43,153 nucleotides of DNA, from NCBI GenBank assembly GCA_023412995.1, contig JAEZQS010000147.1, positions 1 through 43,153 on the forward strand, in the 5' to 3' direction. Under the pieces are notes generated by a model, which worked only from the letters and a program-made list of their open reading frames with translations, did not search any database and was not told where the DNA came from. The DNA comes from Pseudomonadota bacterium (GTDB taxonomy: Bacteria > Pseudomonadota > Gammaproteobacteria > Xanthomonadales > Rhodanobacteraceae). This document shows, piece after piece, positions 1-43,153 of the stretch. The translations under genes and the position numbers were made by a program. The stretch's first letter is position 1, and each line of letters starts with the position of its first letter.

Positions 1-273
1 GAGCACCACGAGGACGTCCCCCGGCGCCACCCGGTCGCCGTCCGTCACCCGCCGCTCCAGCACGAGTCCCGCAATCTCGGCCCCGACCGCGACGCGCGAA
101 GGCGCCGCAATGCGGCCAGTGGCGACCACGGCCTGTTGGAGCGGCGCGGCGGCGACCACGTAACCCGGCAGGGCCGGGCCGCGCATCGCGGCGACGAGCC
201 ATGCCGCCAGCCCGAGCAGGGCGAGGGCCGCGGCGGCAAGCCACCCGCGGTGACGCGACCAGGTTTTCACCAT
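1..273 (-). CDS. Efflux transporter periplasmic adaptor (MFP/HlyD family), 5' part; runs off the window start
   Basis: Manual translation from ATG at 273: MVKTWSRHRGWLAAAALALLGLAAWL...VVATGRI...GAEIAGLVLERRVTDGDRVAPGDVLVVL; N-terminal TM plus lipoyl-like half motif. Confidence 0.8.
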   Translation of the reverse strand, partial: MVKTWSRHRGWLAAAALALLGLAAWLVAAMRGPALPGYVVAAAPLQQAVVATGRIAAPSRVAVGAEIAGLVLERRVTDGDRVAPGDVLVVL

Positions 274-685
274 CGGGGCCGGACTCCTGTAGCGGCACGC
301 GCGATGGTGCCATGGCGGGAACGTGCGCTTCACCCGCCGTATCGGCCGACTGCCCGGCTTGGGTGCCACGCATCTATAACAGGACGCGCGAGTGGGGTGG
401 CGGACGTGGCTGGCGGGGGCGGACTGTTCGGAGTGACGGACGGGTTTCCCGTCGGCTGCTCCATGCGATGGGCCTGCCTCGGCGGTGGGTGGGGCGCGCG
501 ACTGGCCCCGCGCGCATAATTGAGGTAAAATATGCAACGTAAATTACTGTTCCTGGAGAAAAAAGGAGGCAAGCAAAATCAACGCAACGGTCATGTCCTT
601 CTTCTTCCGCAGCAGGCCAGCCCGCCACCTGCACCCCACCCGCCCCGCCCTGCGCGGTCCCGGCTTCCAGACCTCACCACCCGCG

Positions 686-1143
686 TCCGTTCCCGGCTGC
701 CACGAGGCAGGTGCTCCCGCAAAACCGCCCTCGCGGCGCCGACGCGAACCGTCGGGGTATTCACCCCGCCAGCTGCGCCACTCCCGGTTTCGCATAAGCT
801 GACGCCGTTGCGCGTCTCGGTCCGGTCGGGGGCTGGCGCAGCACGCTTCGCATCGCAGCTCGCGACCTCCGAGACCACGGGAAATTGTCCCCGGCACCAT
901 TTCAGGTCGCTCGCGTACCGCCCGAATCCGTTCCCGGCGGCCGCGGGCAGGCATTCCCGGAAGCCGCCGTCACGCCGCCAGCACGAAGCGTCCGGGCAGT
1001 CGCCTCGCCAGCTGCGCCAATCCAGGTCTCGAAAGAGCTGACGCCGTTGCGCCTGTCGGTCCGATCGTCAGGTCTGGCGCACCACGCCGCGCGTCGCAGC
1101 TCGCAACCTCCAGGACCACGCGAAACTGTCCCCGGCACCATTT
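686..1143 (+). repeat. Diverged ~241-bp tandem duplication; each unit ends in the 21-bp repeat
   Basis: TCCGTTCCCGGC at 686 and 927; CGCCAGCTGCGCCA, GCTGACGCCGTTGCGC and TCGCAGCTCGC in both units; repeat copies at 882 and 1123. Confidence 0.85.
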
Positions 1144-1259
1144 CGGGGGTGGCAACGTCCAAGGCCACGCGAAATTGTCCCTGGCACCATTTTGTGCGAG
1201 ACCGTCCGAAATTGTCCCCGGCACCATTTCGAGAGTGGAAATTGTCCCTGGCACCATTT
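882..1259 (+). repeat. Cluster of five 21-bp REP-like repeats (882, 1123, 1172, 1209, 1239)
   Basis: AAA(T/C)TGTCCC(C/T)GGCACCATTT read directly; the last four copies are separated by 28, 16 and 9 nt. Confidence 0.95.
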
Positions 1260-1420
1260 TGGGGTTTTTCCGGAAGGCGCGAGGGTGGGGAATCGGTTGC
1301 CAGGTGCACTGGCCAGGGTGCCTGCATGGGACGCTTGGCGTCGTGGTAATACCGGTCCCGTGGTTGGTAATGGGCATACGGACGCGCTAGCGTTGCGCAG
1401 CGGGGTCGCCGGCATGCGCA

Positions 1421-1461
1421 CAGGCGATCCGCCGGCCTGCCGACAAGCGGCGGATCGCCTG
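1421..1461. promoter_or_regulatory. Perfect 14-bp inverted repeat just upstream of the 1476 start
   Basis: CAGGCGATCCGCCG-N13-CGGCGGATCGCCTG; function unknown. Confidence 0.5.
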
Positions 1462-1475
1462 CCCCGGGACCATCC

Positions 1476-2054
1476 ATGGATGCATTCAGCTATCTCTCGG
1501 TCATGATCTCCCTGATCCTCGGCCTGGCGATCACCCAGGTGTTGCAGGGATTCCGCGGTCTGATGCAGGCACGCTCGCGCCTCGTCGGGTATTGGCCCTC
1601 GGTGGTGTGGGCGTTCCTGGTCGTCGTGATCTCGGTACAGGCCTGGTGGTCGATGTTCGGCTTGCGCCTGCACGCCGACTGGACCTTCCTCGAGTTCTCG
1701 GCGGTGCTTGTGCAGTCGACCGTGTTATACCTGCTCGCCGCGCTGGTCCTGCCGGATGCCCACGGCGAAACAGCCGTCGACCTGGGTGCGTACTACGATG
1801 CCCAGCGGCGCTGGTTCTTTACCCTGCTGGTCATCCTGATCGTCACGAGCGTCGCCAAATCGCTCGTCATCGAACGCCAGCTGCCGCGTGCGCTGGACCT
1901 CGGCTTCCACGGCTTGTTCGCCCTGCTCGGCCTCAGCGGCGCCTTGACCGCCGGGCGTCGCTACCACGCCCTCCTCGCGCTCGCCGGAACCGTCGCGATC
2001 GGTGCCTACATCGCGCTGCTCTTCATGCACCTCGCGCAGCCCCCGGCGCGCTGA
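1476..2054 (+). CDS. Hypothetical multi-pass membrane protein
   Basis: 192 aa, about 6 hydrophobic segments, MDAFSYLSVMISLILGLAITQVL start. Confidence 0.8.
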   Translation: MDAFSYLSVMISLILGLAITQVLQGFRGLMQARSRLVGYWPSVVWAFLVVVISVQAWWSMFGLRLHADWTFLEFSAVLVQSTVLYLLAALVLPDAHGETAVDLGAYYDAQRRWFFTLLVILIVTSVAKSLVIERQLPRALDLGFHGLFALLGLSGALTAGRRYHALLALAGTVAIGAYIALLFMHLAQPPAR

Positions 2055-2066
2055 CGCCGCAGCCCG

Positions 2067-2087
2067 GAATGGTGCCAGGGACAATTT
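2067..2087 (-). repeat. 21-bp REP-like repeat, reverse copy
   Basis: GAATGGTGCCAGGGACAATTT. Confidence 0.9.
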
Positions 2088-2332
2088 CCTGCGGCGGCTT
2101 CCACCCGCCTGGCGCCAGGGCCATTCACCATGTCGTGGATCCTGCGCGCACGGCCGCACCTGCCTTCTCGCCATCGATCCCGCCGCCACCGCGTTCGAGG
2201 TGGCCCGGCCCGAACCTCCTGTCCGTTGACTCCTGCAGGACCCGGCATCCTTCCGGCAGCCCGCGCGCCGGCCCGGCGGCGGGGACGAAGGGTGCAGACG
2301 CGGTCCCGCACGCTGCACGACGGGGGTACATC

Positions 2333-3289
2333 ATGGCCAGCAAAATCGCATTTTCGATCCTTCTTTCCATCGCTCCGCTCACGATGGCGCATGCGCTTGG
2401 CGGACCCACGTTCGGCGGTCCGTCCACCGGCCTGTGGGCCCGACAGGGCGATGGCGGGCGCGGCTTCAACATCGACATCCAGGGTGACCTGATGACGGTC
2501 ACGACCTTCGTTTACACGCAAACGGGACAGCCGATCTGGTATCTCTCGTCGGGCTACTTCAACCACGACACCGGGCGTTTCCAGAGCACCTATGACAGCT
2601 ACTCCGATGGCCAGTGCTTCGGCTGCCCGCCGGACCAGCCGATCGTGCATGCCGGCGCAGCAGGCAACATGACGATCCAGTTCCACGACAACCAGTCGGC
2701 GACCATCACCACGCCCGGCGGTTCGATCGACATCCGGAAGTTCAACTACGGCTTCGCGACCGCAACCGACCTGCTGTACGGCGAATGGCTCGGCAGCTTC
2801 AACGCGGGTGGCCTGGTCGGGGGCGACTGGATGCTGTTCGGCTATCCGTTCGAGGATGGCGGCACTGTCTATGCGGCTGGAAACCTCGACGGCGATACGG
2901 AAGCGCTGATACTCGGAACGTATGTCCCCGACACCAATACCGTGCTGATCCTCGCGGGGCAGTCGAACAGCTCGTACCTCCACTGGTATTCGGTCGGCAT
3001 GGACGACCGCCGCGGCGCAGGCGAGGCGTGGGTGCTGCCCGAAGACGAGCTGCCGGGCGGGAACGGCGTGCCGGCCTTCCTCTCGCGCCTCCTGTACGAG
3101 TCGGAGATCACGTTTCTCGATGGCACGGTCTCGCCCGCGAGCGAACTGCCGCCGAACGAGGCTCATCCTGCCGGGAAGTCCGCGTGCACGAACGACTGCC
3201 GGCCGCGCAGCGAGTTCGAGGGCATGCGCGGCGTATTCGAGAAGGTGAGGCTCGAGAAGCGCGCCCGCCTCGCGAAACGCACGCCCTAG
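2333..3289 (+). CDS. Secreted hypothetical protein
   Basis: Signal peptide MASKIAFSILLSIAPLTMAHA; GLW..GDGGRGFNIDIQ..FVY..GQPIWY beta-rich body; 3' part of ORF 1592..3289. Confidence 0.75.
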   Translation: MASKIAFSILLSIAPLTMAHALGGPTFGGPSTGLWARQGDGGRGFNIDIQGDLMTVTTFVYTQTGQPIWYLSSGYFNHDTGRFQSTYDSYSDGQCFGCPPDQPIVHAGAAGNMTIQFHDNQSATITTPGGSIDIRKFNYGFATATDLLYGEWLGSFNAGGLVGGDWMLFGYPFEDGGTVYAAGNLDGDTEALILGTYVPDTNTVLILAGQSNSSYLHWYSVGMDDRRGAGEAWVLPEDELPGGNGVPAFLSRLLYESEITFLDGTVSPASELPPNEAHPAGKSACTNDCRPRSEFEGMRGVFEKVRLEKRARLAKRTP

Positions 3290-3340
3290 GCCAGCACGCC
3301 GGAGCGGCGCCTCGCGCCGGCGTGAGAAAATGGTGCGAGA

Positions 3341-3619
3341 AAATGGTGCCGGGGACAATTTCGCCGCCCCGTGGGCGTCAACATGGTGCCATGGGGAAGT
3401 TCTGCCGCTTTGACCGGTCGGACCCGCGGCAATCAGCTGCGTTCAATCGGCACGTCGCCAACTCGTCGAGCGCACTCGCGCCCGGCAGCAAGAGGCCCGA
3501 CGCGCAGGCCGATGGGTCACTCATCGATTCGCTGGAGCGATGGCAGGTGACCGGGAAATTGTCCCCGGCACCATTTTGGGTGATGCCAGCTGCCCGCGAA
3601 ATTGTCCCTGGCACCGTTT
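3341..3619. repeat. REP-like cluster: reverse copy 3341-3361, degenerate reverse copy ~3381-3401, forward copies 3556-3576 and 3599-3619
   Basis: 3341 AAATGGTGCCGGGGACAATTT is the exact reverse complement of the copy at 3556. Confidence 0.9.
3362..3555 (-). pseudogene. Possible decayed 3' fragment of a RAYT/Y1 transposase
   Basis: Minus strand DPSACASGLLLPGASALDELATCRLNAADCRGSDRSKRQ resembles the recalled RAYT C-terminal pattern (..EL..IR....LGSDRF..QI); bounded by an inverted repeat pair. Confidence 0.35.
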
Positions 3620-3634
3620 TTTGGGGTGGCGCGG

Positions 3635-4411
3635 TCAGGACTTGAGCTTGTACCCGGTGCGGAAGATCCACCACACGGCAGCGAGGCACAGCACGAGGAA
3701 GCCGAGCGTCATGCCGGCACTGACGACGACGTTGACGTCGGCGGTACCGTAGAAGCTCCAGCGCACGCCGCTGATCAGGTACACCACGGGATTGAACAAC
3801 GTGATCTTCTGCCACAGGGGCGGCAGCATGTTGATCGAATAGAACGCGCCGCCGAGGAAGGTGAGCGGCGTGACGATCATCAGCGGCACGACCTGCAGCT
3901 TCTGGAAGTCGTCGGCCCAGAGGCCGATGATGAAACCGAACAGGCTGAAGGTCACCGCCGTCAGCAGCAGGAAGCACAGCATCCAGAGCGGATGCGCGAT
4001 GTGGTAGGGAACGAAGAGTCGCGCCGTCACCAGTATGAGGATGCCGAGCAGCACCGACTTCGTAGCCGCCGCACCGACGTAGCCGACCACGACCTCGAAC
4101 GGCGATACCGGCGCGGACAGCAGCTCGTAGATCGTGCCCGCCCATTTCGGCATGTAGATGCCGAACGAGGCGTTGGAGATGCTCTCGTTGAGTAGTGACA
4201 GCATCAGCAGGCCCGGGATGATGAAGGCGCCGTAGCCGACCCCATCGATCTCGCCCATGCGCGATCCGATCGCTGCGCCGAACACCACGAAGTAGAGCGA
4301 TGTCGACAGCACCGGTGAGGCGATGCTCTGCATCAGGGTGCGGAACGTACGCGCCATCTCGAAGCGGTAGATGGCGGCAATGGCGTACAGGTTGATCGCG
4401 CGCGGGCTCAT
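3635..4411 (-). CDS. ABC-2 type transporter permease (YadH-like)
   Basis: [22 protein letters not shown]...[24 protein letters not shown] overlap with the ATPase stop. Confidence 0.92.
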
Positions 4412-5400
4412 CGGCGCGCCTCCGCGTCGGCGTCGTGCGCGGCACCAGCCCTGGCGTCGCGCGACCCCCCGTGCACCAGGCTGACGAAGATGTCCTCCAG
4501 CGAACTTTCGCTCGAATGCAGGTCCTTGAAGTCGATGCCGTGGTCGGCGAGCCGGCGAAGCAGCGTCGCGATGCCGGTGCGCTCGGCCTGGGTGTCGAAG
4601 GTGTAGACCAGCGTGAGTCCCCCGTCCACCAGCTCCAGCGGCTCGTCCGCGAGGGCGTCCGGAATGCGCTGGAGTGGCGCCTGCAGCTGGAGGGTAAGCT
4701 GCTTCCTGCCGAGCTTTCGCATCAGGACGTGCTTGTCCTCCACCACCACGAGGCCGCCCTTGTTGATCACGCCGATGCGATCGGCCATCTCCTCCGCTTC
4801 CTCGATGTAGTGCGTGGTCAGGATGATGGTGACGCCGCGGTCGCGCAGCTCGCGCACCAGCTGCCACATGTCGCGGCGGAGCTCTACATCGACCCCGGCC
4901 GTCGGCTCGTCCAGGAACAGGATCGCCGGTTCATGCGAGAGCGCCTTTGCGATCAGCACGCGACGCTTCATGCCGCCGGACAGCGTCATGATCTTGTTGT
5001 TGCGCTTGTCCCAGAGCGACAGGGCGCGCAGGACCCGTTCGAGGTGCGCGGGATCGGGTGGCCGGCCGAAGAGGCCGCGGCTGAAGCGCACCGTCGCCCA
5101 TACGGTCTCGAAGGCATCGGTGGACAGTTCCTGCGGCACCAGTCCGATCGCCATGCGCGCGGCACGCGCGTCGCGGACGATGTCGTGCCCGTCCGCGATC
5201 ACGGTGCCGGCGGTGGCGGTGACGATGCCGCAGACGATGTTGATGAGCGTGGTCTTGCCGGCGCCGTTCGGACCCAGCAGGGCGAAGATCTCGCCACGCC
5301 GGATGTCCAGGCTGACATCCTTCAGCGCGTGGAATCCCGATGCATACGTTTTGCTCACGTTGCGGATCGAAACGATGGGCAGCGTGTCGCTGGACGTCAT
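4408..5400 (-). CDS. ABC transporter ATP-binding protein (YadG-like)
   Basis: Walker A GPNGAGKT, signature LSGGM, Walker B ILFLDEP, H-loop TTHY; RBS GAGG. Confidence 0.95.
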
Positions 5401-5611
5401 GCGCGCTTCCTCTTTCACGGCGTGGTCCCAGGGGAGGGTGTGGGGCGAGGGCCTGCTGTCGGGAGCCGGACCGCCTGACATTCTAGGGACAACGTCCCGG
5501 GCCCGGCAGCGGCATGGCAGTGGCCTATTCCGTCACAGGGCCGCGCGATCATGCACCCACACGGCCCTCATGCGACGACGATCCAGCGCCGCGCGGATCG
5601 ACACCGGATCA

Positions 5612-5754
5612 AAATGGTGTCAGGGACAATTTGTCGGGAGCGAGCGAGGGCCGGGTGTGTCCACCGGTTCCGGATGCCCCGGCGGAGGTTTGCGGGGCGA
5701 AATTGTCCCTGACACCATTTGGTCCGTGGGCGGAAATTGTCCCTAACACCATTT
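5612..5754. repeat. REP-like cluster: reverse copy 5612-5632, forward copies 5700-5720 and 5734-5754
   Basis: AAATGGTGTCAGGGACAATTT and AAATTGTCCCTGACACCATTT are a perfect inverted pair 67 nt apart. Confidence 0.95.
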
Positions 5755-5779
5755 TCGGGGTGGCGTTCTGGGGCGCGGC

Positions 5780-6802
5780 TTACTGGGCGTGGATGGTCTG
5801 GCCGCGGAGTGGCTCGCCGTGGGCGATGGGGCGACCGTCGGCGACGTAGCCGTTGAAGAAGGCGGGCAGTCCAAGGCCGTTGCCGAAGCGGGGGCTGTCC
5901 TGCAGGTGGAAGTGCAGGTGGGGCTCGCTGGTGTTGCCGCTGTTTCCGCAGCGTCCGAGCAGTTGACCGCTGGTTACCGCCTGCCCGGGTTGGACGACGA
6001 TGCTGCCTTGTCGCATGTGCGCGAGCAGGGCGTACTCGTCGTGGCCGAGGTCGAGCATGACGTGGTTGCCGGCCGGTTGGAGGGAATTGGCCGTGCCGAT
6101 TGCCTGGTCGGACAGGTCGCCGACCACTTCCACCACGGTACCAGCGGCCGGGGCGAGGATGGGCTGGTTCCAGCAGTAGTACTGATCGAGCGCGCTGCCG
6201 TCACCGCGATGCGTGCTGCCGCCGAGGCGCTTGACGAAGTCATAGGCGAATCGCTGGCCAGGGTCCGCCGCGTGGTAGTTCTGTGCAAGGGTTCGTCCGC
6301 CCCAGAACACGTACCACTGCCCCTGGAAGGGCAACCGCAGGTCCGCGGTCGTGTCGCGCTCGAGATAGGGCGATGCCGCTTCGACCGGCGCGCTTTGCGC
6401 AGGTTGGATGGAGAACGCCGCCACCTTGCCGTCCGGTGCGAATACCCATTGCGTGCGGATCGGCGTCGGCCGCTTGCTCCAGCGCGACGTGCGCACATAC
6501 GCGTCGAGGCCGTCCACGTGCTGCAAGTCTTCGGAAAGGACGTCCTGCTCCTTCCCCAGTTGCTCGTCGACCTTGTCGCGAAAGGCCGTCAGCTTCGCCG
6601 CGTCCATGGCATCACGCATCCCCTGCCCGAAGCGGGCGCGCACCGGGGCGAGGTCGCGGTCGAGGAATGCGCGCGTGAGCGCCTGGCCGGCTGCCATGAC
6701 GTCCTCGCGTGGGGGCGTTGCCGTCGCCTCCGCTGCACGCGTTGGCATGGGCAGCAGGCAGGCTGTTGCGATTAGGATGAGGTGGACGAGGGTGCGACGC
6801 AT
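5780..6802 (-). CDS. Secreted M23 family metallopeptidase with N-terminal DUF3887-like domain
   Basis: Signal peptide; NYH..QRFAYDF, GNHV, LAHM, GNSGNTSEPHLHF. Confidence 0.88.
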   Translation of the reverse strand: MRRTLVHLILIATACLLPMPTRAAEATATPPREDVMAAGQALTRAFLDRDLAPVRARFGQGMRDAMDAAKLTAFRDKVDEQLGKEQDVLSEDLQHVDGLDAYVRTSRWSKRPTPIRTQWVFAPDGKVAAFSIQPAQSAPVEAASPYLERDTTADLRLPFQGQWYVFWGGRTLAQNYHAADPGQRFAYDFVKRLGGSTHRGDGSALDQYYCWNQPILAPAAGTVVEVVGDLSDQAIGTANSLQPAGNHVMLDLGHDEYALLAHMRQGSIVVQPGQAVTSGQLLGRCGNSGNTSEPHLHFHLQDSPRFGNGLGLPAFFNGYVADGRPIAHGEPLRGQTIHAQ

Positions 6803-6813
6803 GGGAATCTCCT

Positions 6814-7140
6814 TCAGGTCGCGCCGGCGCCGCCGACCAGCGCGGCCAGCTGGCGACGGTAGTGCGCGAGGGCGGTTCGCCCGACCGGCGTGATGGCCAC
6901 CCGCGTGAGCGGCTTGCGACCGCGATAGGTCTTTTCGATGGCCACCATCCCGCCGGCTTCAAGCCGGGAGAGGTGGCTCGAGAGGTTGCCCTTGCTGAGG
7001 CGACAGACGGTCTCCAGGAAACCGAAGTCGACCTGTTCTGCGCCGGAGAGGACGGTGAGGATCGCCAGTCGCGCAGGCTCGTGGACGAGTCGGTCGACCG
7101 ACAGCACGCCGTCCAGCACGGCCTGAGCGGGGCCGTTCAT
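6814..7140 (-). CDS. Winged-helix transcriptional regulator (MarR/ArsR-like, HTH_34 type)
   Basis: DRLVHEPARLAIL..GNLSSHLSRLEAGG..GRKPLTRVAITPVGR; ATGA coupling with the upstream gene. Confidence 0.88.
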   Translation of the reverse strand: MNGPAQAVLDGVLSVDRLVHEPARLAILTVLSGAEQVDFGFLETVCRLSKGNLSSHLSRLEAGGMVAIEKTYRGRKPLTRVAITPVGRTALAHYRRQLAALVGGAGAT

Positions 7141-7757
7141 TGCGCCACCGTCTCCCGCAACGCCGCGCGGATCGCGAGGAACTCCCGGTGTTCGCGCAGT
7201 CCCGCAACCATCGCAAGGGTGGCGCAGCCGGCGGCGTACACGAGCCACCATCCACCGTACGCCCCGCCGGCAGCGACCACGGCCGCCTGGCAGAACAGCA
7301 GCACGCCGACGAGGAAATCCCCTAGCGACCAGAACCAGCGCAGGGCGACGAATGGCAGCGCACCCACGAGTACCAGGTAGACCAGCATGCCGCTGCGGGG
7401 CAGGTCGCCCCCGTTCGCGAACAGCACGCCACCGATGACGAGGGCCGAGATGGTGAAGAGGAAAAAGGTCATCCAGCGCCGTTGGCGCTTCAGCGCGGGA
7501 GGAACCTGCTGCAGCGCGCGACCGTCGCGCTGGTAGTAGAACCGCCGCAACAGCTCCCGCGTCAGCAGCCACACGACCGGCAGTGAGACGAGCGCCACCT
7601 GCAGCACCCGGCCAAGCGGCAAAAAGGCGCCGAGCAGGAACGCGCAGAGCAGCAGCACGCCGCCCACCACCAATCCGAGCCCGCCGGCGCCTCGGGAGTA
7701 GCGCGCGTAACGCTCGGTCAGGCCTCGCAGGCGGTCGAGATCGGCAGGGGCAAGCAT
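7137..7757 (-). CDS. Hypothetical membrane protein
   Basis: 206 aa, about 6 TM segments; RBS GGAG upstream. Confidence 0.75.
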   Translation of the reverse strand: MLAPADLDRLRGLTERYARYSRGAGGLGLVVGGVLLLCAFLLGAFLPLGRVLQVALVSLPVVWLLTRELLRRFYYQRDGRALQQVPPALKRQRRWMTFFLFTISALVIGGVLFANGGDLPRSGMLVYLVLVGALPFVALRWFWSLGDFLVGVLLFCQAAVVAAGGAYGGWWLVYAAGCATLAMVAGLREHREFLAIRAALRETVAQ

Positions 7758-7785
7758 GTAGAATCTCCGGATAACGTGCCAACTA

Positions 7786-7800
7786 GTTTGCCACGCAAAC
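7786..7800. promoter_or_regulatory. Palindromic operator, probably for the co-transcribed winged-helix regulator
   Basis: GTTTGC-CAC-GCAAAC about 30 nt upstream of the 7757 start. Confidence 0.6.
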
Positions 7801-7837
7801 CTAATTCATGGCAACCCCTGTGTTCCGCGCCGTCGAA

Positions 7838-7858
7838 AAATGGTGCCAGGGACAATTT
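7838..7858 (-). repeat. 21-bp REP-like repeat, reverse copy
   Basis: AAATGGTGCCAGGGACAATTT. Confidence 0.95.
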
Positions 7859-8149
7859 CCGGCGCGACTGAGGGGTGCGCCGCCCGGGCTGCCGGCCCCG
7901 GAAGTGCTCGAGCGGCGTCCCGGCGAAGGACCTCGCGGCCCTGATGGCGCCACCCGCGTCATCTGACGACAGCCAGTGCAGCCAGGCCCTCGCGCTCGCC
8001 GGAACCGGTGTCGCGGCTTCGCGGTTCGTCAAGAATTGCAGGCACGACGACCGGGGCACAGTCTGACGCTGCGCACGCGCGATCGCGGCGACACGGCCGG
8101 GTATCCCCGGGCCATGAACCTGTTGGACCGAGGCAGTTCGGTCGCCGGC
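7859..8149 (+). pseudogene. Possible decayed 5'/core fragment of a RAYT/Y1 transposase
   Basis: Successive frames give ARLRGAPPGLP..VLERR, LMAPP..SQAL..RFVKNCRHDDRGTV* (TGA at 8064 where W is expected) and GYPRAMNLLDRGSSVA, in the order of the RAYT motifs. Confidence 0.4.
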
Positions 8150-8150
8150 T

Positions 8151-8777
8151 TCATCCGCCGTCGCAAATGGCCGCCAGTTCGTATGGTTCCTCGAGGAGGT
8201 GCCGCGGATTCGCCGCCCGCATCGACTCGGCCGTCGCATATCCCCAGGCGACCGCGCAGAAGCCAACGCCGGCCGCGTGTGCCGCCTCGGCGTCGGTGAT
8301 CTGGTCGCCGACGTAGAGCGCACGCTCCCGCGGGGTGCGGGTCGCTTTCAGCACCCGCTGGATGCGGCGTCGCTTGCCGAAGATGGACGCGCCGCATTCG
8401 ACATGCACCAGCCGCCGCCAGTGCTCGTCACCGAGTATGCGGCGGCAATTGCCGGCGGCGTTGGAAGACACCAGCGCCAGGGCAACACCGCGTCGATGCA
8501 GCTGGTGAAGCGCTTCGCCGATGCCGTCGAAGAGGGGTACCTCGGCCGCACGCATGAGATGCACGAAACGACGGGCGACGGCGGGAAGCTTCCAGCGGGG
8601 CAGGCCGACGTGGCGCATGACGTCGCGCGCGGAGCAGCCCCTCAGCATCGCGATCTCCGCGGCATCGATGCGGCGGAACCCGTATCGCGCCGCCAGCTGG
8701 TTGTGCACGCTGGCGAAGAACGGGAACGAGTCGGCGAGGGTGCCGTCGAGGTCGAGGATGATGAGGTCGTAGCGCAT
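8151..8777 (-). CDS. HAD-superfamily hydrolase (phosphoglycolate phosphatase-like)
   Basis: Motif I DLDGTLADS, motif II VSSN, motif IV YVGDQITD, VAWGY. Confidence 0.92.
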   Translation of the reverse strand: MRYDLIILDLDGTLADSFPFFASVHNQLAARYGFRRIDAAEIAMLRGCSARDVMRHVGLPRWKLPAVARRFVHLMRAAEVPLFDGIGEALHQLHRRGVALALVSSNAAGNCRRILGDEHWRRLVHVECGASIFGKRRRIQRVLKATRTPRERALYVGDQITDAEAAHAAGVGFCAVAWGYATAESMRAANPRHLLEEPYELAAICDGG

Positions 8778-8948
8778 GGTTGTCGTGATCAGCGATGGGG
8801 CGCACGCATGGCCAGGCGCGCGTCCCAGGAGCGCGGTGTTTACTTTACGGACGTCCAGCCCGCCCAATGCCCGTAGCGGGGATCGCGGCTGGTCATCGCA
8901 ATACGGTTGCGAAGCCGCTTTTGCGGAGGTGCACCCGGACTCCGGCGC

Positions 8949-9051
8949 CTATGGTCCCTGGCACCATGCGGGCTCCTGTCCACGGCGCACCGGGTCGAAA
9001 ATTGTCCCTGGCACCATTTTCCGCCATCGGAAATTGTCCCTAGCACCATTT
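8949..9051 (+). repeat. REP-like cluster: degenerate copy 8949-8969, copies 8999-9019 and 9031-9051
   Basis: AAATTGTCCCTGGCACCATTT and AAATTGTCCCTAGCACCATTT. Confidence 0.92.
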
Positions 9052-9080
9052 TGGTCTCCTGGGCGCGGGTGAGGGGGTGG

Positions 9081-9124
9081 GTGCCGGGGACGGGGATCCG
9101 CCTCGGTGGAGGGGTCTCCGGCAC
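9081..9124 (-). terminator. GC-rich hairpin downstream of the Cys-rich ORF
   Basis: GTGCCGGGGA...TCTCCGGCAC stem; no clear U-tract. Confidence 0.3.
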
Positions 9125-9133
9125 CTTCGCCGG

Positions 9134-9280
9134 TCAGCGGGAGTGGCAGTGGCAAGGGGCCGCGGTGCGGCAGCCGCAGGCGCAGGCCGGCGTACTCGCC
9201 GGGGTGGCCTGGCAGCCGCAGTGGCAGGGGATCGCGCACTGGGCGCAGGTGCAGGGAACGGCGTGGGTCTGGGCGTTCAT
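9134..9280 (-). CDS. Small Cys/His-rich metallothionein-like protein (48 aa)
   Basis: MNAQTHAVPCTCAQCAIPCHCGCQATPASTPACACGCRTAAPCHCHSR; 11 Cys, 4 His; RBS GAGG. Confidence 0.7.
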   Translation of the reverse strand: MNAQTHAVPCTCAQCAIPCHCGCQATPASTPACACGCRTAAPCHCHSR

Positions 9281-9412
9281 GGGGATTCCTCGGTAGTTGG
9301 GGGTACGGACCTTGATCCGTGGCGCCATTCTCGCGAGCATCGCGGGGCATCGCTTGAACGGAACGGCTGACTTCGACGCATGCCAGCAGCGGAATGCCCG
9401 GGGTCGCCGGTC

Positions 9413-10204
9413 ATGATCGCTTCGCGCGATCGTTCGACGCGCAGTGTGCTCGGCGTCGGCCGTGTGGTGATGTGGAAGGGTGGCAGCGCGTGGGTCGGGC
9501 GGGAGACCGGCGAGGCGCTGGCGCACCGCCACCACGCCATGCAGGTGACGCTGGGTACGCGACCGTTCCGCATCCGCTCCGCGGGCGAGCGGGACTGGCT
9601 CGAGGCATGTGCCGCCATCGTCATGCCCGATCGGCCGCACCTGTTCGACGGCTGCGGACATGCGGTGGCGATGGTGTTCGTCGAGCCGGAGACCCAGGCC
9701 GGCCGCGCGCTGCTCGCGCGCTTCGGTGATCGCGACCTGAGCCTCCTTGATGATCCCGCTCTGGGCGCGTGCACCATCGCGCTGCACGAGGCATTCCAGT
9801 CCCGCGATACCGACGCGGCCCTGGTCGATGCCGCGCAGCGCGTAGTCAGCCAGCTGGCCGGTGGGGACGCCCACGGACAGGCGGTGGTGGATGCACGCAT
9901 CCTTGCCGTGCTCGATCGCATCCGCAACGCCCCTGCCGTGCCCATCGACCTGGCAACGGCAGCCGCGATCGCGCACCTTTCACCCAGCCGTTTCCGCCAC
10001 CTCTTCGTGGCGCAGACCGGTATTTCCTTCCGCGCCTACCTCCTGTGGGCACGCGTGGGTTTCGCCGTCACGCGCGGAATGGCGGGATCCTCCTGGACGG
10101 ACGCCGCGCAGGAGGCCGGTTTCGCCGACTCCGCCCACCTCAGCCGGACCTGCCGCCGCATGTTCGGCATCGCGCCCTCCATGCTGCTGCCAGAATCCAC
10201 CTGA
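9413..10204 (+). CDS. AraC family transcriptional regulator (start could be 9380)
   Basis: N-terminal H.HHAMQ cupin-like motif; LSPSRFRHLF..AGFADSAHLSRTCRRMFG. Confidence 0.92.
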   Translation: MIASRDRSTRSVLGVGRVVMWKGGSAWVGRETGEALAHRHHAMQVTLGTRPFRIRSAGERDWLEACAAIVMPDRPHLFDGCGHAVAMVFVEPETQAGRALLARFGDRDLSLLDDPALGACTIALHEAFQSRDTDAALVDAAQRVVSQLAGGDAHGQAVVDARILAVLDRIRNAPAVPIDLATAAAIAHLSPSRFRHLFVAQTGISFRAYLLWARVGFAVTRGMAGSSWTDAAQEAGFADSAHLSRTCRRMFGIAPSMLLPEST

Positions 10205-10328
10205 CGCACGCGGTCCCGACGCGCTGGCATCCCCGACACCCGGCGAGGTTCGCCGCCACGCCGGCCGCTCCGGGAAGGCACCGGTTGCGCACGGTGCAAG
10301 GGCGGGTAGCGCCGGCGCCCTGCGCGTG

Positions 10329-11441
10329 TCAGCCGCCGGTGGCCAGCGGCCGCACGTACTCCAGCAGGCTCACGAGCATCTTTCCCGGTTCTTCCCACGG
10401 GATCATGTGCGCGGAGCGCTCGAACCAGATGCCCTTCGCATACGGCGCACGCACCTTCGCCAGCCACTGGGCAGTCGGCGCGGAGGGGGTGGTGTAGTCG
10501 TGCCGACCCATGAACATCAGCACCGGGATGGGGAAATCCGTGACGTGCTTGAAGTCGACCTGCAGGAACTCGGGCAGGACGCGGCCGAGGGTGAAGGCGT
10601 TGCCCTCGTCGATTGCCCGCATCGCCTCGCAGTCATAGGCGGGCGACAGCAGCGCGGCATCGAAGTAGTACCTGGCGGCGCCATCGCGGAACGCACTCAG
10701 GCCGCCGTAGAACTGCGGCCACCTGCGCGCGATGATGATGCGCTCCCGCGTGATGGGCTCGTCGCCAGGGTAGGGTGCAATGGACTCGAGTTCGCCAACC
10801 GCCTCGCGATTGCCGTGTTCGCGCGCCTGGTCGAGCCCGTACTGGAAGCTGATGCGTTCGTTGTCGCGGGTGTTGATCACCTGGCCGATGCCGACGTAGG
10901 CATGGAACAGGTCCGGACGCTTCAGCGCGGCCTTCATGGCGATGATCGTGCCCCAGCTGTGCCCCATCAGGACGAGCTTGCGCTGGTCGTAGCGATTGCG
11001 CAGGAGCTCGGCCATCGCGATGGCATCGTCGACGTAGCGCGCGATGTGCAGGGTGTCGGCCACCGCGTCCGGATCGTTGGCGAGCCAGGTGCGGCCGGCA
11101 CCGCGCTGGTCGTAGGTGGCGACCGTGAAGTACTCCTCGATGGGCCGCTGGAACTCCCACATGGCAGGCATCAGGGGCGAGGCCGGACCGCCATGCACGA
11201 ACAGGATGAGCGGATTGGCCCGGTCCTGCCCGCGCACCGAAACCCACTGGTCGATGCCGCCGACATGCGCCTTGAAGGTTTCCTGGATGCCGCCCGGCGC
11301 GACGATGCGCTGCAGGTCGGCGACGACGGCGCGCGCCTTGTCGTAGGACGCGCCTTCCGGGCAGTCCGGCGCGGCCGCATTGGCGACGGCGCTGGCGGTA
11401 CCGGCAACGAGCAGCAGCAGGGTGATGGCGACGGATTTCAT
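10329..11441 (-). CDS. Secreted alpha/beta hydrolase (proline iminopeptidase-like)
   Basis: Signal peptide; HGGP, DQRGAG, GHSWG nucleophile, GRHD, SAH; RBS GAGGAG. Confidence 0.9.
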   Translation of the reverse strand: MKSVAITLLLLVAGTASAVANAAAPDCPEGASYDKARAVVADLQRIVAPGGIQETFKAHVGGIDQWVSVRGQDRANPLILFVHGGPASPLMPAMWEFQRPIEEYFTVATYDQRGAGRTWLANDPDAVADTLHIARYVDDAIAMAELLRNRYDQRKLVLMGHSWGTIIAMKAALKRPDLFHAYVGIGQVINTRDNERISFQYGLDQAREHGNREAVGELESIAPYPGDEPITRERIIIARRWPQFYGGLSAFRDGAARYYFDAALLSPAYDCEAMRAIDEGNAFTLGRVLPEFLQVDFKHVTDFPIPVLMFMGRHDYTTPSAPTAQWLAKVRAPYAKGIWFERSAHMIPWEEPGKMLVSLLEYVRPLATGG

Positions 11442-11598
11442 GCAGGACACTCCTCGTGGCGCGGGCCGGCGGTCTTGCATCGGCATGCGGCGGATCGATG
11501 GAATGGTACCCGAGCGCCGATTGCATCCGGCGCGGCGCGCGTGCACAGTCCGCGCAGCGCCGCTGCAACTCCCTTCAGTGCACACGGTGGGCCACGCC

Positions 11599-12165
11599 AT
11601 GCAGGCATTCCCGCGAAAGCCATTGGAAAGAGGAACGCAGCGCCGGTTTGTCTGGGGCGGCGCGGCGTGCCTGCTGCTGGCTCCCGCCATCGCGATGCGC
11701 TTCACCCGCGAGGTCGACTGGAACGCGGGCGACTTCCTCGTGATGGGCGCGATGCTGGCCTCCGCGTGCGGCCTGTGGGATCTTGCCACCCGCTTCAACG
11801 GCAATCGCGCCTACCGCGGTGCCGTCGCGGTGGCGGTGGTGGGTGCGTTCCTGATGACGTGGATCAACCTTGCCGTCGGCATCATCGGCAACGAACACGA
11901 TCCGCTGAACGGGCTGTTCTTCGGCGTGCTGCTCGTGGGCCTGGCCGGCGCCTCGCTGGCCCGGTTCCGCGCGGCCGGCATGGCGCGCGCGATGCTCGCC
12001 ATGGCGGTGGCGCAGGGCGCAATGGCCGCGCTCACGCTGGCCGTCCGCGGCGGGACCTTCCTCCTGTCGGTGTTCTTCGCGGCCGCCTGGCTGCTGTCGG
12101 CGGCGTTGTTCCGCAGCGCCGCGGCCGGCGAGGGCGGCCGGACGGATGGTGCGACGCCGGCCTGA
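11599..12165 (+). CDS. Hypothetical membrane protein
   Basis: AMRFTREVDW..DF, WINLAVGIIG; about 6 TM segments. Confidence 0.75.
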   Translation: MQAFPRKPLERGTQRRFVWGGAACLLLAPAIAMRFTREVDWNAGDFLVMGAMLASACGLWDLATRFNGNRAYRGAVAVAVVGAFLMTWINLAVGIIGNEHDPLNGLFFGVLLVGLAGASLARFRAAGMARAMLAMAVAQGAMAALTLAVRGGTFLLSVFFAAAWLLSAALFRSAAAGEGGRTDGATPA

Positions 12166-12208
12166 GCGGCCGCATCGAACGACCCACGATCCTTCCGCAC
12201 GGCAAGCC

Positions 12209-12973
12209 TCACTGCAGGATGTCGCGCGCCCCGAGGAACGTCCCACCGCGCGCGGCGACCGCCTCGACGACGGCCTGGGTGCGGGCGGCGGCATGGCGCA
12301 CGGCATCCTCGAGTGGCTGCCCCGCCACCAGTGCCGCCGCCAGCGTCGCGGCAAAGAGGTCGCCGGTTCCCTTCGGTTCCAGTGCGCAGCGCGGATGGGC
12401 ATGGCGGCCGGGCTCCGCGTGGCCTGCCTGCCACAGCTCCAGTTCGATGCGGGCGTCGTCCAGTACGGCGCTGGTCACCACGCTGGCGATGCGTGCCATG
12501 TTGCCTGGCGCCAGGCCAACGCGGGCGAGTTCCCCCGCTTCCCACGCGTTCGGCGTCGCCACGTCGGCGAGCCTCGGCAGCCAGTGGGCATAGAGCGCGG
12601 GGATCGCCGCGTCCACGTACAGGCCGACATCGCGGTCGCCCATTACCGGATCCACCACCACCAGCGGACGCTTGCGCAGCCCGGCTACCCACGCCAGGCA
12701 CGCCTCGGCCACTTCCGCAGTGCCGAGGTAGCCGAGCACGATCGCCGACGCCTGCCCTGGCGCGCCGCGTTCCTCCAGCCCCTGCAGCAGGCCGCGCAGG
12801 TGCGGTAGCGGCAGCGGACCACCGTGCACCGTGTCGAGGTGCGGAAGGTTGGAGAGGATCACGGTGGGAACCTCGACCACGCCGATGCCGGCGCGCGCGA
12901 ACGCATAGCGCGCCACCGTGTTGCCCACCGCGCCGACGCAGACCTGCGACTGGATCGAGATGACCGACGTCAC
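12209..12973 (-). CDS. pdxK: Pyridoxal/pyridoxine kinase (PdxK/PdxY family)
   Basis: SIQSQV..GAVGN, LGYLG, VDPVMGD, TPNAWE, GTGDLF; GTG start overlapping the MOSC stop. Confidence 0.85.
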   Translation of the reverse strand: MTSVISIQSQVCVGAVGNTVARYAFARAGIGVVEVPTVILSNLPHLDTVHGGPLPLPHLRGLLQGLEERGAPGQASAIVLGYLGTAEVAEACLAWVAGLRKRPLVVVDPVMGDRDVGLYVDAAIPALYAHWLPRLADVATPNAWEAGELARVGLAPGNMARIASVVTSAVLDDARIELELWQAGHAEPGRHAHPRCALEPKGTGDLFAATLAAALVAGQPLEDAVRHAAARTQAVVEAVAARGGTFLGARDILQ

Positions 12974-13689
12974 GGTGCGGCGCCATCCACCGGCGGCCCA
13001 TCGAGCCGCTTGCCCCAGTGTTCCACCGCCGCGGTTTCGATGCGGCGGCGCAGGAGCTTCAGCCAGGAAGGCGGCAGCGGCAACGCGGCAGCCGCTTCGA
13101 GCAGGACGGGATCGAGCACGCGGTCGAACAGCACGCCGAGCAGGCGGCTGAGCGGCCAGTCCGGCCAGGGCCGTTCGACGATCGCCATGCGATCGCCGCG
13201 ACGCAGTTCGCCCTCCGACAGCACGCGGTAATACCAGCCGGTGCGACCGGTCGACTGCACCTGGCGCGCCATCGCGGGTTCGGCGAAGCGGTCGTTGAGT
13301 TTCCAGCAGGGCTGGCGTGCCTGCGAGACCTCGAGCAGCGTGCTTCCGACCGTCACCACGTCGCCGAGGCAGATGTTGCGCTCGGTCCAGCCAAGGGTGG
13401 AAAGGTTCTCGCCGAAGGCTCCCGGCTGCTCCAGTGCGCTGCGCCCCGGCAGTTCCCTGCGCCAGGCCGCGTAGTGCTCCCAGGCGTACTGGTGCACGGC
13501 CTTGTCGGGCCCGCCGTGCACGCGCGGGTCGCCCTGCTCGTCGCCTGCAAGCCCGTTGGGGGTCACGCGCACCGGGCCCTCGAGCGGCTTCTTGTCGATG
13601 CCGCTGCGGGTGCCCGGACGCGTGTAGGGCACCGCCCGTCCGAGCAGCACCGAACGAAGCGGCGTGGGTGGCGGAACCGGGATGGCCAT
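12970..13689 (-). CDS. MOSC domain protein (YiiM-like) with 3-alpha tail
   Basis: GDEQGD.RVHGGPDKAVH, GAFGENL, RQPCWKL, GRTGWYYRVL. Confidence 0.92.
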   Translation of the reverse strand: MAIPVPPPTPLRSVLLGRAVPYTRPGTRSGIDKKPLEGPVRVTPNGLAGDEQGDPRVHGGPDKAVHQYAWEHYAAWRRELPGRSALEQPGAFGENLSTLGWTERNICLGDVVTVGSTLLEVSQARQPCWKLNDRFAEPAMARQVQSTGRTGWYYRVLSEGELRRGDRMAIVERPWPDWPLSRLLGVLFDRVLDPVLLEAAAALPLPPSWLKLLRRRIETAAVEHWGKRLDGPPVDGAAP

Positions 13690-13720
13690 TGCACGACTGT
13701 ACGCCCGTGCGGCTTACGGG

Positions 13721-14137
13721 TCAGGTGTCGCGCAGGGCCGCGCAGTGGCGGGCGTAGTTGTCGAGGATCGCCTGCCAGCCCTGGCGCTGCATCGCGGCCG
13801 GGTTCGCCGTTTCGGCGTCGAACACGACCCGGACGCGCACGCCGCCGGCGTCGGGTGCGAAGTGCACCGCCACCTCGCGACCGTCCGCCATGCGGTACTC
13901 GATCAGTTCGTGCGGCACTACGCGGGTATAGGTGCCCTCGAAATCGAAGCCCGCGCTGCCGTCCTTCGCTTCCATCCGGGTGCGGAAGCTGCCGCCCTCG
14001 CGCAGGTCCACTTCGCTCGTAGGCGAGTGCCAGTCGGGGGACGCCGCATTCCAGCGGACGATGTCATCCGGATTGCTGTAGGCCGACCAGGCCGTCAGGA
14101 GGTCGGTGGCGGCCAATGTCTCGACCACGATCTTCAT
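13721..14137 (-). CDS. SRPBCC/AHSA1 family protein
   Basis: WNAASPDWH..DLREGG.F..RMEAKDGS.GFDF..QRQGWQAILDN; RBS GAGGAG. Confidence 0.9.
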   Translation of the reverse strand: MKIVVETLAATDLLTAWSAYSNPDDIVRWNAASPDWHSPTSEVDLREGGSFRTRMEAKDGSAGFDFEGTYTRVVPHELIEYRMADGREVAVHFAPDAGGVRVRVVFDAETANPAAMQRQGWQAILDNYARHCAALRDT

Positions 14138-14315
14138 GGTGCGACTCCTCTTTCGCCGGGGATGGCCACCAAGCGACGAACAGGGCCGCGCCGGATCGAC
14201 AGCAGGGCAGGGCGGGCCCATGGCTCCGTCGCGCCGCATCCCCTGCTGCGCTTTCCGGCGCAGATCCGGCCGCGACCGCGCCGGCCGCGGCGGAAGGATT
14301 CCGGTGGTGCCCGGA

Positions 14316-14329
14316 TTGACGCAGGTCAA
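14316..14329. promoter_or_regulatory. FNR/DNR/NnrR-type (Crp-Fnr family) box
   Basis: TTGAC-GCAG-GTCAA, matching the TTGAY-N4-RTCAA pattern, ending about 57 nt before the operon start. Confidence 0.8.
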
Positions 14330-14386
14330 GGCGGCGGACACCCGTTTGGCCCAAAAGTCGCGCCGTTGCAACGCAAGGGGAAAGCG

Positions 14387-14542
14387 ATGAGCAACCTGCA
14401 CGAAGACAACGAACCGGTGCCGGCAATCCAGCGGCTGCTGGACAATCCTTTCCTGCTCCTGTTCGTGGGCGTGCTGATGCCCACGGTGATTTACATCCTG
14501 TGGGGCGTCATCGACATCCTGACGATTCCGCTGGCGAAGTGA
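14387..14542 (+). CDS. Small single-TM protein, first gene of the heme-copper operon (possible subunit IIa-like)
   Basis: MSNLHEDNEPVPAIQRLLDNPFLLLFVGVLMPTVIYILWGVIDILTIPLAK; purine-rich RBS. Confidence 0.75.
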   Translation: MSNLHEDNEPVPAIQRLLDNPFLLLFVGVLMPTVIYILWGVIDILTIPLAK

Positions 14543-14580
14543 CCACTGCCCGCGCCGCGGGCGAAGAAGGGGAATGATCC

Positions 14581-15120
14581 ATGAGCGCCATCCTGCCGCC
14601 CGCAGAACGACTGTGGTGGAAGCACCCGCTCGACCGCGTCGAGGGGACCTGGATCACCATCGCATTCCTGTGGTGCATGGTGCTGTTCTTCATGATGGTC
14701 TACTGGCACGTCGAGGGCCGCCAGAACCTGTCCACCGAGACCTACAAGACCACCCCCGCGGCCTACAGCGCGAAGGCCGAGGCGATGGTGGCGCAGTGGA
14801 CGGTGCGCACGGAAACCGACATGCAGACGCCGGTGGTGGCCCCGCCGGCCGGCAGCGACATCTACCTCGTGGCGCGGCTGTGGAGCTTCTGGCCGATCCT
14901 GGAGCTGCAGAAGGACGCCACCTACCGCCTGCACCTGTCCTCGATGGACTACAACCACGGCTTCTCGCTGCAGCCGATCAACATCAACATCCAGATCGTT
15001 CCCGGCTACGAACACGTGGTCACCGTCACTCCGAACGAGCGCGGCGAGCTGGCGATCGTGTGCAACGAGTTCTGCGGCATGGGCCATCACATGATGGTCG
15101 GCCGCATCTACGTCAAGTAA
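14581..15120 (+). CDS. Heme-copper oxidase superfamily subunit II (single TM, CuA; B-family-like)
   Basis: NHGF...CNEFCGMGHHMM is a complete CuA ligand set. Confidence 0.92.
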   Translation: MSAILPPAERLWWKHPLDRVEGTWITIAFLWCMVLFFMMVYWHVEGRQNLSTETYKTTPAAYSAKAEAMVAQWTVRTETDMQTPVVAPPAGSDIYLVARLWSFWPILELQKDATYRLHLSSMDYNHGFSLQPININIQIVPGYEHVVTVTPNERGELAIVCNEFCGMGHHMMVGRIYVK

Positions 15121-15132
15121 AGGGAGCCGGCC

Positions 15133-16857
15133 ATGACCACGCTTGCAGTCACGGCGCCCCGTGGCGCCACCGTGTACCGCACCTGCCCGCGCTCGGGCCT
15201 GCAGTTCGAGAAGCATGCCGAGCGGCTCATCCTCGCCAATGCGGTCGCCGCCGTGGTGTTCCTGCTCATCGGCGGCCTGCTCGCCATCGGCATCGTGTTG
15301 ACGCGCTGGCCGGCCGTGCACTGGCTGGAAGCGCACACCTTCTACCAGGTGCTCACCGCGCACGGCCTGGACATGCTGGTGTTCTGGATCATCTTCTTCG
15401 AGATCGCCGTCCTCTACTTCTGCTCGTCCACGCTGCTGCGCTGCCGGCTGGCCACGCCGAGGCTGGCGTGGCTCGCGTTCGCGCTGATGCTGATCGGCGC
15501 CACCGTCAACAACATCGCGGTGTACCAGGGCGGGTCGAGCGTGATGATGACCTCCTACGTGCCGATGATGGCGGCGCCCTCGTTCTATCTCGGGCTGATC
15601 CTCTTCGCCGTGGGCGCGCTGGTCGCGATCTTCATCTTCTTCGGCACGCTGGTGATCGCCCGCGCCGATCGCACCTACACCGGCTCGGTTCCGCTGGTGA
15701 CCTTCGGCGCGATCACCGCGGCGATCATCGCGGTGTTCACCATCGCCTCGGGAGCGGCGATCCTGATCCCGACCTGGCTCTTGTCCCTGCACGTGATCGA
15801 GGCGGTGGATCCCCTGATCTACCGCACGGTCTGGTGGGCCTTCGGGCATTCCTCGCAGCAGATCAACGTGGCCGCGCACATCTCGATCTGGTACCTGGTG
15901 GCGGCGGTGGTGTTCGGCGCCCGCCCGATGTCCGAGCGGGTCAGCCGTGGCGCGTTCCTGCTCTACATCTTCTTCCTGCAGCTGGCCAGCGCCCACCACC
16001 TCCTGGCCGATCCCGGCATGAGCACCGAGTGGAAGGTCGTCAACACGAGCTACTTCATGTACTTCGCCGTGCTGGCCTCGATGATCCATGGCCTGACCAT
16101 CCCGGGCGCTATGGAAGTGGCGCAGCGGCAGAAGGGCTACACGCGCGGGCTGTTCGAATGGTTGCGCAAGGCGCCGTGGGGCAACCCGGTGTTTTCCGGC
16201 GTCTTCATCTCGCTCATCGGCTTCGGATTCCTCGGCGGCATTTCCGGCGTGATGATGGGCACCGAACAGCTCAACATGATCATCCACAACACGATCTACG
16301 TTCCCGGGCACTTCCATGCCACGGTCGTGATCGGCACGACGCTGTCGTTCATGGCGCTGACCTACTACCTCATTCCGACGCTGTTCCGGCGCCAGATGAT
16401 CAACCCGGGCCTCGCGCGCATCCAGCCGTACCTGTTCGGCCTGTCGATGTACTTCTTCTGCCTGCTGATGATGGGGGCCGGCACGCTCGGCGTGCCGCGC
16501 CGGCACTGGGACATGGAATTCAACGGCGTGGCACTGGCCTACGAGTGGCCGGGCGCCGCGTATCTGATGATGGGACTGGTGGGCATTGCCGGACTATGCG
16601 CGATCCTCGGCGGCGCCTTCTACATCTACATCACGGTCGGTTCGCTGCTGTGGGGCAAGCGCCTGGACAGCGGCGCGCGTGAAGCCGTGCCGACGCCGAT
16701 CCCGCCTACCTCGCCGGCGGCACCGGTGCAGGCCTACGGTTCGATGGGGTTTGCGGCGCCGGGGACGTTCGCGCTGGCGATGGTGTTCCTGGTGGCATTC
16801 GCCCTCTATTACTTCGTCAACTGGAAATACCTGTCCACCCTCTGGCTGCTGAGCTGA
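15133..16857 (+). CDS. Heme-copper superfamily subunit I, eNOR-type nitric oxide reductase
   Basis: TAHG, WAFGHSSQQ (Gln at the H-x3-Y position), AHH, GHFH, PRR. Confidence 0.8.
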   Translation: MTTLAVTAPRGATVYRTCPRSGLQFEKHAERLILANAVAAVVFLLIGGLLAIGIVLTRWPAVHWLEAHTFYQVLTAHGLDMLVFWIIFFEIAVLYFCSSTLLRCRLATPRLAWLAFALMLIGATVNNIAVYQGGSSVMMTSYVPMMAAPSFYLGLILFAVGALVAIFIFFGTLVIARADRTYTGSVPLVTFGAITAAIIAVFTIASGAAILIPTWLLSLHVIEAVDPLIYRTVWWAFGHSSQQINVAAHISIWYLVAAVVFGARPMSERVSRGAFLLYIFFLQLASAHHLLADPGMSTEWKVVNTSYFMYFAVLASMIHGLTIPGAMEVAQRQKGYTRGLFEWLRKAPWGNPVFSGVFISLIGFGFLGGISGVMMGTEQLNMIIHNTIYVPGHFHATVVIGTTLSFMALTYYLIPTLFRRQMINPGLARIQPYLFGLSMYFFCLLMMGAGTLGVPRRHWDMEFNGVALAYEWPGAAYLMMGLVGIAGLCAILGGAFYIYITVGSLLWGKRLDSGAREAVPTPIPPTSPAAPVQAYGSMGFAAPGTFALAMVFLVAFALYYFVNWKYLSTLWLLS

Positions 16858-16871
16858 GGCGGGAGGCTGCC

Positions 16872-17789
16872 ATGAGTCGCCCGCTGCAGTCCGCCATGCC
16901 CACCCGGCGCGCGGCGCCGTCCGCCTGGGCCATGGCACGCACTGTGCTCGGCCTGTTCAAGCTGCGCATCGGCATGCTGATCATGCTGACGGCGCTGGTG
17001 GGAGCCGCCATCACGCCTGGGCCGGCGCTGGGGCCTGCCCGCTACCTCGTGCTGGCGCTCTCGGTGCTGGTGGCGTCGGCCAGTGCCGGGGCGTTCAACC
17101 AGTACCACGAGCGCGGCTCGGATCGTCTGATGGCGCGCACGCGCCAGCGCGCCTTCGCCACCGGTGCGGTGCGGGCCTCGCCCGCGTGGCTGCTGCTGGC
17201 CGCAGCCCTGCTCGCGGCGGCGGTGGCGGCAGCCTGTCTGGTGCTCAATCCCGCCAGTGCGGCGTTTGTCTTCCTCGGAGCCTTCTTCTACGCCATCGTC
17301 TACACCGTCTGGCTGAAACGCCGCACGCGCTGGAACATCGTCGTCGGCGGACTCGCCGGCAGCTTTGCCGTCCTTGCCGGAGGTTGCGCGGTGGCGCCGG
17401 TGCCTTCGGCGCTGCCGCTGCTGCTGGCGCTGGTGCTGTTCCTGTGGACGCCGCCGCATTTCTGGGCGCTGGCCATCGCCTGCCGCGACGACTACCGCGC
17501 CGCCGGCATTCCCATGCTGCCCGTGGTCGCCGGCAATGCCGCCGCCGCCCGCGCGGTACTCGCTTCCACCCTCGCCCTGCTGCTGGTGTCCCTGCTGCCG
17601 CTGGCATGTGGCGCGGGTCCGGTTTACGGCGTCGGCGCCCTTGCGGGAGGCAGCCTGTTCGTCGCCAGGGCCGTGGCGCTGGTGCGCACGCCCGATGACC
17701 GGCGCGTCGCGACAGCGTGCTTCTTCGCCTCGCTGGTGCAGCTCAGCGTGCTGCTGCTGGCGGCCACCCTGGACGCGATGGCGGGATGA
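16872..17789 (+). CDS. ctaB: Protoheme IX farnesyltransferase (heme O synthase)
   Basis: KLRI, AFNQY..D.LMARTRQR, YTVWLKRRT, LWTPPHFWALA..DDY..AGIPMLP. Confidence 0.92.
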   Translation: MSRPLQSAMPTRRAAPSAWAMARTVLGLFKLRIGMLIMLTALVGAAITPGPALGPARYLVLALSVLVASASAGAFNQYHERGSDRLMARTRQRAFATGAVRASPAWLLLAAALLAAAVAAACLVLNPASAAFVFLGAFFYAIVYTVWLKRRTRWNIVVGGLAGSFAVLAGGCAVAPVPSALPLLLALVLFLWTPPHFWALAIACRDDYRAAGIPMLPVVAGNAAAARAVLASTLALLLVSLLPLACGAGPVYGVGALAGGSLFVARAVALVRTPDDRRVATACFFASLVQLSVLLLAATLDAMAG

Positions 17790-18685
17790 GCGGCAACGGC
17801 GTCATCACGAGAGGGAGCGGATTTCCGCGCGCGCTGCTCGTTGCGATGCTCGGCGCGGCCGTGCTGGCGGGCGTCCTGTACCCGCGCATGGCAACTGGCG
17901 CCGCGGCGGCACCGCCGGCGGGGTTCGGCCTCGATGCGGACGCGGCACTGGCGCGCAGTCGCGCGGTGCTCGGCACCCGGCCCGGCGACTTCGTGTTGCG
18001 CGGGGTCGATGGTCGCGAGCGCGCGTTGTCGGCGTTTCGCGGCAAACCGCTGCTGGTGAATTTCCTCTATACCGGTTGCCACCGCATCTGCCCGAACAGC
18101 ACGCTGGCGCTGCGCAGTGCGATCGAGGGGATGCGCGATCGCTTCCCTAGCGACCAGTTCCACGTCGTCAGCATCGGTTTCGACCTGCCCAACGACTCGC
18201 CCGAGGCGATGCGCGATTACGCAAGGACGCGCCGCATCGACGTCCCCAACTGGGAGTTCCTGAGCCCGCGCGAAGGCGACGTCGCGGCCCTGTCCGATGC
18301 CTTCGGCTTCAGCTTCGCGCCCACCGCGGCCGGCTTCGACCACACGCTGCAGGTGAGCGTGGTGGATGCCGGGGGCCGCATCTACCGCCAGGTCCTCGGT
18401 GATGCCTTCAGCGCGGACGCGCTCGGCGAGCCGCTGCGCCAGCTGGCCGCCGGCCAACTCCTGACCGACACTGCCAACTGGTCGTCGCTGGTGGGCCGCA
18501 TCCGCATCCTGTGCTCGGTGTACGACCCGCTCACCGGCAACTACCGCCGCGACTGGACCCTCTACCTCGAAATCGCGGGCGGACTGACTTTCCTGCTGGC
18601 AATGGTCGCATTCGCCTGGGGCGAATGGCGCGGCCGGCGCCGCGATGATCGCGCCGCCCGCGCAGCGCATCCCGGGTCGCCATGA
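17786..18685 (+). CDS. SCO1/SenC copper chaperone with C-terminal TM extension
   Basis: YTGCHRICP (CxxxC), FDH; ATGA coupling. Confidence 0.88.
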   Translation: MSGNGVITRGSGFPRALLVAMLGAAVLAGVLYPRMATGAAAAPPAGFGLDADAALARSRAVLGTRPGDFVLRGVDGRERALSAFRGKPLLVNFLYTGCHRICPNSTLALRSAIEGMRDRFPSDQFHVVSIGFDLPNDSPEAMRDYARTRRIDVPNWEFLSPREGDVAALSDAFGFSFAPTAAGFDHTLQVSVVDAGGRIYRQVLGDAFSADALGEPLRQLAAGQLLTDTANWSSLVGRIRILCSVYDPLTGNYRRDWTLYLEIAGGLTFLLAMVAFAWGEWRGRRRDDRAARAAHPGSP

Positions 18686-19194
18686 CGCGCCGGCAGGATG
18701 CCGCGCGCTGGATCGGCCAGGGCCTCCTGTACGCCGGTTTCGCGGCGGTGCTGGGCTTCTTTTCGGACGCGCCGGTGTACCGGCACCTGCCTGCCGGGCA
18801 TGCGGTGGTCAAGGTGAGCATCGTGCACCAGGGAATGCGCCTGCAGCCGTGCGTCGAACGGACGCCCGGGGAACTGGCCAGCCTGCCACCGAACATGCGC
18901 GTTGCTGCCCGCTGCCCGCGCGAGCGCGCACCCCTGCTGCTGGAACTGGACATGGACGGAGAGTCGCTGTTGCGCCGCGAGGCGCCGCCTTCCGGCCTCT
19001 CTTCCGACGGCAGTGCGGCCATCTACCAGCGCCTGGTCGTGCCGGCGGGGCCGCATCGCATCGCTGTGCGTCTGCGCGACAGCGCGCGCACGCACGGTTT
19101 CGACTACGTGCAGGAGGCCAGCGTGGTGCTGGCCCCGGCGCAGATCCTCGTGGTCGATTTCGCGCCACGCCAACGGGAGATCACGCTGCGATGA
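18682..19194 (+). CDS. Membrane-anchored hypothetical protein of the eNOR operon
   Basis: N-terminal TM, two Cys (QPC..RCPRER); ATGA overlaps at both ends. Confidence 0.75.
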   Translation: MTRRQDAARWIGQGLLYAGFAAVLGFFSDAPVYRHLPAGHAVVKVSIVHQGMRLQPCVERTPGELASLPPNMRVAARCPRERAPLLLELDMDGESLLRREAPPSGLSSDGSAAIYQRLVVPAGPHRIAVRLRDSARTHGFDYVQEASVVLAPAQILVVDFAPRQREITLR

Positions 19195-20603
19195 ATCGCG
19201 CACTCGACACCCGCGCGCTCGGCGCCACGCGCGTCCCGGCCGGCGCCGCGGCCTGGGGCCTGGCCGTGCCGCAGGGCGCGCGCCGCCGTCTCGCGCGCGG
19301 CTGGCTCTGGATGGCGATGCTGGCGCTGGCGACCTCCGGCCTGTTCTCGATCCTGCTGGTGCTCTCGCGCACGCCTGGCCTCAACCGCGTGCTGCGCGTG
19401 GCGGACTTCTTCCGCGTCGCGCTGGTGGTGCACGTGGATCTTTCGGTGCTGGTCTGGTTCGTGGCCGTGGCCGGAATCCTGTGGACGCTGTGCGCCGGCA
19501 CGCGGGCGATCGCCGTGGGCTGGGCGGCCTTGCTCCTGTGTGGCCTCGGCACGCTGGTGATGGCGCTCGCGCCGTTCCTCGACGACGCCAGGCCCGTGAT
19601 GGCCAATTACATCCCGGTGCTCGACGGGCCCGTGTTCCTTGCCGGCCTGGTCGTGTTCGCAGGCGGCGCGGCCTTGCTGGTCCTGCGCAGCCTGTGGGCG
19701 GCGAACCCGCTGGGGCAGGCATTTTCCGGCGAAGGCGCCTTGCGCTTCGGGCTGCACGCGGCAGCGGTGGCCGGTGCGGTGGCGCTGCTGGCGTTTGCCT
19801 GGTCGATCGCGCTGGTGCCGCGGGCGCTCGACAGCTCCGGCTACTACGAGATCCTGTTCTGGGGCGGCGGGCATGCACTCCAGTTCGTGTGGACGCTGCT
19901 GATGCTGGTGGGCTGGATGTGGCTGGCGGACGCGGTCGGGGCGCCATTGCCGCTCAGCCCACGCATGGCGGTGCTGCTGTTCGCGCTGGCGCTGGCTTGC
20001 GTGTTCGTCACGCCCTATGCCTACCTCGCGCACGACATCGCCTCGGTGGAACACCGCCACCTGCACACCTGGGCGATGCGGCTGGGCGGTGGCGTGTCGA
20101 TCGCACCGGTCGGCCTGGCGGTGGTGTTCGCGTTGCGGCGCGGCACACGCCTGCGCGAGCCGGCGCACGCGCCGCTGCGTGCCGCGCTCGTCTCCTCGAT
20201 GTGCCTGTTCGCCGCCGGTGGCCTGATGGGCGGTCTCATCGCCGGCAACGACGTGCGCATCCCGGCCCACTACCACGGCTGCATCGTCGGCGTGACGCTG
20301 GCGCTGATGGGCCTGGTCTACCTGCTGCTGCCGCGGCTCGGCGCGCGGGCGCCGCACGGACGCCTGGCGACCTGGCAGCCGGCACTCTATGGCGGCGGCC
20401 AGCTGCTGCACATCCTGGGCCTGGTCTGGTCCGGTGGCTATGGCGTGCAGCGCAAGGTGGCCGGGGCCGAGCAGGTGCTGCGCAGCCCGTCGGAAATCGC
20501 GGGCATGGGGCTGATGGGACTCGGTGGCGCGGTCGCCATCGTGGGCGGCGTGGTGTTCGTGCTCGTGGTCGCGCGTGCGGCGCGGCCGGAATCGCGTCCA
20601 TGA
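19191..20603 (+). CDS. Degenerate heme-copper subunit I paralog
   Basis: About 12 TM; VVHVDL, FWGGGHALQF, PAHYHG, GVQRK; no adjacent HH pair. Confidence 0.78.
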   Translation: MNRALDTRALGATRVPAGAAAWGLAVPQGARRRLARGWLWMAMLALATSGLFSILLVLSRTPGLNRVLRVADFFRVALVVHVDLSVLVWFVAVAGILWTLCAGTRAIAVGWAALLLCGLGTLVMALAPFLDDARPVMANYIPVLDGPVFLAGLVVFAGGAALLVLRSLWAANPLGQAFSGEGALRFGLHAAAVAGAVALLAFAWSIALVPRALDSSGYYEILFWGGGHALQFVWTLLMLVGWMWLADAVGAPLPLSPRMAVLLFALALACVFVTPYAYLAHDIASVEHRHLHTWAMRLGGGVSIAPVGLAVVFALRRGTRLREPAHAPLRAALVSSMCLFAAGGLMGGLIAGNDVRIPAHYHGCIVGVTLALMGLVYLLLPRLGARAPHGRLATWQPALYGGGQLLHILGLVWSGGYGVQRKVAGAEQVLRSPSEIAGMGLMGLGGAVAIVGGVVFVLVVARAARPESRP

Positions 20604-22507
20604 TCGCGGCGCTGCAACGCGCGCTGCGCTGGCTTTTCATGCGCGGCGAGGCGCTCTTCAATGCCGCCTTCGGCGAGCGCATCAACCCGCTCTACCACCT
20701 GGGTGCGATCCTGTTCTTCCTGTTCTGGCTGGCCGCCGGCAGCGGCTTGTACCTGTACGTCTTCTTCGATACCGGCGTGCCCGATGCCTACCAGTCGGTC
20801 GAGCAGCTCACGCACGGGCAGTGGTACCTCGGCGGCATCCTGCGCAGCATCCACCGCTATGCGTCCGATGGCATCGTGCTGGTCATGGCGGTGCACCTCG
20901 TGCGCCACTTCGCCTTCGACCGCCTGCGCGGCTTCCGCTGGTTCGCGTGGGTGACCGGGGTCGGCCTGATCGGGTTCGTGTACGTCAGCGGCATCAACGG
21001 CTACATGCTGCCGTGGGATCGCCTGGCCCAGTTCACCATCGTCGGCAGCTTCGAATGGCTGGACCGGCTGCCGGGTTTCGGCGGCACGCTGAGCCGCAAC
21101 TTCATCTATCCCGAGAGCGTGGACGACCGCTTCTTCTCGCTGCTGTCCTTCGTCCACATCGGCGCGCCGCTGCTGACCCTGCTCCTGATGTGGGTGCACA
21201 TCCAGCGCGTGCCCAAGGCGAGTACCCAGCCGCCGCGGCCGGTCGCACTCGCGCTCGTCGCTACCCTGGTCGTGCTGGCATGGCTGAAGCCGGCCCTCAG
21301 CCAGGGCGGGGTGGCCGACCTCGCCACCGAAGTCGCCCAGGTCGGCATCGACTGGTTCTACCTGCCGCTCTTTCCGCTGTTCGACCGCTGGAGCGCTGGC
21401 CAGGTCTGGCTGCTGCTCATCCTCGCCATGCTGCTGCTGGTCGCGCTGCCGTGGCTGCCGCCGCGGCGAAGCAGCAGCGCCGGCTGGCAGGTCGAGCTGT
21501 ATCCGGGCGCGCACCGGGTGGCTGCGCGTCCCGGCGAAACGCTGCTCGAGGCGGGACTGCGCGCCGGCCTCGCGCTGCCCTACGAGTGCCGCAACGGTGC
21601 CTGCGGCGTGTGCGTGTGCCGCGTCCTGCATGGCCGCGTGGATCCGGGGCACTTCCAGCCGGGAGCGCTCGGCGCCTCCATGCACGCGCGCGGCGAGGCG
21701 CTGATGTGCTGCGCCACGGCGCTGGAAGATGTCGCCATCGAGGTGGACGTACCCTCGCTCGTTCCGCTCGACGTACCTGCAGTGCACAGCCTTGACGCAC
21801 GCGTCGAGCGGCTCACGCGGCTGGCACCGGACGTGATGCAGGTACTGCTGTCCCTGCCTGACGGCGCACGCCTGCCGTTCGCGGCGGGTCAGTACCTCAA
21901 CATCGTGCTGGAAAACGGCCAGCGGCGCGCCTTCTCGTTTGCCAATCCACCCCAGCAGGAAACGCCGATAGAGCTCCACGTGCGGCGCGTGGAGGGCGGC
22001 CTGTTCACCCCGCGCGTGTTCGATGGCGGCCTGAAGCAGGGCGACGTCCTGCGCATCGAGGGACCACACGGCCGTTTCACCCTGAGGCCGGGAGAGCGGC
22101 CGGTCCTGTTCGTGGCGGGCGCCACCGGGTTCGCGCCGATCCGCAGCATCGTCGAGGACGCGTTTGCGCGCGGCATCGATCGTCCGATGTGGCTGTACTG
22201 GGGAGCGCGTGGAACCGCCGACCTGTATGCGCGCGCGGAGGCGGAGCGATGGCAACGCGAGCATGCCGGCTTCCGCTTCGTGCCCGTGCTGTCGGACGCC
22301 GCGATGGACGGGTCCTGGACCGGCCGCACCGGTCCGGTCCATCGCGCCCTGCTGGAGGACTTTCCAGACCTCGCCGGACACGAACTCTACGTGTGTGGCT
22401 CGGTGCAGATGGTGACCAGCGCCGTGCCGGATTTCCTGGCCCATGGCCTTTCCGGGCAGGCGTGCTTCTCCGACGCCTTCCAGCCGGCCGCCGGGCCGTC
22501 CGGCTGA
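20600..22507 (+). CDS. Cytochrome b (b6-like) - [2Fe-2S] ferredoxin - FAD/NAD(P)H reductase fusion
   Basis: IHRY..VHL and VHI..VHI His pairs; GYMLPWD; CRNGACGVC..C; RAFS; AGATGFAP; YVCGS; DAF. Confidence 0.88.
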   Translation: MIAALQRALRWLFMRGEALFNAAFGERINPLYHLGAILFFLFWLAAGSGLYLYVFFDTGVPDAYQSVEQLTHGQWYLGGILRSIHRYASDGIVLVMAVHLVRHFAFDRLRGFRWFAWVTGVGLIGFVYVSGINGYMLPWDRLAQFTIVGSFEWLDRLPGFGGTLSRNFIYPESVDDRFFSLLSFVHIGAPLLTLLLMWVHIQRVPKASTQPPRPVALALVATLVVLAWLKPALSQGGVADLATEVAQVGIDWFYLPLFPLFDRWSAGQVWLLLILAMLLLVALPWLPPRRSSSAGWQVELYPGAHRVAARPGETLLEAGLRAGLALPYECRNGACGVCVCRVLHGRVDPGHFQPGALGASMHARGEALMCCATALEDVAIEVDVPSLVPLDVPAVHSLDARVERLTRLAPDVMQVLLSLPDGARLPFAAGQYLNIVLENGQRRAFSFANPPQQETPIELHVRRVEGGLFTPRVFDGGLKQGDVLRIEGPHGRFTLRPGERPVLFVAGATGFAPIRSIVEDAFARGIDRPMWLYWGARGTADLYARAEAERWQREHAGFRFVPVLSDAAMDGSWTGRTGPVHRALLEDFPDLAGHELYVCGSVQMVTSAVPDFLAHGLSGQACFSDAFQPAAGPSG

Positions 22508-22635
22508 GACCGCCCGGATGCCCGGGGGTGCCGGCTGCCCCGGGTCGATGATCGCAGGCACCGCGGCGGGGCAAGGTCGGATAGACTGGCGCCGCGGTGA
22601 GGTGCGCCCGCGGCTTCCGGTGCAAGGTACGCAGC

Positions 22636-23130
22636 ATGTCGATCGACACCCCACGCAATCAGCGGCCGATTGCGCCGGCCAACCTCGCCGATCACCTCGC
22701 CCTGCGCAAGGATGTCCTGATCGTCCAGTGGATGGCTGCGGCGCGAAAAAGCGGCTCCATCCCCACCGAAGCGCTCACGCGGCTCGAACTGGTCGACCAC
22801 GTGCCGAAGATCTTCGACGCAACCATGGACGCGTTGCGACAGCGGCGGAACGACGAGGCGATGGAGCGCGTGCAGGAAGCCACGGCCCGCCATGCGATCG
22901 TGCGCTGGGTGCAGAAATACGACCTGCGCGCCGTACTGCGGGAGGTGTCGTTGCTGCGCGCGGTGTTCATCGCCGAGATGCACGCGTTTGCCGTCGCAAG
23001 CCCCGAGGACGACGCACAAACGCGGTTGTCCGATTCGCTGGCGATCCACCGAATCCTCGACGACATCGTCGCGGACGCGACCGACACCTTCCTGAAACTC
23101 GGCGTGCACGAGAACGGCGTATCGCCCTGA
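22636..23130 (+). CDS. Stand-alone RsbRD N-terminal-like domain protein
   Basis: LIVQW...LVDHVPKIFD...ARHAIVRW..YDLRAVLRE..LLR pattern. Confidence 0.65.
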   Translation: MSIDTPRNQRPIAPANLADHLALRKDVLIVQWMAAARKSGSIPTEALTRLELVDHVPKIFDATMDALRQRRNDEAMERVQEATARHAIVRWVQKYDLRAVLREVSLLRAVFIAEMHAFAVASPEDDAQTRLSDSLAIHRILDDIVADATDTFLKLGVHENGVSP

Positions 23131-23278
23131 CTGGCGCTCCGCCAGACCTTCGGCTGGACGCGTCCCCCCGCCGATTCGCGGTGGCGCTTGCCGCGCCTGC
23201 ACGAGGTCGCCGCCTGCCGGGCGGAGTCACCCGGAGCCGTGCTCCGGGGCTGCCGTAGCGGCGCGGCGACCCGTCGGA

Positions 23279-25096
23279 TCACTCGATTGGCTGGTCCAGC
23301 ATCAGTTCGCGCGCGAAGCGGACGGGCGGCGCACCGTAGGACAGGACGCGGTCGTGGTAGGCCTTGAGGCCGAAGGCGTCGCCAAGCTTCGCCTCGACCG
23401 CCTTGCGCGTGTCGAAATGCTCCTGCACGCCGACGAAGTAGGTTGGCAGCTGCGCCGAGGTCAGCTGCACGCGCACCCATTTGCCGGCCGCCTCCCGCTC
23501 CTGCTGGAAGGTCCGGCGCACCATCAGGTCCATTGCCTGCTCGCGCGTCCAGTGATCGACGTGCACGCCCTGGTCAAGGATCGCATTGGCGATGGTGCGC
23601 AGGTAGAACTTGAGCTGCACCAGGCGGAACAGCGGATCGTTCCCGAGGTAGCCGGCATCGGCCATCATGTCCTCGGTGTAGACCGCCCAGCCTTCGGCGA
23701 ACACGCCCGAGCGCAGCACCGCGCGCAGGGTGGAGGGGAACCGCGCCGAATGCCAGCCTTCCAGGTAATGGCCGGGGGTGCCTTCGTGGATGCTGAGGAG
23801 GTGGATCATGCGCGTGTTGTATTCGCGCAGGAAGGAATCGACCTGGGCAGCGGTCCAGTCGTCCGGGATCGGCGACACGGCAAAGAACGTGTCGAGGCCC
23901 TTGTCCAGCGGGCCGGGCGAATCGCAATAGGCGACCGCGACGCCGCGCTGGAACTCCGGCATCAGGATGATCTTGACCGGCGCGTCGGGCAGGGTGACGA
24001 GGTTTTTCTCCCGCACGAAATCGGTGGCCGAAGCGAGCGCTGCTTCGGCTGACGCGACCACCTGGTCGCGCGCCGGCTTGTCGGCGTAGGCGAGTTCCAG
24101 CGCCGCTTCGATGGCCTTCTGCTGCTGGCCGTCATCCGGCGATGCCGGGAGGGGCGGGGCGCCCGGCTTGCCGGCCAGTACGCCCCGGGCAATGGCGTAC
24201 ATCTCGCCGCGCACGCGGGTGAGTTCGGCTTCGGCACGCTGGCGGATCTCGCCGCGCGAAAGCGAGGAGACCAGCGCGAACTGGAGCTTGCGGTCATAGC
24301 GTTCCTGCCCGAGGCGGAAGTCGCCCTTGGCGTTGGGCACCAGGGTCGCATCGAGCCACTGCTGCTGTTCGGCAACCGCCTTCTGCAGGCCGTCGATGGC
24401 CTGGCGGGCGCGTCCTTGGTCGGCTTCCGGCAGCTCCGCCAGGCGCGGCGTGATGAACATGTCGATGATGCCGAGCACGCCCTTGTTCTGTTTGGCGACC
24501 GTCTCGGCATGGATCAGCGGTACGCGCGCCGGATCGAGGTTCTCGCGCGCCTGGGCAAACAGGGCGGGAATCTTCTCCATCCGCGCGGTGGCCGAACGCA
24601 GGCGCTCGGGCAGCGGCGCGAACTCGCGCGCCATCAGGCCGTAGATCGCCCCACCGGCCAGTTCGTTGTAGACCTGCGGGTCGGTGGCCCAGGACTGCAG
24701 GGCCTCGCTGCGCCAGATGTCGTACTGGAGCTGGTTGCGCAGGATCGCGGCATCCACCTGGTTCTCGCGCGAGAGCCGGCTGGCATCGATACGGTCGAGC
24801 TCGGCCAGCATCGTGCGGCTGAAGTCGAGCGATTGCTGGCGACCTTTCGCGCTGAGGTCATCGATCTCGCTGTCGTAACGGTGTTCGCCGATCTGCGTGG
24901 CGCTCACCGGCGAAAGCTTCAGCCACCCTGCCAGCGCGCGCGCCGACAGGTCGGCAAACGCGGTGTCGGCCGGCTTGGCCGGGGCAGGCGAATCGACGGC
25001 GGCCGCGGGCGCCGCAGCGGGAGACGGCTGGATTTCAGCCTTCTGGCAGGCGGTGAGGGCGCTGACCAGGGCGAGGACGAACAGGGTGCGCTGCAT
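23279..25096 (-). CDS. DUF885 family lipoprotein
   Basis: Lipobox LTAC; HEGTPGHYLE, EGWAVYTE, QLPTYFVG. Confidence 0.9.
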   Translation of the reverse strand: MQRTLFVLALVSALTACQKAEIQPSPAAAPAAAVDSPAPAKPADTAFADLSARALAGWLKLSPVSATQIGEHRYDSEIDDLSAKGRQQSLDFSRTMLAELDRIDASRLSRENQVDAAILRNQLQYDIWRSEALQSWATDPQVYNELAGGAIYGLMAREFAPLPERLRSATARMEKIPALFAQARENLDPARVPLIHAETVAKQNKGVLGIIDMFITPRLAELPEADQGRARQAIDGLQKAVAEQQQWLDATLVPNAKGDFRLGQERYDRKLQFALVSSLSRGEIRQRAEAELTRVRGEMYAIARGVLAGKPGAPPLPASPDDGQQQKAIEAALELAYADKPARDQVVASAEAALASATDFVREKNLVTLPDAPVKIILMPEFQRGVAVAYCDSPGPLDKGLDTFFAVSPIPDDWTAAQVDSFLREYNTRMIHLLSIHEGTPGHYLEGWHSARFPSTLRAVLRSGVFAEGWAVYTEDMMADAGYLGNDPLFRLVQLKFYLRTIANAILDQGVHVDHWTREQAMDLMVRRTFQQEREAAGKWVRVQLTSAQLPTYFVGVQEHFDTRKAVEAKLGDAFGLKAYHDRVLSYGAPPVRFARELMLDQPIE

Positions 25097-25277
25097 GGGG
25101 CTTTCCGGAGTCCGTGCGAGCCGCACGTGGTGGGCAAGCATAGGCAAATCCCGGCGGCGGGCAAACCGCGCCACCCAGGCGGCTGCGACGGGCGGCCCGG
25201 AAGGCGCCCGGGGCCGCCGCCGTGGCGCGGCCCACGACGCACTGCCCATGCGCGGCCAATGGCGCTACGCTGGCTGC

Positions 25278-25949
25278 ATGGACGAGCCGCCTCCCGGGCC
25301 CACGACGCTGCGCATCGACTTCGTTTCCGACGTCGTCTGCCCCTGGTGCGCGATCGGGCTCGCCTCGCTGGAGCAGGCACTGGAACGCACGCGCGACGTC
25401 CTCCAGGCGACCGTCCACATCCAGCCGTTCGAACTCAATCCGCAGCTCGGCCCGGTAGGCGAGGACGCGATGGAACACCTGCAGGCGAAGTACGGCATGC
25501 CGCCCGCGCAGGTTGCCGCCAACCAGGAGGCGATCCGCGCGCGCGGCGCCGCACTGGGCTTCACCTTCGACATGGCGCGGCGCCGGCGCATCTGGAATAC
25601 CTTCGATGCGCACCGGCTGCTGCACTGGGCCGGCCTGGAAGGCCGGCAGCGCGACCTCAAGCACGCCCTGCTGCGTGCCTACTTCACCGACGGCCGCAAC
25701 ATCGCCGACCACGACACGCTGGCAGACATCGCGGCCACGAGCGGGCTGCCGCGGGACCCGGCCCGCGACGTGCTGGCCACCAACGCCTATGCCGAAGAAG
25801 TCCGGGCGGACGAGGCCTTCTTCCAGCGCCACGGCATCCAGGCGGTGCCAGCCATCATCATCGAGCGGCGGCACCTGATCTCCGGCGGCCAGCCGGTCGA
25901 GGTGTTCGAACGCGCACTGCGCGAGATTGCCGGCGCGAAGCGCGACTGA
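25278..25949 (+). CDS. DsbA/FrnE family oxidoreductase
   Basis: SDVVCPWC, PFELNP, NTFDAHRLL, AVP, SGGQP. Confidence 0.92.
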   Translation: MDEPPPGPTTLRIDFVSDVVCPWCAIGLASLEQALERTRDVLQATVHIQPFELNPQLGPVGEDAMEHLQAKYGMPPAQVAANQEAIRARGAALGFTFDMARRRRIWNTFDAHRLLHWAGLEGRQRDLKHALLRAYFTDGRNIADHDTLADIAATSGLPRDPARDVLATNAYAEEVRADEAFFQRHGIQAVPAIIIERRHLISGGQPVEVFERALREIAGAKRD

Positions 25950-25981
25950 ACGTCCCGCGCGCTGCAGGAGCCCCCGCATCC

Positions 25982-26827
25982 ATGCCCGATTTCACCGTGC
26001 ACCGCCTGCTCGCCACGCCGCTGATCGAGGTGCGCGACGTGCTTTGCGCGGGTGCCTGCCGCCATCGTGGCGCCATGGAGCGCAGCGAGCATACGCACCT
26101 GGTCTTTCCCTATCGCGGCAGCTACGTGCGCCACGTCGGCGACGAGGACGCGGTGGCCGACGCCAGCCAGGTGCTGTTCTTCCAGGCAGGAGAGGACTAC
26201 CAGGTGAGCCATCCCAACCCAGGAGGCGATGCCAGCCTGGCGATCACTGTCGACGAGGGGCTGCTGCGCGAGATCGCGCCGCCCGCGTTGCTGGACGCCG
26301 GCAAGCCGGCGCCGGGTGCGCCATTACGGTTCCGCCAGCGGCGCCTGCGCATCGATCCGCGCGCCCAGGTGCTGGTGGCGCTGCTGCGGCACGCATTGCA
26401 TGAAGGGGTTGCCGAGCCGCTGGAAGGCGAGAGCCTCGCGTTGACGCTGGTGCATCGCGCGCTCGCGCCACGTGCGACCCATGCGGCCGGCGCCAGCAGG
26501 AGCCGCCAGCGCCTGGTGGACCGCGCGAAACTGGTGCTGGCGCGCGACCTCGCGCGGCGCTGGACGCTGGCGGAGGTGGCCGCCGAAACCGGCGTCTCGG
26601 CCGTCTACCTCACGCAGAGTTTCCATGCCGTGGAGGGCGTGCCGCTGTATCGCTACCAGCTGCGCCTGCGGCTGGCGCGCGCCCTGGACCTGCTGGGCCA
26701 GTACGAGGACCTTGCCGCGCTCGGACTCGACCTCGGCTTCTCCAGCCACAGCCATTTCAGCGCGGCGTTCCACCAGGCCTACGGGCGCACCCCGAGCGAG
26801 TTCCGCCAGGCCGCCCTGCACCGCTAG
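25982..26827 (+). CDS. AraC family transcriptional regulator
   Basis: WTLAEVA..GVSAVYL..LGFSSHSHFSAAF..YG.TPS. Confidence 0.9.
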   Translation: MPDFTVHRLLATPLIEVRDVLCAGACRHRGAMERSEHTHLVFPYRGSYVRHVGDEDAVADASQVLFFQAGEDYQVSHPNPGGDASLAITVDEGLLREIAPPALLDAGKPAPGAPLRFRQRRLRIDPRAQVLVALLRHALHEGVAEPLEGESLALTLVHRALAPRATHAAGASRSRQRLVDRAKLVLARDLARRWTLAEVAAETGVSAVYLTQSFHAVEGVPLYRYQLRLRLARALDLLGQYEDLAALGLDLGFSSHSHFSAAFHQAYGRTPSEFRQAALHR

Positions 26828-26909
26828 TCGCTAAAGTTGCTGACAGCGCCGTGCGCCGCGGCCGTGGTGCAATGCGGTTGCCCGGCTTGCGGGCGACGGA
26901 GAAACGGCC

Positions 26910-27065
26910 ATGAGCGATAGAACCTGTGCAGCCTGCGACTACGAACTGGACGGCAACGCCATCCAGGTACGTATCGGTGGCAAGACGGTGGAGGTCTGCT
27001 GTGAAGAATGCGCTACGCGCCTGAAGGAAGCGCACGCGCAGGCAACCGCCTCGCAGCAGGGCTGA
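26910..27065 (+). CDS. Small TRASH/YHS-like metal-binding protein (51 aa)
   Basis: Manual translation MSDRTCAACDYELDGNAIQVRIGGKTVEVCCEECATRLKEAHAQATASQQG; RBS GGAG. Confidence 0.75.
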   Translation: MSDRTCAACDYELDGNAIQVRIGGKTVEVCCEECATRLKEAHAQATASQQG

Positions 27066-27161
27066 AAGGACATCCCGGTGGGGCGCGGGTGCGATGCCGG
27101 CGCCTACCGGGCAACGCCGCGCCGCCTGCGGCGCGGCCATTCCCAGACGACGGACAGTCCC

Positions 27162-27929
27162 ATGAACAAGCAGTACGAGCACGCCCGCCTGTTCCATTCC
27201 CTGCACGTCCCCGGCAAGCCGCTGGTGCTGTTCAATGCCTGGGACGCCGGCAGCGCGCGTGCGGTGGCCGATGCGGGTGCAGCGGCCATTGCCACCGGCA
27301 GCTGGTCGGTTGCCGCCGCGCACGGCTACGCCGACGGCGAGCAGCTGCCGCTCGACCTGGCACTCGCCAACCTGCGGCGGATCGTCGATGCGGTGGCAGT
27401 GCCGGTATCGGTGGACCTGGAACGCGGGTACGGCGAAACACCCGCCGCGGTCGCGGCCAGCATGGCTGCTGCGATCGCCACGGGCGCCATTGGTTGCAAC
27501 CTGGAAGACAGCCATCCCGCCAGTGGCGTACTGCGCGACACGGCCGGGCAGGTTGCACGCCTGCGCGCGGCACGCCAGGCCGCCGATGCCGCGGGCGTGG
27601 CCTGGTTCCTCAACGCCCGCACGGACGTGTTCTTCCACCACCCGGCCGACGCACACGCCCCGGCGCTGGTGGACGTCGCGCTGGAACGCGCACGTGCCTA
27701 CGCGGACGCTGGCGCCAGCGGGCTGTTCGTGCCGGGACTTGCAGCGGAGGCCTTGATCGCCTCCCTGGTCGAGCGCTCGCCGTTGCCGGTCAATATCATG
27801 GCGCGCGTGGGCGGACCCGGACGTGCCCGCCTGGCGGAACTCGGCGTCGCGCGGATCAGCCATGGGCCAGGCCCCTACCGCGGCGCGATGGCGTGGCTGC
27901 AGGACGCCGCGCGCGCTGCCATGGCCTGA
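27162..27929 (+). CDS. Isocitrate lyase/PEP mutase family protein
   Basis: NAWDAGSA, SVDLERGYG, GCNLED, NARTD, GLFVPG. Confidence 0.92.
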   Translation: MNKQYEHARLFHSLHVPGKPLVLFNAWDAGSARAVADAGAAAIATGSWSVAAAHGYADGEQLPLDLALANLRRIVDAVAVPVSVDLERGYGETPAAVAASMAAAIATGAIGCNLEDSHPASGVLRDTAGQVARLRAARQAADAAGVAWFLNARTDVFFHHPADAHAPALVDVALERARAYADAGASGLFVPGLAAEALIASLVERSPLPVNIMARVGGPGRARLAELGVARISHGPGPYRGAMAWLQDAARAAMA

Positions 27930-28071
27930 GCGCGGCCGCACCATCCGACCATCCGGTTGCCGGCGGACCGCCGCCGTACGCCCGGAAAAATCGCGGCGAG
28001 CATGACCTCCAGCGCATGCCCCGCGGCGACGCACGGGCGACAGTGGCGCCTTTCCCCGTCCGGAGTGCCCC

Positions 28072-30117
28072 ATGGGCCGGTTTGCCGATCTTGTTCCCGC
28101 CGCCTTGCTTGGCACGGCCCTCGCCCTCGCCGTGGGTGCCGCCAACGCGGCCGATGCGCCGCAGGATTTTCTTGCCGCACACTTGGACACCTCGGTCGAT
28201 CCGGGCGTGGACTTCTTCGAATACGCCAATGGCGGCTGGCTCAAGGCGCATCCGATTCCCGCCTCGGAGGCCGCCTGGAGCATTGGCAACGAGGTTGACG
28301 AGGAGCTGTATGCCCGCCTGCGCGCGATCAGCGAGGCGGCGGCAGCAACCGCTGCGGCGCCCGGCAGCGACAGCCAGAAGATTGGCGACTTCTGGGCCAC
28401 CGCGATGGACGTCGCAAAGGCCGATCGGCTTGGCGTGCAACCGCTCAATGCGGAGCTGGCGCGGCTCGATGCGATCGATTCCCGCGCGGGCGTCGTGGAT
28501 GCCGTCTTCGCGATGAAGCCGATCGGCATCCCCGCACTGTTCCGCCTGGTGGTGGCGCAGGACGACAAGGCCAGCGACGTGATGGCGGTGCAGCTCTGGC
28601 AGGGCGGGCTCGGCCTGCCGGAGCGGGACTTCTACTTCAACCCGGAAGCCGGGGTGGCGAAGATCCGCGCCGCCTACGTCGACTACATGGCCGGCACGCT
28701 CGCCCTGCTGGGCCGCGCGCCGGCCGACGCGAAGCAGGCGGCGGTGGGCGTGATGGCGTTCGAGACCGCACTCGCGCAGGTGTCGCGCCGCCTTGAGGAC
28801 CTGCGCGACCCGGAGAAGAACTACAACAAGCTGGCGCCGGCGGCCTTCAGCGCGAAGTACACGCCCTCGATCGACTGGACCGCGCGCCTGGCGGCGTGGA
28901 ACGTGCACCCAGATTACGTGCTGGTGGGCCAGCCGGAGTTCTTCGCCGCAGCGGACAAGCTGCTGCGCGAAACGCCGTTGCCGGTGCTGAAGGATTACCT
29001 TCGCCTCCAGCTGGTGGACGCCTATGCGCCGTATCTTTCCAGCCAGTTCGAGGCCGGGCACTTCCGCTTCCACGGCCAGGCCATGTCGGGGCAGCAGGAG
29101 CAGCGTCCGCGCTGGAAGCGGGTGATCGACGAGGAGAACGACGCGCTCGGCATGGTGCTCGGCCGCATCTTCGTTGCCGATTACTTCCCGGCGGCCTCGA
29201 AGCAGCGCTACGTGGCGATGGTGGAAGCCATCCGCGACACCTTCCGCGACCGCATCGAACGGCTCGACTGGATGGGCGCGGGCACCAAGGAGAAGGCGTT
29301 GGCGAAGCTGGCTGCCGTCAGCCACAAGGTGGGCTATCCGGACAAGTGGAAGGACTATTCCGCGCTGGTCGTCGCGCGCGAATCCTATGCCGCCAACGTG
29401 ATGGCCGCGCAACGCTGGCAGTTCAACGACAACCTCGCGCGCTTCGGCAAACCGGTGGACCGTACCGAATGGGAGATGACGCCGCAGACCTACAACGCCT
29501 ATTACAACCCGTCCAACAACGAGATCGTGTTGCCGGCCGCGATCTTCATGGTGCCGGGCGTTCCGGACGCCCAGGTGGATGACGCCGTCGCCTACGGCTA
29601 TGTGGCGGCGAGCACCATCGGCCACGAAATCACCCATGGCTTCGACGACCAGGGCCGCCAGTACGATGCGCACGGCAACCTCTCTGGCTGGTGGACGAAG
29701 GAGGACGCCGCGCGCTTCGATGCCGCCGCGCAGAAGATGGTGGCCCAGTTCGATGCCTACGAGCCGCTGCCGGGCCTGCACATCAACGGCAAGGCCAGCC
29801 TTGGCGAGAACATCGCCGACTACGGCGGCCTGCTTCTCGGACTGGAGGCATTCCAGAAGACGGCGCAGTACCGGAGCGGCGGCAAGATCGGCGGTCTGAC
29901 GCCGGTGCAGCGCTACTTCCTCGGCTATGCGCTTGGCTGGATGAGCCAGCAGCGCGAGGAGCGGTTGCGCCAGCGCCTGTTGTCCGATGTGCATGCGCCG
30001 GCGAAGTGGCGGGTGCTCGGCCCGATGTCGAACATCCCGGCCTTCTACGAGGCGTTCGACGTGAAACCGGGCCAGCCGATGTGGCGTCCGCCGCAGGAGC
30101 GCGTGCGGATCTGGTAG
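28072..30117 (+). CDS. M13 family metallopeptidase (PepO/neprilysin-like), secreted
   Basis: DFFEYANGGW, NAYY, HEITH, GENIAD. Confidence 0.95.
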   Translation: MGRFADLVPAALLGTALALAVGAANAADAPQDFLAAHLDTSVDPGVDFFEYANGGWLKAHPIPASEAAWSIGNEVDEELYARLRAISEAAAATAAAPGSDSQKIGDFWATAMDVAKADRLGVQPLNAELARLDAIDSRAGVVDAVFAMKPIGIPALFRLVVAQDDKASDVMAVQLWQGGLGLPERDFYFNPEAGVAKIRAAYVDYMAGTLALLGRAPADAKQAAVGVMAFETALAQVSRRLEDLRDPEKNYNKLAPAAFSAKYTPSIDWTARLAAWNVHPDYVLVGQPEFFAAADKLLRETPLPVLKDYLRLQLVDAYAPYLSSQFEAGHFRFHGQAMSGQQEQRPRWKRVIDEENDALGMVLGRIFVADYFPAASKQRYVAMVEAIRDTFRDRIERLDWMGAGTKEKALAKLAAVSHKVGYPDKWKDYSALVVARESYAANVMAAQRWQFNDNLARFGKPVDRTEWEMTPQTYNAYYNPSNNEIVLPAAIFMVPGVPDAQVDDAVAYGYVAASTIGHEITHGFDDQGRQYDAHGNLSGWWTKEDAARFDAAAQKMVAQFDAYEPLPGLHINGKASLGENIADYGGLLLGLEAFQKTAQYRSGGKIGGLTPVQRYFLGYALGWMSQQREERLRQRLLSDVHAPAKWRVLGPMSNIPAFYEAFDVKPGQPMWRPPQERVRIW

Positions 30118-30275
30118 CGCGGAACGAGGAGGCCTGGCGTGTGGCGCCACGGCAGGGCCATGCACGGGCGCCTGGGCATGGCCTGGTGTGGCGGGTGCCG
30201 CGCGCGCCGTTGCAAGGCGGTGCCGGTCAACTCGCCCGGCGCATCCTCGCCATGGCGCCGGCGCGGAAGCGGCCC

Positions 30276-30671
30276 TCAGGTCAGCCACGCCTCCAGCCGG
30301 CGCAGGGCGTCCGCTTCGGCGAGGTCCGAGGTCGCGCCGGGCGCGTGCCGCTGGCCGGTGTAGGCGAGCACCAGCTCGCCGAAGGGATCGTCCGGGCTTT
30401 CGGTTTCCTCGAGGACGAGTTCGAGGTCCTCCAGCGCCTGCTCGATGTCGTCCACCTCCAGCGGCAGCTCCAGCAACAGCACCCAGTAGAGGAAGGTGGC
30501 CCCGGCGTCGGCATCGCGCGCCGCGCCCACGGCCGCCGACAGGGCGGCGGCGCGCGCATCGAAGTGCGCCCTGGCCGCCGGTTGCGACGAGAACACCGCC
30601 ACCGCCTCGCCCTGCGCCTGCAGGTCGCCGGTTTCGGTGTCCTCGAAGCTCGACACGACGAGATATCCCAT
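30276..30671 (-). CDS. Hypothetical acidic protein
   Basis: MGYLVVSSFEDTETGD...LRRLEAWLT; protein-like 3' part of ORF 30276..32219. Confidence 0.65.
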   Translation of the reverse strand: MGYLVVSSFEDTETGDLQAQGEAVAVFSSQPAARAHFDARAAALSAAVGAARDADAGATFLYWVLLLELPLEVDDIEQALEDLELVLEETESPDDPFGELVLAYTGQRHAPGATSDLAEADALRRLEAWLT

Positions 30672-30709
30672 GCTTCGTCCCGGTCGCGCCGCGCAGGCGG
30701 CGCCTTTGG

Positions 30710-32068
30710 TCACGGCAGCTCGAAGCCGTCCGCGAAGATCGTGTCGTCCGCCGGCGCCGTGAAGAAAACCGCCGCTCCGGCACCGGCATTGCCGTCGATT
30801 TCCGCGTTCAGCACCCCGACGAGCGCCGTGTCGCCGGAGAGCGCCACCGCATTGCCGAGATTCTCGTCGGCCGCACCGTCGCTGGCGACCAGCTTGTCGG
30901 TCTCGTTCCACGTCCCTCCCTCGAGGCGGAAGACGTACGCCGCGCCCTGATTGACGTTGGCATCGACGTCGGCGAAGTAGGAGCCCACCAGCGCGGTCGC
31001 GCCGTCGATGTCGACCGCCAGTCCGAAGCGTGCGCTGGCCGCGCCATCGCTGGCCACGAGCTTCTGCGCCTGCGTCCACGTGCCCGCCGATGCGGTGAAC
31101 ACGTAGGCCGAACCCTGCCCGTTGTTGTCGCCCACGCGCTGGTTGTAGGCACCGACGATCGCATTCTCGCCGCTGACGGCGACGGAGATGCCGAAGAACT
31201 CGAGGGTGGTGCCGTCGTCGGGCGCGAGGCGGGCGACCTGGATCCAGTCCGTGCCGCTGCGCTCGAACACGTAGGCGGCGCCGAAATAGGAATTGACGCC
31301 GTTGGCGCCGATCACGATGGTGTCGCCGTCGATCGCCACCGCCGAGCCGAAGGTCGCGAACCCGGTGCCGTCCGCGGCGACCAGCGTGGGGCCTTCGGTC
31401 CAGCTCCCCGCGTCCTCGGTGAACACGGTGGCGTTGCCCTGCAGCGCGTTTTCGCCGACGGGCGCGACCGGCGCGGAAACGATCGCGGTCGCGCCGCTCA
31501 CCGCGACCGACCAGCCGAAGTTGTTGCTGGCGCCGCCGGCGGCGGTCACGAGCTTCTGCTCCTGGCTCCAGCTGCCGCCCGATTGTCTGAACACGTACGC
31601 CGCGCCCTGGCCGCCGTTCGCGCCGACCGTCGCGTACGGCGCACCGACGAGGATCGTGCCGCCCGAAATCGACACGGAAAAGCCGAAGCCGTCGCCCGCC
31701 GCGCCATCGTCGGCGACCAGCACCTGGGATTGGGTCCAGGTGCCGCCTTCGCGCACGTACACGTGCGCCAGGCCCTGTTCGGGATTGCCGTCGACCGCGC
31801 CGTAGGGTTCGCCCACCACCGCCACGTCGCCTTCCACGGCGACCGCATAGCCGAAGCTGTTGTCCGGCCCCGGGACATCGGCGCTGACCTTCTGCTCGGT
31901 CCAGCTGCCGCGCGATCCGCCGTCGAGGAGCGGGGCCGCCATCGCAAGGGCGGGGAGGGCGAGACAGGCGAGGCCGAAGGCGAGCCGACGCAGCGATGGC
32001 CCGATGCGCGGCGACGCGGCAGGGGTTGCGTGCGCCAGCCAGCGCAGCGAAGCCATGGTCGTGTTCAT
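30710..32068 (-). CDS. Secreted FG-GAP repeat (7-blade beta-propeller) protein
   Basis: Seven W..QKL...FG.SVA..G...VGA repeats; C-terminal DDTIFADGFELP; RBS GAGGAGG. Confidence 0.9.
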   Translation of the reverse strand: MNTTMASLRWLAHATPAASPRIGPSLRRLAFGLACLALPALAMAAPLLDGGSRGSWTEQKVSADVPGPDNSFGYAVAVEGDVAVVGEPYGAVDGNPEQGLAHVYVREGGTWTQSQVLVADDGAAGDGFGFSVSISGGTILVGAPYATVGANGGQGAAYVFRQSGGSWSQEQKLVTAAGGASNNFGWSVAVSGATAIVSAPVAPVGENALQGNATVFTEDAGSWTEGPTLVAADGTGFATFGSAVAIDGDTIVIGANGVNSYFGAAYVFERSGTDWIQVARLAPDDGTTLEFFGISVAVSGENAIVGAYNQRVGDNNGQGSAYVFTASAGTWTQAQKLVASDGAASARFGLAVDIDGATALVGSYFADVDANVNQGAAYVFRLEGGTWNETDKLVASDGAADENLGNAVALSGDTALVGVLNAEIDGNAGAGAAVFFTAPADDTIFADGFELP

Positions 32069-32258
32069 CGTCGATCCTCCTCGTTCCGCGGCGCCGGATG
32101 CGCAACCTGCGCCGGCAGTATGCCCCCGCCAGAAGCGGGGGTGCGTGCGGGCGCGCACGCAGGCGTCGTCCGGAGGCCCGCGGCCGATCCGCGATCGACG
32201 TGCCGCGCAGGCGCTGCACGCGATGCCTCCGGCCCGAGCCCGGGCCAGCGCGTGTCCG

Positions 32259-32657
32259 TCACCCGGGCAAGCGGTAGTCGAAGCGATAGCGGTGGGTGCC
32301 GTCTTCGACACGGATCTGCAGCGTGCCCTCGAGGCCCGCCAATTCACCGGTACCCGAGCCTGGTACCACCACCACGGTCCAATCCTGCGGCACGTTGTTC
32401 CGTAGCAGCGCGCGGTGCACCAGCGCGAACGAGCCGCTGCGCCCGGCGAGGGACCCGGTGACGCGCTCTAGCGCCACGTAGGCGCCGTCCTGCCGCGCGC
32501 CGCCGCCTTCGGCCAGCATTTCGCCGTAACCGGTGGCCTCCAGCGTGCCGCTGTAGTGCTTGTCGAGGGAAAGGCGCCCGAGTCCTGCGCGGCGGGCCGG
32601 ATCGCTGTCGGACGGTTGCGGGACGACCTTGATCTGGAACGTGCCTTCGGCGTGCAT
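32259..32657 (-). CDS. DUF3224 family protein
   Basis: DKHYSG.LE, YVALERVTG.L.GRSGSF, VVPGSGTGEL.GLEG. Confidence 0.88.
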   Translation of the reverse strand: MHAEGTFQIKVVPQPSDSDPARRAGLGRLSLDKHYSGTLEATGYGEMLAEGGGARQDGAYVALERVTGSLAGRSGSFALVHRALLRNNVPQDWTVVVVPGSGTGELAGLEGTLQIRVEDGTHRYRFDYRLPG

Positions 32658-32783
32658 GAGGGGTTCCACGGGGGATGACCTGCGGATGATGCCAGCACCG
32701 GCGCCGCCGGGTTGCCGCCGCGGGCCTCCCAACGGCCGGCGTGCCGCCATTACCATGACGGCCCCCGACCGCTCCTCGCTGCC

Positions 32784-33995
32784 ATGCGCCCGATCCGCTG
32801 CGTCTCCGCGCTGCTCCTGCTGCTCTGTCTCGCCGCGTGCATGCCGCACGCGAAGACGGCGTCGCGCGAGCCCACCATCGGCCAGCAGCGCGAGGCGGTG
32901 CTGTTCTGGCCGCAGGAGAAGCGCGAGGCGCAGTTCCGGCGCATGTACCGGTTGTTCCCCAGCGACCGCGCCGCGCACGGCAGCACGGTGCGCCCGCTGC
33001 TGCCCGGCGTGCCGCTCGGGCTCGATGGTGCAGGCGCGGCGGACTGGCTCGGTGGGTACATGCAGGCGCACCACCTCGCAGGGGTGATGGTGCTGCAGCA
33101 CGGCAAGGTGCGGGTAGAACGCCGTGCACCCGGATTCGGGCCGGACCAGCACTGGACCTCGTTCTCCGTCGCCAAATCGGTCACCTCGACGCTGCTCGGC
33201 ATCGCCCTGCAGCAGGGGTACGTGCGCAGCCTCGACGATCCGCTGGAAGCCTATATCCCCGAGCTGGCCGGCACCGCCTATGCCGGCGTCACCGTGCAGC
33301 AGCTGCTGACGATGACCTCGGGCGTGCGCTGGAACGAGGACTACGCCGACCCTGCCTCCGACGTCGCGCAGATGTACCGCGGCGCCTGCGTGGGCGGACG
33401 CGCGCACGTGCTGACCTACCTCGCCGGGCAGCCACGCCAGTGGCCTGCCGGCACGCACTGGAACTACAACACGGCGGAAACCGACCTGCTGGGGCTGCTG
33501 GTGCAGCGGGCGACCCGCCGCCCGCTCGCGGCCTACCTGTCGGACGTGCTCTGGAAACCCTACGGCATGGCCGCGGATGCGTACTGGATCCGCGACGAAT
33601 GCGACGGCAGCGACACCGGTGGCAGCGGCCTGTCGGCGACGCTCGGGGACTACGCCCGCCTCGGCCAGTTCATGCTGGAAGGCGGACGCATCGACGGCAA
33701 GCCGGTGATTGCCGAGGCGTGGCTGCGTGGCGCCATGACCGACCGGGCAGCGGCGGATGCCCCGGAACACGGCTACGGCTATCTCTGGTGGACCGATGAC
33801 GACGGCAGCTACGCCGCGATCGGCATCTTCGGGCAGATGGTGTATGTCGATCGCTCGCGCGCACTGGTGATCGTGCAGGTCGGCGCGTGGCCGCAGGCAA
33901 CCTCCAAGGCGCTCGTTGCCGCCCGCCGCGCATTCGTCGCGCGGGTAAAGCACGCCGTGGACGCAGGGCAGGGCACGCTGGTCGAACAGCCCTGA
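32784..33995 (+). CDS. Serine hydrolase, beta-lactamase class C-like lipoprotein (NylB-like)
   Basis: Lipobox LAAC; FSVAKS (SxxK), LLTMTSG, WNYNT, GIFGQ. Confidence 0.9.
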   Translation: MRPIRCVSALLLLLCLAACMPHAKTASREPTIGQQREAVLFWPQEKREAQFRRMYRLFPSDRAAHGSTVRPLLPGVPLGLDGAGAADWLGGYMQAHHLAGVMVLQHGKVRVERRAPGFGPDQHWTSFSVAKSVTSTLLGIALQQGYVRSLDDPLEAYIPELAGTAYAGVTVQQLLTMTSGVRWNEDYADPASDVAQMYRGACVGGRAHVLTYLAGQPRQWPAGTHWNYNTAETDLLGLLVQRATRRPLAAYLSDVLWKPYGMAADAYWIRDECDGSDTGGSGLSATLGDYARLGQFMLEGGRIDGKPVIAEAWLRGAMTDRAAADAPEHGYGYLWWTDDDGSYAAIGIFGQMVYVDRSRALVIVQVGAWPQATSKALVAARRAFVARVKHAVDAGQGTLVEQP

Positions 33996-34002
33996 CGCGC
34001 CG

Positions 34003-34659
34003 ATGGCGAGCGCCGACCCGCTGCTGCCACGCCCGCGCCTGCGCGGATGGCTGCATGCGGCCATGTTCCCGCTCGTGCTGCTCGCCGGCGGCGTGCTGGT
34101 GGCCGCGGCAACCAGCGCGCGCGGACAGGCCACCTGCGCCGTGTTAGCGCTGGCTGCCGCCGCCCTGTTCGGGGTCAGCGCGCTTTACCACCGTGGCCAT
34201 GCCGGGCCGGGCGCGACCGCTCTCCTGCGACGGCTCGACCACGCCAACATCTTCCTGATCATCGCGGCCACCTACACGCCGCTGTCGGTGCTGCTGCTGC
34301 CATTGGTGAGTGCACGGATCCTGCTGGCGGGGGTCTGGGCCGGCGCCCTGGCGGGGATCGCGTTCCGCGTATTCTGGCTGTCCGCGCCGCGCTGGCTCTA
34401 CACGCCCTGCTACATCCTGCTCGGCTGGTCGGCGGTGTTCTTCCTGCCGGACTTCTGGCGCAACGGCGGTGCGCGGGTGACGCTGCTGATCCTGGCGGGC
34501 GGCGTGCTGTACAGCGCCGGCGGGATCATCTACGCCCTCAAGCGGCCGAACCCGCTGCCGCGCTGGTTCGGATTCCACGAGCTGTTCCATCTGCTGACGC
34601 TGGCCGGGTTCGCCTGCCATTACGCCGCCACGTACCTGGCCGCGACCACGCATGCCTGA
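34003..34659 (+). CDS. Hemolysin III / PAQR family membrane protein
   Basis: SALYH, RRLDHANIF..TYTP, FHELFH. Confidence 0.92.
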   Translation: MASADPLLPRPRLRGWLHAAMFPLVLLAGGVLVAAATSARGQATCAVLALAAAALFGVSALYHRGHAGPGATALLRRLDHANIFLIIAATYTPLSVLLLPLVSARILLAGVWAGALAGIAFRVFWLSAPRWLYTPCYILLGWSAVFFLPDFWRNGGARVTLLILAGGVLYSAGGIIYALKRPNPLPRWFGFHELFHLLTLAGFACHYAATYLAATTHA

Positions 34660-34778
34660 GACCGGCGCCGCCGCTTTGCCCGGCGGCACCTGCGGCCCTT
34701 CCGCGGCGTGGCCAGCGCTTGCCCCGCCGCGTGGCCCCGCGCGGCGAGTTCGCCGGCGCCAACCGGACTCGCCGCCGG

Positions 34779-35225
34779 TCAGTCGGGGATTTCCGCCTCC
34801 ACCAACCTGCCGAGCAGAACCAGCGACTGCTGCCACCCGAGGTAGCAGGATTCGGGCGGAATTGCTTCCGGAATCCCTTCTTGCACGATCCGCACCTCGG
34901 TGCCACACGAGACGGCCTTGAGCTCGATCGTGGTCGTCATCTCGCCCGGCAGGGCGGCGGCATCGAACGCATCGGTGTAGCGAATGCGCCGGCCGGGCAG
35001 CAGTTCCAGGTAGGTGCCGCCGAACGCGTGGCCATTGCCGGTGGTGAAGTTGGTGAAGCGCATGCGGTGCCTGCCGCCCACGCGCGCGTCGAGTTCGTCC
35101 ACCGTGCAGGTGTAACCATCGGGCGGCAGCCACTTGGCCAACGCAGCGGCATCGAGGAAGGCGCGGTAGACGCGCTCGGCAGGGGCGGCAAGCACGCGGT
35201 GCAGCCGGATGGTGCTGGTGGACAT
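34779..35225 (-). CDS. SRPBCC/AHSA1 family protein
   Basis: IRLHRVL.AP.ERVYRAF..KWLPP, CYLGWQQSL; RBS AAGGAG. Confidence 0.9.
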   Translation of the reverse strand: MSTSTIRLHRVLAAPAERVYRAFLDAAALAKWLPPDGYTCTVDELDARVGGRHRMRFTNFTTGNGHAFGGTYLELLPGRRIRYTDAFDAAALPGEMTTTIELKAVSCGTEVRIVQEGIPEAIPPESCYLGWQQSLVLLGRLVEAEIPD

Positions 35226-35399
35226 GGCGGTTCTCCTTTCGTGATCGATGGCAGCGGGGCGATGCCTGCGACGACGATCGGGAAGAGCGGCAATCGACAC
35301 GCCTTGCCTGTCGATTTCCCGGTGCGCCGTTCGTCGCCGCGGCGCGGGCGCCGTGCTTCGGCTGCCCTTACCATTCACGTCCCGACGCGGCCCCGACCG

Positions 35400-36830
35400 A
35401 TGAACCCCGACGCATCGCACGACCCTTCTTCCACGCCAGCGCCGCCGCCCTCGCTGTGGGCGGGGTTGCGCGCGGCCCTGCGCGGCACCAGCGCCGATTA
35501 CACCACCATCCCGCTGCGCCGGGCGGTGTTCCTGCTGGCCGTGCCCATGGTGCTGGAACTGGTGCTGGAGTCCACCTTCGCGGTGGTCGACATCTGGTTC
35601 GTCGCGCGACTCGGCGCCTCCGCGGTGGCGACGGTCGGCCTGACGGAAACGTACCTCTTCCTGCTCTACGCCATGGCCATGGGCCTGGCGATGGCGGTGA
35701 CGGCGGTGGTGGCGCGGCGCATCGGCGAGCACAAGGGCGACGAGGCCGCCGTCAGCGCCGTGCAGGCGATCTGGATCGCCCTGCTGACGTCGCTGCCTTT
35801 CGCCATCGCCGGCATCGTGTTCGCGCGGGACCTGCTGCGGCTGATGGGCGCCGACGCTTGGACCCTCGAGCACGGCTACGGCTACATGCAATGGATGCTC
35901 GGCAGCAACGTGGTGATCCTGCTGCTGTTCGTCATCAACGCGGTCTTCCGCGGCGCCGGCGACGCCGCCATCGCCATGCGCGTGCTGTGGGTCGCCAATG
36001 CCCTCAACATCGTGCTCGACCCGCTGCTGATCTTCGGCCTGGGCCCCGTTCCCGCGCTCGGCATCGAGGGCGCGGCGATCGCCACCAGCATCGGCCGCGG
36101 CGCCGGGGTACTGATGCAGCTGTGGCTGCTGTTCCGTGGCGGCCGCCACATCCGGGTGCTGCGCCATCACCTCGCCTGGCACGGAGCGATCCTGCGCAAC
36201 ATCGTGCGCACCGCGCTCGGTGGCGTCGGGCAGATGATCGTCGGCATGACGTCCTGGATCTTCCTGATGCGCATCCTCGCCAGCATCGGCAGCGAAGCCG
36301 TGGCCGGAGCAACCATCGCCCTGCGCCTCCTGATGTTCACCATGATGCCGGCGTGGGGCATGTCCAATGCCGCGGCCACGCTGGTCGGGCAGAACCTCGG
36401 CGCCGGCGAGCCGGCCCGCGCGGAAGCGGCCGTCTGGCACATCGGCTGGTACAACATGGGCTACCTCCTCGCCGTGTCGGTGCTGTTCTTCCTGTTTCCG
36501 AAGGAGCTCGTCGGACTCTTCAGCTCCGATGCGGCGGTGATCGCGACCGGCGCGACGTGGCTGCGCATCCTCTCCTATTCGTTCTTCGTCTATGGCTGGT
36601 GGATGGTGTCGGTGCAGGCGTTCAACGGCGCCGGCGACACGGTGACGCCGACCCGCATCAACCTGGTGTTTTTCTGGGCCATCCAGATCCCGCTGGCCTG
36701 GCTGCTCGCGCTGCGCCTGGGCTGGCAGGCGGAAGGGGTGTTCTGGGCCGTGTTCTTTTCCGAAACGTCGGTCGGGCTGTTCACGCTGTGGCTGTTCACG
36801 CGCGGTGGCTGGAAGACGGCGAAGGTGTAG
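35400..36830 (+). CDS. MATE family efflux transporter
   Basis: LAVPM, VDIWFV, RGAGD, NIVLDPLLIFG, GQNLGAG. Confidence 0.93.
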   Translation: MNPDASHDPSSTPAPPPSLWAGLRAALRGTSADYTTIPLRRAVFLLAVPMVLELVLESTFAVVDIWFVARLGASAVATVGLTETYLFLLYAMAMGLAMAVTAVVARRIGEHKGDEAAVSAVQAIWIALLTSLPFAIAGIVFARDLLRLMGADAWTLEHGYGYMQWMLGSNVVILLLFVINAVFRGAGDAAIAMRVLWVANALNIVLDPLLIFGLGPVPALGIEGAAIATSIGRGAGVLMQLWLLFRGGRHIRVLRHHLAWHGAILRNIVRTALGGVGQMIVGMTSWIFLMRILASIGSEAVAGATIALRLLMFTMMPAWGMSNAAATLVGQNLGAGEPARAEAAVWHIGWYNMGYLLAVSVLFFLFPKELVGLFSSDAAVIATGATWLRILSYSFFVYGWWMVSVQAFNGAGDTVTPTRINLVFFWAIQIPLAWLLALRLGWQAEGVFWAVFFSETSVGLFTLWLFTRGGWKTAKV

Positions 36831-36833
36831 GGG

Positions 36834-37619
36834 ATGCACGAAACGGAATCGGGTCGCGACGCGGCGGGCGAGGGTACCTATCCGCCGCTGGGCACGCCCA
36901 AGCGCGTGGCCGATGGCCTCTGGATCGTCGACGGTCCGCTGATCCGCTTCGGTGGATTCGGGCGCGGCATGCCGTTCCCGACCCGGATGACGCTGGTCCG
37001 GATAGCCGATGGCAGCCTGTTCGTGCATTCGCCAACGCCGCTCACGCCGGCACTGCGCGCTGCGGTCGCACGTCTCGGCACGCCACGATGGCTGGTCGCA
37101 CCCAACCGCCTCCACTACTGGTGGCTGCCGCAATGGCATGCTGCGTATCCAGAGGCCGCGGTGTACGCGGCGCCACGCGTGCGGCAGCAGGCGGGGGCAC
37201 GCATCGCCTTCGAAACACTCGATCTGGACCGGACCGCCGGCTATCCCTGGGACGGCGTGATCGAGACGCTGCCCGTGGCGGGGCGCTACATGACCGAAGT
37301 GGCATTCTTCCACCGTGACAGCCGAACCCTCGTGCTGGCCGACCTGATCGAAAACTTCGAGGCCCGCCGGCTCGGCGCCTGGTGGATGCGCTGGCTCACC
37401 CGCCTCGGTGGCGTGCAGGATCCGCACGGCTCGATGCCGCGCGACATGCGCGTGACGTACCCGCGGGCGACGCTGCGAGCAGCGGTCGAGCGCATGCTGG
37501 CATGGAAGCCCGAACGCATCGTGCTGGCGCATGGCCGTTGGTACGACCGCGATGGCACGGCCGAGCTTCGGCGCGCCTTCGCCTGGCTCGGAAAGGGCAT
37601 CGGGGAAAGCGGCGCGTGA
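36834..37619 (+). CDS. DUF4336 family protein
   Basis: FPTRMT, HSP, APNRLH, EVAFFH..SRTL..ADL, LAHG. Confidence 0.88.
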   Translation: MHETESGRDAAGEGTYPPLGTPKRVADGLWIVDGPLIRFGGFGRGMPFPTRMTLVRIADGSLFVHSPTPLTPALRAAVARLGTPRWLVAPNRLHYWWLPQWHAAYPEAAVYAAPRVRQQAGARIAFETLDLDRTAGYPWDGVIETLPVAGRYMTEVAFFHRDSRTLVLADLIENFEARRLGAWWMRWLTRLGGVQDPHGSMPRDMRVTYPRATLRAAVERMLAWKPERIVLAHGRWYDRDGTAELRRAFAWLGKGIGESGA

Positions 37620-37639
37620 GCGGCGCCTACCGCGCCCGC

Positions 37640-38002
37640 TCAGCCGGCGCCAGGAAGATCCACCACCGGAATGAACCCGCCGAAGATCATGCGCTTGCCG
37701 TCGAAGGGGCAGTTGGCGGCGTCTTCCATCCGTGGATCTTGCATGACCTTGGCCATGCCGGCATCGCGTGTCGCCTTGTCCGGCCACTCGATCCAGGAGA
37801 ACACCACCGATTCGCCGGCCTCGGCCTGCACCGCGCGGCGGAAATCAGTGACTTTCCCCTCCGGGACATCGTCGGCCCAGCACTCGGTCACCCGTGTCGC
37901 GCCGAACTCGAGGAACAGGCCGTCGAAGCGGCGCGCATGCGCGATGAAGGCAGCGCGGTTGCTTTCGGGCACGGCGATCACGAAGCCATCGATGTAGGAC
38001 AT
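37640..38002 (-). CDS. DUF1428 family protein (YbaA-like)
   Basis: MSYIDGFVIAVP, ECWADDVP.GKVTDF, PFDGKRMIFGGF. Confidence 0.92.
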   Translation of the reverse strand: MSYIDGFVIAVPESNRAAFIAHARRFDGLFLEFGATRVTECWADDVPEGKVTDFRRAVQAEAGESVVFSWIEWPDKATRDAGMAKVMQDPRMEDAANCPFDGKRMIFGGFIPVVDLPGAG

Positions 38003-38123
38003 GCAAACCTCCTGGGTGGGCTGCGGCCTTCCCCGGCGGGGTGGCCTTCACTGCCGCGACGATCGGGAGCGGGCCGGATCGACAGCAACGCGGTCCATGC
38101 GCCCTGCGACGGCGTGCGCGCCC

Positions 38124-40325
38124 TCACGGCGTCGGCAACGGCCGCGGAAGTGTGAATCCTTGCAGCAGCACGTCGAACGCCGCCCGGTCCATCGGCGCGG
38201 CGATGTAGTAGCCCTGCGCGTGGTCGCAGCCGGCGCGGGCGAGCCACGCCAGTGTTTCGGCATCTTCAACGCCTTCGGCGGTGACCGTCGCGCCCACGCT
38301 GTGGGCCAGCCGCACGGTCGATTCGACGATGGAACGGTCGGCGGGCGACGCGGCGACGCCGAGGGTGAAGGACCGGTCCACCTTGACCTCGTCCGGAGCA
38401 AGCTGGCGCAGGTAGGTGAGCGAGGAGTTGCCGGTGCCGAAATCGTCAAGCGAAAGCGAGATGCCGCAGGCGCGCAGGCGCTGCGCGCCGGCGAGTGCCG
38501 CCGCGGGATCGCGCAGCACGGCCGTCTCGGTGACTTCGAGCACCAGGCGGTCGCCGATACCCTGCGCGATCGCCAGCGCGCCGCCGACGACGTCCGGATC
38601 GCACAGGTCGTTGACGGAGACATTGACGGCCAGGTGCAGCGGGCGGTCGTGGCGGATCGTGCGGCAGAGTGCGGCGGCCTCGGCAATCAGGTACAGGCTG
38701 AGTTCGCCGATCATTCCGGATCGCTCGGCCAGCGGCACGAACTCGGCCGGCTCCAGCTGGCCGTGCAGTGGATGCTGCCAGCGCACCAGCAGTTCGGCGC
38801 CGCTGATCAGGCCGCTGCGAAGGTCCAGCTTGGGCTGCAGCATGTAGCCGACGCGCCGCTCGCGGATCGCTCGCTGCAGGTCCTCGAGCAGGGTCAGGCT
38901 CTTGGGGTCCGGCGCCATCTCCGGGGTGAACAGCACGATGGCCCGCTTGCCGTCGCGCGCCACCGCCGAGGCAATGCTGGCGGCGCGCAGCAGCGCCTCG
39001 GGCGTCGTGCCGTGGCGCGGGAACAGCGCGCCACCGGCGTGGCAGGCGCGCCAGAGGGAAACGCCGTCCACCTGCAACGGGCTGCGCAGCAGGTCCACCA
39101 GCCGCCGCATGTGCGCGAGCGCCTGGGCCACATCGGCGACACCTTCGCAGGCGACGGCGAAACTTCCCTGGCCGAGCGTCGCGACGGAGGCGGGGGCGAA
39201 CTCGCCGCGCAGGCGCTCCGCAAGGGCCAGGCGGAAGCGGTCGACGAAATCGTGCCCCGCAATGGCCTCGACCGATTCCATTTCCAGTTCCATCCGCACC
39301 AGCGCGAAGGGCGCGCCGTGCGCGATCAGCCTGGCGACGTCGGCCTCGAGGCCGCGCCGGTTGGCCAGTCCGGTCATGGGATCGTGTGCGGCGAGGAAGC
39401 TGGCGTGCTCGGCACCGGCACGCGTGGCCGCCTCCCGCCGCACCCGCGTATGGGCGCGGTGCCACCACCACAGGACTATACCGCCGAGCAGCAACGACGC
39501 GATGCCTGCCAGCAGGCCGGTGTGGAGCCCGGAGCGGAACACGTCCTTCACCGGCGTGAGGTTGGCCAGCCAGACGAAGTAGATGCGATCCAGCTCGCCG
39601 CGGCGAGTGGCCCTGGCGAGGCCTTCGTCGATCCGGTCGCGCAGTTGCGGGAAGTCGCGGCGCACGGCGAATCCGTACGGCTGGTGGAGCATCGGGCCGC
39701 TGAGTGCCACTACGTCGTCGAAGTGGCTTTCGCGCTGTGCGAGGTGGCCGATGTAGGAGGGCACCACGGCGTAATCCGCGCGGCCCTCGTGTACCGCGCG
39801 CAAGGCGTCGCTTTCGGCCTGCGCCGGGACCAGCTGGACCCCGGCCAGGCGACGGATCCGCTCCCAGGCGGCACCTCCCGGCTGCACTGCGATGCGCAGG
39901 CCATGCAGCGCCTCCACGTCCGCCACGTAGGCGCCGCCGCGCCGGCCGAAGGCGAGGTGGTAGCGGGTCAGGACCGGATTGCTGAAGAGGTAGCGCGCGG
40001 CGCGCTCGTCGGTGAAGAACATGGGCACCACGTCGACCCGGCCTTGCGCCAGGTCGTCGAGGATGCGGTCCCAGTCGCCACCGAGGCGCCAGCTGACCTC
40101 GAGGTCGGCATGCGCGGCGATTGCGCGGAAGACGTCGACGTCGTAGCCCGTCGGCTGGCCGTCGGCGTCCAGCAGGTCGTAGGGCGCGTAGTGGGCATCG
40201 GCGGCAAAGCGCACCGGCAAGGTTGCCGCGTCGCGCGGCGCCGGCTCGCTTCCGGCCGGAGCGGCGGATGCCATGGGCAGCGCGAGCGAGGCCAGCACCA
40301 CCAGCATCCTGGCCCGGTGCAGCAT
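38124..40325 (-). CDS. Periplasmic solute-binding (family 3) - TM - degenerate GGDEF - EAL c-di-GMP phosphodiesterase
   Basis: YAPY..GYDVD, HDPMTGLANR, GQGSF in place of GGDEF, QPK..ELLVRW, DDFGTG, EGVE, QGY; start uncertain. Confidence 0.88.
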   Translation of the reverse strand: MLHRARMLVVLASLALPMASAAPAGSEPAPRDAATLPVRFAADAHYAPYDLLDADGQPTGYDVDVFRAIAAHADLEVSWRLGGDWDRILDDLAQGRVDVVPMFFTDERAARYLFSNPVLTRYHLAFGRRGGAYVADVEALHGLRIAVQPGGAAWERIRRLAGVQLVPAQAESDALRAVHEGRADYAVVPSYIGHLAQRESHFDDVVALSGPMLHQPYGFAVRRDFPQLRDRIDEGLARATRRGELDRIYFVWLANLTPVKDVFRSGLHTGLLAGIASLLLGGIVLWWWHRAHTRVRREAATRAGAEHASFLAAHDPMTGLANRRGLEADVARLIAHGAPFALVRMELEMESVEAIAGHDFVDRFRLALAERLRGEFAPASVATLGQGSFAVACEGVADVAQALAHMRRLVDLLRSPLQVDGVSLWRACHAGGALFPRHGTTPEALLRAASIASAVARDGKRAIVLFTPEMAPDPKSLTLLEDLQRAIRERRVGYMLQPKLDLRSGLISGAELLVRWQHPLHGQLEPAEFVPLAERSGMIGELSLYLIAEAAALCRTIRHDRPLHLAVNVSVNDLCDPDVVGGALAIAQGIGDRLVLEVTETAVLRDPAAALAGAQRLRACGISLSLDDFGTGNSSLTYLRQLAPDEVKVDRSFTLGVAASPADRSIVESTVRLAHSVGATVTAEGVEDAETLAWLARAGCDHAQGYYIAAPMDRAAFDVLLQGFTLPRPLPTP

Positions 40326-40545
40326 TCTCCCCAGCCATCCCTTCCCCGGAGGGAGTGCGGCACGAACTCCACGCACGGCATCCTCCCCGTTCGTGCGCCG
40401 ACTGTGGACAGCGCGTGCAAGGCTGTCAACCGGCGCCCGCTGCGGCGCGCGAACACCCGCCGTTTGTCCGCCATCCTCGCCGTCCGTCGCGTGGGCTGCG
40501 ACCACGGCGCGTAAACTGGCGACCACCGCTGAGGGATCGCCCGCC

Positions 40546-42204
40546 ATGCCCGCCACCCATCTGTCCTCCGAACTGCTGCTGCTGGCCGCACTGGTGCCCG
40601 TTGCCGTCGTCGTGCTGGTGCTGCAGGTGTTGTTGCTGCGCCAGGGTCGATCCGCCGCGGCGGCGGTGGGACTGCTCGAGGGACTCCGCGGTGACGGCGA
40701 GCGCCTCGAGCGGGTACTGCGCGAGGAGCAGCGCAGCGGGCGCGAGGAACTGCAACAGGGATTCGACCGCTTCCGCGGCCATGTCACCGAGCAGGTGACG
40801 TCGGCGTCGCAGCAGCAGCGCGAACGGATCGAGGGCTTCGCGCAGCGGCTGGACGAACTCACCGCGCGCACCGACGCGCGACTGCGGGAAATGGCCGAGC
40901 GCCAGGCGCTCGATGCCCGCACCAGCCGCGAGGAACTGGCGGCGGTGCTGGCGCGCTTCGGTCAGCAGCAGCAACTGCACCTGGCGACGCTGACCGGCGA
41001 CAACGAGAAGCGGATGGGGGAGCTGCGGACCACGCTCGAAGCGCGGATCGCCCAGCTGACGGAGCGCACCGATGGCAGCCTCAAGGCGCTGGCGCAGGGA
41101 CTGGCGGAGGATTCGCGCAAGAGCCGCCTGGAGACCGCCGAAGTGCTGAAGGCGAGCAGCGCGCAGCAACACGAACGGCTGGGCGCGCTCGCATCGGAAA
41201 CGGAAAAGCGCATGGGCGAGGTGCGCGCCACGCTCGAATCCCGCCTCAAGGCACTGCAGGACGACAACGCCGCCAAGCTCGAGAAGATGCGCGAGACCGT
41301 CGACGAAAAACTCCAGAGCACGCTGGAGGCGCGCCTCGGGCAGTCGTTCCAGCTGGTATCGGAACGCCTCGAGGCGGTGCAGCGGGGGCTGGGTGAAATG
41401 CAGAGCCTGGCCACCGGCGTCGGCGACCTGAAGCGCGTGCTGACAAACGTCAAGAGTCGCGGCATCCTCGGCGAGGTGCAGCTCGGCGCGTTGCTGGAGC
41501 AGCTGCTGACGAGCGAGCAGTACGGCTGCAACGTGATCACCGTGCCGGGCAGCAACGACCGGGTCGAGTTCGCCATCCGCATGCCGGGCCAGGACGAAGG
41601 CGGCCAGGTCTACCTGCCGATCGACGCCAAGTTCCCGGTGGAAGACTACCAGCGGCTGCTGGAAGCACAGGAAGCCGCCGACGTGGAGGCCGCCGCGGCG
41701 GCGGGGCGTGCGCTGGAAGGGCGCGTGCGCGAGGAGGCGCGGCGGATCAGGGCGAAATACGTCTGCGTGCCGCACACGACCGAGTTCGCGGTGCTGTTCC
41801 TGCCGACCGAAGGACTGTATGCCGAAGTGATCCGCCGTCCCGGGTTGTTCGAACTGCTGCAGCGCGAGCATCGGGTGGTGGTCGCAGGCCCGACCACCCT
41901 CAGCGCGCTGCTCAACAGCCTGCAGATGGGATTCCGCACGCTGGCGATCGCCAAGCGGAGTTCGGAGGTCTGGGAGATCCTCGGCGCGGTCAAGAGCGAG
42001 TTCGGCAAGTTCGGCGACGTGCTCGACAAGGTCAAGAAGAAGCTTGACGAAGCCGGGCGCCACATCGAAAAGACCGGTGTGCGCACCCGTGCGATCGAGC
42101 GCAAGCTTCGCGGCGTGGAATCGCTGTCCGCGGATGTCGCGCAGGAACTGATCGGCCCGCGCCTGCTCCTGGACGAGGACGAGACCGAAGACGCCGTCGA
42201 CTGA
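40546..42204 (+). CDS. rmuC: DNA recombination protein RmuC
   Basis: N-terminal TM, coiled coil, RGILGEVQL, IDAKFP, FLPTEGLY, GPTTL.ALLNSL. Confidence 0.93.
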   Translation: MPATHLSSELLLLAALVPVAVVVLVLQVLLLRQGRSAAAAVGLLEGLRGDGERLERVLREEQRSGREELQQGFDRFRGHVTEQVTSASQQQRERIEGFAQRLDELTARTDARLREMAERQALDARTSREELAAVLARFGQQQQLHLATLTGDNEKRMGELRTTLEARIAQLTERTDGSLKALAQGLAEDSRKSRLETAEVLKASSAQQHERLGALASETEKRMGEVRATLESRLKALQDDNAAKLEKMRETVDEKLQSTLEARLGQSFQLVSERLEAVQRGLGEMQSLATGVGDLKRVLTNVKSRGILGEVQLGALLEQLLTSEQYGCNVITVPGSNDRVEFAIRMPGQDEGGQVYLPIDAKFPVEDYQRLLEAQEAADVEAAAAAGRALEGRVREEARRIRAKYVCVPHTTEFAVLFLPTEGLYAEVIRRPGLFELLQREHRVVVAGPTTLSALLNSLQMGFRTLAIAKRSSEVWEILGAVKSEFGKFGDVLDKVKKKLDEAGRHIEKTGVRTRAIERKLRGVESLSADVAQELIGPRLLLDEDETEDAVD

Positions 42205-42422
42205 AGCGCGCGATCGGGAAGCGCCGGCGCACTCACCCCGGCCGATCACCTGGCTTCGGGCGGGCATATCGCCCGCTGCATCGGCGCAGCGCAGGCCTGT
42301 CGGGGCAGTCGGGCCGGGAAGGCCCGCCGGGTGCGGCGCCGCGCGAATCGTCGCAGCCGCCGTGGCACAGCCGGCCCCCGGGTGGCGTTTTGCTGGAATC
42401 GTCCCCCCTGACGAGTCCTGCC

Positions 42423-43153
42423 ATGAACCCGTTCCATGCCGGCTTTGCGCTGCTCAGCTATCTCGTGTTCCTCGGATCCTTCCTCTATGCGATCGGGTTC
42501 GTCGGCGACTTCATCGTGCCCAGAACCATCGACGCGCCCGCCGGAGCCGCGGGCTGGACGGGGTGGGTCGTCGATGCGGCGCTGCTGGCAGCCTTTGCCC
42601 TGCAGCACAGCCTGATGGCGCGCCCCGGTTTCAAGCGCTGGTGGACGCGCCTGGTGCCTGCGGCGATCGAGCGCAGCATCTACGTCCTCTCGTCGAGCCT
42701 GCTGCTGGCGCTGGTGTTCGTCGCCTGGCGGCCGCTCGCGGGCGCCGTGTGGGACCTGCGCGGCACGCCGGGGGAAGCAGTCATGTGGGTGCTGTTCGCA
42801 CTCGGCTGGCTCATCGTGCTGCTGTCCACCTTCATGATCAGCCACTTCGAACTGTTCGGGCTGACCCAGGCCTGGCGGCGTGCGCGCGATCGCTTGCCGG
42901 ACGAGGCAGGCTTCAGCGAGCGGTTCTTCTACCGCTTCGTGCGGCACCCGATCATGCTGGGATTCCTCGTCGCCTTCTGGGCGACCCCGCTGATGTCGCG
43001 CGGGCACCTGCTTTTCGCGCTGCTGACCAGCGCCTACATCCTCGTTGGCGTGCGGCTCGAGGAGCGCGACCTCGTGCGCACGCTGGGCCAGGCTTACATC
43101 GGCTACCGCGCGCGCGTGCCGATGTTCCTGCCGTGGCCGGCGCGGCGCCAGGC
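42423..43153 (+). CDS. mddA: Methanethiol S-methyltransferase-like (ICMT family); runs off the window end
   Basis: Manual translation: FLYAIGFVG, QHSLMARPGFKRWW, ERSIY, SHFELFGL, VRHPIMLGF, EERDL. Confidence 0.8.
   Translation, partial: MNPFHAGFALLSYLVFLGSFLYAIGFVGDFIVPRTIDAPAGAAGWTGWVVDAALLAAFALQHSLMARPGFKRWWTRLVPAAIERSIYVLSSSLLLALVFVAWRPLAGAVWDLRGTPGEAVMWVLFALGWLIVLLSTFMISHFELFGLTQAWRRARDRLPDEAGFSERFFYRFVRHPIMLGFLVAFWATPLMSRGHLLFALLTSAYILVGVRLEERDLVRTLGQAYIGYRARVPMFLPWPARRQ

Follow-up and report, generated by a model that had tools for sequence, protein, structure and literature searches.

Integron cassette arrays combine attC sites with the integrase IntI. Canonical REP/REPIN-RAYT systems are another point of comparison for repeats set between genes, and are said to have been described by Bertels and Rainey in 2011 as well. 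TIRtrons, in the portions of the account by Di Nocera, De Gregorio and Rocco (2013; PMC3733652) used here, comprise TIR-associated tyrosine transposases (TIRYTs) and TIR repeat families. The TnpA-Y1 subclass 2.1 of Quentin et al. (2018; PMC6006769) is equated, in the relevant passages of that work, with RAYT group 1 (Bertels et al. 2017; PMC5581495). The locus treated here lies in a 43,153-bp stretch of DNA (the window) of genome G000, where a 21-mer recurs between genes; this repeat is quite probably the end-repeat family of a TIRYT-type, RAYT-like HUH/Y1 tyrosine transposase whose gene lies on a different contig, C186, in the same genome.

A sequence-only reading of the window had listed 15 clear and two degenerate copies of the 21-mer (consensus gAAATTGTCCCTGGCACCATTT), with none in the remaining 34 kb. 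A pattern scan recovered all 15 clear copies at 0-2 mismatches, with coordinates and strands exact, and found no match in any of 100 shuffled sequences (chance expectation 0); both degenerate copies are present with five mismatches each, and a scan to ≤6 mismatches gave matches only within 882-9051. With genes called by a codon-usage model and Pfam as support, the six gaps that separate transcription units in 1-9445 (274-1475, 2055-2332, 3290-3634, 5419-5779, 7758-8150 and 8778-9445, here gaps A to F) were confirmed to be occupied, each holding at least one copy; by hand count from the gene-call table, the 21-mer occurs in 0 of the 16 gaps of at least 100 bp in 10205-43153.

Upstream of a HlyD-like gene (1-272, -), a degenerate copy of the 3381 type was read by eye at approximately 299-320 (-); pattern scans did not return it. 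Gap A further holds perfect copies at 882-902, 1172-1192, 1209-1229 and 1239-1259 and one with a single mismatch at 1123-1143, all on the forward strand. Searching this gap against the genome with blastn revealed a tandem duplication of ~233 bp (676-1147, +; units 676-906 and 917-1147, 80% identical), each unit terminating in one copy (882, 1123), so that local duplication carries two of the five copies of the gap. A membrane-protein gene (1476-2054, +) lies downstream, and its stop precedes by 13 bp the copy of gap B (2067-2087, -; one mismatch). Gap C contains a partial 3' half copy at 3328, a perfect copy at 3341-3361 (-), the degenerate copy at 3381-3401 (-; looser scan), a perfect copy at 3556-3576 (+) and a copy with one mismatch at 3599-3619 (+), 16 bp off the stop of an ABC-2 permease gene (3635-4411, -). 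In gap D, copies with one mismatch each at 5612-5632 (-) and 5700-5720 (+) form the left and right arms of a pair that can fold into a long hairpin, and a copy with two mismatches (5734-5754, +) lies directly past the stop of an M23 peptidase gene (5780-6802, -). Gap E has a perfect copy at 7838-7858 (-), and gap F, between a HAD hydrolase gene (8151-8777, -) and an AraC-family gene (9446-10204, +), has the second degenerate copy (8949-8969, +; looser scan), a perfect one (8999-9019, +) and one with a single mismatch (9031-9051, +).

The statement that every copy is intergenic holds for the called genes of the window but not genome-wide, where contig C29 carries a -/+ pair in frame within a long ORF. 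The order proposed for mixed gaps, reverse copies before forward ones, is true of the window and extends to the genome: adjacent copies ≤300 bp apart comprise 15 -+, 15 ++ and 6 -- pairs, and no +- pair.

The suggestion that a REP/RAYT-like enzyme might be involved, and that an intact Y1_Tnp gene flanked by the motif should be looked for, proved fruitful. Contig C186 encodes a 255-aa ORF scoring 54-56 bits against Pfam Y1_Tnp (cut-off 23), and two inverted copies of the 21-mer lie on each side of it (L001 coordinates 929(-) with 1064(-), and 1953(+) with 1996(+)). The HUH motif (H60, H62) and Y120 of the YxxxNP motif are invariant in 19 aligned homologues. For the AlphaFold model of the protein (mean pLDDT 76.6; blocks of residues 11-180 mostly 84-96), the REP-associated tyrosine transposase of E. 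coli (4er8_A; E 6.3e-8, TM 0.72 by target) is the best PDB match, with IS200/IS608 transposases ranking below it; the NCBIfam RAYT equivalog model gives 62.4 bits, under its cut-off of 80. Pfam, with E values as high as 10 allowed, found neither a Bac_DnaA_C nor an HTH domain in the C-terminal extension. The canonical RAYT of G000, on C289, is a separate gene flanked by classic GTAG REPs.

The same 21-mer flanks orthologues that are 71-77% identical, in other genera as well (Oleiagrimonas soli, Dyella kyungheensis, G047/G090, G205 and G199), and likewise a fragment in O. citrea (81% identical over 37 aa). The distance from start codon to upstream copy is 87 bp in G000, O. soli and O. citrea, and in many members of the family the C-terminal ...NCP* is encoded by the repeat itself (AAT TGT CCC TGA), which supplies the stop codon. 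Repeat and transposase gene are thus physically and phylogenetically linked. A survey of 150 further genomes from the order, in which relatives are not independent, gave nine with a match of 61% identity or more, partial in three cases; eight of these nine have at least one copy and seven at least four, and among the other 141, eight have at least one copy and two at least four. One genome, G184, has 12 copies, yet its homologue is only 49% identical. The repeat family is low-copy, with 6 to 69 copies per genome.

What counts against the transposase reading is that a lone 21-mer does not fold, whereas single-stranded DNA hairpins are the substrate that known Y1 enzymes recognise. The proposal that the single motif is an imperfect hairpin was not borne out, single-stranded folding being no better than that of shuffles (z -0.45 and +0.18). 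Strong folding is confined to -/+ pairs (5606-5725: -37.7 kcal/mol, z -7.0). Conservation is limited to 22 nt and the sequence flanking the copies is not conserved, so the pairs are not copies of one miniature element. It could be argued from the missing hairpin that the 21-mer is instead an iteron- or operator-like site in double-stranded DNA with a host function, bound by a domesticated transposase homologue or another protein, and that clustering reflects this function. Its 21 positions are near-equally conserved and show no compensatory pattern, it stays nearly constant although the enzymes are only ~70-75% identical between genomes, tandem spacing goes down to 24-45 bp (as in Dyella), two congeners keep an in-frame pair at the same position within a conserved gene, and the enzyme bears a conserved helical C-terminal extension. 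This explanation is nevertheless unlikely: copies show no fixed relation to promoters, being located upstream or downstream of genes or between convergent ones, the genes beside them are functionally unrelated, their placement differs in close species, and the partial copies and duplicated block resemble debris of a mobile or recombining repeat.

Whether the motif is clustered or dispersed was addressed by a scan of the genome, and clustering prevailed. The 69 copies of G000 occupy 33 sites on 11 of 371 contigs, compared with a mean of 31 contigs and a minimum of 26 when 33 sites are placed at random (2000 trials); GTAG REPs of the same genome are dispersed (56 sites on 52 contigs and 48 sites on 43). 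In the congener G205, 17 of 19 copies fall in 60 kb (C4:1413482-1473243) surrounding the transposase gene (1435631-1436314), in G199 seven of 10 are on that gene's contig, and in Dyella 17 of 40 lie inside 2.6 kb around it. Genes of the G205 region match eight contigs of G000, four of which bear the repeat (C29, C186, C233, C218); the window zone and C186 are separate contigs of the 371-contig assembly. Several clusters in O. soli and Dyella are far from the transposase gene. The copies are gathered in short zones that mostly reach their highest density near the transposase gene, and this nearness is a tendency, not a rule. Such clustering would be secondary if the zones were islands acquired horizontally from a repeat-rich donor, or foreign contigs binned in. 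The first 9 kb has a G+C of 0.65-0.705, slightly below much of the rest, the 21-mer is absent from 24 congeners at ≤1 mismatch, and close enzyme orthologues are patchy over three families. However, the repeat zone and the repeat-free 34 kb share one contig, four contigs (C221, C328, C355, C8) bear both the 21-mer and the genome's own GTAG REPs, the contamination estimate is 1.24%, well-assembled genomes cluster alike, no sampled genome has a high-copy dispersed 21-mer, and G000 and G205 share a repeat pair at the same gene position, which points to vertical descent; a donor or binning origin is highly improbable.

The idea with which the locus was introduced, an integron-like hot spot in which the repeats are recombination sites that capture, lose and shuffle unrelated gene modules, fares poorly. 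The genes separated by repeats are ordinary, unrelated accessory genes, and the zones do hold small ones of this type (glyoxalases, GST, SnoaL, YjbR, HAD, AraC, many DUFs). The gene order of the first 14 kb of the window is not kept in congeners, with homologues on four contigs of G016, where the ABC operon has as neighbours a HAD gene in the opposite orientation (45% identical) and a homologue of window gene 34779-35225; among 80 metagenome loci carrying the ABC operon at 78-94% identity, not one shares the window's neighbours or contains the 21-mer. These congeners, however, are distant (~75-85% identity), and as all six gaps bear repeats, any breakpoint must fall at a repeat and the coincidence is uninformative. 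Genes of the G205 zone have a G000 orthologue in 8 of 37 cases (22%), a share that falls inside the span of three control regions (41%, 20%, 53%), and short contigs of relatives (~90-95% identical) cross the gene-repeat junctions 5565-5924, 7425-7865 and 8053-9023, a weak sign of stability.

Comparison of O. soli with O. citrea, the one informative close pair, bears on both sides of this question. The segments between flanks of 88-94% identity are non-homologous and interspersed with copies, and the stretches surrounding the transposase/repeat units differ in content; yet the conserved blocks A, B and C retain their order and orientation, and it is the units that change place. O. citrea has an additional 5' fragment of the transposase gene with a copy on either side. 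A clean empty site could not be aligned between the two species, because the intervals differ by replacement and not by simple insertion, and no transposition event was observed in the genome comparisons. None of the 11 repeat-bearing contigs encodes a tyrosine recombinase (the three of the assembly are on C88, C155 and C322), copies occur in both orientations and in tandem runs, not as one uniformly oriented attC per cassette, not a single module recurred in a second repeat-bounded context, and no evidence was found for cassette-like movement of genes between repeats. Cassette capture at these repeats is thus quite improbable; in a weaker sense the locus may be a plasticity zone, since gene content near the repeats does vary.

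Along the coding strand, the gene unit consists of a reverse-complement copy, the gene and a forward copy, and the -/+ pairs in gaps show the same end arrangement without a gene. The first 9 kb of the window is one of a few multi-kb zones with nearly every gap filled. Under the transposase reading, the enzyme may spread copies mainly over short range, preferring the vicinity of its own gene, with further copies added through local tandem duplication. Conservation of all 21 positions would be kept by continued recognition by the enzyme.

Of the known systems, the integron array resembles the locus in that unrelated small genes are set apart by an imperfectly palindromic repeat; here, however, the neighbourhood yielded no integrase, and it is an HUH/Y1 enzyme to which the repeats are linked; they are 21 bp long, occur in both orientations and form tandem runs, and the genes between them are encoded on either strand, in part as multi-gene operons. 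Canonical REP/REPIN-RAYT systems, as far as the sections of Nunvar (2010; PMC2817692) drawn on here describe them, share short extragenic repeats, two inverted copies per side of the gene, inverted pairs able to form long hairpins, and clusters with copies near the gene, and the modelled fold of the C186 enzyme appears nearest to the E. coli RAYT. Nonetheless, the 21-mer is not a canonical REP: it has neither a GT(A/G)G head nor a G+C-rich palindrome, a lone copy is unfolded, copies number in tens and not hundreds and are strongly clustered where the genome's own GTAG REPs are dispersed, and the enzyme, of ~230 aa with a C-terminal extension, falls under the NCBIfam RAYT cut-off. From its length and motifs, the enzyme would belong to TnpA-Y1 subclass 2.1, whose members, in the pertinent passages, are long class 2 proteins with a Y---NP signature and a conserved C-terminal extension, at few copies per genome and with flanking 16-mers only modestly frequent (PMC6006769, PMC5581495); in the part of their paper considered, Quentin et al. 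found no REP-like sequences near the genes, whereas here there is a clear cognate repeat family (PMC6006769).

A transposase with a repeat element is of a kind already published, and the 21-mer, compared by description, fits the TIRYT/TIRtron class (Di Nocera 2013; PMC3733652). The portions of that account used here do not report multi-kb zones with nearly all gaps filled, concentration near the gene in several genera, or a stop codon inside the repeat (PMC3733652). The motif GGGGWSAS that TIRYTs share there is matched at 7 of 8 positions by the reverse complement of the C variant of the 21-mer, and at only 6 of 8 by the common T variant (PMC3733652). The same portions describe a RAYT-like gene between inverted repeats unrelated to GTAG REPs, moderately abundant families that occur as dimers or clusters in REP fashion, and a gene whose 3' end may overlap the flanking repeat (PMC3733652), and in each of these respects the repeat and its transposase resemble a TIRtron.

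A scan of the window with the 21-bp repeat (the 21-mer) at up to 3 mismatches recovered the 15 copies given by the sequence-only reading and no others, each on the strand assigned to it there, against 0 matches in 100 shuffles, and two degenerate copies, 3381(-) and 8949(+), were recovered at 5 mismatches. Beyond 882-9051, a scan to 6 mismatches found no 21-mer in the rest of the window; by eye, an extra degenerate copy can be placed at about 299-320(-). Window genes were called with a codon-usage model trained on long ORFs of the same genome, with Pfam as a check. The units are an HlyD-like N-terminus (1-272, -), two genes with no Pfam family and with DNA matches in congeners (1476-2054, +; 2333-3289, +), an ABC-2 permease and ATPase (3635-5418, -; the ABC operon), an M23 peptidase, an HTH_34 regulator and a gene of unknown kind (5780-7757, -), a HAD hydrolase (8151-8777, -) and an AraC family gene (9446-10204, +). 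Every window copy falls in the six gaps (A-F) separating these units, and 0 of 16 gaps of at least 100 bp across the other 33 kb hold one (hand count from the gene-call table), so the claim that copies are intergenic, fill all six gaps and are absent from the remaining 34 kb holds in the window.

The motif had also been read as an imperfect hairpin in itself, a description that does not survive folding: as ssDNA, single copies reach -3.6 and -4.0 kcal/mol (z -0.45 and +0.18), no better than shuffles. A -/+ pair at 5606-5725 reaches -37.7 kcal/mol (z -7.0). The conserved core among the 69 genomic copies is 22 nt, with nothing beyond. Copies are added by local tandem duplication, as in gap A, where a 233-bp duplication (676-1147, 80% identical) lies within a 1.2-kb gap upstream of gene 1476-2054 and both units end in a 21-mer (882, 1123). 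A sigma-54 promoter, suggested by TGGCAC in the motif, was rejected because the -12 bases are by eye not TTGC and because copies form tandem runs and also follow genes. At window 3328-3336 and on contigs C186 and C218, full copies adjoin incomplete ones made of the 3' half (GCACCATTT or similar), in places as 2-3 short tandem units. Within gene 2333-3289, a 13-base core-like match (TGTCCCCGACACC) at 2923-2935 lacks the A/T-rich ends and could be either chance or an old intragenic copy.

The assembly (2.77 Mb, 371 contigs, 81% complete, 1.24% contamination) holds 69 copies (up to 3 mismatches) on 11 of its 371 contigs: 18 on C186, 15 on the window, 11 on C218, 9 on C221 and 16 on seven others, and the repeat-bearing contigs make up an estimated 6% or so of genome length. 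When copies no more than 300 bp apart are merged into sites, 33 sites lie on 11 contigs, compared with a mean of 31 contigs and a minimum of 26 in 2000 random trials. GTAG-headed REPs of the same assembly, taken as an internal control, form 56 sites on 52 contigs and 48 sites on 43, equal to random placement; their dispersal argues that clustering of the 21-mer is real and specific to its family, not an assembly effect, and the genome-wide scan proposed by the sequence-only reading is decided for clustering. GTAG REPs are also present on four 21-mer-bearing contigs, the window included, which argues that such contigs belong to this genome. Neighboring copies no more than 300 bp apart are arranged -+ in 15 cases, ++ in 15, -- in 6 and +- in 0. 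The most frequent 16-mers of the genome are runs of a 7-base unit (GGGAATG-type and variants; ~80 occurrences on 35 contigs). One -/+ pair, on contig C29 (stretch L126, 301-382), is read in frame within an ORF (at least 556 aa, 3' end open) and translates as ...AKWCQGQF...KIVPGTIS...; by eye, this ORF resembles a fused B12-binding/MeaB-type GTPase protein (IcmF-like). A pair occupies the same site in the congener G205 (L120, about 13482-13560); the 21-mers match at 21/21 and 20/21 positions and the coding flanks have diverged by ~15-20% by eye, G+C in the stretches examined being 62% in G205 vs 69% here.

The 21-mer belongs to a Y1 enzyme. A Pfam Y1_Tnp search of the genome gave four matches, the best being an intact 255-aa ORF on C186 (54 bits vs a cut-off of 23). 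Its gene is flanked by copies 929(-) and 1064(-) just beyond the stop and 1953(+) and 1996(+) upstream of the start (L001), which supplies the intact, motif-flanked Y1_Tnp/RAYT gene that the sequence-only reading proposed to look for, with two inverted copies per side. All 19 aligned homologues share the HUH histidines H60 and H62 and the YxxxNP residues Y120, N124 and P125. A structure model (mean pLDDT 76.6; residues 11-180 in blocks mostly at 84-96) found as its best Foldseek match 4er8_A, the E. coli REP-associated tyrosine transposase (E 6.3e-8, 160/165 aligned columns), with IS200/IS608 transposases ranking behind; a PDB sequence search with the protein returned nothing relevant. The protein scores 62.4 bits against the NCBIfam RAYT equivalog NF047646, under the cut-off of 80, and carries a helical C-terminal extension in which Pfam gives no match even at E up to 10. 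A second RAYT, of 163 aa, lies on C289 (L004, 125-616, minus strand; its canonical system spans 107-968) and is flanked by GTAG REPs whose orientation alternates; they are of two sequence types that also alternate, as in a BIME, and are dispersed over 43-52 contigs. The genome therefore has two separate systems.

The association of gene and repeat extends across genera. Exact matches to the 21-mer are present in 25 stretches from species-representative genomes, the majority labeled Rhodanobacteraceae, Rhodanobacter, Oleiagrimonas, Dyella, Luteimonas or Lysobacterales and the rest only "Proteobacteria bacterium" or "Gammaproteobacteria bacterium". Orthologues 71-77% identical, with 21-mer flanks in the same layout, are found in O. 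soli, Dyella kyungheensis, the genomes G047/G090 and the congeners G205 and G199; an orthologue fragment in O. citrea (81% identical over 37 aa) shows the same layout, and the inverted flanks were confirmed also in the congener G041. In the genome of the window, O. soli and O. citrea, 87 bp separate the upstream 21-mer from the start codon. Many family members end in ...NCP*, the repeat being read as AAT TGT CCC TGA: in L013, L121, L036 and many database proteins, the transposase ORF terminates in the downstream 21-mer, so that NCP and the stop are repeat sequence. The C186 gene differs, with a 21-mer variant that lacks TGA at the stop position and a different, longer ORF tail. Among 150 other genomes of the order, nine have an enzyme match of at least 61% identity (three partial), and eight of these nine have at least one copy and seven at least four; at least one copy is present in 8 of the other 141 and at least four in 2, counts that are descriptive and not a test since relatives are not independent. 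Within the genus, 24 genomes have no 21-mer at up to 1 mismatch, and an orthologue of 73-74% is found only in G199, G041 and G205, all three of which carry the 21-mer. In the database, 7910 of 8000 scored candidates had E ≤1e-10, named only "transposase" by their sources. Most database members sit on contigs of just 1-3 kb, which is compatible with flanking repeats breaking metagenome assemblies.

The family is low-copy and clustered. In better assemblies, copies are few and grouped: 17 of 19 in G205 (10 contigs) lie within 60 kb around the transposase gene, the contig of that gene carries 7 of 10 in G199, and 17 of 40 in Dyella lie within 2.6 kb around it. In O. soli, 7 of 19 copies fall within 4.4 kb around the gene, with other groups at ~307-313 kb and 1484-1485 kb, and G047 has at least 22 of its 60 copies within 26 kb of a single contig. 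Genes of the G205 region match eight contigs of the genome under study (at least 60% identity), four of which (C29, C186, C233 and C218) bear repeats, against the ~6% share of such contigs in the assembly, so at least some of its repeat DNA corresponds to the chromosomal region that surrounds the gene in G205; the window is not among the matched contigs. Clustering is real and typical of the 21-mer family. No link to the replication terminus emerged: with a dif-like search pattern, the match in O. soli (1,824,593) lies ~260 kb from the transposase zone, that in Dyella is on another contig than the zone, and neither the genome of the window nor G205 has one.

The zones hold unrelated, mainly small accessory-type genes without conserved order. 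In the congener G016, homologues from the first 14 kb of the window are spread over four contigs. The two genes of the ABC operon form a widely conserved unit, and the neighbors of this unit differ in 80 of 80 metagenome loci (794 kb), none of which holds a 21-mer or any of the window's neighboring genes. In the congener G024, the homologue of 1476-2054 adjoins that of hydrolase 10329-11450. In the comparison with relatives envisaged by the sequence-only reading, gene order does vary; the relatives compared are distant, and coincidence of breakpoints with repeats is forced, every window gap holding a 21-mer. Orthologues in the genome under study exist for 8 of 37 G205 zone genes (22%), inside the range of three control regions (41%, 20% and 53%); the gene caller, trained on this genome, under-calls genes in the lower-G+C G205. 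The most informative comparison pairs O. soli with O. citrea, whose 88-94% identical flanks enclose a zone with three conserved blocks, A, B and C, in unchanged order and orientation. One species has the full transposase unit in the B-C interval and the other has it ahead of A, and the O. citrea A-B interval holds a 5' gene fragment bounded by two 21-mer copies. Several homology breakpoints are 9-18 bp from a copy, the A|B interval differs by replacement, and the larger stretches to both sides share no homology, even when compared as protein. Repeat and transposase units thus demonstrably differ in position, and gene content near repeats turns over. On contig C7 of O. citrea (G051), the full unit lies at 325891-326705, the two-copy-bounded 5' fragment at 323792-324005 and a distant paralogue (~61% protein) at ~317816-318142. 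Colinearity of window block 14426-20000 is limited to three (G002, G044 and G010) of the 30 congeners searched; this block has no repeats and looks like an accessory operon.

An integron-like cassette hot spot, as first proposed, would account for unrelated modules between repeats. Integrons have an IntI-type tyrosine recombinase and attI beside the array, with one attC per cassette in uniform orientation. Here, tyrosine recombinase (PF00589) matches fall on 0 of the 11 repeat-bearing contigs and only on C88, C155 and C322 in this 81% complete assembly, and the window gaps hold 1-5 copies each in both orientations. No module was observed moving as a repeat-bounded cassette in the O. soli/O. 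citrea, metagenome or congener loci, and a search for empty sites matched window gaps only to other 21-mer copies, whether in the 80 metagenome loci, at loci of other genomes or within the genome under study. The integron-like reading is unsupported. An Xer/dif-like or lox-like core site (7-7-7) was rejected in view of the tandem runs, the absence of a neighboring recombinase and the association with the Y1 enzyme. Public reads gave only two soil runs, with small shares (0.07 and 0.05 of sampled words), matching short contigs from relatives mostly <95% identical; read joints such as 5631>8999 and 7862>8999 carry no information on excision or inversion, their sides of 21-23 letters being the 21-mer itself.

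Published Y1 enzymes work on hairpins in single-stranded DNA, and -/+ pairs could be the source of such a hairpin here, but many copies stand alone or form direct runs. The distribution suggests that the enzyme may spread copies mostly over short range, as though acting close to its own gene, and ongoing recognition by it would conserve all 21 positions despite ~25-30% divergence of the enzyme. It is also conceivable, though we consider it unlikely, that the transposase itself turns repeat-dense zones into plasticity zones: short-range spread of the 21-mer would be followed by recombination or strand transfer among the numerous inverted and direct copies, by which intervening accessory genes would repeatedly be deleted, inverted and replaced. 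This would be a weaker, HUH-based analogue of the integron-like proposal. If true, enzyme and repeats would form a local engine of gene-content change at a fixed chromosomal address, and subclass 2.1/TIRYT enzymes, whose targets are little known, would gain a defined 21-nt target.

To our knowledge, no part of the RAYT family is larger or less well understood than the RAYT-like enzymes that have a C-terminal extension. The clade described here is common in soil Xanthomonadales and has a sharply defined 21-nt cognate repeat that often overlaps the gene's stop codon, remains at low copy number and accumulates close to the gene. Such a repeat is a concrete substrate for biochemistry, and a single genome offers two systems for natural contrast, a canonical REP system that is dispersed and one that is clustered locally. 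For annotation, 21-mers account for long "empty" gaps and spurious ORFs (...VPGTIS... or ...NCPWHHF...), and probably also for contig breaks.

Canonical REPs are defined, in passages of the published descriptions, by a GT(A/G)G head or CGTC tag and as G+C-rich self-folding palindromes, usually with >100 dispersed copies per genome (Nunvar 2010, PMC2817692; Di Nocera 2013, PMC3733652). The 21-mer differs in having no GTAG, GTGG or CGTC at an end on either strand of its consensus, in forming no stem-loop beyond shuffles as a single copy, and in abundance, with 69 copies on a few contigs here and 6-60 copies in other genomes. It resembles them in the RAYT hallmark of two inverted repeats on each side of the gene (Nunvar et al. 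PMC2817692), as on C186. TIRtrons/TIRYTs are described as RAYT-like genes with inverted flanking repeats unrelated to GTAG REPs, the TIR families being moderately abundant, forming dimers or clusters, and reaching their highest number in Stenotrophomonas maltophilia (Di Nocera 2013, PMC3733652). Both traits recur here, in the non-GTAG inverted repeats flanking a RAYT-like gene and in repeats occurring elsewhere as singles, dimers or groups. GGGGWSAS is common to some TIRs, not all (PMC3733652), and the reverse complement of the 21-mer, set against this motif, agrees at 7/8 positions in the C variant and 6/8 in the T variant. In the account of Quentin et al. 2018 (PMC6006769), TIRYTs are tentatively equated with subclass 2.1, comprising long proteins with a C-terminal extension and no REP-like sequence found nearby, and this subclass is matched to RAYT group 1 (Bertels et al. 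2017, PMC5581495). The extended RAYT-like enzymes, TIRYT, are probably subclass 2.1 / group 1, and we infer that the C186 protein falls in subclass 2.1. A literature text search with the core 12-mer on either strand returned nothing on bacterial repeats, judged by titles and the opening lines of abstracts, and figures or supplements of Di Nocera 2013 may list the sequence. The portions of the TIRYT/RAYT descriptions covered do not report near-complete filling of gaps across several kb, crowding of copies near the gene in several genera, or a repeat that contains the stop codon. The original observation is confirmed, and its REP/RAYT lead is confirmed in modified form: a gene flanked by the 21-mer recurs across genera, and the system is of TIRYT type rather than canonical REP. 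Judged by the published class description, as far as its text was available, repeat and enzyme fit the TIRYT/TIRtron class, and the 21-mer family is a further member of a kind of system already known.
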